From positions 34,244 through 98,243 of the forward strand of contig JBMYVD010000001.1 of assembly GCA_049606035.1 (NCBI GenBank): a DNA stretch of 64,000 nucleotides, written 5' to 3'. The notes under the pieces were generated by a model that saw nothing but the letters and a program-made list of their open reading frames with translations, was not told the DNA's origin and did no database searches. The DNA is from Candidatus Poseidoniaceae archaeon (lineage in GTDB: Archaea > Thermoplasmatota > Poseidoniia > Poseidoniales > Poseidoniaceae). Positions 1-64,000 of this stretch are shown here, piece by piece; position 1 is the first letter of the stretch, and each line of letters opens with the position of its first letter. The translations under genes were made by a program, and so were the position numbers.

Positions 1-69
1 GCCCGAGTATAGGCCAAGCTAACCCACAAACCCTTCCAAACCATGCGCTAATGTTCCCCTTCTTGAATG

Positions 70-486
70 TCACCCAAGAAGGAGGTAGGAACCATCACGC
101 TGTCGAATCAATAATCCTTGACTGACTGCTTCTTCAGCTACATCTTCTGCTTGAACAGAAATCCCCTTTCCTCGCAGGGCTCCTGCAAGCCTGTCAAGAT
201 GAACTACGTCCTCGATTGCAGCGATTCTAATACATGCAAATAATTGGCTTGCACTAGGATTTTCATTTACTTCAACTGCTTTAGGAAGTTTTTCTTCCAT
301 TTCCTTGCGAAGTTTCTCGGGCATGTTTGCGATTGCTACTTCTCTTTGCAATTCGGCGGCAGTATCCGCAGTAGAGACTATTTGGACATCGTCACCAACT
401 TGAGTACCACAGTGGGGACATTTGCGCGTCTTTCCGCTGACACCCCAGCAGCGCTGACAAGATGGACAGCGCACTACTGTGTACAA
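70..486 (-). CDS. Zinc-ribbon (CPSC...CPHC) plus C-terminal winged-helix-like small protein; function unknown
   Basis: ORF track; N-terminal CxxC-x17-CxxC ribbon, C-terminal helix-rich domain. Confidence 0.45.
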   Translation of the reverse strand: MYTVVRCPSCQRCWGVSGKTRKCPHCGTQVGDDVQIVSTADTAAELQREVAIANMPEKLRKEMEEKLPKAVEVNENPSASQLFACIRIAAIEDVVHLDRLAGALRGKGISVQAEDVAEEAVSQGLLIRQRDGSYLLLG

Positions 487-495
487 ATTCTCGCC

Positions 496-1176
496 TCACA
501 GAGAGAAGTCTGGTCTGTCATTGTTGCGTTTAGGACCACCAGGACGCATAGCCGGTGCTGCTGGTGCTTTCGTATCGACACGCTTTGCAGCAGATGCCAT
601 AGCATCCGAAGCCTGCCGTGTTAGTCCAGCACGTACTCTTCCGACGTTTCCTCCACCGGACAACTTCAATGATTCTGGCAATATCAAAGCCGCCATAGCT
701 ACACCAAAGTGGTCTTGTGCAGCGGTAACTTCGTCAACGGCTACATCAAAGGATACAACCTCTAAATCTCTACTCGCTAGTCTGCGTTGAAGGTTTCTCT
801 TGAGTAGTGCTTCGGTCTCTTCGTAATCCAACTCGGTTGTAATCTTTGCAACGATTGCACATTCTTCACCTTCAGGTGTCCTACATGCTGCCCATGCTAC
901 ACCTGCACAAGCTGATCCCCCATTGTATGCATAAGAGGTTGCTAAATGACATTCAACCAGTGAACCCATTGGTAGTGGCTTCGGGGGAGTTGCTTCGAAT
1001 CCCATAGGAAGAAATGCTCCCTGAACTTCGATTAGCCTAGAGTCTCCAAGACCCATCTCGACCAAACCTTGGTCGTAAGCATCTTCTGCATTCTCTCCCC
1101 ATGATGCAACTGCAGTCATTAACCAACCAGGACAACTCCCCGCTGGAGAGTTTGGAGCATTTCCGGAACCGAACAT
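496..1176 (-). CDS. pdaD: Pyruvoyl-dependent arginine decarboxylase-like (PdaD family) with Ala/Lys-rich C-terminal extension
   Basis: Similarity recalled to M. jannaschii PdaD (VASWGEN..AYDQGL..GLGDSRLI..PPKPLPMGSLV vs GSSEGET..AFDGAL..GIGNVNLI..LPKLPMGALV). Confidence 0.55.
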   Translation of the reverse strand: MFGSGNAPNSPAGSCPGWLMTAVASWGENAEDAYDQGLVEMGLGDSRLIEVQGAFLPMGFEATPPKPLPMGSLVECHLATSYAYNGGSACAGVAWAACRTPEGEECAIVAKITTELDYEETEALLKRNLQRRLASRDLEVVSFDVAVDEVTAAQDHFGVAMAALILPESLKLSGGGNVGRVRAGLTRQASDAMASAAKRVDTKAPAAPAMRPGGPKRNNDRPDFSL

Positions 1177-1229
1177 ATTGCAAGCGACATAGGATTAGGT
1201 TCATCAAGTGCTTGGTCTGAGTTTATTGT

Positions 1230-1517
1230 ATGACCGGCAATTCGAGGTTCATCCTATTGCTCGGTGCATCTCTGCTCGTTGTCGCATTTGCCGGCATGTC
1301 AACCGTAAGTGGAGAAGGGTGGGTCATTCCAATGGCGACATTGCTATCTGGAATTTTGCTTATTCTTGTTTTTTCGGCCATAACAATCAAACAAGAATCT
1401 GAGAGGGGAAGTACACCATTGTCAACGCAATCACAATCTCAAGGGAAAAGTGTGGACACTGTGGCTGATGATTTACCTGACCCTGTTGAATCCGGGTTTG
1501 ATTTACCAATTCTCTGA
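1230..1517 (+). CDS. Small hydrophobic membrane protein, hypothetical
   Basis: ORF track; two predicted TM helices; no recognisable motif. Confidence 0.25.
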   Translation: MTGNSRFILLLGASLLVVAFAGMSTVSGEGWVIPMATLLSGILLILVFSAITIKQESERGSTPLSTQSQSQGKSVDTVADDLPDPVESGFDLPIL

Positions 1518-2129
1518 TTATTCAGATAGGTCTTCACTGTTGAATACTGGAGGCTCGGGATTTTGGGGTAATTCACTCAATTCCTCAGGGCTGAGTTCTC
1601 TAAGAGTTGCATCTTCGTGAATAATTTGTGAATGTCCGTTTGGATCTAACAACTCAAGAGTAACAGAATTGGGAATTGGGTCTTCCTTTAACTCTAGCAA
1701 TGTCGTATGCATTTCTTGGAGTCTTTTTATGTCGGACATTTCACTATCCTCTACGTAGGCCTGCCTTGTTACCATAATGATTACATCCATGAATCTGTCA
1801 ATAACACCTTCAACATTTGAAACATAACCGGTTGATGCACTACCAGGATTTACTTCCAAATCTAATTCAACCAATCTCACTGTACAAGATGACGATCGAA
1901 TTACTCTAGCTCGCATGTGTTCGGGCTTGCTGATAACAATGGTGGAAGCACCGGGCTTCTTGCCTTCTGCAGGAATGAAATCTGTTTGTCTCCATCCGCA
2001 TGCATTGCACAGAACCGTGACTTGAGTGTGCTCACCAAAATACGGTATTTCATCGACGTGTGTCATCATTGCAACTTTGCCTTCAACTTTGCAAATTGGA
2101 CATGGAATTTCAACCGGGACCTCTTGCAT
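1518..2129 (-). CDS. ZPR1-type zinc-finger protein
   Basis: CPICK..IPYFGE..CNACG motif typical of the ZPR1 zinc finger. Confidence 0.7.
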   Translation of the reverse strand: MQEVPVEIPCPICKVEGKVAMMTHVDEIPYFGEHTQVTVLCNACGWRQTDFIPAEGKKPGASTIVISKPEHMRARVIRSSSCTVRLVELDLEVNPGSASTGYVSNVEGVIDRFMDVIIMVTRQAYVEDSEMSDIKRLQEMHTTLLELKEDPIPNSVTLELLDPNGHSQIIHEDATLRELSPEELSELPQNPEPPVFNSEDLSE

Positions 2130-2137
2130 ATTTTCAC

Positions 2138-2611
2138 CTACCTTAGGTCTGAATTATCGACACTGAACGCTTCTGCATCCACTCCTCTAACGCCTCGACA
2201 TCCAGGGGGCAACAACATCAATCTGCTATTGGTAAGCCTGATGATTTGGCCACCTAAATCAGATTCAACAAATTTGTTTAGTCGCTCAATAGCGGTTTGA
2301 AGTTCTAATTCACGAGTCATCAACTTCTCCATTCTCACAATTGCCGCTTCACCATCCGCTAACCAATCAAGCAATTGTGGAACTCCGGTCAAATCATGCA
2401 AAACTGCGCGATGAATAACTAGCCCGTCGGCTACCTTTGGAACCGGAGCATTGGGATACAATTTCTCCATGTCGTGATAACGGTTTGAGTTTGTATTGTT
2501 TGGTGTGCGGATATCGGGCTCCTGAGAAGGTAAATTCAATGGACGTGGTGCTGAACCATCGAATGAATCGAGCGAAGTCTGCTTGTCTCCTTCCTCGCTC
2601 ATGAACTGCAT
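2138..2611 (-). CDS. sepF: Cell-division protein SepF (DUF552) homolog; start trimmed to Met MQFMSEE
   Basis: C-terminal SepF-like core (VESDLGGQIIRLTNSRLMLLPPG); the longer track ORF would overlap psmB. Confidence 0.55.
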   Translation of the reverse strand: MQFMSEEGDKQTSLDSFDGSAPRPLNLPSQEPDIRTPNNTNSNRYHDMEKLYPNAPVPKVADGLVIHRAVLHDLTGVPQLLDWLADGEAAIVRMEKLMTRELELQTAIERLNKFVESDLGGQIIRLTNSRLMLLPPGCRGVRGVDAEAFSVDNSDLR

Positions 2612-2625
2612 GGAATGACGGTTGG

Positions 2626-3318
2626 TTGATAAGGGTCCCGCGAATCGAGGGTATTGTCCCGACTGGTTTGACGGGCTCCTATCGAGGTGAGAATGTGAAC
2701 GAAGCTCCAGGCGCAGTAAAAACAGGAACAAGTACAGTAGGTATCACTTTCAAGGGCGGAGTCGTTGTTGGTGCTGACCACCGAGCAACCATGGGCCACT
2801 TCGTTGCAAACAAGAGTGTTCAGAAACTCTTCAAAATCGGTGACAACCTAGCTCTAACAACCGCTGGTCTTGTCGGCCACGCACAATCTTTGGCAAGAAC
2901 ACTAGCTGCTGAAGTTTCACTATTCGAGTTGAGGAGAGGCGACGCAATGACCGTTAGAGGCGCTGCTACTCTTACTGCAAACATTCTCTCCGGCAGACCA
3001 CACTGGGTGCAACTCCTCATTGTTGGAGTTGACAGTGAAGGTGGTTCTGTTTATTCAATCGATTCTGCAGGAGGATCAATTCCTGATTCATATTGTGCAA
3101 CCGGTTCCGGTTCGCCTTACATGTACGGTGTATTAGAAGATGGTTTCAGCGAGAATATGTCTAGAGACGCCGCTGTTGCACTAGCAGCAAGGGCACTATC
3201 AGCATCCGCTCAACGTGATGCTGCATCCGGAAACGGAATGGACCTTGCCGTAATCACTGCAAAAGATGGCTACACTCCTGTAGACCAGAAAGAGATCGCA
3301 GCCATACTCAAGAAGTAG
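2626..3318 (+). CDS. psmB: Proteasome subunit beta (start uncertain; TTG per track, possible GTG about 2695)
   Basis: Propeptide then TSTVGITFKGGVVVGAD active-site Thr region. Confidence 0.9.
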   Translation: MIRVPRIEGIVPTGLTGSYRGENVNEAPGAVKTGTSTVGITFKGGVVVGADHRATMGHFVANKSVQKLFKIGDNLALTTAGLVGHAQSLARTLAAEVSLFELRRGDAMTVRGAATLTANILSGRPHWVQLLIVGVDSEGGSVYSIDSAGGSIPDSYCATGSGSPYMYGVLEDGFSENMSRDAAVALAARALSASAQRDAASGNGMDLAVITAKDGYTPVDQKEIAAILKK

Positions 3319-3387
3319 GCATCATACTCCACTCACGGGTTAGTCTCGTGGCCCCATTCTGGGGTTCACCATGTCAATCAGTGAGCG

Positions 3388-3395
3388 GGAGGTGA
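3388..3395 (+). promoter_or_regulatory. Shine-Dalgarno-like GGAGGTGA 6 nt upstream of aCPSF1 ATG
   Basis: Seen directly in sequence. Confidence 0.4.
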
Positions 3396-3401
3396 AGAAT
3401 C

Positions 3402-5306
3402 ATGAGACTTAGTTTCAAAGAAATGAAGGATGCGATAGCAAAAATTGTTCCCAAGGACATCCAGTACGATGTTGATTTGGAAGCAGGAGACATCTCCATT
3501 GTTACTACAACCCCTGATGCGTTTGGCGGAGGAGATGGACTAGTTGGAAAAATCGCTAAGAAAATCAAGCGAAGAATCGTACTCAGGCCTCACGAATCGA
3601 TCATGAAAGGTGAGGCTGAAACAGAGGAGTTTATTCGAGATTTAATCGAAGACGTCGCTGGAATAGACTCGATTTATTTCGATTCTTGTTACTGTGAAGT
3701 AACTGTAATCTGTAACAACCCTGGTGAGGCAGTTGGTAGAAGAGGGGCAAACGCAAAAGCAATTCGTGATGAATGCGGTTGGCTGGTCAAATTTGAGAGA
3801 ACACCACCAATTTATTCCAAAACAATGCATGACATCAGAGGATATAGAGCGTCACACGCCAAGGAAAGAAGGAAACTCCTCAAGGACTTTGGATTGAATA
3901 TTTACAGGCCAAAAAGACCAGGCTCGTTTTGGGTAAGAACCACTGCATTGGGTTCATACAGAGAAGTAGGCCGTGCATGCCACCTAGTTACTTCAAACGA
4001 AAGTAGAGTCATGATAGACGTTGGTGTAAACATCGCATCTGATACAGACCCAATGCCTTACTTTACTGCTCCAGAGGCACTACCGATGGAGAAAATGGAT
4101 GCTGTCATCTTAACTCACGCACACTTAGACCATGCCGGAATGTTACCAGTTCTATTCAGATATGGCTACAGGGGGCCTGTCTACTGTACTCCTCCAACCA
4201 GAGACATGATGTTACTGCTTCAATCCGACTACCTCAAAGTTGGCGGTTCTGAAGGAAAGAGAGCACCTTACGATATGGAAGACATTCGAACTTGTATGAG
4301 GCACGTTATCGATGTTGATTGGGGACAGACAGTTGATATCGCACCCGATATGAAATTGACATTCCATAACGCAGGACACATTCTTGGTTCTTCATCCGTC
4401 CACTTACACGTTGGCGACGGTAAGCACAACATCGTATTCTCTGGCGACCAAAAATATGAGAAATCATGGCTATTTGATGCAGCTAACACAAGATTCCCAA
4501 GATGTGAGACACTTGTTATCGAATCAACTTACGGTGCATCTGGTGATTTCCAACCGAGCAGAGAAGAAGCGACCCAAGAACTCCAGGATATTGTTAGCCG
4601 AACTATCAAGCGTGGTGGAAAGTTGATATGTCCTGTTTTCGCAGTTGGGCGGTCACAGGAGGTTATGATAGCAATTGATGAATTATTCAGATCTGGTGCC
4701 ATAAAACCTGTACCAGTTTATCTTGATGGAATGATTCAAGAAGCCACAGCGATTCATTCTTCACACCCCAATTACCTTACTCAAGCACTCAGGAAGAGTC
4801 TCTTGAAAGACGATGGAAATAATCCATTCACTAGTGAGTGGTTCCGTCCAGTTCAAGGCAGAGAGATGAGAGAATCGATTGTAATGGATGGAAGCCCATG
4901 TATCGTCTTAGCAACTAGCGGTATGATGAATGGAGGTCCGGTAATGAACTACTTCCAAAACTGGGCACACGAACCAAGAAACTCTCTTTGCTTCGTGGGT
5001 TACCAAGCTGAAGGAACACTTGGGCGAAGACTGCAGAAAGGTTTCAGTGAAGTACCAATGGTAATCAATGGACAGACAGAGATCGTGAAAATAGGTTGCG
5101 AGATGGCAACAATCGATGGATTCAGTGGTCACTCCGACAGAAGGCAGCTGCTGGAATTCATTGAGAATATGAGTCCAAGACCAAAGAATGTTATTTGTCA
5201 TCATGGTGACTACTTCAAATGCAACGAACTTGGAAGAACCCTAAGAGAGAAATTCAAGGTGAGAACATACGCTCCTCAGAATCTTGAAACGATCAGATTA
5301 TCCTGA
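3402..5306 (+). CDS. aCPSF1/FttA: KH-domain plus beta-CASP metallo-beta-lactamase RNase (archaeal transcription termination factor)
   Basis: N-terminal KH region; HAHLDHAG MBL motif; 634 aa, typical of aCPSF1. Confidence 0.9.
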   Translation: MRLSFKEMKDAIAKIVPKDIQYDVDLEAGDISIVTTTPDAFGGGDGLVGKIAKKIKRRIVLRPHESIMKGEAETEEFIRDLIEDVAGIDSIYFDSCYCEVTVICNNPGEAVGRRGANAKAIRDECGWLVKFERTPPIYSKTMHDIRGYRASHAKERRKLLKDFGLNIYRPKRPGSFWVRTTALGSYREVGRACHLVTSNESRVMIDVGVNIASDTDPMPYFTAPEALPMEKMDAVILTHAHLDHAGMLPVLFRYGYRGPVYCTPPTRDMMLLLQSDYLKVGGSEGKRAPYDMEDIRTCMRHVIDVDWGQTVDIAPDMKLTFHNAGHILGSSSVHLHVGDGKHNIVFSGDQKYEKSWLFDAANTRFPRCETLVIESTYGASGDFQPSREEATQELQDIVSRTIKRGGKLICPVFAVGRSQEVMIAIDELFRSGAIKPVPVYLDGMIQEATAIHSSHPNYLTQALRKSLLKDDGNNPFTSEWFRPVQGREMRESIVMDGSPCIVLATSGMMNGGPVMNYFQNWAHEPRNSLCFVGYQAEGTLGRRLQKGFSEVPMVINGQTEIVKIGCEMATIDGFSGHSDRRQLLEFIENMSPRPKNVICHHGDYFKCNELGRTLREKFKVRTYAPQNLETIRLS

Positions 5307-6683
5307 TTATTCAAAGAACCGCTCCACCAAGTGAGCGGTTTCATCGCGCTTTTCAGCAAGATTCGAAAGCCAATCAGTTGCTCTTTCAATACACATCTGC
5401 TTCATTTCACCAGCAAGTATTTTTCCTGCTCTGTAGTCTTGGTTTATCTCTTCTAGGAATCCATCATCCTCTTCGAAGAAATACATCATGTATTGGTAAG
5501 CTACGTCTTTATCTGGGTCTCCGCCTAGTCTTCGATGCTCTTCGATTGTTGATTGACCGCCTGAAAATGATTTTTTAATTTTCTTTTCTGCTGTCGCAAT
5601 ATCATCAGACAAGAAGAGAGTGGTCTTAGGCTTCGAAGATGACATCTTGTCGCCTGTCATTCCAACTGCAAATCGATGGTATGTGCTTGATGGAGCAAGA
5701 AGACCCATCCCCCCCATACTTCGCTCAAGAGATAAAAGTGCCATTCTGATAGGCCCTTTATCCTTAGAAGTAGCACTGGGAATGTTTACAGTACCATGTT
5801 TGGGATTTGACATTATATCTGAATAACCTAGTCCTTGTATGGCTGATACTATCTTGGAAAATACTTCTTTCTGCCTTTCTTTATTCACTCGACCGCTTGG
5901 CTCAACTCCCATGGTCAAGGAGTTGTCCTCTTGAATTGACACGCCGACTTGAAGTCCCATTTTCGCATCACTTACATTGAACCAGTTTGTTTTGGATGCT
6001 AGTCCTCTAGTTAATCTTAGATGTGGATCTTGGTCGATTCCGACAGGTACTACAATTGGGCGTAGTCCACCGTATTCATCTAACTGAGGATGTAAAATGT
6101 CGCCAGCTTGGACCAGTGGTGCTTGCACGTGAGCAAGATTGGTCGAACCATCAAATCCGTATATCGCTTCTAATTCACTCAGGTTAGTTCTCTTACCTAA
6201 CTGAAAACCTAATTTTTGAACGACACTTCTCTCAGATTGGAAATAAACTGTGGTTTTTTCCGGGTCAAGACCTAATGCAGCATAGTTTGCCACATACTCC
6301 TCAGCTGCAATTTTCTTTCCTTCGGAAAGTGAAATACCTCTAGTTGCGGTCGATTCAAGGTCTGCAACTGCAATTGTAACGTCACCGCCCTGCTGCTGGA
6401 ACCAATTTACTTGGTCGATGACCATCGAATGCCCAAGGTGCATCCTACCAGATGGCATCAGGCCAGTAAGAACTCCGAATGGATCCCCTGATTTTTTTGC
6501 GTTCAATACCATATCAAGGTCTCTGTGTGCAAAGACAACACCTCTGCGGTGTAGCCTTGAAGGCGAATTTAAGGAGACTCCTTCCATCGAAGAAAGACCG
6601 AATTTTTCGATTATCCTGGAGTAATCTGTTGATTGAGATGAACCCCATGGATCGATACTAACTTCGTCATCCATCAGCATCAC
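5307..6683 (-). CDS. trpS: Tryptophanyl-tRNA synthetase (archaeal/eukaryotic type)
   Basis: HLGH (HIGH) and KMSSS (KMSKS-like) motifs; DPWGSS..DYSRIIEKFG N-terminal TrpRS signature. Confidence 0.8.
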   Translation of the reverse strand: MMLMDDEVSIDPWGSSQSTDYSRIIEKFGLSSMEGVSLNSPSRLHRRGVVFAHRDLDMVLNAKKSGDPFGVLTGLMPSGRMHLGHSMVIDQVNWFQQQGGDVTIAVADLESTATRGISLSEGKKIAAEEYVANYAALGLDPEKTTVYFQSERSVVQKLGFQLGKRTNLSELEAIYGFDGSTNLAHVQAPLVQAGDILHPQLDEYGGLRPIVVPVGIDQDPHLRLTRGLASKTNWFNVSDAKMGLQVGVSIQEDNSLTMGVEPSGRVNKERQKEVFSKIVSAIQGLGYSDIMSNPKHGTVNIPSATSKDKGPIRMALLSLERSMGGMGLLAPSSTYHRFAVGMTGDKMSSSKPKTTLFLSDDIATAEKKIKKSFSGGQSTIEEHRRLGGDPDKDVAYQYMMYFFEEDDGFLEEINQDYRAGKILAGEMKQMCIERATDWLSNLAEKRDETAHLVERFFE

Positions 6684-7893
6684 CGCTTTCGCCTTTAGGC
6701 ATCAACTCTTCGGCTTTTGAATATGCTAAGGCGTCTTTCTTCAAAACAAGCCAAATTCCCGAGACACTCAGAATTAATACTCCAACACCAACATATGGGA
6801 GCCACTCTAGACCCTCTTCAAGCCCTCTGGGTGTAAGTAACCAAGTGAACTTTAGGAATTCATGGTCGTCAAACCTCTTTGACCAAAGGAATAAGTCGGT
6901 TGTAGAATGACCTCCAATGGTCAATGCTGAAGTTTTGTTATTGAAGAATTGAGTTCTACCCGTTATGTCGTATTCAACCTCTTCACTTAGATTAAACTCT
7001 ACAGCATTGCCTGCTTGTACGCTGATATATAGAATTGAACCTTCTTGCCTCCAACCTTCTTTTGTGTTACGTTCATCAACTCCTAACGGAGGCAAATTCG
7101 AATCCAAGACAGTTGCATCAGAGATATTTGCAATCCAAGTTATTGGAACGTTCCATGCATTTGTTGCTGATCTGCAAGCCACAGAGTCGATTGGCTCAAA
7201 ATGAAGAACTGAATTCTCAAGTGAATGATTGAAACTGTTACACCGTTCTACAGCCCAGTAGGAGTATGCTTCACCCCATGTTGTGAACCAAGTATCATCC
7301 CTTTCAGATAACATTTCGACTACTTCCGAGTCGTGTCTAACCGTAGCATCGTGAATCCTTCCAACCCAGTACATGTTTACAAGGCCACCAGAATCTAATT
7401 CTGACTCTAGTAAGGAAATTTCTGCAATTCCCTTCTCTAGCGAACCTCCTCTCCGTCCCAAGTCGAACCAATCATATTCACGCTCTGGTACGTTTTCTGC
7501 ACTATGCCAAGCAGTTGCAGATTGGCCGGTTTCATCCCCGTGTACGCTGAACCCCTGGTTCGAAATAACCGTGTGTTGAGCTGCTGTCAAATCACTTGGA
7601 GTGTAGGTAGAAATCGGGCTACTGCCCCACTTCGAGGCATCGATTCTATCCTCAACATATTCGCGACATTCTAGAGCAACCGCTCCTGGGTCTGCCTTCC
7701 ACGCCAAATTTGGCATGCCGTAGCACCCGAATTCATCACCTTTCTCTAGACGCTCTTCGCCAATGGTTGCAAGCCATCCATCCTCTTCCCATTGAACGTC
7801 CGCAAGTACGGATGGTGCGAAAGTTGCGGACAGCAACATCGCAAGTACGACCAGACGCATGTGGTGAGGCCTGCGTAGGGCCCATTTCAGCAT
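6667..7893 (-). CDS. Secreted protein with signal peptide and C-terminal TM anchor, hypothetical
   Basis: N-terminal signal peptide (LVVLAMLLSATFAPSVLA); C-terminal hydrophobic helix plus KK. Confidence 0.5.
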   Translation of the reverse strand: MLKWALRRPHHMRLVVLAMLLSATFAPSVLADVQWEEDGWLATIGEERLEKGDEFGCYGMPNLAWKADPGAVALECREYVEDRIDASKWGSSPISTYTPSDLTAAQHTVISNQGFSVHGDETGQSATAWHSAENVPEREYDWFDLGRRGGSLEKGIAEISLLESELDSGGLVNMYWVGRIHDATVRHDSEVVEMLSERDDTWFTTWGEAYSYWAVERCNSFNHSLENSVLHFEPIDSVACRSATNAWNVPITWIANISDATVLDSNLPPLGVDERNTKEGWRQEGSILYISVQAGNAVEFNLSEEVEYDITGRTQFFNNKTSALTIGGHSTTDLFLWSKRFDDHEFLKFTWLLTPRGLEEGLEWLPYVGVGVLILSVSGIWLVLKKDALAYSKAEELMPKGESGDADG

Positions 7894-7946
7894 TACCTCA
7901 TTCTGATATTAGGCAAGCATCAAAGGTTAGTAGTTTCAGGAAGTAA

Positions 7947-8714
7947 ATGATGAGCGACCTCAAAGAGGCGTGGATGGCTTTGGAAAGCCACTGGAAAATC
8001 ACTCCTAAGGATGCTAGGATTACTGGCGATGCATCCTATGGATTCATGCGATGGACATTGGCTCCATTCTTCCGAATGATCCTAAGAGTGAAAATCAGAG
8101 GGATAGGAAATGTTCCAAAGTCGGGCCCAACGATTCTCGCTGCTAATCACCTCTCACATGTTGACCCTTTGGTTGTAATCCTTGCTTCCAGAAGGAGAAC
8201 ACACTATCTAGCAAAAGATGGACATTTTCGCAATGTTGCTCTAAGAACTTTCATGAGGGCAACAGGACAAATCGAAACAAATAGGGAAACAGGTGGTGCT
8301 GATGCTTTGTCCAGTGCAGCTGTCGTGCTGCATGCAAACAGAGCATTGGGCATATTCCCCGAAGGTACACGCTCAAAGAAGACTGAGCCACCATTCCTTT
8401 TGCCGGGAAAAACAGGAATCGCTAGACTCGCTGCATCATATCCCGATGTTCCAGTTGTCCCGATTGGCCTTACAGGAACTAGGGAATTCATGACCCCTAA
8501 CAAGCATAAATTGCCTCGCCTCTGGAAAAAGGTTGGAATTTCATATGGAAAGCCCATTACTTGGTGGGAGTGGTTAGAGAAAAGAACCTCAATTGAAGAC
8601 TTGCAAGCACTTGCTCACAAAGAAGACTACGAGGTTAAATCATCACTATCGGCGATGTATCGAGAGTTTACTGATGAATTCATGGAGAGAATAAAAGGCC
8701 AAGGTGCTCCGTGA
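7947..8714 (+). CDS. plsC: 1-acyl-sn-glycerol-3-phosphate acyltransferase (PlsC-family lysophospholipid acyltransferase)
   Basis: NHLSHVDP (HX4D) and IFPEGTRS motifs. Confidence 0.75.
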   Translation: MMSDLKEAWMALESHWKITPKDARITGDASYGFMRWTLAPFFRMILRVKIRGIGNVPKSGPTILAANHLSHVDPLVVILASRRRTHYLAKDGHFRNVALRTFMRATGQIETNRETGGADALSSAAVVLHANRALGIFPEGTRSKKTEPPFLLPGKTGIARLAASYPDVPVVPIGLTGTREFMTPNKHKLPRLWKKVGISYGKPITWWEWLEKRTSIEDLQALAHKEDYEVKSSLSAMYREFTDEFMERIKGQGAP

Positions 8715-8750
8715 AAATCCTCAAAGGCCTTCATACTAGGTCGATAGCCA

Positions 8751-9548
8751 ATGCAGGAGTATCTCGACTTGATGCAGCGTATCCTTGACGAGGGCGAGGA
8801 GAAAGGAGATAGGACTGGCACGGGTACATTATCCGTATTTGGACATCAAATGCGCTTTGATTTATCCAAGGGATTTCCTATGGTCACAACCAAGAAATTG
8901 CATCTGAAATCAATCGTTCACGAACTGCTCTGGTTCCTTGCAGGAGATACAAATATCGCCTATCTCCAAGAAAACGGAGTAAGAATTTGGAACGAGTGGG
9001 CTGATGAAAATGGCGACTTAGGTCCTGTTTATGGCAAGCAATGGCGGAAATGGGAAACTAAAGATGGAAAGGTAATCGACCAAGTTCAGCAGGCTATTGA
9101 GATGATCAAAACCAATCCTAATTCTCGCAGAATTATCGTAAGTGCATGGAACGTTGGAGAACTCGAAGAAATGGCTCTAATGCCCTGTCATGCATTCTTC
9201 CAATTCCACGTAGCCAATGGCAAACTCAACTGCCAATTATACCAGAGAAGTGCAGATGTCTTCTTGGGTGTACCTTTCAACATTGCATCCTACGCATTAC
9301 TCACCCACATGATGGCACAAGTTTGTGGATTGAAAGCTGGAACATTTGTACATACACTAGGAGATGCGCATCTTTACATGAATCATCTAGAGCAAGCAAA
9401 ATTACAACTCACTAGAACCCCTATTGAACCTCTTCCTCAACTCAAATTAAATCCAGATATTACAAACATCGATGACTTCACATACGACGATATAGAAGTT
9501 ATTGGATACGAGCACCATCCTCACATAAAGGCCCCAATCGCAGTGTGA
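8751..9548 (+). CDS. thyA: Thymidylate synthase ThyA
   Basis: Canonical ThyA sequence ([14 protein letters not shown]). Confidence 0.95.
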
Positions 9549-9552
9549 TATT

Positions 9553-10011
9553 ATGCTGGGAATGATTGTTGCCTGTGACAGAAATGGTGCCATTGGCAAA
9601 GATGGAGATTTGCCTTGGCGACAGTCTACCGACTTGCAACATTTCAAACGAGTCACTATGGATTCAACAATTATCATGGGAAGAAAGACCTGGGACTCAT
9701 TACCCGGATTATTGCCTGGCAGAAGGCATGTCGTGCTATCAAGGGGCGAAGTCGAAGGTGTAGAGGTAGTATCATTTGACCAAGCAATGAAAATGGAAGG
9801 ATGGATTATTGGCGGCGGCCAAATTTACGAACTATTCCTTCCACATGTAAACCAATTACATCGAACCATTATAGATACTAGAGTGGACGGTGCCGACACA
9901 CACTTTCCTGATATCACGGGCATGGGTTTCAAATTAAATGAAGAGAGACATGTTTCTGCAGGCGAAAAAGACCAACACGACATGATATTCCAGCATTGGA
10001 TTAGAGAGTAA
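9553..10011 (+). CDS. folA: Dihydrofolate reductase
   Basis: MIVA..NGAIGKDGDLPW..IMGRKTWDSLP DHFR signature; adjacent to thyA. Confidence 0.9.
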   Translation: MLGMIVACDRNGAIGKDGDLPWRQSTDLQHFKRVTMDSTIIMGRKTWDSLPGLLPGRRHVVLSRGEVEGVEVVSFDQAMKMEGWIIGGGQIYELFLPHVNQLHRTIIDTRVDGADTHFPDITGMGFKLNEERHVSAGEKDQHDMIFQHWIRE

Positions 10012-10059
10012 TATTCACTTCATGGTGGTAGAATAGAGTAAGATAGTTTCAAGTATCTG

Positions 10060-10653
10060 TTGAAAGGACAACGACACATGAGCACAGGCCTCGTAATTGG
10101 TATAATCGCTGGTGTAGTAGTCCTCATTGTGATGATTTGGTTTATCAGCACATGGAACAGACTAGTACGTCTAGAAGAAAATGTAAACAAATCATGGGCA
10201 GATATTGACGTTCTATTGAAGCAAAGATATGACATGATTCCAAACCTAGTAAACACTGTGAAAGGATACGCATCCCACGAAAGAGAAATCTTCGAACAAT
10301 TCGCACTTGCTCGCCAAACCGCAGCAGGCTGCCTAGCGAGCGGTGACGTCAAAGGCCTAGGTGCTGCAGAAGGAACCCTTGCTGCACTCATGCCAAGAAT
10401 CAATATGGTTGCTGAGCAATACCCCGAACTTAAGGCTGACACTTCCTTCGTTAACCTACAAAACCAATTAGTTTCCATTGAGAACCAGGTATCAGACAGA
10501 AGAGAATTCTACAACGCAAGCGCAACAAACTGGAACGCTGCAATTCAGATGATTCCAACCAGTATCGTCGCTGGAATGAAGGGTGCAATGCGCAGAGACC
10601 TGTTCGAAGTAACAGACCCTGTACAGAGAGAAGCCGTTCAAGTTCAATTCTGA
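10060..10653 (+). CDS. lemA: LemA family membrane protein
   Basis: N-terminal TM then WNRLVRLEENVNKSWADIDVLLKQRYDMIPNLV LemA core. Confidence 0.85.
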   Translation: MKGQRHMSTGLVIGIIAGVVVLIVMIWFISTWNRLVRLEENVNKSWADIDVLLKQRYDMIPNLVNTVKGYASHEREIFEQFALARQTAAGCLASGDVKGLGAAEGTLAALMPRINMVAEQYPELKADTSFVNLQNQLVSIENQVSDRREFYNASATNWNAAIQMIPTSIVAGMKGAMRRDLFEVTDPVQREAVQVQF

Positions 10654-10722
10654 GCACTGCACCACATCGCTATAGGGCAAAATCGGGTGAACGTTTATGT
10701 CCGATTTTGAGAGGTAGGCCAC

Positions 10723-11004
10723 ATGGTTGAAATTACCTGTCCACACTGCTCGGAAGACCTTGAACTGCCAGATGGTGCCTTTGGGGATTTTGAGTGCCCA
10801 ATGTGCGAAGAAGAATTCATTTGGGGACAGCAACCTGTTCAAGTTGTTCACAACTTGCCCAAAGAGAAAGGAATTACGAAAGTAATTCTGAATATTATTG
10901 CACTCTGGACTGGATTTGGCTTACTTGCAACGGTCGGTTTCGTCGTTGGATTGATAGCAGCATTTTACTTTCTTGCATTAATCCTTGGTGGTTTAGCAAA
11001 CTAA
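10723..11004 (+). CDS. Small membrane protein with N-terminal MJ0042-type zinc ribbon and 2 TM helices
   Basis: CPHC..L.LP..GAFGDFECPMCEEEF motif; two hydrophobic helices. Confidence 0.45.
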   Translation: MVEITCPHCSEDLELPDGAFGDFECPMCEEEFIWGQQPVQVVHNLPKEKGITKVILNIIALWTGFGLLATVGFVVGLIAAFYFLALILGGLAN

Positions 11005-11006
11005 AT

Positions 11007-12029
11007 TCATTCAGCGAAGCGTAGCAATACCTTACCAATATTCTTCGCATCATGGATGTGTTGGTGTGCTTTCGCTACATCTTTGGCATCAAAAATTGAG
11101 TCGATCACTGGTTTGAGATGACCGTCTTTCACACCTTCCATTATTCTGTAGAGTTGCTGTGCCATCGCTTCTTCGTCTTTCCAAGTTCCCATGTGGACAC
11201 CGAATACTCCCCTATTCCTTGTCATAAGGCGTAAAGCATCGAATTTTGGAGTCTTTCTCAATGCAAAGAACGCTTTCAATAGAGAACGTTTTGATGTTGG
11301 AGCTGCTGAGGAAAGACCGTAAGTGTACAACTTACCACCTTCGGCAAGACAACCTAAACTTCTTGTTAGATTGTCCCCCCCAATCGGGTCTAGTATATGG
11401 TCGACTCCTCTTCCATCAGTTGCTTCTTTCACAATTTTTGTGAAATCTTCGTTATGTCTATCGATTGGTATTCCACCAAACGATTTGATAATGTCAGATT
11501 TGTGTCCCGAAGCAGTCGCCCAGACTTGCTCTATACCTGCCCATTGGCATAATTGGAGTGCTGCTGTCCCAACCCCTCCGGCTCCACCGTGAATCAAAAC
11601 AGTCTCACCTTTCTTTAGATGACCCAAGTAATGCAACATGTGGTGTGCCGTTAGATAGGTTACTGGCATAGCTGCAGCTTCATCCAGACCCATCTCATCA
11701 GGGATTGGAATTACTCTTGATACCTTGACTGCAACATGACTGCATTGACCACCTGTCGGCATCGCTGCAACAATTCTCTGACCAACTTCAAACTCGGTTA
11801 CACCCGCTCCAAGAGAATGAATTACACCACTGACTTCATATCCAGGAGTAAATGGAAATGGAGGTCTTGGTTGATACAGGCCAAGTCTCATCAGCGTATC
11901 TGCGAAATTGATTCCTGCATAATGAACCTGAACACAGACTTCCCCTTCCTTGGGAACTGGCATTTCTATGTCCTGTATTTTGAGAACAGAGGGTGAGCCC
12001 GCTTTGGTGATTGAAACGCAATATGCCAT
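11007..12029 (-). CDS. NAD(P)H quinone oxidoreductase / MDR-family alcohol dehydrogenase-like
   Basis: GINFADTLMRLGLY..PGYEVSGV MDR fold; GGAGGVG Rossmann. Confidence 0.8.
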   Translation of the reverse strand: MAYCVSITKAGSPSVLKIQDIEMPVPKEGEVCVQVHYAGINFADTLMRLGLYQPRPPFPFTPGYEVSGVIHSLGAGVTEFEVGQRIVAAMPTGGQCSHVAVKVSRVIPIPDEMGLDEAAAMPVTYLTAHHMLHYLGHLKKGETVLIHGGAGGVGTAALQLCQWAGIEQVWATASGHKSDIIKSFGGIPIDRHNEDFTKIVKEATDGRGVDHILDPIGGDNLTRSLGCLAEGGKLYTYGLSSAAPTSKRSLLKAFFALRKTPKFDALRLMTRNRGVFGVHMGTWKDEEAMAQQLYRIMEGVKDGHLKPVIDSIFDAKDVAKAHQHIHDAKNIGKVLLRFAE

Positions 12030-12083
12030 GATGCTGCTAAAGCGACTATTGTTTCAATGCTTGCCTAGAACAATCACCTTCGA

Positions 12084-12452
12084 TTATTCATCTGGATTGT
12101 ACTCAGTAACACGTATTCCAAGGCGACCTTTTCTTGCAGGCCTCTGCATGATTTTTTCATACTTTGATTCAAAGGCTGATTTTAGATCTATTTTCATCGC
12201 AAGCGAGTGACCCATTAACAAAATCAAAACATCAGCCATCTCTTCTGCGCACTCTTCTATTGGTTTCCCTTTGGTGACTGCTGCTGCTAACTCACCTAGT
12301 TCCTCAACAGTAAGGGCAATTCTGTAACCCATATCATGACCATTATTTCGTGCGAAATCGTGTTTGTGATGGAAGGCTGCGACTTTTCGCATCATATTAC
12401 TCCATTCATCATCTTCTTGGCAATTCAGCCAATCCTCGACGCCTCGGCTCAT
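12084..12452 (-). CDS. MazG-like nucleotide pyrophosphohydrolase
   Basis: EELGEL..EE.ADVL motif. Confidence 0.6.
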   Translation of the reverse strand: MSRGVEDWLNCQEDDEWSNMMRKVAAFHHKHDFARNNGHDMGYRIALTVEELGELAAAVTKGKPIEECAEEMADVLILLMGHSLAMKIDLKSAFESKYEKIMQRPARKGRLGIRVTEYNPDE

Positions 12453-12480
12453 AGGTGCTGTTTTGTCGCTAGAGAATTAG

Positions 12481-13221
12481 TCATTGCGTGAACGCCTTGA
12501 TGCAATCAATCACAGGTCCAAGTTTAGATTCCGCTGTTGAAGACACTTCTTCATGATTCAAATCCTTACTTGAATCCCCAGGTTCTCGGCCAGCCGCCCA
12601 ATTACTTGATACAATAATCGCTGCATATGGGAGATTTAATTCAGCAGCCAACTTACATTCCCTAGGCATAGTCATTCCAACTACTTCACCACCTAGTTTT
12701 TCTATCGCATCGATTTCTGCCTTAGTCTCAAAGTGTGGACCGTGAGCCAACCAATATGTTCTGCTCAATTTTAGACCCGGTTGCAATTTTGACAACACTG
12801 CTTCCAGTTTCTCATTCATCCCTGCATCGAATGGCTCAGTCATTGAAGTGAACTTAGCATCAGCATTTGAGAATGTAGATTCAACACCTGTGAAGTCAAT
12901 GTACTGATGAGCGTACCCGACTGAGCCAGGAGGAAAGTCTTGTGGAATAGTGCCTACCGAGCATATTGCAAGAATCGAGTCTACACCAGCATTCGCTAAT
13001 GCCATTATGTTGGCATGATGATTTATCGAATGGGGAGGGGTTGTTCCTTCCCCGTGATGCCTTTCTACGAAGAACAGTTCATTGTCTCCGCTTTTAACAC
13101 AGAGTAATGGTACACTACCGTACTTAGTCTCGACAACTATCTCATCACTTCTAGTGACATCCAACTCACTAGTTGCAAGGCTGGTCATAGCCGTGCCGCC
13201 AATGAGGCCCAGGCGCATCAT
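12481..13221 (-). CDS. mtnP: S-methyl-5'-thioadenosine phosphorylase / purine nucleoside phosphorylase
   Basis: GLIGGT..FVERHG..PHSINHHANI..VGMTMPRE motifs. Confidence 0.8.
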   Translation of the reverse strand: MMRLGLIGGTAMTSLATSELDVTRSDEIVVETKYGSVPLLCVKSGDNELFFVERHHGEGTTPPHSINHHANIMALANAGVDSILAICSVGTIPQDFPPGSVGYAHQYIDFTGVESTFSNADAKFTSMTEPFDAGMNEKLEAVLSKLQPGLKLSRTYWLAHGPHFETKAEIDAIEKLGGEVVGMTMPRECKLAAELNLPYAAIIVSSNWAAGREPGDSSKDLNHEEVSSTAESKLGPVIDCIKAFTQ

Positions 13222-13229
13222 CTTTCAAC

Positions 13230-14225
13230 TCACTCAAGGAGGCGAGCGACGATATCAGCCTTAGTTCCAGAAGTTGCAACTCCTGCAGCCTTTGCCTTCT
13301 CAACCAACTCATCCTTCTTCAGTTTCATTAGTGAAGCCTCGGTTTCAGCCGGTGCTTCTTCAGCGACTTCTTCGACTTCTTCTTCAGGTTCTGCAGCAGG
13401 TTCGACCTCTTCTTCTGAAGGTGCTTCAACAACTTCTTCTTTCTCAGAGATTGACTCCATTGCTTCTGCTGCTGCTAGTAGACCAGCTTCTTCACCGTCA
13501 TCTGCATCATCTTCTTCGGCAGCCGCTAGTGCTGCGGCTTTCTTTGCCTTGAGTTCTGCTTCTTGGCGAGACTCTTCAGCATGGATTTCGTCTAGAGTTG
13601 GTCCCTTTTCGGTAATTACACCAGATTGCAATAGTTGGCTCTTGCGGATTACAACATTTCTGCAAGGGTAAATTGCCTTTACTGCGTTTCTAATCTCTGT
13701 TTCTAGGTCGCCTCCGAGCATTGCTTCTTGCAACTTAGCATAAGTAGACTTTGCAGCGAAAGAGCGAATGATTTCAGCGGACTTAGCACGCATTGCTTGC
13801 TTGACTGATGTTTGGCATCTTCGCTCTGTGATCATAAGTGGCTTCATTCTTACTAGGAAACCATCGGTGGTTACAACATCTACTACGTCGTCGATTTTTC
13901 CTCTGTATCTTCGAATTTGACGACGTGTGTGGTCGGATTGGTGTGCGTGTCCTACGAATGTAGTTAGTGCATCTTGACCAACTACTTCGGTCACTCTGAA
14001 TCTTAGAAGGACGTGCATCTTAGTGAAGTCGCCACTGAATTCTTGCTGTGTCATTTCATAGACACGGCCCATGATGTGCTCATCTGTCTCACCGAGAGTT
14101 TCTCCTATTCGCTTGAAGTTCCATGGATGTCGTGGTGCACGGATTGTGAACCATCGCTTGTTCTTCCACTTGTCACGCTGCTTACGTGCTGCTGCACGTG
14201 CCTTTGCACTCATCTTCTTCGCCAT
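13230..14225 (-). CDS. rps3ae: Ribosomal protein S3Ae (eS1) with about 130-aa acidic linker and C-terminal SAP-like motif
   Basis: MAKK..KWKNKRWF..IDDVVDVVTTDGFLVRMKP core; the tail ends with a SAP-like motif (sequence in the finding). Confidence 0.85.
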   Translation of the reverse strand: MAKKMSAKARAAARKQRDKWKNKRWFTIRAPRHPWNFKRIGETLGETDEHIMGRVYEMTQQEFSGDFTKMHVLLRFRVTEVVGQDALTTFVGHAHQSDHTRRQIRRYRGKIDDVVDVVTTDGFLVRMKPLMITERRCQTSVKQAMRAKSAEIIRSFAAKSTYAKLQEAMLGGDLETEIRNAVKAIYPCRNVVIRKSQLLQSGVITEKGPTLDEIHAEESRQEAELKAKKAAALAAAEEDDADDGEEAGLLAAAEAMESISEKEEVVEAPSEEEVEPAAEPEEEVEEVAEEAPAETEASLMKLKKDELVEKAKAAGVATSGTKADIVARLLE

Positions 14226-14331
14226 TTTGGATCAACTCTCAGATTGCGGGGGCTACCCCACTTGCAGCCCTCCGACAAACATGGCCTATATGAAGGGAAT
14301 AGATGCTTACTAAGCGCCTATTGGAGCACAA

Positions 14332-15337
14332 TCACCAGCCACGCTGGTCTAGACGAACCTCGAGTGTTTCTAGTTCATCCCCACGCATTGGTGCACCTTC
14401 CATCATACCCATCGCTTCAGCGACCTTGTCAGGGTCGTCGTAGTGAGCTGTTGCTAGAACGATAGCGTCTGCCATAGTTTTGGGGTCCTCTGATTTGAAA
14501 ATACCAGAACCAACGAAAATACCGTCGACTCCCATCTGCATCATCAGTGAGGCATCTGCAGGTGTAGCGATTCCGCCTGCGCAGAATGTTACTACTGGTA
14601 GTCTGCCCAATTCAGCAACCTCAACCAAAATATCTCTGATTCCACCATGCATTTCATCATCGATTGCACCAAATGGTGTAATGTTGGATGTTCCTGGAAG
14701 GTCGCTTGAATCTGCTAGAACCCTGTACCTGTCCATGATTATGTTTGCAGCCTCGTCCAGACCTTTGTCATCAAGAGTTTGAATCTGTCTAACTTCTTGG
14801 TCGATTAGCCTAGCGTGTGTAACCGCTGCAACAACGTTACCAGTCCCAGCTTCGCCTTTAGTACGAATCATTGCGGCGCCTTCGTAAATTCTTCTGACAG
14901 CTTCTCCTAGTCCGGTTGCGCCGCAGACGAAAGGAATGTCGTGTGCGTTCTTGTTGATGTGGAAGTATGGGTCAGCAGGTGTAAGTACCTCAGATTCATC
15001 AACCATGTCAACACCGAGTGCTTGCAAAACCTGAGTTTCGGCTTCATGCCCGATTCTAGATTTTGCCATGACTGGAATAGAAGTGCATTCGATGATTCCA
15101 GTGATCATGTCAGGATGAGAAGTTCTCGCAACCCCACCTGCTTTTCTGATGTCCGCAGGCACTCTTTCTAGGGCCATGACGGAGACTGCTCCAGCGTCTT
15201 CAGCAACAGCAGATTGTTCTGGTGTAACGACGTCCATGATTACGCCGCCTTTCAGCATTGAAGCAAAACCACGCTTCAATAGGTCGTCAGCGTGGCGTAG
15301 GGATTTTACATCGGCATTATTATTCATGGCCATCATC
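14332..15337 (-). CDS. pdxS: Pyridoxal 5'-phosphate synthase subunit PdxS
   Basis: KGGVIMDV and a full-length Pdx1/SNZ-like sequence. Confidence 0.9.
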
Positions 15338-15385
15338 CCTTGCGTGGGACATTTCATTCATGAAGATATGTTATCCTTCACAAAA

Positions 15386-15661
15386 TTAGTCGCCTAGAAC
15401 CGGGGTGTCACCGGTAGCGATTTCAGCATCGACTGATTCGGTTTCGTTCCTTTCAATCCATGCTTCTTCGTCATCTGGGACATCGGTATCAGCAAAGATT
15501 GCATCGACTGGACATTCCGGCACACATGCTCCACAATCAATGCACTCATCTGGGTCGATGATTAGGTAAGTGTCTGCTTCTCTGAATGCTTCAACAGGAC
15601 AAACTGCAACACATTCCTGATATTTGTGGTCAACACAAGCCGAGGTTACTACGTGGGTCAT
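15386..15661 (-). CDS. 2x[4Fe-4S] ferredoxin
   Basis: CVAVCPVEAF and CIDCGACVPECPVDAIF cluster motifs. Confidence 0.8.
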   Translation of the reverse strand: MTHVVTSACVDHKYQECVAVCPVEAFREADTYLIIDPDECIDCGACVPECPVDAIFADTDVPDDEEAWIERNETESVDAEIATGDTPVLGD

Positions 15662-15735
15662 GGGAATCTCTCCAACTATCGCTCAAAGTTGTAGGATATA
15701 ATGCCTTGCTAAGAGCCTGAAAAATTTAGGGCAGC

Positions 15736-16176
15736 CTAATTCAGTGCTGCGGTTTTGGCATTTTCAATTGTTTCAAGTGCTACATCCATTGCCTCACTTC
15801 CAGGATAGACCTCCAATTTCGCTTTGCCTTTGACTGTAGGCCTTTCGCCGGGAGAGGTTAGAGTCAATTTCCCTGAAAGTAAATCCAACAAGTCTAGACG
15901 AATGTGAATTACATTATTTTCATCAAGCCGGTCATTTAGTTCAGACTGCAATGATTCTAGTACTTCAACTCCCAAAAGGGATAGAGATTTTGTTGCCTTG
16001 CCTCTTCTTTTTAATTCTGCAGTTATTAGGTGAATCGGAGAACCGTGATATGAATTCATTCTCTCAATCGAGACTGCCTTATCATCACCAACTAACCATC
16101 CAAGTGCTGCGGCGTGAATATACTCATCCTCTAGACCACTGGCAGTGGATTGCCAAGACACGTGATGTACGCCCAT
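15736..16176 (-). CDS. Hypothetical protein (start trimmed to MGVHHVSW)
   Basis: ORF track; no confident family assignment. Confidence 0.35.
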   Translation of the reverse strand: MGVHHVSWQSTASGLEDEYIHAAALGWLVGDDKAVSIERMNSYHGSPIHLITAELKRRGKATKSLSLLGVEVLESLQSELNDRLDENNVIHIRLDLLDLLSGKLTLTSPGERPTVKGKAKLEVYPGSEAMDVALETIENAKTAALN

Positions 16177-16210
16177 GAATGTCCCAACTCTTTGGAGGTG
16201 ATGATTATTT

Positions 16211-16456
16211 TCAATCAAGCGGGTGGTCAACACCCTCTTCACCAAGAGTCCATCGCAGAGTTTTGATGACCCCATCCAATGCTTTGTGATTCCTAGCAGC
16301 TTCTTTCATGCCGTCTCTATCTCCGTCTTTGCTGCATTGGTCGAACCACTTCTTCCACTGGTCTCTGCGAGCAATAGCCTTTCCAAGCATCTCTTCAATC
16401 TCACTCCATGAGCGGTCGTAACTTCGAACTGGCTCTCTACCATTCTCAGAACTCAT
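16211..16456 (-). CDS. Small helical hypothetical protein (start trimmed to MSSENGRE)
   Basis: ORF track; charged alpha-helical composition. Confidence 0.3.
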   Translation of the reverse strand: MSSENGREPVRSYDRSWSEIEEMLGKAIARRDQWKKWFDQCSKDGDRDGMKEAARNHKALDGVIKTLRWTLGEEGVDHPLD

Positions 16457-16511
16457 CGCCACACTGCGCAAACATTCCCTATAAGAAAGGTACACCAACA
16501 CGCTCTGTAAA

Positions 16512-17543
16512 TTACCTTTTTTCATTTTCAAGGTCGATAACGATATGAGATTCGTCACCAATCACGCAATTATGTATTCTAGAGTCAATGATTGAATTTT
16601 CACCAATAATCGATGATTCTGATACTCCATTTATCCTCGAGTTTGCCATAACAACGGAGTTTACCGCTGCCCCATTTACCGAGGAACCTGCAAGAATAAC
16701 TGATCTAGAGATATGCCCACTTACAGAGGCTGAATCGCTGATGAAAGAGCCATCTGGCAATACTTCACCATCAGGCATTGGGAATGGTAACTCATTACGC
16801 CTTTCAATCAATGTCATTTGGGCTTTGTGAAGTTCAAAGGGATGTCCAACATCGAACCAAATCCCGTTGACTGTTTTTGCATACATTGGCCAGCCTCTTG
16901 CCAAAACATCGGGGAATAGTTGCTTTGAAAAATCGTATTTTTCACCTTCTGGTACTAATTCCATTACCTCTGGCTCGATTATGTATAATCCAGCATTAAT
17001 CAAATTTGAAAACGCTTCTTCATTTGTTGGTTTTTCTTTAAACTTTGAAATGTATCCTTCATCCAATGAGGAGTCAACATCGCCCTCGTGTTTACTTGAA
17101 AGGCCGACTATACCAAATTCTGTTGGATCATCTACTTCCCATAGAGCCATTGTAACCTTAGCTCCAGATTTTCGATGGGAAGATAGTAAATCTTCAATAT
17201 CGAAGGAAGCGACTGAATCTCCTGAACCTACAACGAAGGTTTCAGTCAATTCTTTAGACAATAATTTCACACTACCCGCTGTTCCCATTGGTCTATCTTC
17301 TTGATTAACTCTACTTTTGGTATTCCACGAATCCACGTGCGATACAAGTTGCTCCCCCTGGTAGCCGGTTGTGACAATAATTTCTGACAAACCTGCAGCA
17401 ACCATTGCATCCTTGACATAATCAATCACAGGTCTGCCTAATACAGGAACCATCGGTTTTGGCCGATTTTTCGTTAAGGGCATCAAACGGGTACCACGGC
17501 CTCCCGCCATGATAATTCCAAGCAGACTCTCACTTCCTGCCAC
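16512..17543 (-). CDS. Sugar-phosphate nucleotidyltransferase (GlmU/RmlA-like, with C-terminal left-handed beta-helix)
   Basis: GIIMAGGRGTRLMPLT..KPMVPV NTP-transferase signature. Confidence 0.8.
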   Translation of the reverse strand: MAGSESLLGIIMAGGRGTRLMPLTKNRPKPMVPVLGRPVIDYVKDAMVAAGLSEIIVTTGYQGEQLVSHVDSWNTKSRVNQEDRPMGTAGSVKLLSKELTETFVVGSGDSVASFDIEDLLSSHRKSGAKVTMALWEVDDPTEFGIVGLSSKHEGDVDSSLDEGYISKFKEKPTNEEAFSNLINAGLYIIEPEVMELVPEGEKYDFSKQLFPDVLARGWPMYAKTVNGIWFDVGHPFELHKAQMTLIERRNELPFPMPDGEVLPDGSFISDSASVSGHISRSVILAGSSVNGAAVNSVVMANSRINGVSESSIIGENSIIDSRIHNCVIGDESHIVIDLENEKR

Positions 17544-18594
17544 GGGAAGCGGTCATGTCTATGCTTCGCATGTTTTTCTTCTTACTAGAACGGCCCTTTT
17601 TGGCACCGACACCAGCCCTGTCTCCAGACATAGTACCACCAAATGATAGTGAACCTGCACTTAGAAGGTGTTCAACCATAGAATCTGCAACATTTTCATC
17701 CTCTGCACCGGTTTTCATCTCGTTAGAAACCGAAGCGTTATGGTCAGTAATCCAAGATTCTCTTTCTTCTCTTGCGATTTTCAGTTTGTCCCTTGCTTCA
17801 TTGACTTCCTTCATCATTTCAGAAATCTTTGAGTGAACCTCGTCGGCCTTTTCTCTGCAAGCCAAGAATTCTTTGTGGAATCTGTCGCCCTCACCTTTGA
17901 GGAAATCTCTGTGAGCGAATAATTCGTCTAATTCCTTGCTCATTCCCTTTGCTCTCTCAAGACATTCCACGAAATCCTTGTGTGCAGCATCTGCTTCTGC
18001 TTTGAGTTGAGCGATAGCTTCGTCCCTATTCGATAAGTCGACTTTGATTAATTGTAATTTCTCAACCTCTGGTTCAAGTTCTTTCATGCGGCGACGCATA
18101 TTCTTGATCTTCTCCATGGTCTCCTTTTCCTTCTTAGAAGACATACCACCTCGAGTTTCGTAGGTCTTTTCCATGTTGTCTACTTCACTCGACAGTTTGT
18201 TAAATTCAAATGAGGCGGATTTCTTGTCATTTTTATCGCCACGCTGGGCCTTTGCTTGCCCAATTAGGTCTCTAATTTGGGCTTGGATTGCATCTCTTCT
18301 GGTCTTGTGTAAATTCTGCTCTGCACGAATTGCCTTAACTTCTGCAACCGACATATCTAATTTTTCACGGTGCTCCTTGTACTGAGCTTGGATTGCATTG
18401 CGTTGCTCTGCGAAACGCTTTGCTTGGTCGTTGTGATTATTCCTTGCATCACGTAACTTTCGAACCTTTGCCTCCATTTGATGAAGGTGGTCACGCAAAT
18501 CAGCATCTGGACGAGTGTTCTCATCTTGAGCCTCGGTCATGGCATCTGCGACGGCATCATTCCTTTCAATGCTACGATTGAAAATATGGTTCAA
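17530..18594 (-). CDS. Archaeal coiled-coil protein, COG1340-like, paralog A
   Basis: Coiled-coil with the ..LSSEVDNMEKTYETRGGMSSKKEKETMEKIKNMRRRMKELE central motif shared with paralogs B and C. Confidence 0.7.
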   Translation of the reverse strand: MNHIFNRSIERNDAVADAMTEAQDENTRPDADLRDHLHQMEAKVRKLRDARNNHNDQAKRFAEQRNAIQAQYKEHREKLDMSVAEVKAIRAEQNLHKTRRDAIQAQIRDLIGQAKAQRGDKNDKKSASFEFNKLSSEVDNMEKTYETRGGMSSKKEKETMEKIKNMRRRMKELEPEVEKLQLIKVDLSNRDEAIAQLKAEADAAHKDFVECLERAKGMSKELDELFAHRDFLKGEGDRFHKEFLACREKADEVHSKISEMMKEVNEARDKLKIAREERESWITDHNASVSNEMKTGAEDENVADSMVEHLLSAGSLSFGGTMSGDRAGVGAKKGRSSKKKNMRSIDMTASRGRK

Positions 18595-20072
18595 GCAGAA
18601 GCCAAGAGTGCCATTAATTGGAAGATAATCGCCCCGAACAAACCAATACTACCAAGCAAGTATGAAGTGATAGAACTGGTATTCCTGAGCCAAGTTACGA
18701 ACTCTGGCTGTACTCTGACATTTATTTGGCGTCCAACGAGTAAATCTCCGTTTGTATTTTCCAACCTCACAGAAACAGATGCCTCTCCAGTCCTCTCCGG
18801 CAGTAGTGTTTGCCATGTTATTGTACCATCTCTCAATAGACCAGACATTCTTCCTATTACATCATCATCGCCTTCGCTAGATAATGGAACTTCTTCATCC
18901 GCCCACCATGATTTTTCTCCTGGCTCTAGATTATATCTTAGTGCCAAATCATTTGGACGGAAATCAGGTGAATGAACCCTGAGTACTACTTGCCTCTCCT
19001 CACCTGTAAGGTTGTAAATATAACAAAATAAATTCGCTTTTTCTGTAACTACGTTTTCCAAATCTACGTCAAATAACAAGCCATCTAAATCCGCTTTTTT
19101 CCCTATTGCAAGGTCCTGTTCTAACCTTTCAATTAATCTATAGAAGGCAGGATTGTTACGGTTTGAACTAGCAAACAAAGAATCCCATAGCTCTTCTTTG
19201 AAGATCTCATGTTCCAAAATGAGTTTTACTCCTTTGCTAGTCAGAATTTCAGCCAACTCAATACTGGTGGTGCTTCTATCAATACCACCTTTGAATCTTC
19301 TATGCATCAGCATAAGGAATTTTTCCCAGCCGAACTCTTTGTTTACTCCTTTCTTTGTGTTGGATTCAAATTCATTCAAAAAATCATCAAACTTACTTCT
19401 GAGCAGTGGGTCCATCAGATTTCTCATCATGTCAGTATATGCCATATTAAGAGTCGATGGATGAATCGGAGGGGTGTAAGCGGTTAGTAAACCGTCATCG
19501 GTAACCATGTTGAATTTTCGATTCCTTGTAGAAAGATGCTGTCCTATCGCAATTGTAACCAAGGAAGCGCTTGCTAATAAACCACGACCTCCTAGTTTGG
19601 AATCGGAGTCAAGATATGCAACAATCATTGAAATTATGGTTGCAGTTACACTCATCCACAATGCAGTATTGTGGCTAGCCATCGTCCTAGAAATCAAACC
19701 ATCAACCGATGAAAAACCATGCATGCTTGTAACGGGCCGATGAGAATTTGCAGCTTCTGCAACCTCCCATCTGAATACCTGCCTAGTCAGTTTAACCCTG
19801 TATCTATGTAGGTATAACCCAACACAGAATCCAATCAGAATTGTGGCTGAAATCAGTGTAAATGCAGTCGAGAGATCGAAACCTACTGCAGGTTCGATAT
19901 TGTCTAGCCACCAAGATGGACTTTCACCTTTGTAAGCCCAAGCACCAAAGAAAGAAAGTAGAGAAAATGTAGGTAATAGTAAAACTAAACGCAACCCTTC
20001 TGTCAGAAATTGGCTATCAATGCCATGAAATTTTTCTTCCTTTGAGCGGAGTTGTTGTAAATTTTCATTCAT
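18591..20072 (-). CDS. Polytopic membrane protein with large soluble domain, hypothetical
   Basis: Several TM helices at the N and C termini; translationally coupled to neighbours. Confidence 0.5.
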   Translation of the reverse strand: MNENLQQLRSKEEKFHGIDSQFLTEGLRLVLLLPTFSLLSFFGAWAYKGESPSWWLDNIEPAVGFDLSTAFTLISATILIGFCVGLYLHRYRVKLTRQVFRWEVAEAANSHRPVTSMHGFSSVDGLISRTMASHNTALWMSVTATIISMIVAYLDSDSKLGGRGLLASASLVTIAIGQHLSTRNRKFNMVTDDGLLTAYTPPIHPSTLNMAYTDMMRNLMDPLLRSKFDDFLNEFESNTKKGVNKEFGWEKFLMLMHRRFKGGIDRSTTSIELAEILTSKGVKLILEHEIFKEELWDSLFASSNRNNPAFYRLIERLEQDLAIGKKADLDGLLFDVDLENVVTEKANLFCYIYNLTGEERQVVLRVHSPDFRPNDLALRYNLEPGEKSWWADEEVPLSSEGDDDVIGRMSGLLRDGTITWQTLLPERTGEASVSVRLENTNGDLLVGRQINVRVQPEFVTWLRNTSSITSYLLGSIGLFGAIIFQLMALLASA

Positions 20073-20728
20073 TCCAATAACCTCAACAAAATTCTGTCAC
20101 CTAGTTCTTCAGATATTGAGAATTCCTCACCATTGAGAAAAATCCCAGAGGCGGTTCTTTCGACCATGTCTCCTATTCTTATTCCTACAGATTTCAAGAC
20201 CTCTCTTGTTGCAGATGTCGTCATAATCAATGCCACTTCTGCTTTCTGTGAAACGGCAAGACCTGAAAGTTTTGATACGGATGGATTCTGTTCAAGCCGA
20301 TGCGCAATCCTCGAATTAGCAGGCGGGATTGTTTTTCCTGATGGATCTGTTTCCGGGTTTCCAAGAAGGAGTGAAATACAAACTTCTAGATCATCGTTGA
20401 ATGCATGTTCAAGCCGACAGGCTGTTTCGTGGACATCCCCTTCAAACGGCAGTTGAGTTAGCAAGACTTCTGCTAACCTATGTCTTCTTTTCATCATCAT
20501 TCCGTGCTCAAGTCCCTTTTCAGTCAACATTGCACCTTTGTATGGAACGTAGTCAACAAATCCGTTTTTTGCTAACCTTTGAATCATCTCTGTTGCAGAC
20601 GCAGGTGAAACACCAAGGTACTTTGCAAGTTCACCATTTCTTACTCTCTCGCCGGGAATTCTTTCATTGAATTCATAGAGTGTCTCAAGGTACTCGTCTT
20701 CAAACTCTTGGAAATGTCCTGTAACCAT
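20069..20728 (-). CDS. DtxR/MntR-family metal-dependent transcriptional regulator with FeoA-like C-terminal domain
   Basis: wHTH (LAKYLGVSPASATEMIQRLAKNGFV) plus metal-binding helix and C-terminal SH3-like domain. Confidence 0.8.
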   Translation of the reverse strand: MVTGHFQEFEDEYLETLYEFNERIPGERVRNGELAKYLGVSPASATEMIQRLAKNGFVDYVPYKGAMLTEKGLEHGMMMKRRHRLAEVLLTQLPFEGDVHETACRLEHAFNDDLEVCISLLLGNPETDPSGKTIPPANSRIAHRLEQNPSVSKLSGLAVSQKAEVALIMTTSATREVLKSVGIRIGDMVERTASGIFLNGEEFSISEELGDRILLRLLE

Positions 20729-20737
20729 TCTATCCCC

Positions 20738-23161
20738 TCATCCTTTCCTTGCTTCGAATATTGTGCTGCACGCCGGGCACCTAGCCTTTGCAGGCCTCTT
20801 ATCATATGGAACCTTTAGTTTCCTAGTACATTTTGGACAACCGAGAATATCGTTATCCGAAGAAGAAAACAAATCTTGTGAAGGTGTTGATTTTTCTTCC
20901 TGTTTTTGCTTCTCTTCTGGAATTGGAGTCTCAACCTTGGCTTCGACATCAAATTTAGTTTCACATTCCGGACATCTCACTGCACCTGTGTATGTACTTG
21001 GAACACGTAACCTACGGTCGCAGGTTGGACATGCAACCTCGATTTTTTCCTCTTTAGAAGTGGACGCTTTGGTAGATTTAGGCGTTTTTTCTTTCTTTTC
21101 TCTTGCAGGAGAATTCTTGATTCGAACTGCGAAAATAACTACCATTCCTAGGGCTAATCCTCCCAAGATTCCTCCCCAAGGTATCTCAAAACCCTCATCC
21201 TCTGACTCCGCCTTTTCAGAGTTCACCAATACATCATCACTAACCGATTTTCCACCAACGTACCATGTTACTGATATTTTCACATTCTCTCCATCAGGCC
21301 AGTTTACAACAGTGCTATGGTCTGTGCTTCCCGAAGTTACCTCCGGACTAGTATCACTCCCCAATATTTCACCTGATGCATCAGTGACAACTATCTGTCC
21401 TTGTGGGATTGAACCCGTTGCGATATTGGTCAAGGTGTAGTAAACAGTCACTTTTGATCCAGCAGTAGGAACTCTAGGTTGTGTGTTCGGATTGACAGTG
21501 ATTTGGGGATTAATTTCGAAACTTGGCATTTGGGTTTCATCATCGGTGAAAGATGAGAAACCAATCGTCCATTCAATCGCTGACAAGTCGATGTAGACTT
21601 CTTGCCCATCTTGGAATCCAATATTGACATCACCATATGTAATTCCGGGTAGAAGTAGGCGTTCCTCAATAATTGCATCACCCTTCAAACCATCTTGTAT
21701 CGCTCCGAATTTCAGATTCACTAGCCTGTCTTTACCCTCAGAAAGCTCGGCAGACCAAGAAATTACAACTCCCTCGTCTTCGACATCAACGCTTTCTATC
21801 TCAAATAAAATCACTTGGGAATCTAAAACTGGTATTGAAATTGAACCCGACAAAATAGAATCGACAACTCCGTCATCACTTACAATTGACCAGTTTACCA
21901 GTTTATCTCCAGAAGAAGCAACAGAGAATGAGTGACTTACCTCTCCTGCTTTACCGCTATCAAGCGAAATTGTTGGACCGTCTTGTAAAACTCCACCCAT
22001 CTCGATTTCAAGATGCGCAGTTCCAATTGCATCACCTTCGTTTCGCAATAGTAGTGACAATGTAATGTCATCACCAGCATGCCATGGCCCACCTAGGATA
22101 GAAGGAGTAGAATGGCCAGCTCCAACGAATATTGCCGATATCATTTCTACAGAGTCTGTTGCGTTAATGGTAAATGAAGTCCTTGCTCCCGATGTAGTAC
22201 AGACAACTTGCCCTGGTTTGGAGTTCATCGAAATCGTGTAATTTGAATATCCACCTGTCGAGATGTTGACTTGATTGGAGAAGAACTCAACTCCATCTAT
22301 ACTACAGAGTAAACCCCCCGAGAAATTTGATTCTCCTGTGTTATTTGCATGTAATACCCAATCCATTGCATCCCCCGGCGCTGGCTGAGTAATTCTTTCC
22401 AGACTCAACTGAATCTCAGGTAGTGGCGGTGGGCCAACCGTGAAGGTTGTTTGAAATGTGTCGTCAGATGAATCTGAATCCTGCGTACCATTTAGTGATA
22501 CGTTAAGAAAATGAATACCTTCGGTAAGTTGTTGAGTTGTAAAACTCACTATTTCGGTTGAATCTCCTGAGATATTTACAGATTGCTCACCCAGTATAAT
22601 TGAATCTAGACTCAGATTGAGTGACCCATTCCAAGGCACGTCACCTGAGTTGATTATTGGCACCTCTATTTCGGCATAATCACCGTCATTAACAGTAAAA
22701 TTACCAGTTGGATTACCGTCTCCATCCACCGGATTAATCGTTGGTTCTGCTACGGAAATTTCCAACGGCCTCAACCGTTGGATTATTGTGCTGTAGTTTG
22801 TATACTGACCTTGACCTGGTGTTCCAACATCGCCAGTTATGACTATAGATAGGTTAGAATATCCTAATGGCGCGTCACCAACTGTTGTTTCGACAAATGA
22901 ATATGAACCATCATTGACCAAAACATTGCCACTGTCATAATCGATAATCGACCCATTTTCACCGGTAAGGGTAACATTCCAATTTACAGATGCTGAACTC
23001 GCACCGCCAACTCCTATCATCGTTATATTGAGCGATATCGGACCTTCTCCAATCTCTCCATCGCCTGAAATTGAGATTGTCTCAATCACACCGCCAGTAG
23101 CATTTACTTGTGGAACAAGAGCCATTGCAAAGAGGAATGCAACTAGAATGGCTCGTCGCAT
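20738..23161 (-). CDS. Large surface protein: signal peptide, Ig-like repeats, C-terminal TM, cytoplasmic tail with two MJ0042-type zinc ribbons
   Basis: N-terminal signal peptide; GGILGGLALGMVVIFAV TM; VACPTCDRRLRVP..RCPECETKF and GCPKCTRKLKVP..RCPACSTIF. Confidence 0.7.
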   Translation of the reverse strand: MRRAILVAFLFAMALVPQVNATGGVIETISISGDGEIGEGPISLNITMIGVGGASSASVNWNVTLTGENGSIIDYDSGNVLVNDGSYSFVETTVGDAPLGYSNLSIVITGDVGTPGQGQYTNYSTIIQRLRPLEISVAEPTINPVDGDGNPTGNFTVNDGDYAEIEVPIINSGDVPWNGSLNLSLDSIILGEQSVNISGDSTEIVSFTTQQLTEGIHFLNVSLNGTQDSDSSDDTFQTTFTVGPPPLPEIQLSLERITQPAPGDAMDWVLHANNTGESNFSGGLLCSIDGVEFFSNQVNISTGGYSNYTISMNSKPGQVVCTTSGARTSFTINATDSVEMISAIFVGAGHSTPSILGGPWHAGDDITLSLLLRNEGDAIGTAHLEIEMGGVLQDGPTISLDSGKAGEVSHSFSVASSGDKLVNWSIVSDDGVVDSILSGSISIPVLDSQVILFEIESVDVEDEGVVISWSAELSEGKDRLVNLKFGAIQDGLKGDAIIEERLLLPGITYGDVNIGFQDGQEVYIDLSAIEWTIGFSSFTDDETQMPSFEINPQITVNPNTQPRVPTAGSKVTVYYTLTNIATGSIPQGQIVVTDASGEILGSDTSPEVTSGSTDHSTVVNWPDGENVKISVTWYVGGKSVSDDVLVNSEKAESEDEGFEIPWGGILGGLALGMVVIFAVRIKNSPAREKKEKTPKSTKASTSKEEKIEVACPTCDRRLRVPSTYTGAVRCPECETKFDVEAKVETPIPEEKQKQEEKSTPSQDLFSSSDNDILGCPKCTRKLKVPYDKRPAKARCPACSTIFEARKG

Positions 23162-23196
23162 GGTGTATGCTCATCGGACGGGGGTTATGACCTTCA

Positions 23197-23214
23197 CCCA
23201 CCCTTTAGGGTGGG
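23197..23214. promoter_or_regulatory. Perfect 7-bp inverted repeat CCCACCC-TTTA-GGGTGGG in the divergent intergenic region (candidate operator)
   Basis: Seen directly; lies between divergent start codons at 23161 (-) and about 23259 (+). Confidence 0.3.
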
Positions 23215-23258
23215 ACGCAGCATTTATTGAAGGAGGGCAGGTGGCCGCAGTGATTCCA

Positions 23259-24089
23259 ATGGATGCGAACGACCTTCTCGCAGTCTCACCTAAACTTCTT
23301 GCTCAAGCAATTCTGCACCGTAGAGAAAGGATTGCAGAGATGATTCCAAGCGATTTAGAAGAACGGAAGGAGGAGCTACAAACCGCTGAACCAATGGCTA
23401 AAAACGCCAGAGAAGAGCGCGACAAAATCAACTCAAAGGTAGCCAATTTGAAGAATGAAAGGAACACGGCACAGAAGGAAGCCCGTCAACTGTTCGAAAG
23501 GGCTAATGAGATTCGGGAACAACTCATTGCAGAAGGCGGATTGAAGAATCCAGACCCAAAGTGGGCAAAGGACAAATTGTCTGCGAAATTGCAATCTCTG
23601 GAAAATCAACTAGAAACAAGCGCTGGCACTCACAAGACCGAAGAGAAATTCATCAATGAAATGAAGTCTCTGATCAGAGAACATGAAGAATGGGTAGAGG
23701 AGAGAACATCATCACAGCCTCTTGTCAAAGAAATGAAAGATGCAAGGTCAAAGGCTCGAAAACTATTGGACTCTGCTCAGAAAGCGCACGATGCGATGGT
23801 TGAATTGGTAAAATCAAACGAGGAAATGCACGAATCTTACGTCAAGTGGGAAGATGCAAGGGCCAGAGCTAGGTCTCGTACATCGAGACTTGAAAATGCA
23901 CTAAGTTCCAGTCAGGACGCTTTACAGTTCTGGAAAAACAGAGTTGAGGAAGATAACTTCAACGACCTACTCACAGATTCGGTTAGAGTAAGAGAAGGAG
24001 GTCCTTCATCCAAATCAATTGCAAGAGCAAAGAAGGCCGAAAGAGAAGCAGAGGCTAAACAAAACTCAGCAGGAGTTGAGGAAGAATGA
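23259..24089 (+). CDS. Archaeal coiled-coil protein, COG1340-like, paralog B (start trimmed to MDANDLL to leave a divergent promoter region)
   Basis: Coiled-coil; KLSAKLQSLENQLETSAGTHKTEEKFINEMKSL central motif. Confidence 0.6.
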   Translation: MDANDLLAVSPKLLAQAILHRRERIAEMIPSDLEERKEELQTAEPMAKNAREERDKINSKVANLKNERNTAQKEARQLFERANEIREQLIAEGGLKNPDPKWAKDKLSAKLQSLENQLETSAGTHKTEEKFINEMKSLIREHEEWVEERTSSQPLVKEMKDARSKARKLLDSAQKAHDAMVELVKSNEEMHESYVKWEDARARARSRTSRLENALSSSQDALQFWKNRVEEDNFNDLLTDSVRVREGGPSSKSIARAKKAEREAEAKQNSAGVEEE

Positions 24090-26170
24090 GCGAAGTCTGC
24101 GAGATTACTGGATTGTCAAAGGGTGACGCGACAAAATTATCCTACCTACATAAGCACATTACTCAGGGTAGCGAAATACCAATTCCGGATGAAAAGTCAT
24201 TGAGTGGATTCATCAAACCTTTAGAGAACACTGTTTCCTCCAACAGAATCCACAACAGTGAGCAAAAGAGGAAAGATAGTTTGCTAAAACACTTAGAGAA
24301 AAGCATTGCTTCAAAGTTTGAGGGAGCAAAACTTTCTCCATTTGGCTCCGCAGAGAGCGGACTTTCCCTTAAAGGAGGAGATTTTGACCTGTGCCTACAA
24401 ATCCCGAACGCTGACGAAAAGAAAACCATCAAACGAATAGGTGGAATGCTAAGAGGTCAAGGTATGGAGAAAGTACAGACAATTACCAGAGCAAAGGTAC
24501 CTATAGTCAAGTTCATTGACCCTCGAAGTGGCCTAAATGTTGACATCTCAATCAACAATTCACTAGCATTGTACAACACTAAATTGCTATCTTCATACGC
24601 CAAAATGGACAAGCGAGTGAAGGATCTTGCAATTTGTGTTAAGCACTGGGCCTTACACAGAAATGTTTCAGATTCGGTAAATGGAACACTATCATCATAC
24701 GCATGGTCAATCCTTGTAATCAACCACTTACAAGAGCAACAGGTGATCCCAAACCTGCAAAGTGGAGAGGATAGAACCATAATCGAGATAGACGGAAAAG
24801 AATTTGACATTACAGTGAATGAAGATGCTTCTCTTGCTCAACCAAGTCAACAAAATATCGCAGAATTAGCAATGTCATTTTTCAGAAATTATGCAACGAA
24901 GGACTGGGAAAATGAAGTGATTTCTATTCGAAATGGTAAATCCATCTCAAGAGACGAAAAGGGATGGATGAATGAAAATCCAACAGCACTAGAGATTTAC
25001 AACAGCGATAAGGAAAATCCGGGAAAGATGGGAGAGCACCATCTAGCTATTGAAGACCCATTTGAGACCGACCATGACCTGTGCAGGGTTGTTCGCGCCG
25101 AAGGTGAATTACGGATTAGAAATGAATTACTCAGGGCTGCAGAGTTGTTTGGAAGCGGCTCTACTTGGAAGGAAATCTGCGAAACCGTAGACGCTGATAG
25201 ATTGAAAGGCATGGAACCAGTTGACATTTTCCACGATCTGCGTGATAAAAACGACGACTTGGTTAGAAACATGTTGGAGAAAACCAAAGCAGAAATGGAT
25301 GCCGTTGACAGGCTGATAGACGCATTGGAATCTGAGCGACAGTCCACACTTAGAATGGCTAAAGCAATGCGTGGAGTTATTGAGGAAACTTCAGACTTGA
25401 GGAAGGAACACAAAGCGATTATCACAGGCCTAAAATCCAGGAACAAAGAAATCGATGAAATCAAAGTAAAAAGAGACAAAATCAACTCTGACATCATCCT
25501 CCCAATACACATGATTGAGGATGAATTATCCAAAGTTTACAATAGACTTACTGAGGAATTAGACATCCACAGAGTTCCTTCTTTAGCCAAAGAAAAGGAA
25601 CAGTTTTCTTGGTTCATGGAATTGCAAGCAATGCACGGTAAGGCAAGAGAGGCAAGTGAACTCCATCACAGATTCGTCGAGTTGGTAAAAGAGCAGAAAG
25701 AGGAAATCAAGAAATTGAAGATTTATGAAACCAAACACGATGATGCAACCGCAAAACTGCTCCAAGATGAACCGATGTTAAAGGACAAAAACATCAACTC
25801 CAAGGAAGTCGGTTCTTACGACAGACGTGTTCACAATATTCAGAGGGCTTTGAGACAGAGGCGAGGGGAAATGCACAAACTTCGCCGAGAAGCTGGCCGT
25901 TTGGATGCTTGGCTGCGCAAAAAATCTGGCGACCAAAACCGTGGGAGAGGTCGTGGCAAAGGAAACCGCAGAGGCCAAAAACCGAGAGAAAAGAAAGAGG
26001 AGTCTGGCCCCATGACCCTGGGGGACATTTCCGGGTTACTATCTGGCATGGGTACAGGATCATCGAGCAAAAGAACAAGGAAGGTCAGTTCCAAGAAGGC
26101 TGGAATGCGCAAAATGGGCAACTTAGGTGCACACAGAGGCTCTAGAAGTCAATTCAAAAAGAAAGAGTGA
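24086..26170 (+). CDS. Cid1/GLD-2/Trf4-like terminal nucleotidyltransferase (Pol-beta NTase plus PAP/OAS1 substrate-binding domain) fused to coiled-coil and RG-rich basic tail
   Basis: FGSAESGLSLKGGDFDL; AKVPIVKF; NVDISINN; NTKLLSSY; VKHWA; GTLSSYAWSILVINHLQ; C-terminal RGRGRGKGNRRG. Confidence 0.8.
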   Translation: MSEVCEITGLSKGDATKLSYLHKHITQGSEIPIPDEKSLSGFIKPLENTVSSNRIHNSEQKRKDSLLKHLEKSIASKFEGAKLSPFGSAESGLSLKGGDFDLCLQIPNADEKKTIKRIGGMLRGQGMEKVQTITRAKVPIVKFIDPRSGLNVDISINNSLALYNTKLLSSYAKMDKRVKDLAICVKHWALHRNVSDSVNGTLSSYAWSILVINHLQEQQVIPNLQSGEDRTIIEIDGKEFDITVNEDASLAQPSQQNIAELAMSFFRNYATKDWENEVISIRNGKSISRDEKGWMNENPTALEIYNSDKENPGKMGEHHLAIEDPFETDHDLCRVVRAEGELRIRNELLRAAELFGSGSTWKEICETVDADRLKGMEPVDIFHDLRDKNDDLVRNMLEKTKAEMDAVDRLIDALESERQSTLRMAKAMRGVIEETSDLRKEHKAIITGLKSRNKEIDEIKVKRDKINSDIILPIHMIEDELSKVYNRLTEELDIHRVPSLAKEKEQFSWFMELQAMHGKAREASELHHRFVELVKEQKEEIKKLKIYETKHDDATAKLLQDEPMLKDKNINSKEVGSYDRRVHNIQRALRQRRGEMHKLRREAGRLDAWLRKKSGDQNRGRGRGKGNRRGQKPREKKEESGPMTLGDISGLLSGMGTGSSSKRTRKVSSKKAGMRKMGNLGAHRGSRSQFKKKE

Positions 26171-26175
26171 GATAA

Positions 26176-26664
26176 ATGGGCTTAGATTCGAGTGATAAAT
26201 TCGCTCGTTGGTGTTTGGGCCCAGCACCAAAGTCTCTTGATGCTGAAAGTGTGGAGATAATTCGCCAGTTATTTTTAGACCAAACTGGAGAAAGATATGC
26301 TTCTGAATCCGTGAGAACACTCCCTATTCCAGAGTGGAGAGGGAATCTCGTTTTGTTGGATTCTAACAATATGATTCGTGGCGTGTTGTGGGGTAATAAA
26401 TTCAAAGAAAATAGGGTTAGAATCGTGGCTTTTGCGATAGATTCTGATTTCAAAGGTAGAGGATTTGGGTCGCAAGCATGGGAAATGCTTGTCGACGCAG
26501 CATTCGCAGACGGACGCAACGAGATACAACTAGAGGTAAGAGGGGATAATAAATTCGCGATTGAATTCTATAAAAGGAGAGGCTTAGAGATTGTTTCAAC
26601 CTTGGAGGGATACTACAAAGCAGGTATTGGTTACGTAATGCGAGGAAAGATTTCATCCAAATAG
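26176..26664 (+). CDS. GNAT-family N-acetyltransferase
   Basis: VAFAIDSDFKGRGFGSQAWEMLVDAA..IQLEVRGDNKFAIEFYKRRGLEIV acetyl-CoA binding motifs. Confidence 0.8.
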   Translation: MGLDSSDKFARWCLGPAPKSLDAESVEIIRQLFLDQTGERYASESVRTLPIPEWRGNLVLLDSNNMIRGVLWGNKFKENRVRIVAFAIDSDFKGRGFGSQAWEMLVDAAFADGRNEIQLEVRGDNKFAIEFYKRRGLEIVSTLEGYYKAGIGYVMRGKISSK

Positions 26665-26666
26665 TA

Positions 26667-26999
26667 TTGAAGTGCCATCGCTTGAGATGGACTGTGGGAA
26701 TCAGAATCATTGCCGACCTTGTGGATGAGGAATGCATCATTTCAGCAGCATTACTAGACCCAGAAGGATTCACAATTGAGAGAACTTCAAACGAATTCAA
26801 ACCCAAAGTAATGATTGAGTTGTTGGACCTACAATCAGAGGATAAGATGATCACTATTGTCGGTGAGCATTCAACAGTTATCTGCTCACGTATTGACACT
26901 GGTCACTGCATCGTAATTCAGTGTCCAAACGGTAGCAATTTAGGTAAAGCTAGACAAAGATTGTCAGCCGCTTGTAGCGCAATTCCACCCTTTTTATGA
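26667..26999 (+). CDS. Roadblock/LC7 (MglB-like) domain protein
   Basis: About 110 aa; ISAALLDPEGFTIERTS..ITIVGEHSTVICSRIDTGHCIVIQ pattern of Robl fold. Confidence 0.55.
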   Translation: MKCHRLRWTVGIRIIADLVDEECIISAALLDPEGFTIERTSNEFKPKVMIELLDLQSEDKMITIVGEHSTVICSRIDTGHCIVIQCPNGSNLGKARQRLSAACSAIPPFL

Positions 27000-27052
27000 A
27001 AGTCTCCCGTAGGGAGGCTTCAAATGGGATAGGTAAGTCGCAAACTCGCTGA

Positions 27053-27967
27053 GTGTACGGGAGTACAAGGCGAACAGGTGCGATGGTAATGGCAGAATTG
27101 AAGGATACTTTGGAAGAAAAGCGCAAACTGGTCAATCAAAAAGCGACTCAATATCGCAACACCAGAGATGATTGGAACTCCAGAACAAAGGAACATACCG
27201 TCATCAGAAACGAACTGAATGCAGAGGTTCGTGAACTAATCCAAAATGTCCGCCAACAGCGTGAAATTCGTGAACAAATGAACGAGTTGGTAAGAGAAAA
27301 GAAATCTATTCGTGCTGAAGCAAATAAGAAGGTCAAGGCTGCAAAGTCAATGCTAGATTCTGAAAGGTCTGAGAAGGACGACAGAGATTCAGGTCCAAGA
27401 GGCCGTAGAGAAAAGAAAGTGACTGTTCACTCTCTGCGCCGTGAATTCGACAGGCTAGAACGAGAAATGGAAATGGGTAAGCACCTAGGTCAAAACGAAA
27501 AGAAAGCAATGAAGCGAATGAAAGAAATTCGTGCAAAGATTCGTGAAATGCAAGCATCTGAAGACTCCAATGGAGATTTGAAAGAAGCACGTGGCATGCT
27601 AAGAGAAGCAATGGTCGAGCAAGAGGCCGCTCACGTTGAGGTACAGAAAGCTGCACAAGCCGCTCAAGAAGCACACGACTTAATGCTACAGTGGAATAAA
27701 GAGGTTGACAGACAAAGAGAACTCGCAGAAGAGGCTCATCGTGAACTTAGAAAGTCAAAGAAGGAGGCTGACAAAGCACACCACTTCTACATTGTATCAC
27801 TGAGGTGCCTACATTCAATCCAAGATATACTACGTGCAATGCAAGGAACTGCAACAGGAGAGTCACAGCGTGGAGCACGTGGTGAAGTCCAAGATTTGAT
27901 GTCCAAGTTAATGAGTGGAGATACGCTTTCCACTGAGGAACTTATGCAACTTCAACGCTTTGACTAA
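27053..27967 (+). CDS. Archaeal coiled-coil protein, COG1340-like, paralog C
   Basis: VTVHSLRREFDRLEREMEMGKHLGQNEKKAMKRMKEIRAKIREM central motif; N-terminal R/E-rich heptads. Confidence 0.7.
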   Translation: MYGSTRRTGAMVMAELKDTLEEKRKLVNQKATQYRNTRDDWNSRTKEHTVIRNELNAEVRELIQNVRQQREIREQMNELVREKKSIRAEANKKVKAAKSMLDSERSEKDDRDSGPRGRREKKVTVHSLRREFDRLEREMEMGKHLGQNEKKAMKRMKEIRAKIREMQASEDSNGDLKEARGMLREAMVEQEAAHVEVQKAAQAAQEAHDLMLQWNKEVDRQRELAEEAHRELRKSKKEADKAHHFYIVSLRCLHSIQDILRAMQGTATGESQRGARGEVQDLMSKLMSGDTLSTEELMQLQRFD

Positions 27968-28013
27968 CTACAAAGGCCATCGAGTATCACAATGGTATTA
28001 GGGGAGTTGTAAG

Positions 28014-29171
28014 ATGATTGGCAAAGATGAGATTGCAGGGATAATCGAAGACTACGACCGTCTCAAATTGAGAGTTGGCATGACGGCAAGTCACTCAGCC
28101 CTAGACATCTGTGATGGTGCTATCGAGGAAGGATTCCCCACCGTTGCATATTGTCAAAAAGGTAGGGACAAGACTTACTCTCAATATTTCAAAACTCAGC
28201 GCACCGTTTCTGGAAGAGTCAGAAGGGGAATGGTCGACAAAGCAATCGTCATGGATTCTTTCAACGATGTTATGAATCCAACAATGCAGGATGAAATGCG
28301 AAGGAGAAACGTAATTTATATCCCAAACAGATCTTTCACCTCTTATTCCAGCATCGATGATGTAGAGAATAACTTCCATGTTCCCATGTTTGGCTCACGC
28401 AATATGCTGAGAATGGAAGAGCGTACAGAAGACCAGGATTATTATTGGATCTTGGACAAAGCAGGTCTTCCATACCCCGAAGCAATCGAGGACCCCCAGG
28501 ATATCGATTGCTTGGTAATCGTGAAACTTCACCATGCCCAAAAGAAGTTGGAGAGAGGTTTCTTCACCTGTGCATCTTACGAAGAATACCTAGAGAAATC
28601 ACAAACATTACTCAAGGAAGGTACAATCGACCAAGCAAGTCTCGATGGTGCTCGAATCGAAAGATACGTTATCGGTCCAGTGTTTAACTTGAATTTCTTT
28701 TACAGCCCTCTTGAAGAAGACATGCCTAAGTTAGAACTCCTTGGAGTAGATTGGAGATTTGAGTCTTCACTTGACGGTCACGTCAGACTACCTGCTCCAC
28801 AACAGATGACTATGCCTGCTCACCAACAAATCCCAGAGATGACAGTTGTTGGTCACAACACAGCAACAATCAGAGAATCCCTACTTGAGAAGGCATTTGA
28901 ACTAGGTGAGAAATTCATCACTGCTTCAAAGGAACATTACGACCCAGGAATAATTGGCCCGTTCTGTCTTCAAACATGTATCGACAAGGACATGAATTAC
29001 TCAATCTACGATGTTGCTCCACGTTTAGGTGGAGGCACAAACGTACACGTTTCTGTTGGTCATCCATACGGAAATGCAACATGGCGTCAGCCAGTTTCCT
29101 CTGGTCGCAGAATTGCGATGGAACTGAGAAGAGCTGCAGAACAAGACCGACTACTCGAAGTATTGACTTGA
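28014..29171 (+). CDS. purP: 5-formaminoimidazole-4-carboxamide ribonucleotide synthetase PurP (archaeal ATP-grasp)
   Basis: MxxxxEIxxIIEDYD..MTASHSALDICDGAIEEGF N-terminal PurP signature; about 385 aa. Confidence 0.8.
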   Translation: MIGKDEIAGIIEDYDRLKLRVGMTASHSALDICDGAIEEGFPTVAYCQKGRDKTYSQYFKTQRTVSGRVRRGMVDKAIVMDSFNDVMNPTMQDEMRRRNVIYIPNRSFTSYSSIDDVENNFHVPMFGSRNMLRMEERTEDQDYYWILDKAGLPYPEAIEDPQDIDCLVIVKLHHAQKKLERGFFTCASYEEYLEKSQTLLKEGTIDQASLDGARIERYVIGPVFNLNFFYSPLEEDMPKLELLGVDWRFESSLDGHVRLPAPQQMTMPAHQQIPEMTVVGHNTATIRESLLEKAFELGEKFITASKEHYDPGIIGPFCLQTCIDKDMNYSIYDVAPRLGGGTNVHVSVGHPYGNATWRQPVSSGRRIAMELRRAAEQDRLLEVLT

Positions 29172-29178
29172 GGTTGGT

Positions 29179-31227
29179 ATGATGTCAGAAGAGATTTGGG
29201 TAATTATCTCATTTCTCGTGTTCATGCTCTTATTTGCTGGAGTGGGAATGGCTAGTATCCGTGTAAAGAAGGATACAACTGACGATTATTTGGTAGCAGG
29301 TAGAGGAATGCACCCTGCTTTGGCAGCACTATCAGCGGTTTCAACATGGAACTCTGGTTACATGTTCATCGGATTTATTGGATTCATGTGGCTGATGGGG
29401 TATTCAGCAATTTGGATTTCTGTAATATCTACTATCGGCCAATTGGTTGCATGGATATGGCTATACAAATATATTCAGAAAGAAGGCAATGAGCGAAATA
29501 TTCGCTCGCTTTCATCATTAGTAGCTAACGTGAAAGGCGCACCCGAAGCGAAAATGGCTGCAATTTGTTCTGTCGCATTTTTGCTAATTTACGCTGGTGC
29601 TCAACTTTCAAGCGGAGGTAAGGCTCTCTTTGCAATGCTTGGCTGGGCAGAATGGGTTGGAATCATAATCGGATTCGTCCTTGTCGTAGCATACTGTTAC
29701 GCTGGTGGAATTCGTGCATCTATTTGGACAGACGCAGCCCAATCTTGTGTAATGATCGTCGGCTCAACACTGCTCTGCTACGTTGCTTTATCTGAAGTTG
29801 GATGGTTCTCAGGACTTCATTCATCACTTAACGGCATAGACCCTGCATTAACTTCGATAACCCCTCCAGATTTAGAACTAGGATTCAGCATGTGGGTTTT
29901 CGCTTTCTTTCTAGGAGGATTAGGAGTCGCCGGTCAACCACAGGTTGTTTCGAGAATTATGACTCTGGAATCTGAAGAAGACCGCAAGCAAGCATGCATC
30001 TGGTTCTTCGTGTGGCAAACACCTTTCTTAGCACTGATGATCTTCATCGGCCTAGCTTCTAGGGTAATCTTCCCTGAGTCTGGAAGTTTCGACCCAGAAC
30101 TTGCACTACCGCTCCTCGCCATGGACGTTTTAGGTCCGTTTTGGGTTGGTCTGATTCTTGCTTCAATTTTCGCTGCAACTATGTCTACCGCTGACTCTCA
30201 AGTTCTAGCATGCACTGCTGCAATTACCGATGATTTATTCCCCGAGTGGTCAACAAATCACAAGAAAACCAAGATCACGACTATGGTTATGGCATTCGTT
30301 GCAACGTGCCTATCGCTAGGTGCATACTTTACTGGCAACAACTCTGTCTTCTCTCTTGTAGTCCTAGCAGTTTATGGCCTAGGAGGAATGTTCATTCCGC
30401 TAATTATCGTTAGAATGTCAGGATTCAAACCATCGACTCAGCACTCTATGGTCATGATGACTGCAGCACTTGTTGCAGTGATTACATGGAGATTACTAGG
30501 TTTGAATGTACACATATTCGAATCCGTTCCAGGAATGGGTGCCGCATTCATTGCTCATTTTGTCATGGTTCTACAAAACCAAGACCCGTGGCTACAAAAA
30601 CTACCATCAAGGGATAAGTTAGCGACGTTGGGAGTTGGTATATTGGTCTTGATTATTCCAGTCGAATACTACTATGCAAACAATGCACCAACTTCGATGG
30701 CTTCATCATCTCCAGACCCAGACTCAATGTGGAACCTTTCGGTTGAATTTGACTATTCTTACGCTGAAACAACAATAGAAATTGATGATCAATCTTCTGA
30801 TACTTTCACTTTCGAAATTCCTGCTAATGTGGTTCAAGCCATTTTCGTGCTCAATTATACTGAAACCAACGAAGGTGGAGTCCCCACCACCCAAGAATGT
30901 GATAGTGTAGATTCACTTTATGACGCGTCAAAAGTGCCAGTAGAATTTACTGAATCCAATCTTGTGAATTTCTCCGGACAAGACTGTGGCAGTAATGCCC
31001 TTGGAGGAGTCAGCACTTGGAGTGGGTTCTCACAAACAGATTCCTATCAAAATCAAACCAATGCTCTAAACGCATTAACAATTGAAAAGAATGATGGGCA
31101 AATCTCGTTTACAGTAAGCGTAGAAGCGAACACTGGCAGTTTCTTAAATGGTGATGGAGGCGAAGAAATTACGATTTCAGTAACCTATACCACAGTTACC
31201 GATTACAATCTAACCAAGGCTGAATGA
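29179..31227 (+). CDS. Sodium:solute symporter (SSS family) with about 170-aa extracellular C-terminal extension
   Basis: 13+ TM helices, SSS-family composition (PutP/PanF-like N-terminus). Confidence 0.75.
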   Translation: MMSEEIWVIISFLVFMLLFAGVGMASIRVKKDTTDDYLVAGRGMHPALAALSAVSTWNSGYMFIGFIGFMWLMGYSAIWISVISTIGQLVAWIWLYKYIQKEGNERNIRSLSSLVANVKGAPEAKMAAICSVAFLLIYAGAQLSSGGKALFAMLGWAEWVGIIIGFVLVVAYCYAGGIRASIWTDAAQSCVMIVGSTLLCYVALSEVGWFSGLHSSLNGIDPALTSITPPDLELGFSMWVFAFFLGGLGVAGQPQVVSRIMTLESEEDRKQACIWFFVWQTPFLALMIFIGLASRVIFPESGSFDPELALPLLAMDVLGPFWVGLILASIFAATMSTADSQVLACTAAITDDLFPEWSTNHKKTKITTMVMAFVATCLSLGAYFTGNNSVFSLVVLAVYGLGGMFIPLIIVRMSGFKPSTQHSMVMMTAALVAVITWRLLGLNVHIFESVPGMGAAFIAHFVMVLQNQDPWLQKLPSRDKLATLGVGILVLIIPVEYYYANNAPTSMASSSPDPDSMWNLSVEFDYSYAETTIEIDDQSSDTFTFEIPANVVQAIFVLNYTETNEGGVPTTQECDSVDSLYDASKVPVEFTESNLVNFSGQDCGSNALGGVSTWSGFSQTDSYQNQTNALNALTIEKNDGQISFTVSVEANTGSFLNGDGGEEITISVTYTTVTDYNLTKAE

Positions 31228-32043
31228 CATACCTTCTTTGCCAACCTTCCAACCTAATTCGGTTACTGGCGTATCATCTCTACACAGTGGGTTTGTGTGG
31301 TTTAAGTGGATGAATACTACTTCGCCATCACCTTCTCTACGCTCACCTAACATCTGTAGAGTTTGCTCAACGGGAGGATGTGGAACTTTACTCTGGTCAC
31401 GATGTTTGAGTTCATCTGCACTGTAGAATGTACCATCTATGAGTGCAATATCTACCTCTAAATGGTTCAACCACGCTCTCAAATCATGACCTCGTAGTGT
31501 TTCTTGCCATGTATCATGGTCAGGTAAGAATAGCAGAGTTTTCTCTGCCTTGATTAGATATGCATGCATATCAGATAACTCATCTCTGTGAGGGACTTCG
31601 ATTGCTTCAACAATTACTCCAGGTAATTGATACACACTTGCCACTCTAGGGATGAAAACTCCATCCGAGAGTAAAGTGGACCAGTGGGGTGTTCTCTCGA
31701 TTAGATCGAGCATCATCTTTGAGCAATACAAATTGACGCCTTTGGCTGCCATGGTTTCTTTCCCAAACAAACCCAAACCGTCGACGTGACCAATGTGGGC
31801 ATGAGTAAGGAAAACTGATTCCACTGAATTACAGCCCCAAATTCTCAGTTGATCACCAAGATGGCGGGTCGCTTCGAAGAGATGTTTACCACCTTCTGCA
31901 TCTGTTAAACCGATTGATACCGGATACCTCTGTTCAAGGTCTGAACAGCAATCACAACCCACCTGAGGAACTCCTCCATCTTGAGCAGAACCCAAGAGAG
32001 TGACTTCCACCACGAAGACCAACCTCAGATCCGGCGAACCCAT
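31210..32043 (-). CDS. PqqB-like metallo-beta-lactamase-fold protein (start trimmed to MGSPDLR)
   Basis: [36 protein letters not shown], terminal GMSFSL resemble PqqB. Confidence 0.6.
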
Positions 32044-35000
32044 TGACGGGTCGTTGGGTCTCGAGTATACCAAGCACCGCTTGAAGCAGGGTACTCCAAC
32101 CACTCATTTCCATCGCTTCGAATCGAGCCAACCTCGTACATTGTTGGCCCTGTCGGTGCAGCAGGTTGAGGCATAACAGCCTGATTACCTGGTAGCATTG
32201 CAGGGTCTGGAGAAGCCGCTTGCACAACAGGTTGAACACTTGGTTGCTGATATTGTGAATAATCAGGCTGAGCATTCATGTTTGGCATAGCAGGTTGGGC
32301 GTACATGTTAGGCATGGCTGGTTGGGCATTCATGTTAGGCATAGCAGGTTGAGATACTGCTCCTGCCAAGTTGATACCAGCGTCCCAATCCTTATCCTCT
32401 CCCTTTCCTCTTACCCTTGAGATAACCAAAGCGAGGACAATCAATGCTAGAATAACGCCGACAGATATGCCTCCGTATTTGAGAATACTTCCACTCGATT
32501 CTTCGATTACAGCTTCACAGCCGTTTTCCTTTGCAACGCCAGCAATCTCGGGGCATTCATCAGCATTCTTACCAACCGGGTTATCTCCAAATCCGTCCAT
32601 ATCTGTATCATTCCATTGACTGGATTCTTCAGGGAATGCATCAATAATATCGGCCCAGCCATCGTTATCTGTATCTACACATCCAAGAACATCTCCTTTG
32701 AATGAGAATCCTGTTTCATCAGGGCATGAATCTGGACTTGTTCCATCAGGGTTGTCTCCATATCCATCGCTGTCACTGTCTGCCCACTGAGTTGGGTCAA
32801 TCGGTTTCCAATCTGTACCCACTTCTGGGTCACCCCAACCGTCTCCATCATAGTCCGGGCAACCAACAACATCGATTGTTGAGTTTCCGTTTACAAGAGG
32901 ACAGTCATCATTTCCGTCTGCGATTCCGTCTTTATCTGTGTCAAGATATTCATCTGGATCCGAAGGGAATGCATCCATAAAGTCAGCCCAGCCATCACTA
33001 TCGCTGTCTGGACATCCGAGGATATCTTCTTGCCATGAGTCTCCTGGCAATGTTGGACATGCATCTTGATCTCTTGCGTACTGATAGTATTCACCGGGCC
33101 AGTTTTCATTTCTTTCAGTCCAAGAAAGGTTTCCGTAATTATCACCAAAACCGTCTTCATCCCAATCTGACCATTGTGTATTATCTGTTGGGAAAGCATC
33201 CGCACCGTCTTCTATTGTCCAATCATCATCTGCAGCGGAATATCCATCATTATCTGTATCTGGGCAGCCATACCTATCCAATACAGATGTTCCTGGAATA
33301 GAGATACAATCATCAGGAGTATTCCCCTCAGGGTTGTCACCATATCCATCCCCGTCTTCATCACTCCATTGAGTAGAATCTGCGGGAAGGTCATCGATGG
33401 AATCGGCCCAACCGTCACCATCGCCATCAGGACATGCCAAAAGACCACCCAGTGTTGAGTTTCCTGACTCTTGTGGGCATGAGTCCTCTAGGTCAGCATA
33501 TCCATCACTATCTGAATCAACACATCCTGTGTATGAACCTAGGTCGGAAGTACCTGCAACCTTGTTACAATCGTCTTCTGCATCGTTAAATCCATCTCCA
33601 TCATCATCTGAATCTTCATCGGCGTCTCTACAACCATCGCCATCGATATCATTTGATGAATCTGAAGTCCACCAATTTCTTGGAGGGGTGTACGAACTTA
33701 GGCAACCGTCATCTTCATCTTCAACTCCGTCATTGTCATCATCGGTATCTTCGCTTGAATCTTTGCAACCATCATTGTCGAAATCTGTGGTTGAATCGCT
33801 AGTCCAATTCCATGCACCACCTCTCGGGCAATCATCACCTGAGTTGTCAGTTATTCCATCATTATCATCGTCATTGTCACACTCATCGCCTGCTCCATCC
33901 AAATCTGAATCTGTTTGAAGTGGATTATTGGTGTTAGGGCAATTATCCTCAATGTCGATAACACCGTCGTTATCTGAATCCGCGTTGTTTATAGGGTCAA
34001 GGGACCAAATAACCAAATCCAATCCTGCACTGCTAGTTACAGATTGTGTTCCTTTGTTAATTGTTGATTGGAACGAGCCAAAGGCATACGGAATGTCGGT
34101 ATCATTGACCGTTAGGTCAGCAAAGAGGTCATCGGCTGTACTTCCTAAGTTTTCGACCCAATCCCAATCACCATTTGCAGTTAATTTAGCCATGTAGAGG
34201 TCAAGTCCACCATTAGATGTTGCATAATTAACTCCGAAATCTGCAGAACCTGATATTAATCCTCCCACCATTATGTCATCGTTTGAGGTTACTTCAACAG
34301 CATATGCTCTTTCTGTAGAGGCGCTACTACCTGCACTCACAGCCCAATCTGTTTGACCGTTGTTTGCAACTTTAACAACATAAGCGTCGCCATTACCCTT
34401 GTCTGTTAGTGTGTTTTGATTACCTGCATCCATCGAACCAAGGAACACACCACTGACGATTATATCGTCATTAGAGTTGATAGTGATATCTTCAGGGAGG
34501 TTGATCTCTCCTGCAGCGCCAACAAACCCTTTGACACTTTGAACCACTCCGCCCTGACTCCACTTCACTAGGATTGTGTCAGCCTGACTAAGAGCTTGAT
34601 GCGTTTTCCCATTTGCTGAAAATGTACCAGATGTTGTTCCTGTTTGCCAGATGTTACCGTATGAATCAACTACAACTCCTGATGAACGGTCATCACCGAT
34701 TCCACCCGCAGTAGAGACTGAGTTTGTTGTTCCAGAATTTGTATTAAAAATTCCCATAAACATCTCATTATCTGAACTAGTATGAGTTATTCCACCAAAA
34801 TCTGTTGGTCCTTGATGCGTCCCAACTACGACTAAATTTCCTGAAATTGGGTCAAAATCAATACCCGTAACAATGCTATTGTTGGAATCATTATTGGTTG
34901 CAGTACTGAATGAAGTTGCCCACAACCATTGGCCACTGGCGTCGAGTTTTGCTATGAAACCATCAAAATTTTGAGATTGTAATACTGGTGAATTTGATGA

Positions 35001-35444
35001 TGAGCCAAAGACTACCTGACCGAATACCGTTCCGCCAATGTAGATATCTCCGGCCAAATCGGTTGTCATGTCATTTATCAAGGTCAAGCCTTGAGTGGCA
35101 GAAGGCATTACTGCCCATTGCCAATTCCCTTGCTCATCAACCATAGCGACATATGAATCAGCATCCAAAAATTGGTTGTAACCTGATGTTGCTTGTAACT
35201 GAATTCCACCAAAATTTAGATTGTTTCTTGTATCACCTGCAACGACTATCCCTTGAGGGGTCCATTCAATCTCTGACCCATTTACGTGGCCTGTAGCTGA
35301 ACCTGCAGAAATGAGTAATTCTGGTTCAGAATCAGCAAAAAGCACTTTGTTAGATTCAGAAAGTTCACTGTAATCGGAAACCGCAAATATGCTGCTTAGG
35401 AAAATTGCTACTATCATCACGGATATGAAGCCACGCTTGCCCAT
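32025..35444 (-). CDS. Giant surface protein (see finding 32025..32420 for domain architecture)
   Basis: N-terminal signal/TM; GD.Y..K....G...W beta-propeller repeats; DxDxDGxxDxxDxCP repeats; [20 protein letters not shown]. Confidence 0.75.
32272..32355. repeat. About 27-bp tandem repeat (3-4 copies) inside the tail-coding region, encoding AQPAMPNM(N/Y)
   Basis: catgtt(t/a)ggcat(a/g)gc(a/t)ggttgggc repeated; seen directly. Confidence 0.6.
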
Positions 35445-35481
35445 GGTTTCCCCTCATCTGTAAAGGTGATGAATGCTTTGC

Positions 35482-36366
35482 TTATCGGTTCAAATGAAGG
35501 GTCGATGAAACTCCGTCAAAAATCCAGTAATTACCGCTTATGTCTTGGCCTTTATGCGCAGGAATTAACACTTCATGAGTGTCGATTTTTTGTGAACTAG
35601 AATCAAATTTCCACCAATGTAGTAAGTCACCCATTCCTTCAGAATGTGGTCGTCTTTGTGAAAGGATTTCTGAGAAATCGGGATTTTCAACAATTTCCAA
35701 GATTTCCTGATTTAGCATTGGTGAGCGTTCTAATATCTCTACTGATTCTAGAATATGGAAACCTCCGCAGTTCAATAACCAACATTCTATTTCTTCAATT
35801 GCTGGCCCTTTTAACAAACCTGTGACCTTGTGTAGTTTTGCAGGTATCAGAACTGGTTTTGCCATCGAAATATCAAGACCCTTCGATTCGAGGATTGAAA
35901 AATCATTCATCGGTTTCAAGACGAACGGACCGTGGCCTGAGAACATGTCGATTTCTTCCTCTTCAACATTCTCTGTTTCTTCTTCAATTATACTCAATCT
36001 CCCGTCAATCACGGCATGACCAATGAATGCAGCAAAATCGTCCAATTGCCATAATTTCAGCAATCTACCAGTTCTTGAAGGTAGATCAATGAGGTCAAAG
36101 TTGACCTTTCTTTCAGCAATCACAAGATGGCTTCCTCTTGGGGCGTCAAATAGCCATGATTCCACTCCAGCTATGTCAAGGGGTGCAAAACCCTGACCAG
36201 TAGTCCACAATTCCATGCCTTCGCTTAGTCCTAGGTTATGCTGTTCGGGCGAGACGTCGTAGACTCTTCCAAGCCAAGTAATTACACCTGGTTCCGTAAC
36301 CGGTGGTGAGCCTGCATCAATGCTGACGCCCAAGCGTCTCAGAACAGCGACTAGATCGAGGCCCAC
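35482..36366 (-). CDS. Hypothetical protein (294 aa) in the NusA slot of the rpo operon but not NusA-like
   Basis: ORF track; no recognisable motif. Confidence 0.4.
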   Translation of the reverse strand: MGLDLVAVLRRLGVSIDAGSPPVTEPGVITWLGRVYDVSPEQHNLGLSEGMELWTTGQGFAPLDIAGVESWLFDAPRGSHLVIAERKVNFDLIDLPSRTGRLLKLWQLDDFAAFIGHAVIDGRLSIIEEETENVEEEEIDMFSGHGPFVLKPMNDFSILESKGLDISMAKPVLIPAKLHKVTGLLKGPAIEEIECWLLNCGGFHILESVEILERSPMLNQEILEIVENPDFSEILSQRRPHSEGMGDLLHWWKFDSSSQKIDTHEVLIPAHKGQDISGNYWIFDGVSSTLHLNR

Positions 36367-36395
36367 AGCCGGACTAGATTGAAGCCGTCTTTAAT

Positions 36396-36695
36396 TCACT
36401 CTATGTTTCCACTCAATGTTAGCAAGTCGGATTCACCTGCATCGATGACTGTAATAGTCGAGATGCTGAATGGCTTTCCGGATGCCACACCAAGGTCTCT
36501 GTTAACCAAAACGGTGCGATGCATTGTTACTTCAGGGTGTTTTGCTGCCAAGTCGTCAATGTAATCTTGAGGGCAGTTTGCCGCCAGAATTACGCACTTT
36601 GCTTCTCCTCTTGCACATGCATCGATTGCTTGGCGTTGTCCAAACAATAGTTTTCCAGATGTACTTGCAATCTTTAGTTGTCTACTTATATCCAT
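36396..36695 (-). CDS. rpl30e: Ribosomal protein L30e
   Basis: About 99 aa; position downstream of rpoA''; GKLLFGQRQAIDACARGEAKCVILAANCP. Confidence 0.85.
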   Translation of the reverse strand: MDISRQLKIASTSGKLLFGQRQAIDACARGEAKCVILAANCPQDYIDDLAAKHPEVTMHRTVLVNRDLGVASGKPFSISTITVIDAGESDLLTLSGNIE

Positions 36696-36734
36696 TTTTC
36701 ATTCCTCCACATTTTTGCTTCTCAATGTTGACTT

Positions 36735-41499
<4,765 letters not shown>

Positions 41500-41503
<4 letters not shown>

Positions 41504-44500
41504 CTGCGGTCCTCCAGTTCTAGGCGCATTGCAACTCCGAGACTCTTCATCTCGTCAAGTAGCAACTTGAATGCGTATGAGGTTTGTACCTTGTACACCT
41601 CCGCTCCGTCGCCGTGTATCGGCGACACGTATGTTCTTCGTTTTGGATCGTACCAAGCAATGTGTCCAGATTGGGCACATACGAATAGGTCGATTCCGTC
41701 AGATTCGTCAAGGAGTCTGTCCTTGATAACCATTGAAGCACCGTGTGCAATCAGACAATCACGCTCCATTTCTCCGAATCTCAGACCACCTTGTCGAGCA
41801 CGTCCTTCTGTCGGCTGACGGGTTAGAATCTGTACACGACCACGGCTTCTTGCGTGGATCTTTCCAGATACCATGTGGTGTAGCTTCTGGTAGTAGATAC
41901 AACCAACGAAGATTTCAGCTGGGTATGTTTCTCCTGTTTCTCCATTGACCATGACTTCTCTACCAGTGTGTGCATATCCATTGCGAACAAGGCTGTCACG
42001 CAGGCTGCCTTCCTTTTCTCCTCTGAAAGCAGTACCATCGATTCTTCGTCCTTCGAGAGAACCGACTTTTCCTCCAATCATTTCCAGAACGTGAGCAACT
42101 GTCATTCTTGAAGGAATAGCGTGTGGGTTGATGATTAGGTCAGGAACTACACCGTCACGAGTGAACGGCATATCTTCAGCATCAACTAGGCGACCGATGA
42201 CTCCCTTCTGTCCGTGGCGAGATGCGAATTTGTCTCCAACTTCGGGGACCTTGTGTGATCTAACCATACATCTAACCAGTCTACCAGAGTCTAGAGACTC
42301 AGTGACATAGACGTTGTCGACCCATCCCTTTTCACCATGTCGAACTGGCATGGATGATTCACGGCGTTCTTGTGCTTGCAGGAAAGCACCTGCACCAGTT
42401 TCCTCCAAGAATCTTGGAGGGCTTGTCTTACCGACGAGTACATCTCCACCTTCGAGGTATTTCTCAGGATGAGGTAGACCGTCAGATTCCAAGTGGTCAT
42501 ATGCTCCAACAGGCTTCAATCCCTTGACTTCTTCTAGACCTGTACCTGGAATTTCAATTTCTTCTACTTGTCCACCAGGGAATCTTCTGCGCTCTGCGTT
42601 GTAGGTTCTGTTGAAAGTAGAGCGCCCAAGTGCACGCTGTACACTGGAGCGATTCATGATTACAGCGTCTTGCATGTTGTAGCCGTGAAGGCTCATGACG
42701 GCAACGATGAAGTTCTGACCACCAGGCCTGCTGTCGAACTTTGTAGTGTCCATTGCCTGTGTGTAGGTGATGGAGCGCTGTGGGTAGTGCAAGATGTGCA
42801 ATCTTGTATCAGGTCTTAGCCTGTAGTTTGAACTTGGCAAACCAAGTGATTGCTTTACCATTGCAGTACCACCGGTAACACGTGGCGTTGAGTTGTGTTC
42901 CGGGTATGGAATCAATGAAGCACATACACCTAGTACGAGTTGTGGGTCAATCTCACAGTGAGTGTGTTCTTGAGTGTACAGTAGTGGTACGTTGAAGATT
43001 GCGTCAGCCTTCTCTCCGTTTGGCATTGTAACTCTGGCTTGCAGGTTAGCTTCCTCAGCACCTGGCTCACCAAGATTTAACCATGTTACTGCAGAGTGAC
43101 TTACTGGTCTGCCAGCGTATTCGTTTCCTTCAGGAACTACTTCAGGAAGAACGAACGGCCTTGGAGCGATGTAAAGGTCTTCTTCTTCTTCGGCATCGAT
43201 CCACTCAACAACACCTTCGTTGACCAGGTCCTTGAATGTCAGTTCTCCCGAACTTACCATTTCCAAGTGCTTTTGAGTTAATCTTGGTGCACCATCGTAT
43301 AGAATCAATACTGGACGTAGGATTCTTCCCTTGTCGGTATTGATGAATATGTCTTTGTTGACATTGTCGTATCTGATGGATACTTCAGGTCTGATTGCCC
43401 CGCGTCTTCGAGCATTCTTGAATTGAGTAACCAAATTCTTTCCACGCTTGTGTACACCATAGATGTCACCGTTCACGTGAATCCTGTCACCATCTGTCCA
43501 GTCATCTGGTTGGAATACATCCATTTCGTCAAGGCGAGTTCTGATTTCATCCTCGGGAACAGCTTCAGAGATGTCAATCATCTGTGCAGCGTTCTTTACA
43601 AGACCACAGTTCTGACCTTCAGGGGTCTCGTTTGGACATAGACGACCCCATTGAGTGGGGTGCAGGTCACGTGCTTCGAAGTGAGGCTGGCTGCGAACTA
43701 GCGGGCTCGTAACACGGCGCATGTGAGATAGTGCAGAAAGGAAGGTTGTCCTATCCAACAACTGGCTAACACCAGATCTTCCACCGACCCAGTTGCCGGT
43801 CGCAAGAGCGTGCATGATTTTGCTTGTCAAAACGTCAGGTCTCAAACAAGATGTGATCTTTAGTTCACGCTTTCTGTTGTGGTGCCTCTCAAGTTGGTAC
43901 TTCAGGTCACGTGCAAGTTGCCCCATGGATACACGGAACAAATCTTCAACAAGGTCGCCAGCAAGGCGAACACGCTTGTTTGCGTAGTGGTCCTTGTCGT
44001 TTGGCTTCCTGCTTGTGATTGCCATCTCCAATACCTGGCGTACAATTCTTCCAAGGAAGATTGCTTTCTTCTTTCTATCCTCGACTTGATCGCCCAAGTG
44101 AGGTAGAAGTTCACGGTCTAGGAGTTGGTTAACTCTAGCTTCACGATATTCTTTCTGCTGGCCTGCAGCGAATTTCTTCTCTAACCAGCCGTGTGCTTCA
44201 TCCATTGAATCAACAGCGTATTCTTCGTTGTCTTTCACTTCGTTAATGTTAGCAACGATGAATTTGAAAGTCTCCGTTGGACCTGCAATCGCTTGGAACA
44301 GTTCCTGGTCATTCTCGATTCCAAGTGCGCGCATTAGTAATACTACAGGAATTGCAGTTGTACCAGCGGTACTAATCTTGACCATCAGCATACCGTCACG
44401 GCGCTTCTCGACTGTTAGCGGCTTTCTCATACCGTCCTTTTGTGAGAAAATCTTTGCAACCTCGGTCTTCTTTGCGTATCTCTTGTTGATTTCAACAGTA

Positions 44501-45111
44501 ACACGGTTAGGAGCAAGGTCTTCCATAGAGATTAGTACTCTCTCAGTACCGTTGATGATGAAATAGCCTCCAGGGTCTAGTGGGTCTTCGCCCTTTTGGC
44601 GAAGCAACTCTTCCCACATCTTTCTGTCTTCATCGGAGGTTGTTGGGTGTAGCACACGGTCACCTGCGATGTGATTTGCGTGCAAATTACATCTGCGGCT
44701 GCGAACCATGATTGGCATGTTTCCAACCTGAACTCCTTTTTCTGGTTGTGTCGGCACACCATTTCTGAATATTGTGAAATCCATCTTTACTGGAGACATG
44801 TATGTCAACTTGCGTAGGCGGCATTCCATTGGCTGTGAAGGGTGGTCACTTCCATCAGCTTCACGGATAGTTGGCTCGCCAAGTTGAATGTTCTTGACGC
44901 GGATGATTATGTCTTGGTCGATTACGTCGAGTTTGATTAAACCGCCCTTGTCGTCTTCGACTTCTTCATCGGTACCGACTCTGATACTTCTAACGATTTT
45001 CTCCATTCGAGACAGGGAATTGTCACCAGACGGGATACAGTCATCGTATGATGCTAGTTGGTGGTTAACTAGGCTTCTTTCTCGGAAAAATGATTCAATA
45101 ATCTCTTTCAT
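41500..45111 (-). CDS. rpoB: RNA polymerase subunit B (unsplit, 1203 aa)
   Basis: Full-length Rpb2 homolog; C-terminal zinc ribbon; order rpoH-rpoB-rpoA'-rpoA''. Confidence 0.95.
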
Positions 45112-45125
45112 GGTATCACCTCAGC

Positions 45126-45755
45126 TCAGTTGCCCTCCACGATTAGTCTGTAAGCAACCGAAACACCAGCGGATGGTGAAGGTCTTACTACCTTGAGAAC
45201 ACGGTCTGCAAGCCATCCTGCGGGTAGAGGAATGTGCTCTTCATCGTCTGTTGACGCTGAGTCATGTGCTCTTTCAGTGGTTTCCTTAATCACTTGAACA
45301 ACTGGATCGGTAATCAGAATCTTTGGAAGAAGTTCCTTAGCAAGCCTTGACTCACCGGTTTCTGAATCGGTTGTCAATAGACCCCAAGGAGCGAGTTCTT
45401 CTTCCTCACTCTCAACTGGTACTAGTTCCTGGTGAGGTACAAGAACGTGGTTCAGAACGTTGAACTTGGTACCTGCCAAGTCCATGTCATCGTCATCGAG
45501 TGCTTTTCTTGAAATAGTGATTTTTCGGCTTCTTCGCTTCTGTCTGCGCTGACCTAGTTCTGCAAGGGCATTCATTGCGCCGGTGAAAATTTCATCGTCT
45601 TTTGAGACACCGAGAACTGACGCAATCTCGTCGGCCGGCATGGCCTTGATATCTGTCATGTTTCGGTCTGTTGCAAGTTTGTGAGCATATTCTTCTGCTA
45701 TGCCCATTTCCATCAAACGCTTCTTAGTTGCCGACTTTACTACCAAAAAAAACAC
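45126..45755 (-). CDS. rpoH: RNA polymerase subunit H (Rpb5-like C-terminal domain) with about 120-aa N-terminal extension paralogous to the RpoA'' N-terminus
   Basis: C-terminal HVLVPHQEL..LPKILITDPVVQ..VLKVVRPSPSAGVSVAYRLIV; N-terminal [23 protein letters not shown]. Confidence 0.8.
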   Translation of the reverse strand: MFFLVVKSATKKRLMEMGIAEEYAHKLATDRNMTDIKAMPADEIASVLGVSKDDEIFTGAMNALAELGQRRQKRRSRKITISRKALDDDDMDLAGTKFNVLNHVLVPHQELVPVESEEEELAPWGLLTTDSETGESRLAKELLPKILITDPVVQVIKETTERAHDSASTDDEEHIPLPAGWLADRVLKVVRPSPSAGVSVAYRLIVEGN

Positions 45756-45797
45756 ACCCCGCTTTGCCCTAATACACCAGGCCGGTATCTTGTCAGG

Positions 45798-45871
45798 CGG
45801 GCCTGACGGGGTTCGAACCCGCGACCGTCCGGTTAAAAGCCGGACGCTCTACCTGACTAAGCTACAGGCCC
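45798..45871 (-). tRNA. tRNA-Lys (anticodon UUU)
   Basis: Manual fold: acceptor GGGCCTG/CAGGCCC, anticodon stem TCCGG/CCGGA with loop CTTTTAA, T-loop TTCGAAC; CCA not encoded. Confidence 0.8.
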
Positions 45872-45910
45872 AAATGTATGTGTTGGGCTTCTTGGCCGAC
45901 CTGTATGGGG

Positions 45911-45918
45911 TTTTTAAA
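45911..45918 (-). promoter_or_regulatory. TATA-like box TTTAAAAA about 40 nt upstream of the tRNA-Lys 5' end (candidate promoter for the tRNA-rpoH transcript)
   Basis: Seen directly; AT-rich element in otherwise GC-balanced spacer. Confidence 0.3.
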
Positions 45919-46122
45919 TCCTTTGCCACCAATTTTAGCCATAGAAAGGACTACAGGGATGTATCTAAAGGATGATCCCTTCTAATGAGTCTTTTTGACT
46001 TTTAAACATAAAGCCTTCGGCACAAAATTTGTGAAAACGAGCAATAGCGTTGCCGATTAATCAAACACGCAATACACCTCATACAACAAGAAGCATAAAT
46101 CATGCTCTGTTAGAGGTCTGTA

Positions 46123-47484
46123 ATGGCATCTGGAGGACATGGAATTTTCACCCCCGAAGATGCACACTCTGAGGTCGATCGGCAGAAGAGGCCATCTCTG
46201 ACCATGGAATGGTTTCCAAATTCAAAGCAGTGTATTGAACTGACCATCCCTCCTACCGTTTATCCTCCCAGAGAAGACACTGACTTATTGGCCAACAGGC
46301 TAATACAACTAGGGCCTGGAAAAGGAAGAAAATTCCTAGAGATTGGTTGTGGCTCGGGCGCCCTAAGCATTCTCGCATCATCACTAGGATGGAATGTTCA
46401 TGCTTGCGACATAAATCCGTTTGCTGTAGCTGCAACTAGAGGAAATATGGCAAAAAATTTGCAAGACGGCACCATCAAGGAAGGAGGAGTTGGCCCCGAT
46501 GGTTTTCCGTTTGAGGACAAGTTCGATTTGATCCTCTGGAATCTACCCTACATCCCTGCCGATGAGGTGAATGAATTACTTGGCCCAATGGAAGAAGCCG
46601 GACTTATTGACACAGATACACAGGGATTACAAAGTAGGTTCATATCATTAGTTGAGAAAAATAATCTTCTTACAACAAGTGGGAAGATGCTACTTTTAGG
46701 GAGGACTGGAAGTATTGGAGCGTCTGAGAATTTTGCAGTAAGAGATTGGGACACATTAGAGTTTGATGATGGTGAATCATTGACGGTTTTTTGCTTGTGG
46801 AAACCTTGGGAGAACGCCGAAAATGTATTTGTTCAAAGCACTGGTTCAACCAACGATGATCTATTTCACAAATCTGGAATTGGGACCCACATTTCAACTG
46901 CCTTACAAACATCCGGTAGAGGACGAAGAGATAGAAAATGGAATTCTATAGAAGAGTGTTACGCAGGTTCGTGGATTGTAGCAGAAGACACAGAAGTTAA
47001 CCCTGGCCTGCTACAATTATCAGGTGGTTTGGCAGTAATTAAATCAATACAAAGTGATCGCCTCAAACTCAAATGGCCTAACGACATTTTAATCGATGAG
47101 AGAAAATTATGTGGAGTACTCGTAGAGGGTAAATCTTCTCAAGATTCAACCAAAGTTGTTCTTGGAATTGGAATCAATTTGAAAACTTCTGACAAGACAA
47201 TTGACGGAAAGGAAATTAGCACACTTGACGAAATCGCAACAATGGATTTCCACACAATCGATCGAAAACTAAACTCTGAATTATCATCACTAATAGAGGA
47301 GCGTAATGACATACCACCAGTAAACTTTGAATCAATACTAGCAGAAATATTGAGGCATATGAAGTCACTGGGTAGACCCAGATATTGCGAGGTTGTGTAC
47401 GAGAATTTTGATCTCAATGAAAGAGGTGAACTATTATTGGGACACAATGTCATTGATGACGGAGAAGACGTTACTTGGGTCTAG
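46123..47484 (+). CDS. Fusion: class I SAM methyltransferase with NPPY-like motif (PrmC/Mtq2-like) plus biotin-protein ligase (BirA-like) catalytic domain
   Basis: LEIGCGSGALS, DINPFAV, NLPYIP; then QTSGRGRRDRKWNS, KWPNDILIDERKLCGVLVE, GIGINL. Confidence 0.7.
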   Translation: MASGGHGIFTPEDAHSEVDRQKRPSLTMEWFPNSKQCIELTIPPTVYPPREDTDLLANRLIQLGPGKGRKFLEIGCGSGALSILASSLGWNVHACDINPFAVAATRGNMAKNLQDGTIKEGGVGPDGFPFEDKFDLILWNLPYIPADEVNELLGPMEEAGLIDTDTQGLQSRFISLVEKNNLLTTSGKMLLLGRTGSIGASENFAVRDWDTLEFDDGESLTVFCLWKPWENAENVFVQSTGSTNDDLFHKSGIGTHISTALQTSGRGRRDRKWNSIEECYAGSWIVAEDTEVNPGLLQLSGGLAVIKSIQSDRLKLKWPNDILIDERKLCGVLVEGKSSQDSTKVVLGIGINLKTSDKTIDGKEISTLDEIATMDFHTIDRKLNSELSSLIEERNDIPPVNFESILAEILRHMKSLGRPRYCEVVYENFDLNERGELLLGHNVIDDGEDVTWV

Positions 47485-47963
47485 TCCTCAAGCAGTGCTT
47501 CCACTGCCTCTTCATCAACATCTTTTGTGATTCTCTTCAAAATTCCAAAAGCTAGTACTAATGCGCCAACCGGGTAAAGTCCGTAATCGAATATTATGCC
47601 CCGGCTAACTGAGTAATCAATGCTTGAATCCTCTAGACCCAAAATTTGGAAGGTATGGACACCATCGGATTTTGCTTCGTATTCCCAATTTCCTTTTTGA
47701 TTGTCATCAAAGTCTGAAGAACCATCAGGAAGAATGATTGTTGGCCTTATTTCCCCTTCGATTACATCGAGACTGAAAGTATCACCCGCAGATAAATCAT
47801 ACTTTATCTCGAAAGTTTCGCATTCTTCTTCATCGCAATCAACTGCGATTGGTGTCGACCATGCTTGAAGAACTAACAGGGTTAGTAGTATAGTCGAACC
47901 AATGAGAATCATGACATCCTCACTTTTGACAGGCGGTGCTGCTCCTCCTGCTCCCATGTCCAT
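47481..47963 (-). CDS. Membrane-anchored extracytoplasmic protein, hypothetical
   Basis: N-terminal TM (VMILIGSTILLTLLVL) and C-terminal TM; acidic ectodomain. Confidence 0.4.
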   Translation of the reverse strand: MDMGAGGAAPPVKSEDVMILIGSTILLTLLVLQAWSTPIAVDCDEEECETFEIKYDLSAGDTFSLDVIEGEIRPTIILPDGSSDFDDNQKGNWEYEAKSDGVHTFQILGLEDSSIDYSVSRGIIFDYGLYPVGALVLAFGILKRITKDVDEEAVEALLED

Positions 47964-47982
47964 GCGGAGGAGATAGGGCTCT

Positions 47983-48267
47983 TCAACGCTTTCTAGGCTT
48001 GCGAGAGAAATTCATTCTCTCCCGTACAAGTTTAATTTTCCCGCTCGAGGTTACAGTTTTGATTCTACTGTTTATCAGGACCTCCTTAGTTGATTCATAA
48101 TCTTCTAACCGGACCATGAAGATGCACTTACCTTCTTCAAAATCGTATAATTTTAGTGGGTAATTTGACGCATACTCTGAAAGTTCGGAACGTTTCTCAA
48201 AACTTCCGACCTCACAGCCAATCCATCGACGCTTGCCTCTAAGAGCCTTCGTCAATTTCTTGGCCAT
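47983..48267 (-). CDS. rnp2: RNase P protein component 2 (Pop5/Rnp2-like)
   Basis: LRGKRRWIGCEV..KLYDFEEGKCIFMVRLEDYESTKEVL resembles Pop5 N-terminal and central motifs. Confidence 0.5.
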   Translation of the reverse strand: MAKKLTKALRGKRRWIGCEVGSFEKRSELSEYASNYPLKLYDFEEGKCIFMVRLEDYESTKEVLINSRIKTVTSSGKIKLVRERMNFSRKPRKR

Positions 48268-48330
48268 ACAACCTCGTCGAGGGCATTTATCTTAACATAA
48301 TGCCAACACTGCCCCTACCGAGGGGACATT

Positions 48331-49653
48331 ATGGAGGAGGATTCTCAACAAGAATTCAAGCAAATTGGAATGCTCCAGCTAATCCGTAATATGCTCTCTC
48401 CAAGGACCTTGCCACACATTATCATGATAGCAATTATATCATCCATTCTGCTATTTTTGGTCAGCACGCAAGAGGTCCTTGTTGCAATGTCTTTCATATC
48501 CTTGTCAATTTCCTATGTCGTAGTATCAATGCTATCTAACAATTCAATGATACAAAGTCTAACCAAATTACCTGAAGAAAAAGGCGATTCACAATGGATT
48601 GTGCGTTTCTTATTCAGTTTTCGAATAACGATAGTACCGATTCTAATTGCTGCAGTAATTGTTGGACTATTATGGAGTTTAACTGGAGGAAATGACAACG
48701 GTTGGATATCTCCTGCTCTGGCTTCCTTGTTTATCGTCTGGTCGATTGCCCAAGCTGCTTCGTTTAGAACAGGAATGGTGGAGTGGTTGGCGAATGGACT
48801 CGGAGATGCGAAACTTCATACTTACCAAGAGAAGATATCAACTGCTTCACAAGTTGTAGTTGTCCAAGTTTTTGCCTTGGTGATATTATGGCTTGGCCAA
48901 ATAATTAGCCAGGCAGAGAAAATGACGCTTCAGGATGCGCTTCTAGGCGGAATCGCTTTCATCATTGTCAGCGTTATTCTCCAAGCTATCACGCTTTGGT
49001 TGACCAGAAGTGAGAGAGAGGCATCAGGGAATGAAAAGGGAATGGCTGCATTTTCATTCAAGTGGATGATAGTAGCACAATTATTCATCACATGGCACGC
49101 ATTTAGCATATACCGCCGTACTGCAATGAGCCCGTCTGACCTATCAACAATTATCGAAGAAGGTCTTCTAATGGCATTCACGGTAATTTTCGCAGTCTGG
49201 TCACTTACAACATACACAGTTAGAGATGGCAAGCGACTGATATCTGAACATGCATCATTACCCTTAGGAATTTCATTTGGATACGCCTATGCAGGTTCTG
49301 TTGCAATGTTGACTGGAACGTTTGATAGTCTAAAGGAAGTCATGATTTTTGGACACGTATTGTCGATTTGTGCAATGATGCTATTGTTGAGACCTACCTT
49401 AAGAACTAGCAGAATGACTTCTGAGATGTTCCTCAAAGCAATAAATGTCGACATTACAATGCCAGAAGAAACTGAAGAGGTTGAGCCCGAACAGGACGAA
49501 GATTCAGAGGATGACAATTCAGAAACAGAAGGAGAAACTGTTGATGAAGAATGGCAAGAAGACGGAGAAATCGATTGGGAGAAAGGCGTTGACATCTCTG
49601 AGGGAACCGACTGGGATGGAAAAGATTCTGAACAGGAAGAAGAATCATACTAG
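48331..49653 (+). CDS. Polytopic membrane protein with acidic C-terminal tail, hypothetical
   Basis: About 10 TM helices; C-terminal E/D-rich 70 aa. Confidence 0.5.
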   Translation: MEEDSQQEFKQIGMLQLIRNMLSPRTLPHIIMIAIISSILLFLVSTQEVLVAMSFISLSISYVVVSMLSNNSMIQSLTKLPEEKGDSQWIVRFLFSFRITIVPILIAAVIVGLLWSLTGGNDNGWISPALASLFIVWSIAQAASFRTGMVEWLANGLGDAKLHTYQEKISTASQVVVVQVFALVILWLGQIISQAEKMTLQDALLGGIAFIIVSVILQAITLWLTRSEREASGNEKGMAAFSFKWMIVAQLFITWHAFSIYRRTAMSPSDLSTIIEEGLLMAFTVIFAVWSLTTYTVRDGKRLISEHASLPLGISFGYAYAGSVAMLTGTFDSLKEVMIFGHVLSICAMMLLLRPTLRTSRMTSEMFLKAINVDITMPEETEEVEPEQDEDSEDDNSETEGETVDEEWQEDGEIDWEKGVDISEGTDWDGKDSEQEEESY

Positions 49654-50574
49654 ACTAAGATTGGATTTTTCTTCTAAACCGGAGACTACCGCAACCACTC
49701 TGATTCTGCCTTGTAAGTCATCACTTACACGGGCACCCAAGATGACCTGAGCATCTTCATCAAAGCGTGCAGTGAAAGCGTCTGCGATCAAGCCGACTTG
49801 TCCAACAGTCATGCCCGGTCCCCCTTCAATTTGGAGTAAACATGCCTTAGCTCCGTCCATTGACAAATCTGCAAGTGGGGCACTAAGAGCATCCTCAAGG
49901 AGGCCAATTGCATCATCTGGGTCACCTTGGCCAACCATAAGAGTAGAACCTCCAGAGTGGCCAACAATAGTTTTCAAATCCATCATATCGAGATTAATCA
50001 AACCAAGTCTCATTAAAGTCCTGACCAATCCTTCAACGAATTCTTCAACCCAGGACGCTCCGACCCTCCAATCTGTTCCTCTTTCTCTTGCTTGCCAAGC
50101 CAATCTATCTAGACTCAACCTTACACAAACATCCGAGTTGGATTCCAACCTTGTAAGTCCCTCGTTGCTCACTTTCAATCTTGCTTCTTGTGCCTCGAAA
50201 GGTATTGCTGCGATAGATATCACAATCGCACCTGATAACCGTGCTTGTCTGGCAAATTCCGACGAGGCACCAGTTCCTGTACCACCACCCAAGCCAGTTA
50301 GTAAGACAACTAACTCAACATCATTTAGTAGGGTTCTGGATACCGAAGAGGCTTGCCTCATTCTCTGCTCTCCTAAAGGTGGAAGCGCTGCGCAGCCTGT
50401 TGAATCTAAGTCCTTACCCAAACGAATAACGTGTGATTCAGGATAGTCAAATGAGGACTCATCCGCATCAATTAGTACCAAATCAATACCGTGCCCTGTT
50501 CTTGAATGGGCACGCTTTGCCCATGAGCAACCTAATCCACCGACGCCTGCAATCAGGATTTGGGCGCCATCCAT
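49645..50574 (-). CDS. FtsZ/tubulin-family GTPase, short divergent form (309 aa, no C-terminal tail)
   Basis: GVGGLGCSWA; GGGTGTGASSEFA tubulin signature; GLINLDMMDLKTIV T7-like loop. Confidence 0.75.
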   Translation of the reverse strand: MDGAQILIAGVGGLGCSWAKRAHSRTGHGIDLVLIDADESSFDYPESHVIRLGKDLDSTGCAALPPLGEQRMRQASSVSRTLLNDVELVVLLTGLGGGTGTGASSEFARQARLSGAIVISIAAIPFEAQEARLKVSNEGLTRLESNSDVCVRLSLDRLAWQARERGTDWRVGASWVEEFVEGLVRTLMRLGLINLDMMDLKTIVGHSGGSTLMVGQGDPDDAIGLLEDALSAPLADLSMDGAKACLLQIEGGPGMTVGQVGLIADAFTARFDEDAQVILGARVSDDLQGRIRVVAVVSGLEEKSNLSLV

Positions 50575-50599
50575 GACAGACCCTTACCGAGGAGGTTAT

Positions 50600-50905
50600 T
50601 CAATCTCTGCCCACATATCTCTGATAGCGACGTCTAGCGTCCCTGGCCCAAGCATTGTCAGGCTCAAGTCTCAGAACTTTGTCATAAAGTTCTACAGCTT
50701 TTTCAAAATCAGAAAAATGTCTTCCATACAAGTGTGCTAAATTATTCAGCACAGGTATACACTCATCATCATCTTCTAACATTTCAAGAAGAATTTCTTC
50801 AGATTTTCCTAGATTATTTCTAAGCATTTCTTCTTCTGCTTCTTCTAGTTTGACAAGTTGTTCATTTGAGAGGTCATAGGTGTTCTCAAAAGGGTGGTCT
50901 GACAT
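50600..50905 (-). CDS. Small TPR-like acidic protein, hypothetical
   Basis: ORF track; NLAHLYGRHFSDFEKAVELYDKVLRLEPDNAWA TPR-like helix pair. Confidence 0.35.
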   Translation of the reverse strand: MSDHPFENTYDLSNEQLVKLEEAEEEMLRNNLGKSEEILLEMLEDDDECIPVLNNLAHLYGRHFSDFEKAVELYDKVLRLEPDNAWARDARRRYQRYVGRD

Positions 50906-51053
50906 AGCCTCACCAAGTGGGGAATCAACATAGGATTTGCCTTTGGATGTTTAGGCAAGAAAACGGGCCAAAATGTTACACTGCTCGGCAACCCTTAGAC
51001 GAAAATGCAGGGAACGATTATAGGCGCAATCCAAGTCCGATTAAACACTGGGG

Positions 51054-51857
51054 TTGGCGATGCTAATGTCGAAGGTTTTCCAACGAAGTCTCCTGCCTAT
51101 GGTGCTTGTAACATTGATGCTCTTACCGGGCATCACTAATGCCTATCCAGACGGCATAGGGGCAGGCGGTCATTCTCACAACGGAGAAACTATCGATGAC
51201 GTCGCCAAAGAAGGTTGCTTATGCCACGGTGACCAACCGAGTAACGATGTCATGGTCCTCCTTGTTGGAGTCCCGTACACATGGGTTGCAAATGCAGAAT
51301 ATGACCTGAGGCTGGAAGTCATCGGCGGCCCAGATACAAACATGGGTGGATTCTCTGCAAGAGTCAGCGCTGGCGAATGGTCTGGCGACGGAGAAGCTTG
51401 GGGAGACGATGCTGCAACAAGGACACACCAATCACCCAACTCTAGAATTTTTGAACTAACATGGACCGCACCAGCCGACAACTCCAGCGGAACAACTGTC
51501 GACTTCTGGATTAGCGGGAATGCGGTTAATGGAGCAGATGGGCCTGCTGGAGATTATTGGAACCAAATTGTGTTCAATCTAATCGAAGCACCTGAGGATG
51601 ACAAGAGAGGAGATAGAACACTAATCGCAGGAAGCGGCACTCCAACAGCACCAGAGAGCAAGGCTGGAGAAATCGACATCTCGACACTCGGCGCTGGTTT
51701 CAGAGCTCACTGGCTTGGATTACTAGGATTCGGCGCCGTTATCGCAGTGATTGTATTCTGTGGACTTCTACTCAGATATGGATTCTCAACATCTTACAAA
51801 GGCCGCAGCAACTTGCTGAGACTGAGATACAAGATTAACAGAAGAGGTGACCAGTGA
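51054..51857 (+). CDS. Secreted protein with signal peptide and C-terminal TM anchor; His-rich region and CLCH motif
   Basis: Signal peptide, GHSHNGE..EGCLCHGD, C-terminal TM; first gene of the Rieske/cyt b cluster. Confidence 0.5.
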   Translation: MAMLMSKVFQRSLLPMVLVTLMLLPGITNAYPDGIGAGGHSHNGETIDDVAKEGCLCHGDQPSNDVMVLLVGVPYTWVANAEYDLRLEVIGGPDTNMGGFSARVSAGEWSGDGEAWGDDAATRTHQSPNSRIFELTWTAPADNSSGTTVDFWISGNAVNGADGPAGDYWNQIVFNLIEAPEDDKRGDRTLIAGSGTPTAPESKAGEIDISTLGAGFRAHWLGLLGFGAVIAVIVFCGLLLRYGFSTSYKGRSNLLRLRYKINRRGDQ

Positions 51858-52309
51858 TGGCTAAAGACACGATCACACAACTTCTTGAGAAGGTTGCTGC
51901 AGGAAAGGTGAGCGTCAAGGATGCTCGCACAGCTCTGGAAGATGCATCATTAACTGAAGAACAGATGGATGCTGCAATTAACCACGGAGTATTCAACCCA
52001 GCAGAACCCGGTACAGTAATTTCAGCATCTTTGGCTCCATCCGGTAAATCCGCTCTTACCATATTCTTCTTTTCTTGGGGAATTTTCTGGGCCCTGTACT
52101 GGTTTGGAACCATGCTATACGGGCTGCTCAACGGCTCTAGTTGGGACCAACAACAACTTTCCTACCACATGGCGATGGGTATTACAACCCTAATTATGAT
52201 GGGAATCATCTATCTGAAATTCGTGTTGCCTGACACAATTATCGTCAAGCACAGCCAAAACAAGTACATCCCTGAACATCAGAAGGATTGGAGAGAATAC
52301 AAGTGGTGA
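51854..52309 (+). CDS. Membrane protein (3 TM), hypothetical
   Basis: ORF track; translationally coupled (ATGA overlap) to the upstream gene. Confidence 0.4.
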   Translation: MMAKDTITQLLEKVAAGKVSVKDARTALEDASLTEEQMDAAINHGVFNPAEPGTVISASLAPSGKSALTIFFFSWGIFWALYWFGTMLYGLLNGSSWDQQQLSYHMAMGITTLIMMGIIYLKFVLPDTIIVKHSQNKYIPEHQKDWREYKW

Positions 52310-52313
52310 TATT

Positions 52314-53162
52314 ATGGACGACAGGAGATTAAGACCAGCACCATCACTAGAAGACTCAGTTTTAGGCTCCCTTGGAGAAGTTTCAGTCAACCGTAGACAA
52401 TTCATGCGCTACGGATTCAACGCTGCTGGTGGTGTACTAGCAGCAACCCTTGGAGCGTTAGGTTTCGCAGCGATTCTTATGCCTCCATCCGGTGGAGGAG
52501 GAGGAGACTCCTCGGTCCTATACTGGGCAAAGGGTCGTGAGGAAGAAGCATGGTATGGAGCAAAGCACCTACAACCAATGATGAAGTCTGATTTTGAAGC
52601 AGAAGCCGCCAACTCGAATGTCGGCATGGCTGGTGCTCAAGGTGTATGGAACGGTCTACCTGTAATCGTCAACTATGTACCTCACGCCGAGAACTCTGGC
52701 AAGCCTGTGGCAGACAACCTACCAAGATTCCAAGAAATGGCAGGTTACGACATCGGTGGCAACTACGTTGGCCATGCTACCGAATTCTTGCTTGGGAACT
52801 CGGAAGTATTCGACCCCAACAACAACCTAGTCATGAGTTTCGCAAGATGCACACACCTGTGTTGTATCCCAGGATGGCAACTTGTAACAAACACTCAGAC
52901 CGATGACAACTGGACACCGGGTGGTGGAGACGATGGTGGGAGCAAGATGTTCTGCATCTGCCACTCCAGCAGATTCGACCCTACTGCAATCGAGGTCAAC
53001 AGAAACGCAAACAGGTCAACTGGTGCTTCTTTCGAATACCTAGGTATTAGAAGAGCTGGTGGCCCTGCTCCTCTTGGACTACCAATCATTCCAATCATTA
53101 TGAACGGAGACACAATCGAAGCGTCTTCTGATTACACGGGCTGGTTGACCTACTGCGACTGA
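52314..53162 (+). CDS. Rieske [2Fe-2S] protein with twin-arginine signal
   Basis: NRRQFMRY Tat motif; CTHLCC and CICHSS Rieske boxes. Confidence 0.85.
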   Translation: MDDRRLRPAPSLEDSVLGSLGEVSVNRRQFMRYGFNAAGGVLAATLGALGFAAILMPPSGGGGGDSSVLYWAKGREEEAWYGAKHLQPMMKSDFEAEAANSNVGMAGAQGVWNGLPVIVNYVPHAENSGKPVADNLPRFQEMAGYDIGGNYVGHATEFLLGNSEVFDPNNNLVMSFARCTHLCCIPGWQLVTNTQTDDNWTPGGGDDGGSKMFCICHSSRFDPTAIEVNRNANRSTGASFEYLGIRRAGGPAPLGLPIIPIIMNGDTIEASSDYTGWLTYCD

Positions 53163-53171
53163 GGTGATTAT

Positions 53172-54038
53172 GTGAGCACAATTTTCTGGGTACTTTGGTT
53201 CTTCATAGCATTCATTATTGTCTTAATTGCGTTTACTTTGCGCAAGGAAAACGAAGAGATTCCTCGTAGAGAAATCCTACGTGCTGTTGAATCCAGCGGC
53301 AAGATGGGATTCGCTGAGCGTGCGTTCTTGTGGGTATTCTCATTCTTGGATACTAGATTTAGGATTCAAGACTACTGGAATATGTCAAAGGGTGCATACT
53401 ACAACATGCACAGGCAGATGCCACTTACACACGCAGAGAAATACAAGCTGCGAATTATTTGGTACTGGTACCCACTCTACTGCTTGGGTGGAATTTCATT
53501 CCTATCATTCATCATTCTAGTACTAACTGGAACCGTTCTCGGAATCTACTATGTCCCTGGTGGAGAGGGTGATCCATCCCCTGCATATGCGAGTATGCAA
53601 TTCATCATGACACAACTTCCGTTCGGATACATTATCCGTGCAGTACACCATTGGGGTACACACTTCATGGTAGCATCGGTATTCTTACACATGTGTAGAG
53701 TATACTTTACTGGTGCATACCGCAACCCACGTGAATTGAACTGGCTGATCGGTGTTGCCTTAATGGCACTAACAATTGTCTTCGGTTACTCTGGATACCT
53801 ACTTCCATGGGATACATTGGCTTACGGAGCTGCTGTTATCGGAATTAACCTAGCAAACGCTACACCATTGATTGGAAAGTACATCGCTACACTACTATTC
53901 TCTGGTTCATCCTTGTCCCACAGAACGGTAACACGAATGTACTTCATTCACGTGTTTATTTTGCCAGTTATCGTTACAACTCTAATCATCATACATTTGT
54001 TCATTGTATGGGTTCAAGGAATAGCGGAGCCGCATTGA
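53172..54038 (+). CDS. Cytochrome b, N-terminal (heme-binding, b6-like) half
   Basis: HHWGTHFMVASVFLHMCRVYFTGAY and SLSHRTVTRMYFIHVFILP His ligands; GTG start per track. Confidence 0.85.
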   Translation: MSTIFWVLWFFIAFIIVLIAFTLRKENEEIPRREILRAVESSGKMGFAERAFLWVFSFLDTRFRIQDYWNMSKGAYYNMHRQMPLTHAEKYKLRIIWYWYPLYCLGGISFLSFIILVLTGTVLGIYYVPGGEGDPSPAYASMQFIMTQLPFGYIIRAVHHWGTHFMVASVFLHMCRVYFTGAYRNPRELNWLIGVALMALTIVFGYSGYLLPWDTLAYGAAVIGINLANATPLIGKYIATLLFSGSSLSHRTVTRMYFIHVFILPVIVTTLIIIHLFIVWVQGIAEPH

Positions 54039-54054
54039 TACAGGAGGAATAAGT

Positions 54055-56859
54055 TTGGGAATTATAGACAATTTTGGAGCAGTAGCATCCTCGTACATGG
54101 ATCAAAAAGAGCAGTTGCAATCTGCTGAAGAAAAGCGTAAGCGTACTCGTGAAGGACACGGATTCTGGCCTCATGAAGTTCTACGTGACAGCCTTATCTT
54201 CGGATTCATGATATGTACACTTCTATTCTACGCATGGTTAATTCCACCACCACTTCACAGTGCAGCGGACCCATTCGCTCAAGCAGGATTCGTTTTCCCT
54301 GACTGGTATGTACTGTTTTCTTACGGTTACCTGCGATGGGGGGAATATCTACCTCAATTTGACGTACCTTTAGGGCCAATTGGTGATTTCTTTGGACAGC
54401 CATCGTTCCCATGGAACGCTGCATGGTGGGGTGCTTTCCTAACCGGAATCCCTGTCGGTATTCTAGCACTACCTCCTTTCTTGGGCGGTCGCGAAAAGAG
54501 ACCTGTTGAAGACCCATGGTTTGCTAGTGCTGGTGTAGTTTACTTAGCTCACATTTGGTTCATTTCAGTATTCTCTATCAACATCTTCCTTGAATTGTAT
54601 GGAAAGAATAGAAGCGACTTCTGTAAGTTAGACAGCCACGGCGATTTACTATGTGGTGTAAGGGATCCGTGGATTGCTGATTTATTCAATATGATACCCT
54701 GGGTAATGACAGGTATTCTTCTCTGGATAATGATCTACTTCATCGCTAAGTGGCTATTCAACAACGCATGGGGTGCAAGATTCACTCCAGCACACGGTAA
54801 GAAACTCATCGTTGGTGCTTTCATTGTTGCAACCGCTGCAAGCGTTGTTACATACCCGGTATACGATAACGGATTCTGGGATGCAAGGGGACTCTTAACA
54901 ATCTCAGATTACGAGAAATTGGAAGAGATGAGGTCGCAACCAACCGATGTTCAAGTAAATGAGAGAACTGAATTCATGGACCTACAAGGATTTGATGGAG
55001 ACATAGTTCCGGCAGCTGCATGGATGGATTGGAACATATATCAACCGACGCGGTATTATCTCATTGATTTCTCAGACAATAACGGACATCAAGATTTAGA
55101 TTCTGGTGTAAATGGCAAGTCTGGATTACAGAATTATTCTGCTGATGAAACTGTATGGGCTACCGGTTCATTCATCATCACTGATGATTATTGGCCTGAA
55201 GACAACGACTTCACTACAGTACCTTTAGACGCTACGTGCGCTACCAGAGCGAGTGAAGTCCTAATCGATGGGGGAGATTCAACCTCTGGAATGATTCAGT
55301 CAAGCCTAGTTATCACCCAAAGAGACAGTGGCGACGTTGTAGTCGACACTGATTGTAATACAGGAGAGTTAGGCGTGGAACTGGCATCGGGTACATACGA
55401 CTACGAGTTCAAGGTAGAATCAACCGATGGCCTAAGAGCAAACAACACAGTTACTGTTGAAACCTTATTCACAATTCAAGCATTCCAGCCACTTCTTCTC
55501 TATGATGACGATGCTGGAAACGGCCTTGCTGGAATGACTGTTGACCTATCTAACTCCCTAAACATGGAGTTAGAAGGTGAGAATATGGGAGTTATGGTGA
55601 ACCCAACTTACCACACCAACCCTCTAGCATTGGATGCTAAGTTGACTTATGCAATGTTCATCCCATGTATTACCGCAGGTGCAATCACATTCGTGGTATT
55701 GAGAAACATGGCTCGTGGATACGAGTTCGAAATGAACAAGTGTTACGGCTGTGACCTGTGTGATGATGCATGTCCAGTCAGACTCTTCAATGCTGGTGAC
55801 AAGTTGAACATCATTTACAACTCGTGGAATAACGAAGACGATGGTGTACCGCTGTATTCGTGTTTGACATGTACTGCATGTACAAACGCATGTCCACAAT
55901 TGGTCAACTACGATTCATACGTTGACATTCGCCGCTCACTTATCGTTGGTGGCCCGGCTGCTGAAATCCCTCACACTGTCCTGCAAGCAGTACTAGCTGC
56001 AGAAGCGGAGGAAGAGAGTGACGCTGATTTCGTCTCAGTCGAAGATTATCCAATCGATTCAAACATTGGCTACTACCCAGGATGTGTAGACTACCTAGAC
56101 CAAGAGATGGTATTCAGCCACCTAAACGAAGGCTCGATGGACCTAGGAGAAACCACAACTGCAGCATTCACATTATTCGAGGAGATGGGAACAGATGTCT
56201 CATATCTCGGACGTGACTTCCTGAAGTGTTGTGGGCACGACCAGAAGTGGCAAGGTCTTGATGAAGTGTTTGACAAACTCAAGGCATACAACCAGAAGAA
56301 GATCGAAGCATCCGGGATTGACACACTAGTTTCCTCATGCGCTGAATGTTTCAGAACATTCGCTCGTGATTACGAATTAGAAGGTGTCAAAGTCATGCAT
56401 ACAACAGAATTCCTAATCGAAAATGGATTCGACATGCAACTGAAGGCAGAGGATGAATTGACGGTTACCTATCACGACCCATGTAGACTAGGTAGACAGA
56501 TGGGAATCTATGATGAACCACGTGAACTAGTTGCTGGAGTCGAAGGTGTTGAACTTGTAGAGATGGAACACCATGGCGAAGATGCAATGTGCTGTGGAGT
56601 CTCAAGCATGATGTCTTGTAATGAGAACGCTCGTGCACTGAGAGTATCCAGAATGGAGGAAATCCGCAACACTGGCGCAGACATGATGATTACATCCTGT
56701 CCAAAGTGTGTATCTCACTTTGAGTGTCTCAAGTTCGAAGGCGACGAAAGGCATGACATCGAAATCCTTGATGTTGTATCATTCCTAGCACGCCAGGTTG
56801 AAGCAAAGAAGTCACTTGCTGAAGAAGCAAGTACATCGAGAGTTTCTGTTGAAGCTTAA
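54055..56859 (+). CDS. Fusion: cytochrome b C-terminal half (subunit IV-like, 5 TM) plus extracellular domain plus TM plus HdrD/GlcF-like domain (2x[4Fe-4S], 2xCCG)
   Basis: PDWYVLFSYGYLRW; CYGCDLCDDACP, CLTCTACTNACP; YPGC..CCGHD..SSCAEC and HDPC..MCCGVSS..TSCPKC. Confidence 0.75.
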   Translation: MGIIDNFGAVASSYMDQKEQLQSAEEKRKRTREGHGFWPHEVLRDSLIFGFMICTLLFYAWLIPPPLHSAADPFAQAGFVFPDWYVLFSYGYLRWGEYLPQFDVPLGPIGDFFGQPSFPWNAAWWGAFLTGIPVGILALPPFLGGREKRPVEDPWFASAGVVYLAHIWFISVFSINIFLELYGKNRSDFCKLDSHGDLLCGVRDPWIADLFNMIPWVMTGILLWIMIYFIAKWLFNNAWGARFTPAHGKKLIVGAFIVATAASVVTYPVYDNGFWDARGLLTISDYEKLEEMRSQPTDVQVNERTEFMDLQGFDGDIVPAAAWMDWNIYQPTRYYLIDFSDNNGHQDLDSGVNGKSGLQNYSADETVWATGSFIITDDYWPEDNDFTTVPLDATCATRASEVLIDGGDSTSGMIQSSLVITQRDSGDVVVDTDCNTGELGVELASGTYDYEFKVESTDGLRANNTVTVETLFTIQAFQPLLLYDDDAGNGLAGMTVDLSNSLNMELEGENMGVMVNPTYHTNPLALDAKLTYAMFIPCITAGAITFVVLRNMARGYEFEMNKCYGCDLCDDACPVRLFNAGDKLNIIYNSWNNEDDGVPLYSCLTCTACTNACPQLVNYDSYVDIRRSLIVGGPAAEIPHTVLQAVLAAEAEEESDADFVSVEDYPIDSNIGYYPGCVDYLDQEMVFSHLNEGSMDLGETTTAAFTLFEEMGTDVSYLGRDFLKCCGHDQKWQGLDEVFDKLKAYNQKKIEASGIDTLVSSCAECFRTFARDYELEGVKVMHTTEFLIENGFDMQLKAEDELTVTYHDPCRLGRQMGIYDEPRELVAGVEGVELVEMEHHGEDAMCCGVSSMMSCNENARALRVSRMEEIRNTGADMMITSCPKCVSHFECLKFEGDERHDIEILDVVSFLARQVEAKKSLAEEASTSRVSVEA

Positions 56860-56920
56860 ACAAGCACTCGACAACAAAAGTCGGGTTAAACTTGATTAGT
56901 GAGATTGACCAGTTCATATC

Positions 56921-57712
56921 ATGGATTACGACAGTCTTACTCTTCTTGAACTCAAGACAGTGTGCAAAGACAGAGGTCTCAAGGTTAGTGGTAACAAGGC
57001 TGAAGTCGTAATCAGACTAATGGAAGATGATGAATCAAAAATGCCTCAGTCTGTGTCTATTCCTCAACAGCAAGTCAATTATGGTCAGCAGCAAATGTAT
57101 GGACAACAGATGTATGGCGGGCAACCTCAACAAATCTTCATCACAAATAACACAACCAGTGTGGTTCAAATTACTGGATTCCTAATCATCTTATACGGTT
57201 TGTTTAGGCTCTTTTGGGGGATGTTCGCTGATGAAGACGAATACTTCTTTGTCTTATTTATCGGAACAGCGTTCATTTTCAGTGGGATACTATCTGTTCA
57301 AGGGTACCGAGTTGGACTGTATTTCGCCTTGATTACCCTAGTCATTTCGGGATTGCTTTCGCTCATCTATATCGACAAACAAGGCAGCTTTTTGTCAGTA
57401 GGACAAGGGACAGGTGAAGGATCGGTTGGTTTCTCATTATTCTGTTCAGGATTCTGTATGCTAATTGTAGCATTACCATTACTAACTGCAGATCCCTCAA
57501 ATTTCAGAGATGGTTCGCCAAAATATCTCAGATCGTTAATCGATACAGCAGATTGGTTCTCACCGATACCACTGCTGTGGGGAGGTAGAAAAGACGTTGA
57601 AACCAAGATAGTCATCAATTGTGCACATTGCGACGCACCACTGAAAGTACCAAGTGATTACAAGGGCAAAGTAAAGTGCCCAACATGTGAAGAAAGATTC
57701 GAAATCGAGTGA
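56921..57712 (+). CDS. Membrane protein with N-terminal SAP motif, Q-rich linker, 4 TM, and C-terminal MJ0042-type zinc ribbon
   Basis: LTLLELKTVCKDRGLKVSGNKAEVVIRLMEDD; QQQVNYGQQQMYGQQMYGGQ; INCAHCDAPLKVP..KCPTCEERF. Confidence 0.6.
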   Translation: MDYDSLTLLELKTVCKDRGLKVSGNKAEVVIRLMEDDESKMPQSVSIPQQQVNYGQQQMYGQQMYGGQPQQIFITNNTTSVVQITGFLIILYGLFRLFWGMFADEDEYFFVLFIGTAFIFSGILSVQGYRVGLYFALITLVISGLLSLIYIDKQGSFLSVGQGTGEGSVGFSLFCSGFCMLIVALPLLTADPSNFRDGSPKYLRSLIDTADWFSPIPLLWGGRKDVETKIVINCAHCDAPLKVPSDYKGKVKCPTCEERFEIE

Positions 57713-57714
57713 TT

Positions 57715-58002
57715 TCAGGGTTCCTCTTCCATTCCTCTAATCTCATAATTTGAGGGGAATAAAGCGACAATCACACCTGCAATTAGGAAACCAAGACCCA
57801 TACCAAACTCCTGTTGAACAAACAGGAATTCTAGTGCGAATACCACTAGAAGAAGTCCACCAATATTTGACACCCAAACTAGAGTCTTGAATGTCGATAG
57901 CGAAACTCCTGTGGTATTAGCTCCCCTCTTTGGACCAAATTCTCCTCCGAATCTTTGTGCGCCTTCATGTTCTGGTTGTTTTGACATAATATCACCTATC
58001 AA
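57715..58002 (-). CDS. Small 2-TM membrane protein, hypothetical
   Basis: ORF track; two hydrophobic helices. Confidence 0.3.
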   Translation of the reverse strand: MIGDIMSKQPEHEGAQRFGGEFGPKRGANTTGVSLSTFKTLVWVSNIGGLLLVVFALEFLFVQQEFGMGLGFLIAGVIVALFPSNYEIRGMEEEP

Positions 58003-58324
58003 TCATAGTAATTGCATCTGTTGGACATGCTAGCACACACAACCGGCACCCTGTGCAAGCATCTCGAATAATTCTCGCTTTTCTGTTGCTTGGAACTTGA
58101 AGTAGTGGAGAAGCCATGTCCTTGAAGTACAGTTCAATAGCATCATCATCGCATACTATTGTGCATTGATCACATCCAATGCACAGGTTCTCTGTAACCC
58201 AAGCAACAGTTCCCTCGCCACCTTTGATAGTGGACCTTCTCTCACCTTTTTGCCTGGCAAGAGAGATAGCGATTCGCTCAGCCTCAGCTTCGCGACGCTT
58301 GGCCAAATCATCACGAGTGGTCAT
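57992..58324 (-). CDS. 2x[4Fe-4S] ferredoxin-like protein
   Basis: CIGCDQCTIVC and CTGCRLCVLACP motifs. Confidence 0.7.
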   Translation of the reverse strand: MTTRDDLAKRREAEAERIAISLARQKGERRSTIKGGEGTVAWVTENLCIGCDQCTIVCDDDAIELYFKDMASPLLQVPSNRKARIIRDACTGCRLCVLACPTDAITMIDR

Positions 58325-58971
58325 ACATTTACCTCCACTAGGTGCTTACTTTCAAACCTCTCTACTGAAATATTCACCAACCAGTCTCCGAGGCAATAGA
58401 ATGCTCCAACAAGAAGAGGAGGATTCCAAGCGGTAAGTCCCGTCCATGGAACTTCATTTGCCCATGTCCAATTTGTGAGGTATGTCCCCCACAACTCCAT
58501 CAGAAGAGCAGCCCAAGCCATTGTTGCATAGAGTGCTGGCTGTGGGCCCCACTTGGTGAAAACAAGAACCAACACAAGCAAAAATACTGCAGAAGTATCT
58601 CCACCAGTCCATACTCCGTAAGCGACTAGAGGCACAAACGGCAGCAAACTCATCATCGCTTTATCTGCTGCAAGAAATTTACTCAGTCTTCGACCTGCGT
58701 CAAACAAGAACCAGTGACCAACTGGCACGAATAGAGGCATTAATCCACGTTGATATTCGTAAATTAACCAAACCTCTGAGAAAAACAATTCCATTGGAGT
58801 AGCGAATGCTAAGACAGTCAACATCTCAATCCGCTCTTTCCTTTCAGCCTCTTTGAATAACCAAGCAAATAGGCCTAAGCACCAGAAATTTACAGGCCAT
58901 TCAGCATACTTTGCACTAACGTACAAGCCAATGCCGATTGTCAATGCGTAAACTGCAACCCTGCGCATCAA
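58321..58971 (-). CDS. Polytopic membrane protein, hypothetical
   Basis: ORF track; 6 hydrophobic helices; overlaps the upstream gene by 4 nt. Confidence 0.45.
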   Translation of the reverse strand: MMRRVAVYALTIGIGLYVSAKYAEWPVNFWCLGLFAWLFKEAERKERIEMLTVLAFATPMELFFSEVWLIYEYQRGLMPLFVPVGHWFLFDAGRRLSKFLAADKAMMSLLPFVPLVAYGVWTGGDTSAVFLLVLVLVFTKWGPQPALYATMAWAALLMELWGTYLTNWTWANEVPWTGLTAWNPPLLVGAFYCLGDWLVNISVERFESKHLVEVNV

Positions 58972-58978
58972 ATCACCA

Positions 58979-59962
58979 TCATTGTATTTCTATTGAAACG
59001 CCTTCTGAACGCATTACTTCGATTACAAGTTCAATAACTTCGTTGGGTAAATCCTCAGGAGCAAATACTCCACTCTCAAGCATTTCAGGTCGGTCAACCC
59101 AAGCGATGACACAACTTGCTGTGACTAGACCAGTGGTCCTTGCCATACTGGAATCGGATTCTTTTCCATTATCTTCGATGATCCATCTCTGTGTATTCTT
59201 TCCAGCCTTGATGAAAACCTCCATCCAAGTGAACTCAGCCTTTGAGGGGTCCATTTTCCAAGCCTCAACCAATTCATCAGGGTTTAACTCACTCTCCTGA
59301 TATTTCTGAATATGACCCGGCCACCTAACCGTATATTCTCCCATATTTTCTACTGGGAGGTTTAGCAATGAGCGTAAACCATCGGTAAGGAATGCATCCA
59401 TTTGCCTTCCATTTGCATCGATTGAATGTAGTTCACTGATTGCAGGGACGCTCACTTTTTCGCCATTGGAAATAATCCTTGCAGGTCTTGTGTATTCAGC
59501 GATGACATCATGAGGAGAAAAAGGAGCCATGTAGGACCATTCACCGTCTGGTTGGGCAGGATTACCGCCAACTTTGATCGTGACTTCATCAAGAGTTCCG
59601 AACTCTCTGACTGCCATTGCAACTAGCATATTCGACAAACCAGGAGCGATTCCTACATCCCAAAGAATCGAACTACTAACATCAGTTAGCGTATCTGGTG
59701 TTGTTTCACTGAATGATAGATCTACTATTTTCAGATTAGAATCTTTGAGGGTTGATGTCATCTGATTACCCAAGGAACCCGGTAGCATGTTTACTACAAA
59801 ATCTGCCAAATCATGGTTTGCCTGCAAGGCATTCTCAAGATGAAAAGTGGCAGATGTCTGTCTTTCCGTTACATCGTATAGATGTACGTCAAAACCTGCT
59901 TCGACCAACTTTCTGGTCACGAAGGAGCCAACCAGGCCTCCTCCTAAGCAGTGAATTCGCAA
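58979..59962 (-). CDS. Saccharopine dehydrogenase-family NAD(P)-binding oxidoreductase (start likely TTG at about 59962, abutting the upstream stop)
   Basis: RIHCLGGGLVGSFVTRKLVEAGFDVHLYDV Rossmann; the track ORF extends to 60055 but would overlap the upstream gene by about 90 nt. Confidence 0.5.
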   Translation of the reverse strand: MRIHCLGGGLVGSFVTRKLVEAGFDVHLYDVTERQTSATFHLENALQANHDLADFVVNMLPGSLGNQMTSTLKDSNLKIVDLSFSETTPDTLTDVSSSILWDVGIAPGLSNMLVAMAVREFGTLDEVTIKVGGNPAQPDGEWSYMAPFSPHDVIAEYTRPARIISNGEKVSVPAISELHSIDANGRQMDAFLTDGLRSLLNLPVENMGEYTVRWPGHIQKYQESELNPDELVEAWKMDPSKAEFTWMEVFIKAGKNTQRWIIEDNGKESDSSMARTTGLVTASCVIAWVDRPEMLESGVFAPEDLPNEVIELVIEVMRSEGVSIEIQ

Positions 59963-59963
59963 A

Positions 59964-61169
59964 TCAACCCTCCATCTGTTTTTGAGATTCAGCGCCCATA
60001 GCAAGCATAGACAATTCTGACACAAGTGCGTGCCAACCATGTGCATGCTCACCAAACTGTGCGCCTACCTCGCTGTATGGTTTGAACTCAGCCGAGGGTG
60101 AATTTAGGTTTTCCATCTCTCCTTTCTTTGCATTTATTCGGTAAAACCAAGATGCAGCTTCTCCATCTACAAGGTAAACTACTGGCTCTACTGGGGCTCC
60201 CTCATCAGTATTAATCGCGGTCGGAACACCTTCTTGAATCAGGAAGTTTTCTACATCTACACCACCTTTAGAGTACATCAGTCGCTTAAATTTCCTATTA
60301 GAGAGATTCAACAATTCGCTACCACTTTTTACAGCCATTATTCCTAGACCGTAGGTACCACGGTCGTTTTTGATAAATGCAACAGGCTCTCTATCAATTC
60401 CTAATGTCTGATATTTCGCCTCAATTCTTGCCAGGAATTCATCGACTTCAGCCGCTAGCATTTGGCGGCATGATTCTTTTTCTAGACACTTATCTTCAGA
60501 AACGAACCAACTGGATAGGAGGTGCCATGGATCGATTTCAAGAATTTCAGCGATTTCATTGACGTATGCTTGTAGGCACTCATAGTGCTCGCTTTTTCTT
60601 CTCCTCTGCCAGCCCATATGGGGCGGTGGAGAAACTTGGTGTGCTCCGAGTCCACCAACCATGCCTTCTGTTAGGTCGTTATTCAACAGTACAAGACATG
60701 GCTTCTCTCCATCAATTAGCAGATTTTCTCCTTCAATTTCAACAGCATCCAATTTCAGAGGACCTGTAATTCCATCTAGAGAACCGTGCCCTTCAAGTTC
60801 TGGCGAACCTACCGTACATCTGAATCCTGCTTCTTGAATCAGACGCTTGATTGTTGCAACATTCTCGACATAACCAGGATTTCTTGTATGAGACTCAGGA
60901 TAAAGATGGACCCATGTACATCCCTCGTGCTTGCGGTTAATGTGATTTCTAAGCAGTGCTGCAAGATGAGGTTCATCCTCTGGAGAAGTATTGTTGAAAC
61001 CTGCAGGGAAATGGTTAGCATCCACAACTGCAACTTTCCAACCCGCGTCTCTAATGTCCACGCTTCCATAAATTGGGATTGGAACTTCACTGCGTTTCTT
61101 TGCCATCCATTCACTAATCAGTTCTCTATTATCTTCCAATTTTTGAGTTAGGTCGTGCACAAATGTCAT
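59964..61169 (-). CDS. Glutamate-cysteine ligase-like protein (GshA family; weakly supported, assigned from memory)
   Basis: IPIYGSVDIRDAGWKVAVVDANHFPAGFNN N-terminal signature as I recall for the GshA family. Confidence 0.4.
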   Translation of the reverse strand: MTFVHDLTQKLEDNRELISEWMAKKRSEVPIPIYGSVDIRDAGWKVAVVDANHFPAGFNNTSPEDEPHLAALLRNHINRKHEGCTWVHLYPESHTRNPGYVENVATIKRLIQEAGFRCTVGSPELEGHGSLDGITGPLKLDAVEIEGENLLIDGEKPCLVLLNNDLTEGMVGGLGAHQVSPPPHMGWQRRRKSEHYECLQAYVNEIAEILEIDPWHLLSSWFVSEDKCLEKESCRQMLAAEVDEFLARIEAKYQTLGIDREPVAFIKNDRGTYGLGIMAVKSGSELLNLSNRKFKRLMYSKGGVDVENFLIQEGVPTAINTDEGAPVEPVVYLVDGEAASWFYRINAKKGEMENLNSPSAEFKPYSEVGAQFGEHAHGWHALVSELSMLAMGAESQKQMEG

Positions 61170-62881
61170 CCTATCACCTCATCGAGTAATGATGCAGCGT
61201 CTCCGGTTTTTCTGCTTCTGCCGCCATCAAGAATGTGCATCGCTTCAAACAGACCTAGACCTATTGCGATATCTGGTTGTTTTAAGAGAGCCTTTTCCAT
61301 TGTTGGGTGGCGTGCAGCGATATCTTCGACTCGCGGCTGCAATTCTGCAAGTACAGCATCGATCATACGTGGGGAAGTTGCTCTTCCAGCTGGCAGTTTC
61401 GGCCTACGGACAATTTCTGCTGGCAAGTCAGTCAAATCGGCAGCCTTCCTAAGTGCTGCTTTTTCTTCTAGACTCTTTGGCAGTCTCCAGTCGATTGGCA
61501 ATTTGTTTGAAGCATCTCTGTGACGATAGCCCAAGAAAGGAACCCTAACTTCCAACCCATGTGCCATTGAGTGCCTGTCTACCAATCTTAACTGGAAGTT
61601 AGACAGTTGCCCGTGGTCTAATTCAAACTGCAAAAAGTCTTGTAAACTTTCACAATGTGCTTTCGGCGAGTGGTCTGCAGCCCACCATTCTTCACCAGTA
61701 AGTTTGCTTAGGTCACAATTCAAATCGTCTAACCTAGATTGAATTTCATTTGCATGGGCAGCCAAATCACGATACCTAGGATATCCTGCATGTAATTCAT
61801 CAGCACCTTGACCACATAGACCAACTGTTACAGATTCCGACATCTTTGCGAATAGGGGCTGGAAAAACAAAACCGTCAGGTCAAGGTCTTCGCCATGCCA
61901 GGCTAAGTCAGGTAAGCGTGAGTTGAAAGAATCCTCTTCTAAGATGTACTTATGATGCTCTAAATCTAAACTAGAAGCAACCAATTCTGCGGCTTGCCAA
62001 TCCGGATTATCTTCACTTTCCGCCACAGTCCAGCAGGCTGGAACCGGCTGGCCTGCCCTTTGTGCTGCCTCCCTAGCAACAGCACAGACCAAACTAGAAT
62101 CGAGTCCGCCCGAGAGCACTATGCCGACTGGCACATCAGCCATCAGTCGGTCTTTTACACTCTCAACAAAAGTCTCGAGTAGCTCCTCTGGGTCATTCCA
62201 AGAATCCGTTGGGGCGACTATCTGTTGCTCGAATCTTGCAATACTAGTCATGGTTGGCTTTCCATCAATCAACTCCCATACTTCGACAGTCCCCGGTCGC
62301 ACCTGATGCACACCCGCAAACAGTGTCGTTGCATCTAGAGGGTATTCCCATGCAATTCTTGCTCTCATTGCGAGGTCATCGATTGCAGGAATGTAATCCT
62401 CGTGGGCCCTCAGGGCTTTTGCCTCTGAAGAAAATAATAGTGAGTCTCCAACTATGGTTCTCATCAATGGCTTGATTCCCATTGCGTCTCTTGCTAAGAT
62501 AAGTTGACCTTCTGACCACAGTGCAAAGGCAAACATACCATCCAACTTAGATATCCACTTGGCATGTGTTGACGCATTTCCTTTACCGGTATGTAGAGAC
62601 ATAACAACTTCGCTATCGCCGTTTGTAGTGTATTGATACATGCTACTTTTTAGGCTCAGGTGATTGTAAATCTCTCCATTTACGACCGCCACTTTTCCAG
62701 GTCCGTAAATCGGCTGAGGAGAGCCAACGATGTCGACAATAGCTAACCTAGTGTGTGCGAGTCCACAATTGTCGTCGCTAAAGATACCTTGACCATCAGG
62801 ACCTCTGTGGTCCATTAGAAAATTCATGCGCGATAATATTGCTTGGTCTGGTTCACCAAGCATTCCGCCTATACCACACAT
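61166..62881 (-). CDS. asnB: Asparagine synthetase (glutamine-hydrolysing), class II amidotransferase
   Basis: N-terminal MCGI nucleophile; VLSGGLDSS PP-loop. Confidence 0.85.
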   Translation of the reverse strand: MCGIGGMLGEPDQAILSRMNFLMDHRGPDGQGIFSDDNCGLAHTRLAIVDIVGSPQPIYGPGKVAVVNGEIYNHLSLKSSMYQYTTNGDSEVVMSLHTGKGNASTHAKWISKLDGMFAFALWSEGQLILARDAMGIKPLMRTIVGDSLLFSSEAKALRAHEDYIPAIDDLAMRARIAWEYPLDATTLFAGVHQVRPGTVEVWELIDGKPTMTSIARFEQQIVAPTDSWNDPEELLETFVESVKDRLMADVPVGIVLSGGLDSSLVCAVAREAAQRAGQPVPACWTVAESEDNPDWQAAELVASSLDLEHHKYILEEDSFNSRLPDLAWHGEDLDLTVLFFQPLFAKMSESVTVGLCGQGADELHAGYPRYRDLAAHANEIQSRLDDLNCDLSKLTGEEWWAADHSPKAHCESLQDFLQFELDHGQLSNFQLRLVDRHSMAHGLEVRVPFLGYRHRDASNKLPIDWRLPKSLEEKAALRKAADLTDLPAEIVRRPKLPAGRATSPRMIDAVLAELQPRVEDIAARHPTMEKALLKQPDIAIGLGLFEAMHILDGGRSRKTGDAASLLDEVIG

Positions 62882-63090
62882 AGCACAGCCTGAACAACTT
62901 CATTCAAGATACCTTGCTTTGGTTCAAATCACCAAAGTGGATAAATGAACATTGTAACAATAAGCAGAACGAAAGCTAACAAAAATGCCAGTAGGTAGGT
63001 ACTCTGCGGAGGGTCCTTGGAAGGCGCTTCGTCACTCATTCTGTCTCACCTATCCTAACGGGATACTAGCAGCCATTTCAACATAATGGT

Positions 63091-63708
63091 CTACAGCCAT
63101 GGTAGGAGCATGATAGCAGCACACAGAGGGATAAGCAACATAGTAGCATTATCGTCTATCCACCTTAGTCTCGGCCATTCTGCTGCGACGCACAGTGGGG
63201 CCATGAAAACAGCCAACAAAATTGGAGTACCTAATTGGTACCAACATGCAACCCAAATTATTGCGAGAAATATTGAGCCAGAGATAAACACCGTTCTTGG
63301 AGGGTTACCTTTTCTTCTTACTTCGCCCAAAAACGGGTCGCCAAGTGACAGTGAAAGAATCAGAGGCCATACCAGTTCAGGATATTCTGACAATGTCAAA
63401 AATGTCAATCCAACAGCAAGTCCACCCCATGCAAGAGCGCTCACTTGCTTTGACTCATAATCGCGTTGACCAAAAATTGTGATTCCTAATTTTAGTCTTA
63501 CAGCCTCACTGAATGCGATTCCAAATGTCAACAGCGATACTAATTGTAGTTCGGTAATCGATGCAAAATCGGACAAATCATCAGCATATTCGTAGTAAAC
63601 CAATGGAATGAAAGACATACCAATATGAAAGGCTCTCCTGAAGAGATGACCATACATTCCGCCAACCGAGTGGTCAACTGGATCTGTTAACTCAACTTGA
63701 TCGCTCAC
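63091..63708 (-). CDS. Membrane protein, possibly CTP-dependent polyprenol/dolichol kinase-like family (weak)
   Basis: 6 TM helices; LSLGDPFLGEVRRKG..TVFISGS loosely resembles the CTP_transf_1 motif. Confidence 0.3.
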   Translation of the reverse strand: MSDQVELTDPVDHSVGGMYGHLFRRAFHIGMSFIPLVYYEYADDLSDFASITELQLVSLLTFGIAFSEAVRLKLGITIFGQRDYESKQVSALAWGGLAVGLTFLTLSEYPELVWPLILSLSLGDPFLGEVRRKGNPPRTVFISGSIFLAIIWVACWYQLGTPILLAVFMAPLCVAAEWPRLRWIDDNATMLLIPLCAAIMLLPWL

Positions 63709-63958
63709 TAAGTTCCCTCAGAGCGTCTTCGAGTCCTAACCCCTCTTCAGACATGCGGTTCAAAACCGACTCAAAGTTGGGATTTGAGGTGAGGATGCTT
63801 TCGTGCGCCATCAATAGTTGCTGTCTGCTTCTTGCGCGCTTGGATGAATTCCTCACTTCTAGAGTAGTCACTTGGATAACAAGTTCATCTAATCCATCAC
63901 CGGTAATTGTACTTGTCTTGATAATTTGAGGCATGTCGTTTGTTAATCCCAATGACAC
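63692..63958 (-). CDS. Small ORF or gene fragment near the window edge (ITGDGLDELV resembles a GTPase C-terminal G5 region)
   Basis: ORF track only. Confidence 0.2.
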   Translation of the reverse strand: MSLGLTNDMPQIIKTSTITGDGLDELVIQVTTLEVRNSSKRARSRQQLLMAHESILTSNPNFESVLNRMSEEGLGLEDALRELSERSS

Positions 63959-64000
63959 AGTGAGGTCATTTACTACCTTGTCAGCACCGTCTAGGTCTGA

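What the first reader, a model, noticed from the sequence alone, without database searches (positions are those of the whole stretch)
13230..13640. Ribosomal protein S3Ae carrying a long acidic linker and a C-terminal SAP motif
The S3Ae core (about 200 aa) is followed by about 100 aa of E/A/P-rich low complexity. The tail then ends in LMKLKKDELVEKAKAAGVATSGTKADIVARLLE, an excellent match to the SAP/Rho-N-type helix-extended loop-helix consensus L..L.V.EL...L...GL...G.K..LI.RL. SAP motifs are nucleic-acid-tethering modules, mostly eukaryotic. On a ribosomal protein this is unusual.
Basis: partly seen in the sequence, partly recalled or inferred. Interest (0 to 1): 0.6.

Follow-up and report, generated by a model that had tools for sequence, protein, structure and literature searches.

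The report
Ribosomal protein eS1 with tethered SAP domain
The small-subunit ribosomal protein eS1 (S3Ae) of these abundant marine archaea really does carry a long acidic tether ending in a small SAP nucleic-acid-binding domain, and related archaea carry a different nucleic-acid-binding domain at the same position, so their ribosomes probably hold a flexible arm for nucleic acid next to the mRNA exit.

Summary
Window 13230-14225 (minus strand) is one uninterrupted 331-aa ORF. It has an eS1/S3Ae core (Pfam E 5.5e-55; predicted fold TM 0.95 to solved P. furiosus eS1), a 96-aa extension with net charge -29, and a C-terminal SAP domain (PF02037, 30.5 bits against a cutoff of 23.9). The SAP domain is confidently predicted as helix-loop-helix, and its best structural matches are SAP domains.

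The organism belongs to Ca. Poseidoniaceae (Marine Group II). The fusion is not a one-off. About 70 species-level Poseidoniales genomes keep it at a syntenic locus, and a second, deeply divergent family has it too. dN/dS of the SAP (0.04) matches the ribosomal core (0.03). The linker drifts in sequence but stays 77-113 aa long and acidic.

One Poseidoniales sublineage, seen in three independent assemblies, replaced only the terminal SAP with a (HhH)2 domain. Other Thermoplasmatota eS1 tails end in HhH2, or are purely acidic or lysine-rich. Solved archaeal ribosomes lack any such tail.

Published structures place eS1 on the wall of the mRNA-exit/Shine-Dalgarno chamber. The most likely function is therefore a flexible, low-affinity arm that binds nucleic acid in trans. 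Whether the ligand is DNA or RNA is unresolved. Databases auto-annotate the protein, but I found no paper describing it. I class it as a new variant of a known kind, of moderate interest.

The parts
13230..14225 (-). Complete gene for eS1/S3Ae with C-terminal extension (331 aa plus stop codon at 13230-13232)
   Evidence: Single ORF. 100% identical protein in public data named 'SAP domain-containing protein [Ca. Poseidoniaceae archaeon]'. Syntenic in 71/80 related loci.
13626..14225 (-). eS1/S3Ae globular core, residues 1-200 (net charge +19)
   Evidence: Pfam PF01015 at residues 13-200, E 5.5e-55. NCBIfam PRK04057 190.8 bits. AF2 pLDDT about 90. Foldseek to P. furiosus eS1 9qf4_Ac: TM 0.95, rmsd 1.3 A over 184 columns.
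13509..13625 (-). Proximal conserved segment of the extension, residues 201-239 (GPTLDEIHAEE...KAKKAAALAAA), predicted long helix 211-239
   Evidence: Conserved across Poseidoniaceae (alignment). dN/dS 0.095-0.139. AF2 helix with pLDDT 58-71. phmmer alignments to some eukaryotic eS1 chains run to query residue about 238.
13452..13484 (-). Short conserved helix inside the acidic region, residues 248-258 (LLAAAEAMESI); function unknown
   Evidence: Motif [ILVM][LIV][ADE]AA[EV][AP][LMSV] found in 36 of 70 orthologues, including Thalassarchaeaceae and the HhH variant. AF2 helix 248-258 at low confidence.
13338..13451 (-). Variable, disordered E/A/P-rich acidic spacer, residues 259-296 (residues 240-247 have the same character)
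   Evidence: AF2 pLDDT below 50 for 239-250 and 258-293. dN/dS 0.25-0.38, but length and charge are kept: the whole extension is 77-113 aa with net charge -10 to -39 in 70 orthologues. Weak 9/12-nt tandem repeats at 13351-13403.
13233..13337 (-). SAP domain, residues 297-331 (helix 304-314, extended loop, helix 322-330). Invariant residues: L307, K312, G315, S319, G320, K322, R328, L329
   Evidence: Pfam SAP 30.5/36.3 bits against cutoff 23.9. AF2 pLDDT 85-89. Foldseek top hits are SAP domains of Tho1, E1B-AP5, Hcc-1, MKL1 and PIAS1 at rmsd 0.6-1.3 A. dN/dS 0.040, against 0.027 for the core. Column conservation.

Best explanation
This is the resident eS1 (S3Ae) protein of the small ribosomal subunit of a Marine Group II archaeon. 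Fused to it is a roughly 130-aa C-terminal appendage: a conserved helix, a strongly acidic disordered spacer, and a terminal SAP domain. Published archaeal 30S structures show that the eS1 core sits on the platform and forms one wall of the mRNA-exit/Shine-Dalgarno chamber. I infer that the negatively charged spacer is repelled by rRNA and so projects the SAP domain tens of angstroms, up to about 100-250 A, away from the subunit. There the SAP would make weak, sequence-independent contacts with nucleic acid that is not part of the ribosome core, acting like a fishing line. SAP and the (HhH)2 module that replaces it in relatives are classically duplex-DNA backbone binders, so my preferred ligand is chromosomal DNA at or near transcribing genes. 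That would keep 30S subunits or ribosomes close to nascent transcripts. Structured or duplex RNA on the 5' side of the mRNA is nearly as likely. What is shown: the gene, domain identities, conservation, purifying selection, module swapping and the position of the eS1 core. What is inferred: ribosome incorporation of this orthologue, projection of the tether, nucleic-acid binding and the identity of the ligand.
For: Identity and integrity are supported. This appears to be the resident copy: the locus is syntenic (PdxS upstream, PNP and MazG downstream) in most of 80 species-level Poseidoniales genomes, with one hit per genome and no tail-less close paralogue among the hits. The tail is translated and selected: SAP dN/dS is 0.040 against 0.027 for the core in the window's clade, and 0.093 against 0.082 in the others. 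The linker is relaxed in sequence (0.25-0.38) but its length (77-113 aa) and charge (-10 to -39) are retained. The fold is SAP, and the basic residues K312, K322 and R328 are invariant. The terminal modules look functionally interchangeable. A Poseidoniales sublineage keeps the same proximal helix, the LAAAEA motif and the acidic spacer but ends in HHH_5 (45.9 bits) instead of SAP. It sits at the orthologous locus and is seen in three independent assemblies. Nine of the 150 nearest 50%-identity representatives carry HHH_5 and eight carry SAP, while others have K-rich tails. Labelled HhH-bearing members are Thermoplasmata or Thermoplasmatota. For position, eS1 together with uS11 and h26 lines the SD-duplex chamber, and bS6/bS18 occupy that place in bacteria (PMC9932298, PMC7005279). 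SAP is a low-affinity DNA-binding module, often on a disordered linker, as in Ku70 (PMC9399289). The organism uses SD-like motifs (23 of 54 ORFs against an 11% background).
Against: No binding, structural or proteomic data exist for this protein. All solved archaeal eS1 chains (184-222 aa) lack a tail, so the exit point and reach of the tether are inferred. The commonest long eS1 tails in relatives are purely acidic with no binding module (29 of 101), so the ancestral role of the tail is probably not nucleic-acid binding. One genome (L013) has a repeat tail without SAP. The tail as a whole is strongly anionic, which disfavours nucleic-acid contact, and the SAP itself carries only +2. In the window's clade, two loop lysines that are conserved elsewhere are replaced (GKPVSGKK becomes GVATSGTK). 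SAP and HhH domains can also mediate protein-protein contacts. RNA binding by SAP is poorly documented (PMC9399289).
Confidence: 0.4

Rival explanations
1. The tail is an mRNA-capture arm. The tethered SAP (or HhH2) binds the 5' leader or structured upstream mRNA, or clamps the SD:anti-SD duplex, next to the exit chamber. It would then play the role that flexible bS1 plays in bacteria, or that eIF3a/eS26 contacts play in eukaryotes, helping recruitment or standby binding of mRNAs.
For: The eS1 core lines the SD-duplex chamber. The exit channel is a known hotspot for lineage-specific additions such as eS26, aS33 and the eS17 extension. SD-like motifs are enriched upstream of genes in this window. 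There are structural precedents for SAP contacting RNA, namely 3'hExo-histone mRNA stem-loop complexes among the fold hits. Archaea lack bS1 (established knowledge).
Against: SAP and HhH2 are best documented on duplex DNA, not single-stranded mRNA, and direct RNA binding by SAP 'remains elusive' (PMC9399289). A tether of at least 77 aa, conserved in length, is not needed to reach a chamber that the core itself lines. There is no OB/S1 domain.
Confidence: 0.3
2. The acidic tail is the functional unit, and the SAP/HhH2 is only an accessory or an intramolecular partner. The polyanionic tail would tune platform or exit-site electrostatics or mimic nucleic acid, analogous to the RimK-added oligo-glutamate tail on bacterial bS6, which occupies the eS1 position. 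The SAP would fold back on the tail or dock on rRNA in cis, for example during assembly or hibernation.
For: Purely acidic tails are the most common long eS1 tail in relatives (29 of 101 representatives; tree). bS6/bS18 sit where eS1 sits, and the eS1 C-domain resembles bS6 (PMC9932298). RimK polyglutamylates the bS6 C-terminus and remodels the proteome (PMC4741518, PMC7343187). Acidic tails that autoinhibit DNA-binding domains are well known, for example HMGB1 (own knowledge).
Against: The SAP is as constrained as the ribosomal core and is replaced specifically by another nucleic-acid-binding fold rather than simply lost. AF2 shows no confident docking of the SAP on the core or the tail, although pTM is only 0.59 and this is weak evidence.
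Confidence: 0.15
3. The tail is a factor-recruiting or moonlighting arm. The terminal domain would bind a protein partner, as in a P-stalk-like recruitment arm, or eS1 would have an extraribosomal DNA-related role.
For: SAP and HhH2 domains can mediate protein contacts: PIAS1 SAP is deposited as a 'p53 binding domain' (1v66), and NusA HhH repeats bind proteins (own knowledge). An acidic flexible hinge plus a conserved terminal element resembles the archaeal P-stalk design (own knowledge). A conserved LLAAAEAM helix of unknown role sits inside the linker.
Against: Two unrelated folds (SAP and HhH2), plus K-rich tails in other lineages, share nucleic-acid backbone binding rather than any obvious protein partner. 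No partner gene co-varies in the loci examined; the flanks are housekeeping PdxS, PNP and MazG.
Confidence: 0.1
4. The feature is an artefact: either a mis-assembled or mis-called fusion of S3Ae with a neighbouring SAP gene, or a chance SAP-like pattern in a helical K/E/A-rich tail.
For: Low-complexity GAA-rich DNA does cause assembly breaks and frameshifts in some MAGs (L012, L040, L045, L061). The window's SAP is a divergent variant scoring only 30.5 bits.
Against: The same single ORF is seen in more than 100 90%-identity clusters and about 70 species genomes, including Mb-scale contigs. Indels in the linker preserve the frame. There is strong purifying selection on the SAP. The score is above the Pfam cutoff, with 51-58 bits in orthologues. 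The AF2 fold is confident and matches solved SAP domains.
Confidence: 0.01

Closest known systems
Canonical archaeal eS1/S3Ae (e.g. P. furiosus 9QF4/4V6U, P. abyssi 6SW9/7ZHG, T. kodakarensis 6SKF, M. acetivorans 9O17, S. solfataricus 9FHL)
   Same: Same family and fold for residues 1-200 (34-36% identity, TM 0.93-0.96). By homology, the same place on the platform lining the SD-duplex chamber.
   Different: All solved archaeal chains are 184-222 aa and end right after the core. None has the 130-aa helix, acidic spacer and SAP appendage.
Eukaryotic eS1 (RPS3A/Rps1), about 255-265 aa
   Same: Also has a C-terminal extension beyond the archaeal core. phmmer alignments to some plant and animal chains run into the proximal helix, up to query residue about 238. 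eS1 contacts exit-side ligands such as the HCV IRES (PMC9932298) and eIF3 (own knowledge).
   Different: The eukaryotic extension is about 50 aa, without a long polyanionic spacer or a folded nucleic-acid-binding end domain.
eS1-(HhH)2 fusions in other Thermoplasmatota and in one Poseidoniales sublineage (database entries; I found no paper)
   Same: Same overall design: eS1 core, E/A/K-rich spacer, and a small non-sequence-specific nucleic-acid-binding end module. The Poseidoniales HhH variant even shares the proximal helix and the LAAAEA motif.
   Different: The terminal fold is a helix-hairpin-helix pair (Pfam HHH_5), not SAP.
Ku70 C-terminal SAP on a disordered linker; DEK and SAF-A (SAP plus acidic stretches)
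   Same: A SAP domain presented on a flexible linker as a low-affinity auxiliary DNA contact (PMC9399289). DEK SAP is among the fold hits.
   Different: Those are eukaryotic chromatin or DNA-repair proteins. Here the carrier is a core ribosomal protein of an archaeon.
Bacterial bS6 with its RimK-added oligo-glutamate C-terminal tail
   Same: bS6 occupies the eS1 position on the platform, and the eS1 C-domain resembles bS6 (PMC9932298). Both carry a poly-acidic C-terminal tail at that site (PMC4741518, PMC7343187).
   Different: The bS6 tail is short, added post-translationally and regulated, and has no end domain. Here the tail is genome-encoded, about 100 aa long and capped by SAP.
Bacterial bS1
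   Same: A flexible nucleic-acid-binding appendage at the mRNA-exit side of the 30S platform (own knowledge). It is a possible functional analogue.
   Different: No homology. bS1 is a separate protein made of OB-fold S1 repeats that bind single-stranded RNA. No S1 domain is present here.

Membership tests
Ribosomal protein eS1 / S3Ae (PF01015) | Profile match above the curated threshold over the whole domain | tested here: met
   PF01015 186.3 bits against cutoff 29.3, residues 13-200 matching model positions 3-189 of 191. NCBIfam equivalog PRK04057 scores 190.8, just below its 198 cutoff.
Ribosomal protein eS1 / S3Ae (PF01015) | eS1 three-dimensional fold | tested here: met
   AF2 core pLDDT about 90. 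Foldseek to ten archaeal ribosome structures: TM(target) 0.93-0.96, rmsd 1.2-1.8 A.
Ribosomal protein eS1 / S3Ae (PF01015) | It is the genome's resident, single-copy orthologue rather than a paralogue | tested here: inconclusive
   One hit per genome in 80 species genomes, conserved synteny, and no tail-less close homologue among the hits. Whole genomes could not be scanned, and the locus search used query-specific peptide patterns.
Ribosomal protein eS1 / S3Ae (PF01015) | Physical incorporation into the 30S subunit at the platform | not testable with these tools
   Inferred from homology to chains in solved ribosomes.
SAP domain (PF02037) | Profile match above Pfam's gathering score | tested here: met
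   30.5 bits in the full protein and 36.3 bits for the tail alone, against cutoff 23.9. Orthologues score 51.3 bits (P0121) and 58.3 bits (P0192).
SAP domain (PF02037) | Helix-extended loop-helix fold with the conserved L..L...G....G.K..L..RL pattern | tested here: met
   AF2 helices 304-314 and 322-330, pLDDT 85-89. Top Foldseek hits are SAP domains at rmsd 0.6-1.3 A, but E-values exceed 0.6 because the domain is only about 35 aa. L307, K312, G315, S319, G320, K322, R328 and L329 are invariant in 70 orthologues.
SAP domain (PF02037) | Binds nucleic acid (classically DNA) | not testable with these tools
Inferred from family knowledge (PMC9399289) and from replacement by HhH2 in orthologues.
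Rho_N (PF07498) / HeH-LEM | Profile match to Rho_N or HeH | tested here: not met
   Rho_N is not reported even at E<=10 for the window protein. HeH scores 21.3 bits, below its 28.9 cutoff, and only in P0192. The Rho N-terminal domain 1a8v ranks only 13th among fold hits.
Bacterial bS1-type mRNA-binding ribosomal protein | S1 (OB-fold) RNA-binding repeats | tested here: not met
   No S1 domain in the Pfam scan. The resemblance is positional and functional only.

The most novel reading that the evidence does not exclude
The ribosomes of the ocean's most abundant planktonic euryarchaea may carry a built-in DNA-binding tether. The eS1 tail would anchor small subunits or translating ribosomes to the chromosome near transcribing genes. 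That would be a ribosome-intrinsic route to nucleoid localisation or transcription-translation coupling, with interchangeable end modules (SAP or HhH2) across Thermoplasmatota. It would also be an archaeal, genome-encoded counterpart of the regulated acidic tail on bacterial bS6.
Probability: 0.3. Interest if true: 0.8.

Novelty: new variant of a known kind. Interest (0 to 1): 0.55.

Why it matters
Ribosomal proteins are among the most conserved proteins known, and every solved archaeal ribosome has a tail-less eS1. This work shows that a whole class of globally abundant, uncultured marine archaea keeps a folded nucleic-acid-binding domain on a long polyanionic tether on a protein that lines the mRNA-exit/Shine-Dalgarno chamber. 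The tail is under selection as strong as on the ribosomal core. Relatives swap in a different nucleic-acid-binding fold at the same place.

If the arm binds DNA or mRNA in trans, it would be a new way for ribosomes to find or stay with their templates in archaea, which lack bS1. It would also point to the platform/exit side as an evolutionary docking site for such functions, alongside eS26, aS33, eIF3 and the bS6-RimK system. On the practical side, the long tail makes NCBI's equivalog model miss its cutoff, so many records are named only 'SAP domain-containing protein' or 'hypothetical protein'. The repeat-rich linker also breaks or frameshifts MAG assemblies of a gene that is widely used as a phylogenetic marker.

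Tried and rejected
- **Rho_N/HeH as the family:** rejected. There is no Rho_N hit at E<=10, and Rho's N-domain is only a low-ranked fold neighbour.
- **Fusion or assembly artefact, or chance motif:** rejected.
- **Homologue search with the SAP tail alone, to trace its origin:** I used the remaining search on the divergent P0192 family instead.
- **Literature:** four full-text searches found no paper describing S3Ae/eS1 with SAP or HhH, or tail diversity of eS1 in Thermoplasmatota or MGII. An MGII metatranscriptome paper gives no gene-level information on S3Ae.
- **Taxonomy of the HhH-bearing representatives via cluster members and encoding contigs:** almost no names returned. A homologue search gave Thermoplasmata, Thermoplasmatota and Ca. 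Saliniplasma labels.
- **Suspected HhH motif in the N-terminal extension of RpoH in this window:** not supported by Pfam.
- **Opposite-strand ORF 13274-13552 (+, 92 aa, L/Q/P-rich):** a shadow of the GAA-rich coding strand, not a gene.
- **Rfam and tRNA scans:** only a tRNA-Lys, nothing bearing on the finding.
- **Caveats on two analyses:** dS is saturated (about 1.3-1.7), so dN/dS values are only comparable between segments, not absolute. The neighbour-joining tree is rough and I used it only for the qualitative distribution of tail types.
Full report
**1. The observation**

Window 13230..14225 on the minus strand is one 331-aa ORF with an ATG start and no internal stop. Pfam places Ribosomal_S3Ae at residues 13-200 (186.3 bits, E 5.5e-55). 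It places SAP (PF02037) at residues 299-331, scoring 30.5 bits in the full protein and 36.3 bits for the tail alone, against a gathering cutoff of 23.9. Rho_N is not reported even at E<=10.

The finding's coordinates 13230-13640 correspond to residues 196-331. The 96 residues between the core and the SAP carry net charge -29. The core carries +19 and the SAP +2.

One correction applies: the extension is not uniformly low complexity.
- Residues about 207-239 (GPTLDEIHAEE…KAKKAAALAAA) are conserved and predicted helical.
- Residues 248-258 (LLAAAEAMESI) form a second short conserved helix.
- Only residues about 240-247 and 259-296 are variable E/A/P-rich spacer.

**2. Structure**

AlphaFold2 was run on a 74-sequence alignment and gave the following:

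| Region | Prediction | pLDDT |
|---|---|---|
| Residues 1-200 (core) | folded | about 90 |
| 211-239 | long helix | 58-71 |
| 258-293 | disordered | below 50 |
| SAP (helices 304-314 and 322-330) | helix-loop-helix | 85-89 |

The core superposes on eS1 of solved archaeal ribosomes. The match to P. furiosus 9qf4_Ac has TM 0.95 and rmsd 1.3 A. P. abyssi, S. solfataricus, T. kodakarensis and M. acetivorans are similar.

I also modelled the last 47 residues alone (mean pLDDT 80.6). The closest solved structures are SAP domains: Tho1 (rmsd 0.7 A over 34 columns), E1B-AP5, Hcc-1 (45% identity), MKL1, PIAS1, DEK and 3'hExo. The Rho N-domain ranks only 13th. E-values are above 0.6 because the domain is so short, although Foldseek probabilities are 0.96-0.99.

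Every archaeal eS1 chain in the PDB is 184-222 aa long and lacks a tail.

**3. Organism and context**

An identical protein exists in public data, labelled 'SAP domain-containing protein [Candidatus Poseidoniaceae archaeon]'. That family belongs to Thermoplasmatota; Poseidoniia; Poseidoniales, also known as Marine Group II.

The gene is flanked upstream by PdxS and a ferredoxin, and downstream by a PNP-family phosphorylase (8 nt away) and a MazG-like protein. It is not in a ribosomal operon. SD-like motifs occur 4-18 nt upstream of 23 of 54 ORFs in the window, against an 11% background, so SD:anti-SD helices are presumably formed in this organism.

**4. Distribution and selection**

- More than 100 clusters at 90% identity share the S3Ae+SAP architecture.
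- A scan of one genome per GTDB species returned 80 loci. Nearly all are labelled as Poseidoniales or as unclassified euryarchaeal/Thermoplasmatota MAGs; two bins carry bacterial labels. The set includes the closed MG-II chromosome CM001443 and Thalassarchaeaceae, with one hit per genome.
- Seventy loci encode an intact core-extension-SAP ORF. Three more have the SAP out of frame or behind masked N runs. Several contigs break inside (APAEE)n repeats. One genome (L013) has no SAP.
- Synteny is conserved: the PNP gene lies downstream on the same strand in 71 loci.

Most Poseidoniales carry a textbook SAP (DYSSMTVAELKELLKAAGKPVSGKKADLIARLNE). The window's clade (L001-L011) has a divergent version in which two loop lysines are lost and lysines are gained in helix 1.

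A second S3Ae family is only about 31% identical to the query and is labelled Ca. Poseidoniia, Poseidoniales or Thermoplasmatota. It has the same DYSSMKVAELKELLK…LPVSG.K.ELIERL module, sometimes followed by a further acidic tail.

Segment-wise dN/dS (dS is saturated, so only the comparison between segments is meaningful):

| Segment | Window clade | Other Poseidoniales |
|---|---|---|
| Core | 0.027 | 0.082 |
| Proximal segment | 0.095 | 0.139 |
| Spacer | 0.249 | 0.381 |
| SAP | 0.040 | 0.093 |

The SAP is therefore as constrained as the ribosomal core. The spacer drifts in sequence yet stays 77-113 aa long with net charge -10 to -39. This is strong indirect evidence that the tail is translated and functional.

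**5. The wider pattern**

- Among the 150 nearest 50%-identity representatives of S3Ae, 8 carry SAP and 9 carry a helix-hairpin-helix pair (HHH_5, 29-58 bits against cutoff 27) at the end of a similar spacer.
- Of the 101 representatives with a complete core, 33 have almost no tail, 29 have long purely acidic tails, 9 end in HhH2, 6 are lysine-rich, 2 end in SAP, and 22 have tails of at least 20 aa that fit none of these classes.
- The named HhH-bearing proteins are from Thermoplasmata, Thermoplasmatota and Ca. Saliniplasma.
- A rough tree places long tails mainly in one Thermoplasmatota-like clade, with HhH2 scattered among acidic-tailed members.

The most telling case is a Poseidoniales sublineage represented by L060/UBA226, whose core is 72% identical to the query. 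It keeps the same proximal helix, the LAAAEA motif and the acidic spacer, but ends in HHH_5 (45.9 bits) instead of SAP. It lies at the orthologous locus, between PdxS and MazG. I recovered the same architecture, with sequence differences, from two independent metagenome contigs, L082 and L083. Two unrelated small folds whose shared property is sequence-independent binding of nucleic-acid backbones are therefore interchangeable at the tip of this tether.

**6. Mechanism**

*Shown in the literature.*
- In archaeal 30S initiation complexes the SD duplex is held on one side by uS11, eS1 and h26. In bacteria, bS6 and bS18 occupy the place of eS1, and the eS1 C-terminal domain resembles bS6 (PMC9932298, PMC7005279).
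- The exit channel is a site of lineage-specific additions such as eS26 and aS33 (PMC11698992).
- SAP domains are low-affinity DNA binders, often placed on disordered linkers as in Ku70. Direct RNA binding by SAP is poorly established (PMC9399289).

*Inferred.* The polyanionic spacer, repelled by rRNA, projects the SAP well away from the platform. A 29-residue helix plus about 65 disordered residues gives a typical reach of roughly 100 A, and more than 200 A if fully extended. There the SAP would make transient contacts with nucleic acid in trans.

*Which ligand.* I favour DNA near transcribing genes (about 0.4 for this overall explanation) for three reasons. Both end modules are classical duplex-DNA binders. 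The tether length is conserved, which argues for a distant target. A second SAP protein in this window is membrane-anchored, which suggests SAP serves as a general nucleoid anchor in this lineage.

*Rivals.*
- mRNA or structured-RNA capture at the exit side, analogous to bS1 (about 0.3).
- The acidic tail is the functional unit, analogous to the RimK-added oligo-glutamate tail of bS6 (PMC4741518, PMC7343187), with SAP as an accessory or cis-acting partner (about 0.15).
- A protein-recruiting or moonlighting arm (about 0.1).
- An artefact (about 0.01).

*Evidence against the nucleic-acid reading.* Purely acidic tails are frequent in relatives. The tail as a whole carries a strong negative charge. 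The window's clade has lost two loop lysines. No experimental data exist.

**7. Comparison with known systems and novelty**

The protein is a member of eS1/S3Ae by profile and fold, and its tail end is a member of the SAP family by profile, fold and consensus. It is not a Rho_N member and has no S1 domain.

It works like a combination of a Ku70-type tethered SAP and a bS6-type acidic platform tail. It might act like bS1.

Public databases already contain and auto-annotate the architecture, and the naming is often poor. The NCBIfam equivalog model scores 190.8, below its cutoff of 198, which fits records called only 'SAP domain-containing protein' or 'hypothetical protein'. Four full-text literature searches found no description of it, or of the SAP/HhH2 interchange on eS1 tails. 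I classify it as a new variant of a known kind.

**8. Verdict**

The feature is real, conserved and selected. The function is inferred, not shown. Interest is 0.55.

Noticed in passing
window 56921-57712 (+): A second SAP-domain protein (263 aa). It has an N-terminal SAP (Pfam 34.6 bits; MDYDSLTLLELKTVCKDRGLKVSGNKAEVVIRLME, closely resembling the canonical MGII eS1 SAP, including the DY.S cap), a Q-rich linker, several hydrophobic TM-like segments and a C-terminal CxxC…CxxC zinc ribbon. It may be a membrane-anchored nucleic-acid tether.
   Followed up: partly
window 24086-26170 (+): A 694-aa protein with Cid1/TUTase-type non-canonical poly(A)/terminal nucleotidyltransferase domains (MTPAP-like_central 109.5 bits, PAP_assoc 49 bits). 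This is a mainly eukaryotic family and is unexpected in an archaeon.
   Followed up: no
window 45126-45755 (-): RpoH at the head of the rpoH-rpoB-rpoA'-rpoA'' operon is 209 aa if the GTG start is used. The Rpb5_C domain covers only residues 98-205 and contains an insert. The roughly 95-aa N-terminal extension has no Pfam match, and a suspected HhH motif was not supported. RpoA' (1067 aa) and RpoA'' (522 aa) are also unusually long.
   Followed up: partly
L013 2995-3939; L012, L045, L061 contig ends; L040, L016, L024: In one Poseidoniaceae subclade the eS1 spacer contains perfect (APAEE)n tandem repeats. Contigs end inside them, one MAG is frameshifted, and two have masked N runs. L013 ends after the repeats with no SAP in any frame. 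Assembly of this marker gene is therefore unreliable in MAGs.
   Followed up: partly
window 13452-13484 (-) and orthologues: A conserved short helix motif, [ILV]L[AD]AAEA[ML], is embedded in the otherwise variable acidic spacer. It is present in 36 of 70 orthologues, including Thalassarchaeaceae and the HhH2 variant, and absent in others. No known motif matched and its role is unexplained.
   Followed up: partly
window 13230-14225 (-), annotation: The NCBIfam equivalog model for S3Ae scores 190.8, below its 198 cutoff. This probably explains why many public records name this ribosomal protein only 'SAP domain-containing protein' or 'hypothetical protein'.
   Followed up: yes
window 32025-35444 (-) and 48331-49653 (+): A 1139-aa extremely acidic protein (net charge -174) with thrombospondin type 3 (Ca-binding) repeats, probably a surface protein. 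Also a 440-aa protein with a highly acidic C-terminal tail and no Pfam match. The sampled proteome is acidic overall (D+E 14.1% against K+R 10.1%).
   Followed up: no
window 3402-5306 (+); 45796-45871 (-): The FttA/aCPSF1 transcription termination factor (KH_TffA, beta-CASP and RMMBL domains), and a tRNA-Lys(UUU) immediately upstream of rpoH.
   Followed up: no
P0157, P0230, P0146, P0159, P0165, P0208 (S3Ae representatives): Some distant archaeal eS1 proteins carry 60-135-aa lysine-rich (histone-H1-like) C-terminal tails instead of acidic ones. Their taxonomy was not determined.
   Followed up: no

Follow-up and report, generated by a model that had tools for sequence, protein, structure and literature searches.

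A Cid1/URT1/TUT4/7-type terminal nucleotidyltransferase encoded in a conserved operon of Poseidoniales archaea

The window analyzed here, a 64,000-nucleotide stretch of DNA from a Candidatus Poseidoniaceae archaeon, contains an open reading frame whose first ~360 residues are a genuine terminal nucleotidyltransferase of the Cid1/URT1/TUT4/7 type. To judge from its sequence, a family of RNA 3'-end U-tailing enzymes described so far only in eukaryotes has a member in a genome of the Poseidoniales, the archaea of Marine Group II (MG-II). The protein belongs to the Cid1/URT1/TUT4/7 branch and is probably an active enzyme that uridylates RNA 3' ends independently of a template; its gene was most likely gained once by the ancestor of the Poseidoniales from a donor of the eukaryotic lineage and retained since then. 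The evidence presented here covers both protein and locus: for the protein, the AF2-predicted fold with its PAP/OAS1 domain, three catalytic aspartates and the residues that read uracil; for the locus, an archaeal setting and the conservation of gene and operon throughout the order.

Terminal uridylyltransferases (TUTases) are central to eukaryotic RNA turnover, with roles in mRNA decay, miRNA control, histone mRNA and U6, and few archaea are as abundant in the surface ocean as the Poseidoniales. If our assignment is right, a putatively active TUTase in this order would mean that prokaryotes have an additional level of post-transcriptional control and would make a compact 360-aa catalytic core available for biochemical comparison; it would also imply an ancient gene exchange between eukaryotes and archaea that was later fixed. 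In reviews, the terminal uridylyltransferases are presented as a family of eukaryotes (PMC6240794, PMC11646218). The RNA tails so far known from archaea are A-rich products of the exosome (PMC7667871), and no description of an archaeal Cid1-type uridylyltransferase was found in the literature searched.

Results

Family Assignment of the Catalytic Core

The ORF was found exactly as given in the original prediction, which had been made from the sequence alone, and all the strings quoted there (FGSAESGLSLKGGDFDL, AKVPIVKF, NVDISINN, NTKLLSSYAKMDKRVKDL, VKHWA and GTLSSYAWSILVINHLQ) are present in its translation. The layout of the gene and its product is as follows, in window coordinates:

24086..26170, + strand: terminal nucleotidyltransferase (NTase) gene, 694 aa, ATG start; Cid1/URT1/TUT4/7-type core with a C-terminal coiled coil and basic tail
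24086..24220, + strand: N-terminal extension, aa 1-45, family consensus MSxxCExTGLS..., start conserved in homologs, pLDDT 77-90
24221..24601, + strand: Pol-beta NTase palm domain, aa 46-172, PF22600 at 1.8e-31
24380-24388, + strand: catalytic D99 and D101, within the palm domain, as are G87-S88
24542-24544, + strand: catalytic D153, within the palm domain
24602..25165, + strand: PAP/OAS1 substrate-binding domain, aa 173-360 (PF03828; URT1 alignment over aa 59-354; Foldseek TM 0.89 to 7xs4)
25052..25087, + strand: nucleotide-recognition motif E323-DPFETDHDLCR-R334, including D324, from the alignment to Cid1 4e7x_A
25073-25075, + strand: H330 of this motif, aligned to Cid1 H336
25223..25930, + strand: antiparallel coiled-coil domain, aa 380-615, conserved; AF2 helices with pLDDT 80-96
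25931..26167, + strand: basic tail, aa 616-694, disordered (pLDDT <50 except for a helix at 645-653)
25940-25975, + strand: RG run RGRGRGKGNRRG, aa 619-630, lineage-specific
26003-26041, + strand: conserved tail peptide SGPMTLGDISGLL, aa 640-652, a motif shared with the downstream coiled-coil gene CCdown

The PAP/OAS1 domain includes PAP_assoc (aa 257-330), K186, R192 and S203-S204-Y205, and N164, the candidate contact to uracil O2, belongs to the palm part just upstream of it.

Resemblance to the Cid1 family is far above chance level in Pfam profiles and in the PDB sequence search. In addition to PF22600, PF19088 (TUTase) matches the protein at 6.5e-4, and the two profiles proposed for checking the original prediction match as well, PF01909 at 6e-6 and PAP_assoc (PF03828) at 7.6e-13, with 49 bits against a Pfam cut-off of 22.6. 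The Pol-beta motif that had been proposed is made up of G87-S88 with D99 and D101, and the third aspartate, D153, is also in place. The top match among PDB sequences is Arabidopsis URT1 (6.7e-48 over aa 59-354), followed by TUT7 (5e-45), TUT4 (3e-43) and Cid1 (2e-39), with CutA also among the strong matches (6e-35); weaker ones are Gld2 (1e-27), TUT1 (2e-23), mtPAP (7e-16), Trf4/Pap2 (1.6e-10), the trypanosomal TUTases (1e-7 or weaker) and the inactive N-terminal module of TUT4/7. The label first given to the protein, Cid1/GLD-2/Trf4-like, therefore holds for Cid1 and is narrowed to the Cid1/URT1/TUT4/7 branch, Gld2 and Trf4 being far more distant.

The structural comparison gave the same picture. 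The AF2 model, with a pLDDT of ~90 in the NTase part, matches URT1 with E 2.6e-22, TM 0.89, an rmsd of 2.3 A and 32% identity, the Cid1, TUT4 and TUT7 modules with TM 0.85-0.87, reaching 0.87 for both Cid1 and TUT7, and CutA with TM 0.82-0.84. Cid1-family TUTases, and not CD-NTases, minimal NTases or CCA-adding enzymes, head the profile and structure hits; CCA-adding enzymes are absent from the matches in the Pfam, PDB sequence and Foldseek searches.

The Gene Belongs to a Conserved Archaeal Operon

As had been stated for the flanking genes, the contig is archaeal, with genes for RNA polymerase A', A'' and B, aCPSF1 and PurP. The genes that accompany the NTase gene are the following:

17530..18594, - strand: CCfar, third DUF7121 paralog, in a divergently transcribed conserved cluster (PF23435 at 8.9e-4; orthologs match)
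23259..24089, + strand: CCup, DUF7121 coiled-coil gene, ~276 aa, acidic G-x-EEE end (PF23435 weak, 1.5e-4; orthologs match PF23435)
26176..26664, + strand: GNAT acetyltransferase, archaeal Ard1/RimI-like (PF00583 at 2e-13), 5 nt downstream of the NTase gene
26667..26999, + strand: Roadblock/LC7 (MglB-like) protein, 110 aa (orthologs match PF03259)
27053..27967, + strand: CCdown, DUF7121 coiled-coil paralog with the C-terminal peptide SGDTLSTEEL (PF23435 at 4.2e-17), syntenic

The start of CCup was placed at ATG 23259 and not at TTG 23028, because a divergent gene starts at 23161 and the orthologs have 267-281 aa. The GNAT protein also matches TIGR01575 (rimI) at 8.8e-14, below the cut-off of that model, and Ard1 of Thermoplasma volcanium (4pv6) at 4.6e-12. 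The window copy of the Roadblock/LC7 protein has no Pfam match; 15 of its 29 orthologs match PF03259 (best 2.4e-5), and the ortholog profile finds MglB/Robl_LC7 in the PDB at 6e-4.

As originally described, the genes are closely packed in the operon: their coordinates give gaps of -4, 5, 2, 53, 46 and 7 nt, and the stop of CCup overlaps the start of the NTase gene by 4 nt (ATGA), an overlap retained in 77 of 79 loci. Relatives of the NTase are encoded in 223 genome species, the best 80 of which are all Poseidoniales, from both families. The search of MGII relatives proposed at the outset showed that the gene is Poseidoniales-wide, with the same gene order in 82 related loci that include a 2.06-Mb MG-II chromosome assembly and a 1.53-Mb contig; the order CCup-NTase-GNAT-Roadblock-CCdown-PurP is near-invariant, the GNAT gene is syntenic in 80 of the 82, and the C-terminal motif of CCdown is found in 72 of 76 orthologs. 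One of the related loci, L074, is labelled as a bacterial MAG.

That a eukaryotic fragment was mis-assembled or mis-binned into an archaeal contig, a concern raised together with the prediction, would account for the closest characterized relatives being all eukaryotic, and the label of L074 could be read in the same direction. Such a chimera is excluded, and its probability is negligible, because the best 80 relatives all belong to the Poseidoniales, the gene order is near-invariant among independent loci and the 4-nt overlap with the archaeal upstream gene is kept; furthermore, the NTase gene has a GC content of 0.425, within the window range of 0.416-0.484, and no introns.

The operon also bears on a signaling or defense role, for which the NTase would have to be akin to CD-NTases, OAS or minimal NTases and, instead of tailing RNA, to synthesize a nucleotide second messenger or modify a protein or small molecule by nucleotidylation. 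Roadblock/LC7 proteins, one of which is encoded in the operon, are often signaling adaptors, and the Pol-beta fold with a PAP/OAS1 helical domain is common to cGAS/OAS-type enzymes (PMC11646218). We consider this role very improbable, as PADLOC models, including CD-NTase and defense profiles, gave no match to the NTase, no CD-NTase, cGAS-DncV or OAS structure was among the top 50 Foldseek hits of its model, the top sequence and structure matches are all RNA-tailing TENTs, no viral relatives of the NTase were found, and the locus is fixed throughout the order in a housekeeping-like manner and not as a patchy defense island.

Active-Site and Nucleotide-Recognition Residues

The catalytic residues D99, D101 and D153 align to D1058, D1060 and D1119 of TUT7, and N164 to N1130; in a direct alignment to the full-length-numbered 4e7x_A, H330 corresponds to Cid1 H336 and D324 to Cid1 D330, while Y205 and D153 correspond to Cid1 Y212 and D160. 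H336 of Cid1 makes a hydrogen bond to uracil O4 and is present in all confirmed poly(U) polymerases, its mutation to Asn moves the enzyme towards ATP, and a role of D330 in nucleotide recognition has also been described (PMC3479196). Uracil is read likewise by H1286, N1130 and D1280 in TUT7 (PMC6240794).

Across 53 homologs, with overall identities of 29-89%, G87-S88 and the three catalytic aspartates are each conserved in 51-53 sequences (51-52 for each Asp). H330 is kept in 49 and D324 in 52, so that each of the uracil-reading residues H330, N164 and D324 is retained in 49-52 of the 53, and the further uracil or ribose contacts D324, Y205 and N164-T165 are conserved in 48-52. Such retention of catalytic and nucleotide-reading residues across homologs with no more than 29-40% overall identity is a signature of purifying selection on catalysis. 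Because N164, D324 and H330 are present and kept to this extent, UTP is the predicted substrate of the archaeal NTase, and U-tailing, not just generic tailing, can be predicted because the UTP-selecting histidine is carried. This histidine predicts U specificity well but is insufficient alone.

In the triphosphate site, we take K193, K197 and S211 of Cid1 to be the triphosphate-binding lysine pair and serine. K186 and S204 are present at the equivalent positions, whereas the place of the second lysine, which is Lys in URT1 and TUT7, is taken by L190, with Leu or Ser in 44 of the 53 homologs. R192 is invariant among the homologs and might stand in for the lysine missing at L190.

The lack of an equivalent of Cid1 K197, together with the R or I that replaces H330 in 4 of the 53 lineages, would suit an enzyme of the same family that tails RNA with no U specificity, either a non-canonical poly(A) polymerase or a CutA-like adder of mixed C/U or A/U, giving stabilizing or destabilizing tails of other composition. 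Few residues set nucleotide choice in the Cid1 family, ATP and GTP are also used by Cid1 in vitro, which then adds A and G (PMC3479196), and fungal CutA is a strong match in both sequence and structure. We nevertheless regard this possibility as unlikely, given the conservation of the three uracil-reading residues, the Asn, and not His, found at the H330-equivalent position in confirmed poly(A) polymerases of the family (PMC3479196), and the fact that the closest solved relatives, URT1, TUT7, TUT4 and Cid1, are uridylyltransferases, all four.

A different case is that of lineage P0137, in which D99, D101, D153, K186, S-S-Y and D324 have all been lost while the 693-aa protein and the operon are kept; identity is at its usual 41% in the coiled-coil half and down to 29.5% in the NTase half. 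As the protein and the operon are maintained there with no catalytic residues, a non-catalytic role must also be under selection. This lineage is what would be expected if the protein were mainly structural: the coiled coil and tail would form the scaffold of a complex with DUF7121 and Roadblock proteins, and the NTase domain would contribute binding of RNA or nucleotides, with catalysis secondary or not needed at all. The coiled-coil half is conserved equally to the catalytic half across homologs (score of 0.59 for both), and the N-terminal module of TUT4/7 is one precedent for a catalytically dead NTase within the TENT family. A mainly structural protein is nonetheless distinctly unlikely in our opinion, since the catalytic aspartates and the nucleotide-reading residues are retained almost throughout the 53 homologs despite their sequence divergence.

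The C-terminal Half

In the AlphaFold model, the C-terminal ~330 aa form long helices (390-469, 474-489, 500-561 and 572-615) followed by the disordered basic tail. Invariant residues of the coiled coil include E503, F510, R601, E602, G604 and R605. Pfam profiles gave no match to this domain, and Foldseek returned only generic coiled coils (E >= 1.5e-3).

The original prediction had this half resembling the flanking coiled-coil paralogs and the protein ending in an RGG-like box. The likeness extends to a charged coiled-coil character and one short peptide, SG-x-[ST]-L-S-[LT]-x-[DE]-L, common to the NTase tail and CCdown, and not to detectable homology: PF23435 did not match the C-terminal half in Pfam at E <= 10, hhalign against the three DUF7121 paralogs gave probabilities of 0.8-8.9%, and HMM searches against them gave scores equal to those of reversed and shuffled controls. 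Membership of DUF7121 was not supported, the 10-residue peptide being the only stretch in common. As for the RG run, RGRGRGKGNRRG is internal, 64 residues before the end, and an RG/KG run is found in only 13 of the 53 homologs; a conserved RGG/RG-box RNA-binding motif was not supported, the conserved property being positive charge, with a net +9 to +20 across the last 80 residues in all 53.

Discussion

The archaeal NTase shares with URT1 (PDB 6L3F, 7XS4) the two-domain catalytic core, the Asp triad and the nucleotide-recognition motif EDPFET-x-H-D with its UTP histidine. It differs from URT1 in that its core is N-terminal, and not placed at the C-terminus behind a long disordered region, in the 235-aa conserved coiled coil and basic tail that follow the core, in the Leu that replaces the lysine 4 residues after the KHWA lysine, and in its archaeal host and operon. 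S. pombe Cid1 is minimal and lacks accessory domains, and human TUT4 and TUT7 have, besides CCHC zinc knuckles, an additional NTase module that is inactive, whereas the module of coiled coil and basic tail is found in the archaeal NTase and in none of these three. Gld2, TUT1, mtPAP, Trf4/Pap2 and the trypanosomal TUTases have the Pol-beta NTase and PAP/OAS1 architecture in common with it, but are much more distant. In archaea, the exosome and the class I CCA-adding enzyme likewise add nucleotides to RNA 3' ends in a non-templated manner (PMC7667871, PMC5570065); however, the exosome, which is not an NTase, relies on reverse phosphorolysis for its tails, and the CCA-adding enzyme, which has the NTase superfamily fold (PMC11646218) in common with the archaeal protein, is tRNA-specific.

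The phylogeny with eukaryotic relatives that had been suggested places the archaeal NTases in a single group of their own, apart from the 125 eukaryotic representatives in 197 of 200 bootstraps, in an unrooted neighbor-joining tree of the top 150 hits only. They fall outside the URT1/Cid1-like group of eukaryotes and also outside the TUT4/7-like one, and the named nearest non-archaeal matches are all eukaryotic (mollusc, plant, amoebozoan, fungus and protists). This single archaeal group points to one ancient inter-domain transfer, as far as can be read from the sequences. If the lineage were basal to the eukaryotic radiation, a very old inter-domain exchange would be implied, in one direction or the other.

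Regarding the mechanism of the predicted uridylyltransferase, the N-terminal 360 aa would accommodate UTP together with the 3'-OH terminus of a single-stranded RNA, with H330 contacting O4 of the uracil, N164 contacting O2 and D324 reaching N3 via water, and with Y205 stacking on the base; D99, D101 and D153 would hold two metal ions for the addition of one or a few U. In eukaryotic relatives, RNA is recruited by zinc knuckles or disordered N-termini. In the archaeal protein, the coiled coil and the basic disordered tail may provide non-specific RNA binding and docking to partner proteins, the likeliest being the translationally coupled upstream DUF7121 protein and the DUF7121 paralog that carries the shared peptide. 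This putative NTase/DUF7121 complex is proposed from gene order, gene overlap and one shared short motif, and synteny that is conserved inside one order says little about functional linkage. The U tail could, speculatively, mark the RNA for decay or for the binding of an Sm-like protein.

A member of this family, extended by a coiled coil and a basic tail and retained with its operon throughout the order, is an indication that one of the major groups of ocean archaea uridylates RNA. That uridylation operates through a TUTase/DUF7121 complex, in a lineage basal to the eukaryotic Cid1/URT1/TUT4/7 radiation and outside the modern eukaryotic groups, is a tentative proposal, possible though short of probable.

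The coiled coils called COG1340-like in the original prediction are DUF7121 (PF23435) proteins; COG1340 has no description beyond that of archaeal proteins that are highly conserved and whose function is unknown (PMC1322226). The NTase may offer a functional handle on DUF7121, possibly the same as COG1340. The three DUF7121 paralogs near the gene are charged coiled coils, as is the C-terminal half of the NTase, with no detectable homology to it; by eye, the K/R-rich NTase tail resembles the basic tail of CCfar.

The catalytic half of the protein belongs to the Cid1/URT1/TUT4/7 branch

The window holds an ATG-started ORF of 694 aa at 24086-26170 (+), and all the strings quoted in the original prediction were found in its translation. 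The two Pfam profiles proposed there for the encoded protein (hereafter NTase) both match, PAP_assoc strongly and PF01909 more weakly (6e-6), together with another weaker match to PF19088 (TUTase, 6.5e-4). A search of NCBIfam gave no model for it.

Main Pfam domains of NTase
aa 46-172, MTPAP-like central palm (PF22600, 1.8e-31)
aa 257-330, PAP_assoc (PF03828, 7.6e-13, 49 bits against a cut-off of 22.6)

When all PDB sequences were searched, the top match was Arabidopsis URT1 (6.7e-48, spanning aa 59-354), followed by human TUT7 (5e-45), TUT4 (3e-43), S. pombe Cid1 (2e-39) and CutA (6e-35), and more remotely by Gld2 (1e-27), TUT1 (2e-23), mtPAP (7e-16), Trf4 (1.6e-10) and the trypanosomal TUTases. 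Since URT1, TUT7, TUT4 and Cid1 come ahead of Gld2 and Trf4, the protein is assigned specifically to the Cid1/URT1/TUT4/7 branch; the earlier label "Cid1/GLD-2/Trf4-like" holds on its Cid1 side and was narrowed accordingly, GLD-2 and Trf4 being more distant.

The fold agrees with this assignment. With 53 homologs as input, AlphaFold2 gave a model whose mean pLDDT was 83, and around 90 across residues 1-365, and the comparison of this model with the PDB by Foldseek, as had been suggested, ranked URT1 first (E 2.6e-22, TM 0.89 on target, rmsd 2.3 Å), followed by Cid1, CutA and TUT7 (TM 0.82-0.87), with TUT1 lower. The top 50 matches contained no CD-NTase, no OAS, no CCA-adding enzyme and no minimal NTase. 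A role in defence or as a CD-NTase was also considered and rejected, as PADLOC defence models gave no match to NTase or to its neighbours in the operon other than the noise typical of coiled coils. Neither best matches to CD-NTases, minimal NTases or CCA-type enzymes nor a chimeric contig, the outcomes named beforehand as counting against the prediction, were found. We regard it as nearly certain that NTase is a true Cid1/URT1/TUT4/7-family member encoded by a genuine archaeal gene.

Catalytic and uracil-reading residues are retained

Alignment to full-length TUT7 paired D99, D101, D153 and N164 of NTase with D1058, D1060, D1119 and N1130. The NTase motif IEDPFETDHDLCR pairs with IEDPFEISHNVGR of Cid1 (full-length-numbered 4e7x_A, 405 aa), and from this alignment D324, H330 and R334 correspond to Cid1 D330, H336 and R340. 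The Cid1 H336N mutant chain aligned to NTase with a lower score, as expected if a histidine is the matched position. In Cid1, H336 makes a hydrogen bond to uracil O4, D330 holds a water reading N3 and O2, and the base is stacked by Y212. All confirmed poly(U) polymerases share the histidine, an Asn is generally found in confirmed poly(A) polymerases, and the H336N change improves the use of ATP (PMC3479196). TUT7 reads UTP likewise, through H1286, N1130 and D1280 (PMC6240794).

The conservation of these positions was counted in 53 archaeal homologs, whose identity to the window protein is only 29-89%. The catalytic aspartates are kept in 51/53 (D99), 52/53 (D101) and 52/53 (D153), as are N164 (52/53), K186 (52/53), R192 (all 53), S203-S204-Y205 (52/53 each) and the nucleotide-recognition residues D324 (52/53) and H330 (49/53). 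The full catalytic and uracil-reading set is under purifying selection, and its retention is the pattern expected of an enzyme selected for catalysis and for UTP. The histidine predicts U specificity without proving it. Four lineages have replaced this residue, by Arg in the homologs P0086, P0089 and P0123 and by Ile in P0082, P0089 carrying D99V as well, and these may prefer another nucleotide or be less active. A further difference from the eukaryotic enzymes lies four residues past the K186 position, where URT1 and TUT7 have a Lys, whereas NTase and its archaeal homologs have Leu or Ser.

The gene is archaeal and widespread in Poseidoniales

The earlier statement that the flanking genes are archaeal was borne out by the RNA polymerase, aCPSF1 and PurP genes of the window.

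Archaeal genes of the window
3402-5306 (+), beta-CASP ribonuclease aCPSF1 (termination/processing nuclease)
28014-29171 (+), archaeal-type PurP
36735-38303 (-), RNA polymerase A'' (rpoA'')
38300-41503 (-), RNA polymerase A' (rpoA')
41500-45111 (-), RNA polymerase B (rpoB)
45796-45871, tRNA-Lys(UUU), single

The GC content near the NTase gene is 0.425, in a window ranging from 0.416 to 0.484. Among 5.8 billion proteins searched, hundreds of full-length homologs of 670-730 aa were found, with identities down to 37%, and those with a named source are Poseidoniales, Poseidoniaceae or "Euryarchaeota" MAG proteins. When one genome per GTDB species was scanned, relatives appeared in 223 species, of which the best 80 are all Poseidoniales, with both Poseidoniaceae and Thalassarchaeaceae represented among these 80. 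Two of them lie on long assemblies, the MG-II chromosome CM001443.1 (2.06 Mb) and a contig of 1.53 Mb. A eukaryote/archaeon chimera is thereby excluded.

Two loci deserve a separate mention. A full-length relative with 37% identity lies on CALDQY010000113.1, labelled "uncultured Rhodobiaceae bacterium" (L074); this contig very probably comes from Poseidoniales and ended up in a bacterial MAG by mis-binning. On the 1.53-Mb contig (GCA_038141355.1, L001:8001-10062) the gene calls show two ORFs, of 536 and 153 aa; the gene could really be split here, or a frameshift or an error in long-read assembly could account for the two calls.

NTase lies in a fixed operon

Gene order was compared in 82 related loci and is essentially invariant on the plus strand: CCup, NTase, a GNAT acetyltransferase, a 110-aa protein, CCdown and PurP. 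The divergent minus strand carries CCfar, a 493-aa protein, an Fe-dependent repressor and an 807-aa membrane/zinc-ribbon protein. The three coiled-coil proteins CCup, CCdown (27053-27967 in the window) and CCfar belong to DUF7121 (PF23435).

Divergent block on the minus strand
17530-23161 (-), DUF7121 paralog; 493-aa protein without family; Fe-dependent (DtxR-type) repressor; 807-aa membrane protein with C-terminal zinc ribbons

The synteny of this block across Poseidoniales is as strict as that of the NTase operon. Synteny, a weak indication when confined to a single order, is what suggests a functional linkage of NTase to its neighbours.

The stop codon of CCup overlaps the NTase start (ATGA) in 77 of 79 loci, which fits translational coupling. 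A 353-aa ORF call for CCup, from TTG 23028, overlaps the divergent 807-aa gene starting at 23161. The real start is most likely ATG 23259, which gives 276 aa, a GGAGG around 20 nt upstream and a divergent intergenic region of around 97 bp.

The GNAT protein is nearest to the Ard1 N-terminal acetyltransferase of Thermoplasma volcanium (4.6e-12) and to RimI. The 110-aa protein of the window (26667-26999, +) has no Pfam match of its own; PF03259 is matched by 15 of 29 orthologs (best 2.4e-5), and a profile of the orthologs finds MglB and Robl among PDB entries (6e-4), so we judged it a probable Roadblock/LC7 (MglB-like) domain, detectable only via its orthologs. No small GTPase partner for it is visible in the conserved cluster. 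A literature search on DUF7121 found nothing. COG1340, the name given to these coiled-coil proteins in the original prediction, denotes archaeal proteins that are highly conserved and whose function is unknown (PMC1322226), and arCOG01159/TK2157, possibly the same family as DUF7121, is a near-universal uncharacterised archaeal coiled coil that tops the priority targets (PMC6393860); both are described only as conserved and uncharacterised.

The C-terminal half is a conserved coiled coil with a basic tail

In the AlphaFold2 prediction, aa 380-615 form long helices in antiparallel packing with good confidence, and the tail (aa 616-694) is disordered except for a short helix at 645-653. Mean column conservation is 0.59 in the C-terminal half versus 0.59 in the catalytic half, with E503, F510, R601, E602, G604, R605, L651, L652 and G685 invariant. 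To judge from this conservation, the C-terminal half is an accessory module and no loose linker.

No Pfam family matched the C-terminal half. The search for a specific fold was unsuccessful, as this half, when modelled separately with AlphaFold2 (pLDDT 79), resembled only generic antiparallel coiled coils in Foldseek (SMC arm, SH3BP5, CT398, chemoreceptors; E >= 1.5e-3, TM <= 0.5). One homolog of 860 aa (P0011) has an extended C-terminal coiled coil, with weak, sub-cut-off Pfam matches to a CT398-like hairpin (PF24481) and to DUF5856.

The likeness to the flanking DUF7121 paralogs reported earlier does not amount to homology: BLASTP E-values were 0.002-0.13, hhalign probabilities 0.8-8.9%, and HMM scores did not set the real sequences apart from reversed or shuffled ones. 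What they have in common is no more than one short peptide. This peptide, SG-x-[ST]-[LI]-S-[LT]-x-[DE]-[LI], lies 17 residues before the C-terminus in CCdown proteins, 72 of 76 having it, and around 61 residues before the end in NTase ORFs, of which 23 of 85 have it; the variant in the window NTase, SGPMTLGDISGLL, is one residue shorter (aa 640-652, nt 26003-26041). As the peptide was found in 0 of 1547 other ORFs of the same loci, it may be a docking motif common to NTase and CCdown.

The tail had also been described as an RGG-box-like protein end. The RG run, however, sits at aa 619-630 and not at the end of the protein, and 13 of 53 homologs have it; what is universal is the positive charge, the last 80 residues carrying a net +9 to +20.

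Origin of the archaeal gene

An exhaustive HMMER search with aa 1-365 against 1.84 billion cluster representatives retrieved around 15 archaeal-type proteins, with the NTase N-terminal and lengths near 700 aa, followed without a score gap by eukaryotic proteins, the named ones being mollusc TUT4/7-like, Vigna URT1, Phalansterium, Basidiobolus, Fabomonas, Pigoraptor and an MMETSP transcript. No other prokaryotic lineage appeared among the top matches. In an unrooted neighbour-joining tree of 140 catalytic domains, limited to top matches, the 15 archaeal sequences were split from all 125 eukaryotic ones in 197/200 bootstraps (internal branch 0.25), attaching between the URT1/Cid1-like (91) and TUT4/7-like (34) groups and inside neither. 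The archaeal sequences differ among themselves (mean distance 1.1) as much as those of the eukaryotic set do. A midpoint root fell inside the archaeal group and was taken as a rate artefact, so only the unrooted split was used.

The presence in both families of one order, the lack of relatives seen in other prokaryotes and the broad eukaryotic TENT radiation point to one old transfer. The simplest reading of these sequences would be a single passage from a eukaryotic lineage to the Poseidoniales ancestor, then fusion to the coiled-coil/tail module; its direction and date are inferred, because they rest on an unrooted distance tree of the top matches only. A viral vector was discarded, with no relatives in IMG/VR and a best structural match in BFVD of only 7.9e-4 (TM 0.48).

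A putative RNA uridylation system

We propose that NTase probably adds U to RNA 3' ends. Its basic tail may give non-specific RNA affinity, a task that falls to zinc knuckles or basic patches in eukaryotic TUTases, its coiled coil may pair with the translationally coupled CCup, and the SG-x peptide may dock NTase and CCdown onto one common partner. More speculatively, the U tail could mark RNA for decay or recruit the Sm-like proteins of archaea, whose ligands include U-rich RNA (PMC3710371). Archaeal tailing known so far is A-rich and exosome-dependent (PMC7667871, PMC5570065), which would make a U mark a signal of its own. Taken as a whole, RNA uridylation included, we consider this the likely explanation.

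TUTases and non-canonical PAPs are treated as eukaryotic in reviews (PMC6240794, PMC11646218), and a literature search linking Poseidoniales or Marine Group II with nucleotidyltransferases, Cid1 or TUTases found nothing relevant. The sequences themselves are not new, as they are already in databases under generic names (hypothetical, "nucleotidyltransferase domain-containing", "DNA polymerase sigma"). New together are an order-wide, apparently active (predicted) U-type TENT, its novel coiled-coil/basic-tail architecture and its fixed operon.

A pseudoenzyme lineage

One homolog, P0137 (L083:8001-10082, JGI sample 3300003894), carries D99E, D101G, D153N, K186T, D324S and GND in place of SSY. 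It is full length (693 aa) and lies in the same operon as the other NTases, with an identity of 41% in the coiled-coil half, the normal level, and of only 29.5% in the NTase half. The catalytic residues are gone, yet the length and the operon are kept, and therefore a catalysis-independent role appears to exist as well.

Follow-up and report, generated by a model that had tools for sequence, protein, structure and literature searches.

The window, i.e. the whole 64,000-nucleotide stretch of Poseidoniaceae DNA analysed here, carries a gene in which a methyltransferase (MTase) domain homologous to archaeal Mtq2/HemK2 is followed directly by a predicted biotin protein ligase (BPL). The fusion is a real single polypeptide, encoded by one uninterrupted ORF. 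Judging from the sequence, we put at roughly 0.5 the probability that the lineage's housekeeping biotin ligase has been joined to its only Mtq2-type MTase, the two activities acting on different substrates and the GGQ motif of aRF1 being the presumed methylation target. No description of an MTase-BPL fusion was found in the literature, in agreement with the sequence-only reading of this DNA, and the text and available supplements of a survey of archaeal fusions make no mention of one (PMC11237513). The fusion is apparently undescribed, though database annotation already labels both halves: the JGI names for its members read 'biotin-(acetyl-CoA carboxylase) ligase/methylase of polypeptide subunit release factors'.

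The fused gene and its distribution

The gene is composed of the following features, given in positions of the window.

46123..47484, + strand: complete ORF, MTase-BPL fusion; 453 codons + stop, 453 aa
46123..46233, + strand: N-terminal extension, aa 1-37; lineage-specific (AF2 secondary structure, hhalign)
46234..46806, + strand: Mtq2/HemK2-family class I SAM-dependent N-methyltransferase domain, aa 38-228 (profile searches, hhalign, fold matches)
46258..46281, + strand: VYPPREDT motif, aa 46-53, preceding motif I; Mtq2/HemK2-type (cf. VYxPxEDS/T in stand-alone Mtq2)
46336..46368, + strand: SAM-binding motif I, LEIGCGSGALS, aa 72-82; G75, G77 and G79 invariant in 37/37
46537..46557, + strand: motif IV, WNLPYIP, with the N-x-P-Y catalytic motif, aa 139-145; W139, N140, P142 and Y143 invariant in 37/37
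46579..46617, + strand: LGPMEEAGLIDTD loop, aa 153-165, after motif IV; conserved in sequence, low pLDDT
46819..47322, + strand: biotin protein ligase catalytic domain, aa 233-400 (profiles, PDB matches, AF2/Foldseek)
46906..46941, + strand: biotin-binding loop QTSGRGRRDRKW, aa 262-273; corresponds to Q112 and G115-W123 of E. coli BirA
47071..47085, + strand: KWPND motif, aa 317-321; K317 is the adenylation lysine (K183 in E. coli, K111 in P. horikoshii)
47164..47181, + strand: GIGINL ATP-binding motif, aa 348-353; G348, G350 and N352 invariant
47323..47481, + strand: BPL C-terminal region, helices and a small β (SH3-like) cap, aa 401-453 (AF2 model)

The ATG at 46123 is backed as the start by family-wide conservation of residues 8-30 (F9, E17, W30). 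The NCBI record P0002 places the start at the internal Met28 instead. In the AF2 model the N-terminal extension, which is not found in stand-alone Mtq2, forms a helix at residues 11-21 followed by the first strand of a β-hairpin. The ORF stands as the sequence-only reading gave it, both halves passing profile tests, and the motifs quoted there are all present at verified positions, far beyond what chance would give; besides those listed above, DINPFAV is located at aa 96-102 and KWPNDILIDERKLCGVLVE at aa 317-335. STGSTN, with the biotin-contact residues S-T(N), lies at aa 239-244. The BPL catalytic domain follows the last MTase strand directly, with no linker in between, and the two-domain AF2 model is confident (pTM 0.85), with a rigid linker-less junction.

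The search for relatives yielded 1,587 homologues, and the best 120 of the 1,587 are all fused and about 450 aa long. Representatives of 50 %-identity clusters number approximately 65, span 430-670 aa and carry the MTase at the N-terminus, while PF03099 occurs together with an MTase domain in all 37 representatives sampled (37/37), with divergence within the family reaching down to 27 % identity. In GTDB, 31 species representatives have the fusion, all of them Poseidoniales MAGs or SAGs and all full-length. The taxonomic names attached to the homologues are Poseidoniaceae, Thalassarchaeaceae and Thermoplasmatota.

The sequence-only reading had raised the concern that hemK and birA, as separate genes, might have been joined by an assembly or frameshift error. 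This was possible a priori, and a few short homologues (P0130, P0144, P0159, P0192, P0194) seemed to point in the same direction; however, these and P0203 are contig-end fragments or carry frameshifted, garbled tails, and no genuine split orthologue is left among them. The same fused ORF recurs in hundreds of independent ENA, JGI, NCBI, Logan and Tara assemblies, in single-cell genomes and on contigs of 0.8-1.9 Mb, and the junction sequence CLWKPYExAE is conserved across the family. On account of this recurrence and of the conserved junction we reject the artefact, whose remaining probability is practically negligible.

The gene occupies a single orthologous locus across the clade. Its shared synteny (rpoA-rpoB-rpoH, fusion, FtsZ-like … cytochrome b) is kept even between members of about 30 % identity. 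The best explanation is that the fusion is an ancestral, vertically inherited trait of the marine Poseidoniia, i.e. of MGIIa Poseidoniaceae, MGIIb Thalassarchaeaceae and related marine Thermoplasmatota. No reverse-order or independent BPL-MTase fusions occur among the homologues. Three hits with unusual architectures, P0239 (KsgA-Mtq2), P0258 (Mtq2 with a Trm112-like domain and an MTase) and P0268 (SDR with MTase), all lack a BPL.

The methyltransferase half

By homology the MTase half belongs with archaeal Mtq2/HemK2, and its SAM-binding and N-x-P-Y motifs are intact. The check proposed in the sequence-only reading, a search with PF03099 and MTase profiles, gave matches of both types; in Pfam, MTS, PrmA and Methyltransf_25 match the N-terminal half with E values between 1e-7 and 1e-8. 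Its best NCBIfam match is PRK14968.1-3 (archaeal HemK-related, E=2.3e-20). The score of 72.9 bits nevertheless misses the curated Mtq2-family cut-off of 162, and TIGR00537 likewise stays at 54.7 bits against an equivalog cut-off of 87; the nearest stand-alone relatives of this half pass both TIGR00537 (HemK2/MTQ2) and PRK14968.1-3. By PDB sequence search alone the class of the MTase is ambiguous, with N6AMT1, HemK and GenN as the best matches over aa 45-157 and with PrmA, N6AMT1, GenN and RsmC equally weak at ~31 bits each. The question is settled by the profile-profile comparison with stand-alone archaeal Mtq2, in which hhalign yields a probability of 99.95 % and E=1.6e-38 over aa 38-197, leaving the first 37 and the last ~35 residues of the MTase half unaligned. 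Since the curated cut-offs are missed although homology is certain, we file the half as a divergent Mtq2-family domain and not as a proven Mtq2 equivalog.

Structure comparison bears out the class I MTase fold. The best match by both identity and rmsd is HEMK2/N6AMT1 (23-25 % identity, TM-target 0.68), and the other fold neighbours are the METTL21 protein-lysine MTases, HEMK2/KMT9, Trm11, RsmC and RsmD. With Mtq2 (HemK2, N6AMT1, KMT9; H. volcanii HVO_2744; human HEMK2-TRMT112, PDB 6H1D and 6K0X), the Trm112-dependent enzyme that N5-methylates the GGQ glutamine of release factors in archaea and eukaryotes, the fusion shares the class I core, VYxPxEDT, motif I and N-x-P-Y; it differs in its 37-aa N-terminal extension, its divergent C-terminal β-hairpin and the attached BPL.

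The acidic motif II residue D96 is invariant, as are the G-x-G-x-G glycines, and VYPPREDT, found also in stand-alone Mtq2, is nearly invariant, being conserved in 36/36 diverse members that cover the region. The second position of N-x-P-Y is L, P, T or M across the 37 members. NAPY and NSPY occur in stand-alone archaeal Mtq2, and NLPY is therefore a legitimate variant, as the sequence-only reading had assumed in assigning NLPYIP to the [ND]PPY type. The Tyr of NPPY is essential in both H. volcanii and yeast Mtq2 (PMC6144793). The LGPMEEAGLIDTD loop is presumed to be the substrate-binding loop.

The earlier assignment to a PrmC/Mtq2-like enzyme holds for its Mtq2/HemK2 part, by hhalign and motifs, and not for PrmC/HemK. 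The fusion does seem to share with bacterial PrmC/HemK (PDB 2B3T, 1T43, 1NV8) the N-x-P-Y signature of N5-glutamine MTases, as well as, following motif IV, a sequence similar to EPxxAL (LGPMEEAAL). However, TIGR03534 (PrmC/HemK) reaches only 59.2 bits against a cut-off of 199.1, its match being limited to the MTase core (profile positions 59-180), and the N-terminus in the AF2 model is one helix plus a hairpin instead of the helical domain by which PrmC recognises release factors. For PrmA, TIGR00406 scores 35.5 against a cut-off of 183, and the Pfam match spans only profile positions 161-233 of 296, short of a full-length L11-MTase with its N-terminal L11-recognition domain. No recognisable RNA-binding domain was found in the fusion protein. 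A BioC-type O-methyltransferase was also considered and rejected, in view of the N-x-P-Y motif of N-MTases, the absence of BioC from the NCBIfam matches and the biotin auxotrophy ascribed to MGII.

The biotin protein ligase half

The second half has every catalytic motif of a class-I-type biotin protein ligase, and its sequence indicates a complete enzyme. It passes the cut-offs of both PF03099 (BPL_LplA_LipB, 54.4 bits vs 21, E=1.6e-14) and TIGR00121 (birA_ligase, 87.8 bits vs 83.1), and its best PDB sequence matches over aa 236-401 are the biotin ligases of M. tuberculosis, E. coli and P. horikoshii. Lipoylation, which the sequence-only reading had offered next to biotinylation, is rejected: the GRGRxxRxW loop, which is specific to BPLs, and the score with TIGR00121 identify the domain as a biotin ligase and not as LplA or LipB. 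Residues S242, T243, Q262, G265, G267 and W273 are invariant in 37/37 representatives, and so are P319-N320-D321, K328, G348, G350 and N352 in the family sample; loss of the catalytic residues, which would have spoken against a functional ligase, is not what we find. At position 317, 29 of the 37 representatives have K, as does the protein of the window, and the other 8 have R.

By Foldseek, the half matches the whole BPLs of P. horikoshii, A. aeolicus and M. tuberculosis; against the 235-aa P. horikoshii enzyme, the alignment covers ~231-236 columns with a TM-target of 0.74-0.76. The cap is represented by AF2 strands at 419-444, while the Pfam BPL_C model itself gives no match. The PRK11886 BirA models reach 53-80 bits against cut-offs of 293-489, the ligase core alone being matched, and the winged helix-turn-helix is absent, the N-terminal 230 aa being the MTase.

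BPLs are classed by their N-terminus, which may consist of nothing, of a DNA-binding domain or of a large eukaryotic extension. The monofunctional class I enzymes, having no N-terminal domain, are represented by P. horikoshii PH0147 (PDB 1WNL, 2EJG), Aquifex aeolicus BPL and M. tuberculosis BirA; the fusion resembles them in consisting of the catalytic domain plus the C-terminal cap, and the motifs STN, Q, GRGRxxRxW, KWPND and GxGxN are all in place. It differs by what appears to be a motif-intact MTase domain of ~230 aa directly N-terminal to the ligase. The N-terminal strand of PhBPL mediates dimerisation, whereas its equivalent in the fusion runs on from the MTase. Class II BPLs such as BirA of E. 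coli and S. aureus, bifunctional as ligase and repressor, have a regulatory wHTH domain at the N-terminus, so that, like the fusion, they place an extra domain before the same ligase core. In the fusion, however, this domain is a Rossmann-fold MTase with no wHTH and no DNA-binding motif. It would represent a fourth N-terminal arrangement of BPLs, a putative protein N-methyltransferase with intact motifs, and one that has become fixed throughout a whole class of uncultured marine archaea abundant around the globe.

Possible roles of the two activities

The gene content of MGII bears on the substrates of both halves. In MGIIa/MGIIb genomes, accC is found in 96/95 %, pccB in 93/98 %, pycB in 78/92 %, birA in 79/88 % and aRF1 in 91/85 % (PMC6336850 Supplementary Data 10). 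The KEGG-annotated MGII core of the same data set has no entry for hemK, prmC, MTQ2, N6AMT1, EC 2.1.1.297 or TRM112, an absence that refers to a KO-annotated list, where a divergent stand-alone Mtq2 could escape KO assignment. Orthologues of Mtq2, which methylates the GGQ glutamine of aRF1, have been reported from every archaeal phylum (PMC6144793). Furthermore, MGII are regarded as biotin auxotrophs (PMC10160649) and thus need a ligase for scavenged biotin.

On the reading that we favour, with two activities on different substrates, the BPL half would form biotinyl-5'-AMP from scavenged biotin and ATP and then biotinylate the acceptor lysine in the biotinyl domains of MGII carboxylases, the probable clients being PycB and the acyl-CoA carboxylase served by AccC/PccB. 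N5-methylation of the GGQ glutamine of aRF1 is most likely the task of the MTase half. It would work with no Trm112 partner, and the rigidly attached BPL body may stabilise it as Trm112 does elsewhere. Biotinylation and methylation would probably be independent, the protein being two constitutive protein-modifying enzymes permanently joined and not a coupled pathway. The 'missing' Mtq2 of the MGII genomes appears to be hidden in the fusion gene.

In archaea, genes for stand-alone Mtq2 sit in translation contexts, e.g. L21e-RpoF-DUF655-KsgA-Mtq2, and the fusion gene lies outside the usual KsgA-Mtq2 context. Together with the missed Mtq2 cut-offs and the unaligned ends, this departure makes a changed substrate plausible. 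No second Mtq2, second BPL, biotinyl-domain protein or L21e-RpoF-KsgA cluster was found in the window and 31 MGII loci, a sample of only ~3 % of a genome and too small to be informative. None of the members inspected has biotin-related genes (carboxylase, BCCP) as neighbours of the fusion gene, and no BPL lies beside stand-alone Mtq2 in the neighbourhoods inspected in other archaea. We know of no functional or operonic link between Mtq2 and BPL.

A neutral join would not strictly have to be rigid and linker-less, as it is in the model, or stay so for as long as the clade has existed, and this could reflect functional coupling. It is accordingly conceivable, though unlikely in our estimate, that the fusion is functionally obligatory, either with the BPL replacing Trm112 as built-in activator and solubiliser of the Mtq2-type MTase, or with biotin and an N-methyl group placed on the same carboxylase or carrier protein. 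Coupling on one substrate was proposed in the sequence-only reading as well. In its explicit form, the MTase would be a neofunctionalised Mtq2 paralogue to which the BPL half brings its substrate, so that a biotinyl-domain protein or carboxylase subunit would be both biotinylated and N-methylated (at Gln or Lys). The confidently modelled rigid junction fits this proposal, as do two active sites intact over deep divergence, the remodelled N- and C-terminal parts of an MTase that falls under the Mtq2 cut-offs, and fold neighbours that include the METTL21 protein-lysine enzymes and HEMK2/KMT9, which methylates Gln and Lys. We nonetheless doubt it, as the neighbourhoods offer no carboxylase or BCCP link in any member, and the fusion arose only once, with no reverse-order counterpart and no case, in other archaea, of BPL and Mtq2 side by side. 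To our knowledge, a methylated biotinyl domain would be without precedent. Moreover, a new substrate for the MTase would leave MGII with no recognisable Mtq2, an enzyme reported in all archaeal phyla (PMC6144793).

The two activities might also be independent and the MTase directed to a target other than aRF1, such as a translation factor or ribosomal protein (at Gln, Lys or the N-terminal amine) or an RNA base (m2G, m6A), aRF1 being unmethylated or served by an unrecognised enzyme. The evenly weak PDB matches, fold neighbours such as Trm11, RsmC and RsmD and the missed curated cut-offs are consistent with such a target. This seems rather improbable, since the profile-profile homology to archaeal Mtq2 is specific and strong, the Mtq2-type VYxPxEDT and N-x-P-Y are kept, the best NCBIfam match is the archaeal HemK-related family and no RNA-binding domain is recognisable. 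It is less probable still that one half is non-catalytic, whether the MTase serves as a SAM-sensing, structural or dimerisation module in place of the class II wHTH, or the BPL as a biotin/ATP-binding regulator of the MTase, the latter having been suggested from the sequence. The MTase does occupy the N-terminal place of that domain, and R replaces K317 in 8/37 representatives, but (near-)invariance of the catalytic motifs of both halves over 27-100 % identity is not expected for a degenerate sensor; in addition, a BPL is needed for the MGII carboxylases, and the only such entry in the pangenome is the birA KO.

A single pipeline label, be it birA, 'methyltransferase' or 'hypothetical', loses half of the gene's function from metabolic reconstructions. 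If the two halves are linked mechanistically, by Trm112 replacement or by dual modification of a carboxylase, a principle new to both enzyme families would emerge, and an obligatory fusion would define a new BPL class ('MTase-BPL'), carried by archaea that rank among the most abundant in the ocean. If they are unlinked, the gene would be a clean case of the stable fusion of unrelated housekeeping enzymes and would call for caution in 'Rosetta-stone' inference.

In archaea, the genes for BPL and for Mtq2 each tend to become fused to others, as seen in the PycA-BPL of Methanocella, recorded in the fusion survey (PMC11237513), and in the KsgA-Mtq2 and Mtq2-Trm112-like-MTase proteins mentioned above. 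Unlike in MTase-BPL, the partners in those proteins are linked, BPL with its substrate enzyme and Mtq2 with an operon neighbour or an activator.

Domain architecture and catalytic residues

The gene at 46123-47484 (+) is a single unbroken ORF of 453 codons, and every motif that the sequence-only reading had quoted from its product is present, at the following positions of the fusion protein.

aa 46-53: VYPPREDT
aa 72-82: LEIGCGSGALS
aa 96-102: DINPFAV
aa 139-145: WNLPYIP
aa 262-273: QTSGRGRRDRKW
aa 317-335: KWPNDILIDERKLCGVLVE
aa 348-353: GIGINL

Pfam matches both halves, with BPL_LplA_LipB (PF03099) at aa 257-352 (E=1.6e-14) and the class I methyltransferase models PrmA, MTS and Methyltransf_25 at aa ~53-153. 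In NCBIfam, the C-terminal half passes TIGR00121 (birA_ligase; 87.8 bits vs the curated cut-off of 83.1), and the N-terminal half has PRK14968.1-3, an archaeal HemK-related 'putative methyltransferase', as its top match (E=2.3e-20), followed by PrmC and TIGR00537 (HemK2/MTQ2), all below their cut-offs. The PDB sequence search matches aa 236-401 to the M. tuberculosis, E. coli and P. horikoshii biotin ligases, and aa 45-157 to GenN, N6AMT1 and HemK. Judged by these sequence matches, the joining of a methyltransferase (MTase) to a biotin protein ligase (BPL) is confirmed far above chance. A lipoate ligase, and so the lipoylation that had been proposed, is disfavoured by the biotin loop, which is specific to BPLs, and by the TIGR00121 score. 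The NCBI record of the same protein (P0002, 426 aa) begins at the internal Met28 (window 46204) rather than at 46123; since residues 8-30 are conserved family-wide, the alignment supports the longer 453-aa form.

The AlphaFold2 model, computed with the family alignment as input, has two domains (pLDDT 83.6, pTM 0.85), and low confidence is confined to residues 1-7 and the 155-166 loop after motif IV.

residues 1-37: lineage-specific extension, helix plus first hairpin strand (predicted)
residues 38-228: seven-stranded class I MTase (predicted)
residues 233-453: BPL including the C-terminal cap (predicted)

The final MTase strand (219-226) and the first BPL strand (234-236) are directly connected by a junction, CLWKPYExAE, that is conserved across the family; therefore, a flexible linker is absent. 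Residues 233-453 cover the P. horikoshii BPL (235 aa) almost from end to end, cap included (TM-target 0.74-0.76), and fit the A. aeolicus and M. tuberculosis BPLs equally well. In class II BirA, by contrast, a wHTH domain occupies the position held here by the MTase.

Conservation was scored over a diverse set of 37 representatives. In the MTase half, the columns without any variation are, for motif I, G75, G77 and G79; for the motif II region, D96 and P99; and for motif IV, W139, N140, P142 and Y143. VYPPRED(T/S) is almost invariant. At its second position, motif IV mostly has L, with P in three members and otherwise T or M. Because stand-alone archaeal Mtq2 proteins likewise vary among NPPY, NAPY and NSPY, the concern over NLPY is settled and its reading as an [ND]PPY-type motif is borne out. 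The BPL half keeps S242, T243, Q262, G265, G267, W273, P319-N320-D321, K328, G331, G348, G350 and N352 without variation. At the adenylation lysine, K317 (window 47071-47073), the window protein and 29/37 representatives have K and 8/37 have R, with all other catalytic columns invariant in the same alignment; a loss of key BPL catalytic residues is thus not seen. We take the BPL residues to correspond to S89/T90, Q112, the 115-123 loop, K183 and the GxGxN motif of E. coli BirA, a mapping with which the PDB alignments agree. Because the catalytic columns are conserved across the 37 representatives, both halves look like working enzymes, as predicted from the alignment, and it is very unlikely that one of them is non-catalytic.

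Recurrence of the fusion across the clade

The homologue search covered 5.8 billion proteins and gave 1,587 matches, the best 120 of which (clusters) are all ~450 aa, carry both domain sets and reach down to 57 % identity; one of these bears the name 'Candidatus Poseidoniaceae archaeon'. Family-specific patterns found the fusion in 31 GTDB species representatives, all Poseidoniales MAGs or single-cell genomes and all full-length (44-89 % identity). In a search of 1.84 billion representatives with a profile built from the MTase half alone, ~65 cluster representatives at 50 % identity (430-670 aa) had the MTase at the N-terminus, and stand-alone proteins of 190-215 aa appeared only below ~95 bits. 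PF03099 and an MTase domain occur together in 37/37 of the representatives sampled, which share 27-48 % identity with the query, and named carriers include Thalassarchaeaceae (MGIIb), 'Thermoplasmatota archaeon' and 'Euryarchaeota archaeon'.

As to whether orthologues are fused or split, they are fused: short high-scoring matches end at contig ends or carry frameshifted tails, and no genuine split gene remained among them. An assembly or frameshift artefact, raised by the sequence-only reading, has a negligible probability, as the fused ORF recurs in single-cell genomes and in ENA, JGI, NCBI, Logan and Tara assemblies, with contigs of 0.8-1.9 Mb among the best 120 clusters. Members at ~30 % identity keep the window's gene order, namely rpoA-rpoB-rpoH on one strand, the divergent fusion gene, small ORFs, an FtsZ-family gene and a cytochrome b cluster. 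Therefore, as far as sequence and gene order indicate, the fusion is one orthologous, vertically inherited locus that arose in a single ancient event. We put the probability at about 95 % that this is a real protein of bifunctional architecture in which both the BPL and the Mtq2-family N-methyltransferase are intact, and that it is fixed in Poseidoniia.

One MAG (SP3054) has two copies on separate contigs (L012 219-1571 and L031 6001-6699), one full-length at 57 % identity and the other truncated by the contig end at 60 %, which suggests strain mixing or bin contamination rather than true duplication.

Full-text literature searches turned up no description of an MTase-BPL fusion, in agreement with the sequence-only reading, which was aware of none; a survey dedicated to archaeal fusions mentions PycA-BPL in Methanocella and, in its text, no MTase-BPL fusion (PMC11237513). 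Some members carry the JGI name 'biotin-(acetyl-CoA carboxylase) ligase/methylase of polypeptide subunit release factors', so annotation pipelines already recognise both halves. The BPL and Mtq2 families are familiar; the fused architecture and its clade-wide fixation are new.

Identity of the MTase half and probable roles

PDB sequence matches alone are ambiguous, with PrmA, N6AMT1, GenN and RsmC all at ~31 bits. When compared profile against profile with 15 stand-alone relatives from archaea, the MTase half matches over aa 38-197 at 99.95 % probability (E=1.6e-38), and these relatives are bona fide HemK2/Mtq2 because most pass TIGR00537 and PRK14968.1-3 alike. The fold neighbours of the MTase-only model (pLDDT 80.9) are protein and amine N-methyltransferases; HEMK2/N6AMT1-TRMT112 has the best combination (identity 23-25 %, rmsd 4.0 Å, TM-target 0.68), with METTL21 lysine MTases, PrmC, Trm11 and GenN little behind. 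By its sequence and predicted fold, the MTase half is a divergent Mtq2/HemK2 family member. It shares the Mtq2 core alignment but differs at the termini, where the comparison found no Mtq2 likeness in the first 37 and last ~35 residues; because of this, and because it fails the curated Mtq2 equivalog cut-offs in NCBIfam, we stop short of classing it as a proven equivalog.

Possible clients were sought among the KEGG-annotated core clusters of Tully's MGII pangenome (PMC6336850, Supplementary Data 10), where the suggested check for carboxylase genes succeeded: accC occurs in 96/95 % of MGIIa/MGIIb genomes, pccB in 93/98 % and pycB in 78/92 %, along with birA (79/88 %), aRF1 (91/85 %) and ksgA (92/90 %). 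These KO-based core clusters, as distinct from whole genomes, have no entry for hemK, prmC, MTQ2, N6AMT1, EC 2.1.1.297, 'putative methylase' or TRM112. MGII are regarded as biotin auxotrophs (PMC10160649). A BPL is needed because biotin-dependent carboxylases are present, and the only birA-type gene seen is the fusion. Every archaeal phylum is reported to have Mtq2 orthologues, and in H. volcanii the GGQ glutamine of aRF1 is methylated by Mtq2-Trm112 (PMC6144793); since no other MGII candidate is visible, the fusion MTase is a candidate for this universal function.

We give even odds to a reading in which the BPL would serve PycB and the carrier of the acyl-CoA carboxylase as housekeeping ligase, the MTase would act on aRF1 as the lineage's Mtq2 equivalent, and the two activities would run uncoupled. 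The clade-wide rigid junction might instead reflect coupling, with both halves modifying biotinyl-domain proteins, in line with the shared substrate first proposed, but we consider this unlikely. The divergence of the MTase appears, from sequence, large enough for a changed substrate; action on another translation or RNA substrate is nevertheless rather improbable. If the BPL substituted for Trm112, or if both modifications fell on one substrate, the finding would gain interest.

Genomic neighbourhood

No biotin-related genes were found near the fusion in the window or at the compared distant loci. In other archaea, stand-alone Mtq2 genes lie in translation-related contexts such as L21e-RpoF-DUF655-KsgA-Mtq2, and none at the loci examined has a BPL beside it. 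A KsgA-Mtq2 fusion (P0239; L041 1476-2902; RrnaAD+MTS, 476 aa) echoes this conserved cluster, and another archaeal protein (P0258, 537 aa) fuses Mtq2, a weak Trm112p-like domain and a second MTase.

Between rpoH and the fusion gene, the divergent intergenic region holds a tRNA-Lys(UUU) at 45796-45871 (-) (ARAGORN; Rfam 71.6 bits). An ORF called mechanically at 45700-45975 (+) runs through the complement of this tRNA gene, which accounts for the long spurious N-terminal extensions that some database calls of the fusion gene carry (P0076, P0106, P0118). A short FtsZ/tubulin-family gene (~300-313 aa; 49645-50574 (-)) is syntenic with the fusion gene clade-wide (also L035, L036, L039 and L040). 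The conserved cluster at 51054-56859 (+), kept in synteny even at the most distant loci, contains three no-Pfam proteins, cytochrome b (53172-54038) and, at 54055-56859 (+), a protein of 934 aa that bears CCG and 4Fe-4S domains; this cluster may be the 'MGII-specific complex III' of Tully 2019.

Five further large ORFs went unmatched in Pfam under the thresholds applied; the last of them resembles a multi-pass membrane protein whose tail is acidic.

32025-35444 (-): 1139 aa
20738-23161 (-): 807 aa
18591-20072 (-): 493 aa
6667-7893 (-): 408 aa
48331-49653 (+): 440 aa

The FttA/aCPSF1 transcription termination factor (3402-5306 (+); KH_TffA, metallo-beta-lactamase, Beta-Casp and RMMBL) and a class Ib (Trp/Tyr) aminoacyl-tRNA synthetase (5307-6683 (-)) are ordinary archaeal housekeeping genes and therefore help confirm the archaeal origin of the window. 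The 694-aa protein at 24086-26170 (+) combines an MTPAP-like central palm (E=1.8e-31) with a PAP_assoc/Cid1-family domain (E=7.6e-13), the architecture of a eukaryote-type non-canonical poly(A)/terminal nucleotidyltransferase, which is unusual in an archaeon.

Follow-up and report, generated by a model that had tools for sequence, protein, structure and literature searches.

A conserved subunit IV-ectodomain-HdrD-like fusion protein in the Rieske/cytochrome b operon of MGII archaea

Introduction

Cytochrome b6f and the Bacillus-type bc complex divide cytochrome b between a b6-like protein with four helices and four His and a subunit IV (PetB and PetD; QcrB and QcrC). Their Qo site carries a P(E/D)WY motif, the anchor of the Rieske protein is PetC-like, and the genes follow the order Rieske, cytochrome b, subunit IV. 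These features are shared by the MGII locus described here, which differs in lacking both the CxGG motif with its haem cn and a cytochrome c or f gene, and in having two extra transmembrane (TM) helices. Subunit IV is also fused to a redox domain in Bacillus QcrC; there the fused cytochrome c domain faces the outer (p) side, whereas the MGII protein combines a predicted n-side domain of four Fe-S clusters with an outer β-sandwich.

A cytoplasmic protein with two [4Fe-4S] and two CCG motifs, attached to a membrane cytochrome b, is likewise found in HdrDE, DsrMK, HmeCD and TmcBC. The cytochrome b of those complexes is a di-haem, NarI-type protein which communicates with the quinone pool and has neither a Rieske protein nor a Qo site, whereas the MGII partner is a Rieske/cytochrome b6 module, no Hdr, Dsr or Tmc model was passed, and the host is aerobic. 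Mycobacterial EtfD (PDB 9ojn) combines TM helices, cubane clusters and CCG clusters in a single polypeptide, as does the MGII protein (PMC13083937). Electrons pass in it from ETF through D1, D2, D3 and D4 to haem b and menaquinone by way of CCG-bound and cubane clusters, and a C(T/S)G substitution in motif 1 gives a non-catalytic cluster (PMC13083937). EtfD and related ETF:menaquinone oxidoreductases are electron wires to quinone in aerobes, and their C(T/S)G motif 1 recurs in MGIII orthologues of the MGII protein. The likeness to MGII is one of soluble domains: EtfD has its own 5-TM mono-haem b domain and no Rieske/Qo machinery, whereas the TM part in MGII is subunit IV-like, motif 1 remains CCG where EtfD has C-T-G, the CxHC histidine (His583) has no equivalent (CAEC versus CPHC), and etfAB neighbours were not found.

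We know of only two Rieske/cytochrome b systems with a proposed n-side link to soluble low-potential carriers, namely b6f in cyclic flow and the anammox complexes. The first proposal concerns ferredoxin/FNR-linked cyclic flow into b6f (PMC5600118), the second Rieske/cytochrome b complexes whose cytoplasmic subunits are linked to NAD(P) (PMC12954380). These links are made by haem cn with bound FNR or by separate flavoprotein subunits, and neither includes a covalently fused HdrD-like domain.

For soil Thermoplasmata, Diamond et al. (2022) named hdrD-like and rnfB-like genes beside complex III as a possible ferredoxin entry point (PMC9038741). That statement, one sentence on Ca. Angelarchaeales, concerns the same gene neighbourhood and the same ferredoxin-entry idea as the present analysis; the sentence describes neither a subunit IV fusion nor the single-polypeptide MGII form with an ectodomain. 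Orphan RnfB-like genes and an 'MGII-specific complex III' were reported by Tully (2019; PMC6336850). The subunit IV-ectodomain-HdrD-like design of MGII is conserved and almost undescribed, only one passing mention of such a system having been found in the literature.

Operon and gene order

The window analysed was a stretch of 64,000 nucleotides from a Candidatus Poseidoniaceae archaeon (GCA_049606035.1, JBMYVD010000001.1:34244-98243), and coordinates are counted from its first nucleotide. The conserved operon order is anchored ectoprotein, small TM protein, Rieske protein, cytochrome b, fusion protein, ferredoxin and small TM protein.

The operon opens with the ectoprotein gene (51054..51857, + strand), the product of which contains a 'choice-of-anchor V' domain (NF041895 at 6.4e-21). 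The protein consists of an N-terminal signal/TM segment, an Ig-like β-sandwich and a C-terminal TM helix with an invariant basic tail; G-C-x-C-H (aa 54-58) and His123 are also invariant. The fold of its AF2 model matched generic Ig-like domains only. Synteny of this gene was kept in 29 loci, and in other MGII genomes as well. No CxxCH protein (cytochrome f, c1 or other c-type acceptor) was found in the operon, which has instead this ectoprotein, a candidate P-side partner of the Rieske protein. Between the ectoprotein and Rieske genes a gene for a 151-aa membrane protein with weak DUF7318 similarity is conserved (51854..52309, + strand).

The Rieske [2Fe-2S] protein (52314..53162, + strand) matched TIGR01416 at 4.8e-9, with a score under the model cut-off, and a PF00355 search gave no match. 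Both cluster boxes are present as CTHLCC (aa 179) and CICH (aa 214), which conform to CxHxxC and CxCH. The protein also has a twin-arginine signal (RRQF at aa 27), a TM anchor like that of b6f PetC (match to 1q90_R) and a poly-Gly hinge.

The adjoining gene (53172..54038, + strand) encodes a b6-like cytochrome b N-half of 288 aa (PF00033 at 5e-43, PF13631 at 2e-38). Its four haem-ligand histidines (His159/160 with His173, His260 with His275) bear out the initial reading of a four-helix N-terminal half with His pairs; the helix D spacing of x14 is of b6 type, and there is an additional N-terminal TM helix. Helix A reads ...LVLTGTVLG... without Cys, so that the CxGG attachment motif is absent, haem cn is not expected, and the n-side entry used in b6f would consequently be missing. 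A subunit IV-type gene lies immediately 3' of the Rieske and cytochrome b6-type genes in the window, in 40 of 43 archaeal loci and in loci L081-L083.

Downstream are genes for a 2x[4Fe-4S] ferredoxin of 110 aa (57992..58324, - strand; Fer4_21 at 1.9e-13) and for a 2-TM protein of 95 aa (57715..58002, - strand), which follows the ferredoxin gene in other MGII genomes too. Twenty-two loci had a ferredoxin homologue downstream, as had other MGII genomes (loci L081-L084). In other MGII, MGIII and soil Thermoplasmata the ferredoxin gene directly follows the fusion or CCG gene in the same orientation, whereas in this window it is inverted and separated from the fusion gene by an inserted gene. The MGIII partner is a flavodoxin-ferredoxin fusion.

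The fusion protein

The fusion protein of 934 aa is encoded by a single uninterrupted ORF (54055..56859, + strand) with no internal stops and a TTG start 7 nt 3' of GGAGG. It is composed, in order, of a subunit IV-like domain, two extra TM helices, an extracellular β-sandwich, a sixth TM helix and an HdrD-like Fe-S domain. Six hydrophobic segments were found (42-60, 126-144, 157-175, 207-225, 248-266 and 530-548), in agreement with the five TM helices, extracellular region and sixth TM helix proposed in the preliminary description. The last segment (55642..55698, + strand) would bring the chain back to the cytoplasm. The conserved Cys pairs fall in predicted outside loops only, and the Fe-S domain has no export signal. 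With helix E starting on the n side and six TM segments following, the topology argument holds, and the Fe-S domain is predicted to be cytoplasmic, as had been proposed.

The N-terminal part (54055..54864, + strand) comprises helices E, F and G of a subunit IV or cytochrome b C-half homologue and the two additional TM helices. The Qo-site motif PDWYVLFSYGYLRW (54298-54339, + strand) includes an invariant PDWY at aa 82-85, in register with the PEWY/PDWY of cytochrome b and QcrC, and an invariant Cys pair (C190, C200) lies in an outside loop. That this ORF begins with a subunit IV-like C-half was borne out by its relatives but not by a direct search, since the window sequence itself gave no match to PF00032 (Cytochrom_B_C) even at E<=10. 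Eight of 12 aligned family members matched that model (best E 1.5e-13), the relative at locus L020 scoring 24.3 bits against a cut-off of 20.7. When the family profile was compared with solved structures by hmmsearch, it matched cytochrome b residues 234-380 at 1.2e-11 and b6f subunit IV at 9e-7; comparison with the N-terminal domains of Bacillales QcrC by hhalign gave a probability of 99.2% (E 1.4e-19). By these relatives' and profile matches, homology to the cytochrome b C-half and subunit IV is established.

The extracellular domain of ~260 aa (aa 267-529; 54853..55641, + strand) is acidic, with 47 D/E against 11 K/R, and holds no recognisable cofactor motif. AF2 placed a β-sandwich at about aa 330-515, for which the best fold matches were GOLD, PHM and C-CPE-like sandwiches (E ~4e-4, low TM-score). 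The sequence is variable, few residues being invariant (C395, C434 and H345 among them), and the domain is specific to MGII. It is an MGII-specific insertion, probably with a structural or docking role.

The C-terminal domain has the two ferredoxin-type [4Fe-4S] motifs and two complete CCG motifs that had been noted. The former, CYGCDLCDDACP and CLTCTACTNACP (55729..55899, + strand), are of the form CxxCxxCxxxCP, lie at aa 563 and 603, are invariant in the family and scored above the cut-offs of Fer4_8, Fer4_9 and Fer4_10. PF02754 matched at 9e-25 in two stretches, corresponding to CCG motif 1 (C677, C725-C726-G, C762, C765; 56083..56349, + strand) and the invariant CCG motif 2 (C810, C846-C847-G, C882, C885; 56482..56709, + strand; best stretch 804-889). 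All ten cysteines are complete and invariant in MGII. Motif 1 reads KCCGHD in 113 of 113 MGII homologues and CSG or CTG in 12 MGIII-type loci.

Among solved structures, the soluble domain was most closely related to M. smegmatis EtfD (9ojn_A, 1e-24 to 2e-27). No cut-off was passed among the curated equivalogs for HdrD/HdrB, DsrK, TmcB, HmcF, GlpC, GlcF, TfrB and LdhH; the best score was that of TfrB (114.6 bits, cut-off 385), and all others were far under theirs (CoB_CoM_SS_B 16 versus 345, DsrK 36 versus 400). The nearest relatives outside the family likewise passed no curated functional subfamily. A NarI-type di-haem cytochrome b partner (HdrE/DsrM) is absent, the partner genes being those for Rieske and cytochrome b6.

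Conservation in Thermoplasmatota

The same fusion was sought in MGII and other Thermoplasmatota genomes, and more than 110 full-length MGII homologues were found (901-969 aa, 60-87% identity, 98-100% coverage). They came from independent Poseidoniales assemblies (ENA, JGI, NCBI, Tara and Logan) and formed one 50%-identity cluster; called genes of 920-926 aa were present on contigs of 47-155 kb.

A split state was found in ~27 non-MGII Thermoplasmatota genomes. Here, in MGIII and soil Thermoplasmata, subunit IV is fused to the dicluster domain, while the CCG module has an overlapping ORF of its own, after which comes a gene for a ferredoxin or flavodoxin-ferredoxin. Short, fully fused forms were found as well, with lengths of 543-789 aa. 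In all of these the gene directly follows those for cytochrome b and Rieske. The MGII fusion represents one arrangement within a broader Thermoplasmatota system, where the CCG part frequently has a gene to itself. Because the fusion is conserved and has subunit IV-dicluster relatives, the Fe-S module appears to be a genuine, ancient subunit of a Rieske/cytochrome b complex of Thermoplasmatota type.

Discussion

The 934-aa protein is best read as the subunit IV (PetD/QcrC equivalent) of a b6f-like Rieske/cytochrome b complex of Poseidoniales, in which the Rieske protein, the split cytochrome b and subunit IV would form a quinol-oxidising Qo site (PDWY) on the outer face. On the cytoplasmic (n) face, the C-terminus would contribute four Fe-S clusters arranged in an HdrD-like chain, with two cubane clusters beside the membrane and two CCG-bound clusters distal to it, as in EtfD and HdrDE. 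We infer that this chain and the conserved neighbouring 2x[4Fe-4S] ferredoxin most likely act as a wire that connects low-potential carriers of the cytoplasm with haem bH or with the quinone site Qi. On the sequence evidence this reading has about an even chance of being right, input of electrons being likelier than output. In the favoured direction, quinone at Qi would be reduced with the help of reduced ferredoxin-type donors, much as in the cyclic flow that ferredoxin feeds into b6f through haem cn or in the supply of electrons to menaquinone by EtfD.

The same architecture and ferredoxin synteny are compatible with flow in the opposite sense, by which quinol bifurcation at Qo would send the high-potential electron through Rieske towards oxygen and the low-potential one through bL, bH and the Fe-S wire to ferredoxin or flavodoxin. 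This would amount to quinol-driven production of low-potential reductant in the cytoplasm. It has a precedent, as a hypothesis, in the anammox R/b complexes whose extra cytoplasmic redox subunits would make NAD(P)H (PMC12954380), and the MGIII partner has an FMN (flavodoxin) domain. We nevertheless consider output unlikely, since transfer from bL to bH and beyond opposes the membrane potential and runs towards much lower potentials; moreover, MGII are described as aerobic heterotrophs (PMC6336850), in which a surplus of reduced ferredoxin would be expected rather than a shortage.

The Fe-S domain could instead serve as the subunit at which one particular cytoplasmic dehydrogenase docks and delivers its electrons, for example ETF, a GlcD-type FAD oxidase or an SdhAB-like enzyme; this is modelled on GlcF, GlpC, SdhE, LdhH and EtfD, in which electrons pass from flavoenzyme to quinone. 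The best NCBIfam similarities (TfrB C-terminal part, LdhH, GlpC and GlcF) and the top PDB match to EtfD agree with such a role, and 13 soil Thermoplasmata loci have two GlcD-like FAD-oxidase genes 2-4 kb downstream. Those genes, however, are neither adjacent nor on the same strand, and MGII and MGIII loci lack them. As no etfAB or sdhAB genes adjoin the operon in the window or in loci L081-L084, and the universally conserved neighbour is a ferredoxin, a dedicated dehydrogenase partner seems improbable.

The preliminary description had suggested that a Rieske/cytochrome b module joined to a heterodisulfide-reductase-like domain might serve a cytoplasmic thiol/disulfide or another acceptor. The joined architecture stands and is conserved, whereas the case for a thiol/disulfide acceptor is weakened. 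The CCG clusters would by analogy reduce a cytoplasmic (hetero)disulfide or DsrC-like protein via the b haems, as a counterpart of HdrDE or DsrMK with cytochrome b6 and subunit IV as its scaffold. Both CCG motifs are complete in MGII, as in catalytic HdrB/HdrD, and the PF02754 match was accompanied by weak matches to HdrB, DsrK, TmcB and HmcF models; yet the Hdr, Dsr, GlpC and GlcF cut-offs were all missed, EtfD is the nearest relative, and the operon has a ferredoxin as its conserved neighbour and no CoM/CoB or DsrC context. The CSG/CTG of orthologous MGIII modules, as in non-catalytic EtfD, argues against obligatory disulfide chemistry, and open clusters of Hdr type would be expected to be O2-sensitive (PMC13083937) in an aerobic host. 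Quinol:disulfide oxidoreductase activity thus appears very improbable.

A frameshift joining petD-like, surface-protein and hdrD-like genes, to which the separate CCG ORF of other Thermoplasmatota might point, is effectively refuted by the independent full-length homologues, the genes called on long contigs, the intact frame and the conserved TM helices that bridge each junction.

The preferred reading is one of electron input. The design probably ties a quinol-oxidising respiratory complex directly to cytoplasmic ferredoxin-type electron carriers, and if electrons do enter by this route, the MGII complex would, besides acting as a quinol oxidase, give catabolic reducing power a second point of entry.

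Operon and core subunits

The operon, read on the + strand, opens with the gene of a 267-aa anchored ectoprotein (51054-51857), followed by genes for a 151-aa small TM protein (51854-52309), a divergent 282-aa Rieske protein (52314-53162), a 288-aa cytochrome b6-type N-terminal half (53172-54038) and the 934-aa fusion protein (54055-56859). The 288-aa protein matched Pfam PF00033 (5e-43) and PF13631 (2e-38), with haem ligands at His159/160 and His173 in helix B and at His260 and His275 in helix D; the CxGG haem-cn motif was not found in its sequence. The Rieske protein has a twin-arginine signal (RRQF), the cluster boxes CTHLCC and CICH, and an anchor and poly-Gly hinge resembling those of b6f PetC.

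The ectoprotein is of the 'choice-of-anchor V' type and combines an Ig-like β-sandwich with a TM helix at the C-terminus. Its basic tail is invariant, as are G-C-x-C-H (aa 54-58) and His123. It had no match among PDB sequences, and a fold search with its AF2 model returned generic Ig-like matches only, the DsbD N-domain among them, with no cofactor family assignable. It could be the electron acceptor of the Rieske protein, an analogue of cytochrome f, c1 or CbsA.

Domains and topology of the fusion protein

The fusion ORF opens with a TTG codon, seven bases downstream of GGAGG, and runs without an internal stop. Six TM segments were identified from hydropathy (42-60, 126-144, 157-175, 207-225, 248-266 and 530-548). 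A 263-aa acidic loop (47 D/E, 11 K/R, two Cys) lies between TM5 and TM6, and TM6 is followed by a 386-aa tail with 20 Cys.

The N-terminal part had been described from the sequence as the C-terminal half of cytochrome b. The N-terminal ~270-282 aa of the window protein alone gave no match to PF00032, and an MGII-only profile gave a borderline match to solved cytochrome b/subunit IV in the PDB (E ~0.07). Distant relatives from an exhaustive representative search were added to this family (alignment A3), of which 8 of the 12 members matched PF00032 (best 1.5e-13); the A3 profile matched the C-terminal half of solved cytochromes b (residues 234-380; 1.2e-11) and b6f subunit IV (9e-7). Alignment to the subunit IV part of Bacillales QcrC using hhalign gave a probability of 99.2% (E 1.4e-19), and in profile comparisons the invariant PDWY of the A3 family was in register with PEWY/PDWY of cytochrome b, subunit IV and QcrC. 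Because of these matches and the aligned PDWY, the N-terminus is, as judged from sequence comparison, a subunit IV homologue (helices E, F and G) with two extra helices. The description thus held through the family profile, and the core is of the Rieske/cytochrome b family (b6f/Bacillus-type), though the window's own subunit IV misses the single-sequence threshold of Pfam.

The outer loop was modelled by AlphaFold2 as a β-sandwich, with pLDDT 80-95 over ~190 residues and 73 overall. Its only Pfam match was Cadherin-like at 0.19, the fold search with the model returned only generic β-sandwiches (GOLD, PHM, C-CPE; E>=4e-4, TM<=0.3 on query), and no cofactor motif was recognisable in the loop.

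The tail carries the ferredoxin-type motifs CYGCDLCDDACP and CLTCTACTNACP and two complete CCG motifs, C677..C725C726G..C762xxC765 and C810..C846C847G..C882xxC885. It matched PF02754 in two stretches (9e-25), and Fer4_8/9/10 passed their cut-offs, in accord with the Fe-S/CCG domain of the preliminary description. The predicted cytoplasmic position of this domain also accords with four observations that agree. In every solved complex, helix E of subunit IV starts from the n-side; the chain, having crossed the membrane six times, ends on the n-side again; the predicted outside loops hold one invariant Cys pair each (C190/C200 and C395/C434); and no export signal was found on the Fe-S domain. The Fe-S/CCG domain would therefore be cytoplasmic (n-side) and the ectodomain outside.

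Conservation and distribution

A search of 5.8 billion proteins yielded >110 homologues of 901-969 aa, at 60-87% identity and 98-100% coverage, from ENA, JGI, NCBI, Tara and Logan, labelled Poseidoniaceae, Poseidoniales or Thermoplasmatota. Clustered at 50% identity, all of the 934-aa family falls into one cluster. Fusion genes of 920-926 aa were called on contigs of 47-155 kb. A frameshift joining separate genes, raised earlier as a possible artefact, was ruled out by these genes and the uninterrupted homologues of the same length. The window is archaeal, encoding RNA polymerase A'/A''/B, FttA and FtsZ, and its GC content does not shift along the region, giving no hint of recent transfer.

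Elsewhere in the window, 24086-26170 (+) encodes a 694-aa protein with a Cid1/MTPAP-like poly(A)/terminal nucleotidyltransferase palm (1.8e-31) and PAP_assoc (7.6e-13), a eukaryote-like family unusual for an archaeal genome. Two ORFs, 20738-23161 (-; 807 aa) and 32025-35444 (-; 1139 aa), had no Pfam match at E<=1e-5.

Outside the 934-aa cluster, proteins of 543-789 aa were found in which a subunit IV-like N-terminus (LPDWY[LF]LW) is joined directly to the Fe-S/CCG domain without the ectodomain. Scanning a single genome from each species yielded 43 archaeal loci and 37 Bacillales qcrC loci. The archaeal hosts are MGIII/Poseidoniia, soil Thermoplasmata (including MAGs with names in the style of the Angelo reserve study), RBG_16_67_27, uncultured 'Methanomassiliicoccales', Halobacteria MAGs and Hydrothermarchaeota. 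One 5-kb contig (CAXGWP010000033.1), labelled 'uncultured Nitrosomonadaceae bacterium', holds a complete MGIII-type archaeal operon and is probably mis-binned.

Local tblastn gave a constant order, [ectoprotein]-[small TM protein]-Rieske-cytochrome b-subunit IV::Fe-S. In ~27 genomes the subunit IV ORF stops after the dicluster (2x[4Fe-4S]) domain and the 2xCCG part is a separate ORF in another frame, overlapping the stop; in certain lineages subunit IV stands alone or carries the dicluster only. The best case for the Fe-S module being a genuine subunit of the Rieske/cytochrome b complex is this mix of split and fused states, which in every instance occupies the place of petD. In two Halobacteria MAGs (L020 and L042, 5965-7011) subunit IV is fused to the dicluster only (336-348 aa), with no CCG module detectable in 6 kb downstream.

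Relatives of the Fe-S domain

No curated equivalog was passed by the Fe-S domain: TfrB scored 115 bits where 385 were required, and the LdhH, GlpC, GlcF, DsrK, TmcB, HmcF and HdrB models fell far under theirs. Placement in a functional subfamily through the nearest non-family relatives failed, since each of these is an uncharacterised HdrD-like protein joined to one or another input module (MvhD-like, GltD-like), and none passes an equivalog cut-off. The tail thus has the domain composition of HdrD, yet by these scores lies outside every characterised subfamily.

The sole strong solved relative was M. smegmatis EtfD (9ojn_A; 1e-24 to 2e-27), in which two CCG-bound clusters and two cubanes wire ETF to haem b and menaquinone (PMC13083937). 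The EtfD CCG clusters are shielded and non-catalytic, with Thr instead of the second Cys in motif 1 (PMC13083937). In 113/113 proteins of MGII, and also in soil Thermoplasmata, motif 1 reads KCCGHD; in 12 MGIII-type loci it is KCSGHD or KCTGHD.

Partner genes

Close downstream and in the same orientation, 22 loci have a gene for a 2x[4Fe-4S] ferredoxin homologous to the one encoded at window 57992-58324. Further MGII genomes (L081-L084) likewise have the ferredoxin gene behind the fusion gene and, after it, a gene for a 95-100 aa TM protein, both on the strand of the fusion gene. In the window this pair is inverted (57715-58324, -), and an inserted gene for a SAP-domain, 4-TM, zinc-ribbon membrane protein (56921-57712) separates it from the fusion gene, which indicates a local rearrangement. 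In MGIII the gene after the CCG ORF (L006 7945-8934 and equivalents) encodes a 329-aa fusion of Flavodoxin_1 to a 2x[4Fe-4S] ferredoxin. In soil Thermoplasmata loci (L021 5046-7974, L014 11290-12780 and 11 more), genes for one or two GlcD-like FAD-linked oxidases (PF01565+PF02913) lie 2-4 kb downstream on the opposite strand; they were dropped as a general partner dehydrogenase, not being present in marine loci.

Proposed electron route

The core is b6f-like and has a Qo-type motif; joined covalently to its subunit IV, on the predicted n-side, is a four-cluster domain, and a ferredoxin gene is conserved in the neighbourhood. The first cubane motif is ~10 residues past the last TM helix; the cubanes would lie beneath the membrane, close to haem bH/Qi, and the Fe-S chain may trade electrons with the ferredoxin. 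We lean towards the view that Thermoplasmatota, MGII among them, may have a third kind of Rieske/cytochrome b complex, wired on the n-side through an HdrD-like chain to ferredoxin, as either a ferredoxin-assisted Q-cycle machine or a quinol-bifurcating ferredoxin reductase. The former may combine ferredoxin:quinone and quinol:acceptor oxidoreductase within one complex.

Electron input, from a ferredoxin-type donor through the Fe-S chain to bH/Qi and quinol, is favoured because MGII are described as aerobic heterotrophs (PMC6336850), EtfD works in that direction, haem cn, the entry point of ferredoxin electrons in b6f (PMC5600118), is absent here, and ferredoxin entry at complex III was suggested independently for soil Thermoplasmata (PMC9038741). 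Electron output, with ferredoxin reduced by quinol bifurcation, has a precedent in a hypothesis for anammox complexes (PMC12954380) and appears unlikely. That the module docks a specific cytoplasmic dehydrogenase is more doubtful still, the GlcD-like oxidase genes being missing from marine loci. True disulfide reduction by the CCG clusters is improbable, since the KCSGHD/KCTGHD motif of MGIII-type loci predicts that Hdr-type two-cluster cleavage is impossible for at least part of the orthologous family.

Significance

Few energy converters have been studied as well as Rieske/cytochrome b complexes, and on the n-side the only variations known to us are, in b6f, haem cn/FNR and, in anammox bacteria, hypothetical flavoprotein subunits. 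The nearest precedent for subunit IV fused to a redox domain is Bacillus QcrC, whose domain is, in contrast, a p-side cytochrome c. Accessible surveys of Rieske/cytochrome b diversity made no mention of a fusion to an HdrD-like domain. MGII genome papers report only a non-canonical, MGII-specific complex III (PMC6336850). In the full-text literature outside subscription-only papers, an hdrD-like gene beside an archaeal complex III came up only once, in a single sentence on Angelarchaeales (PMC9038741). The fusion architecture is real, widespread and essentially undescribed, with a putative role in electron transfer.

Genome surveys call the 'complex III' of these Thermoplasmatota incomplete or lineage-specific (PMC6336850); the finding therefore fills a gap in the respiratory-chain model of globally abundant archaea, the complex occurring in Poseidoniales (very abundant in the surface ocean), MGIII and soil Thermoplasmata. 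The range of split and fused forms, from subunit IV alone to those with dicluster, with CCG and with ectodomain, offers a natural series for studying the recruitment of a redox module. If the proposal is true, the four-cluster HdrD-like module and its dedicated ferredoxin would be a new link of the Q cycle to cytoplasmic low-potential carriers, a mode of coupling so far demonstrated for no bc/b6f complex.
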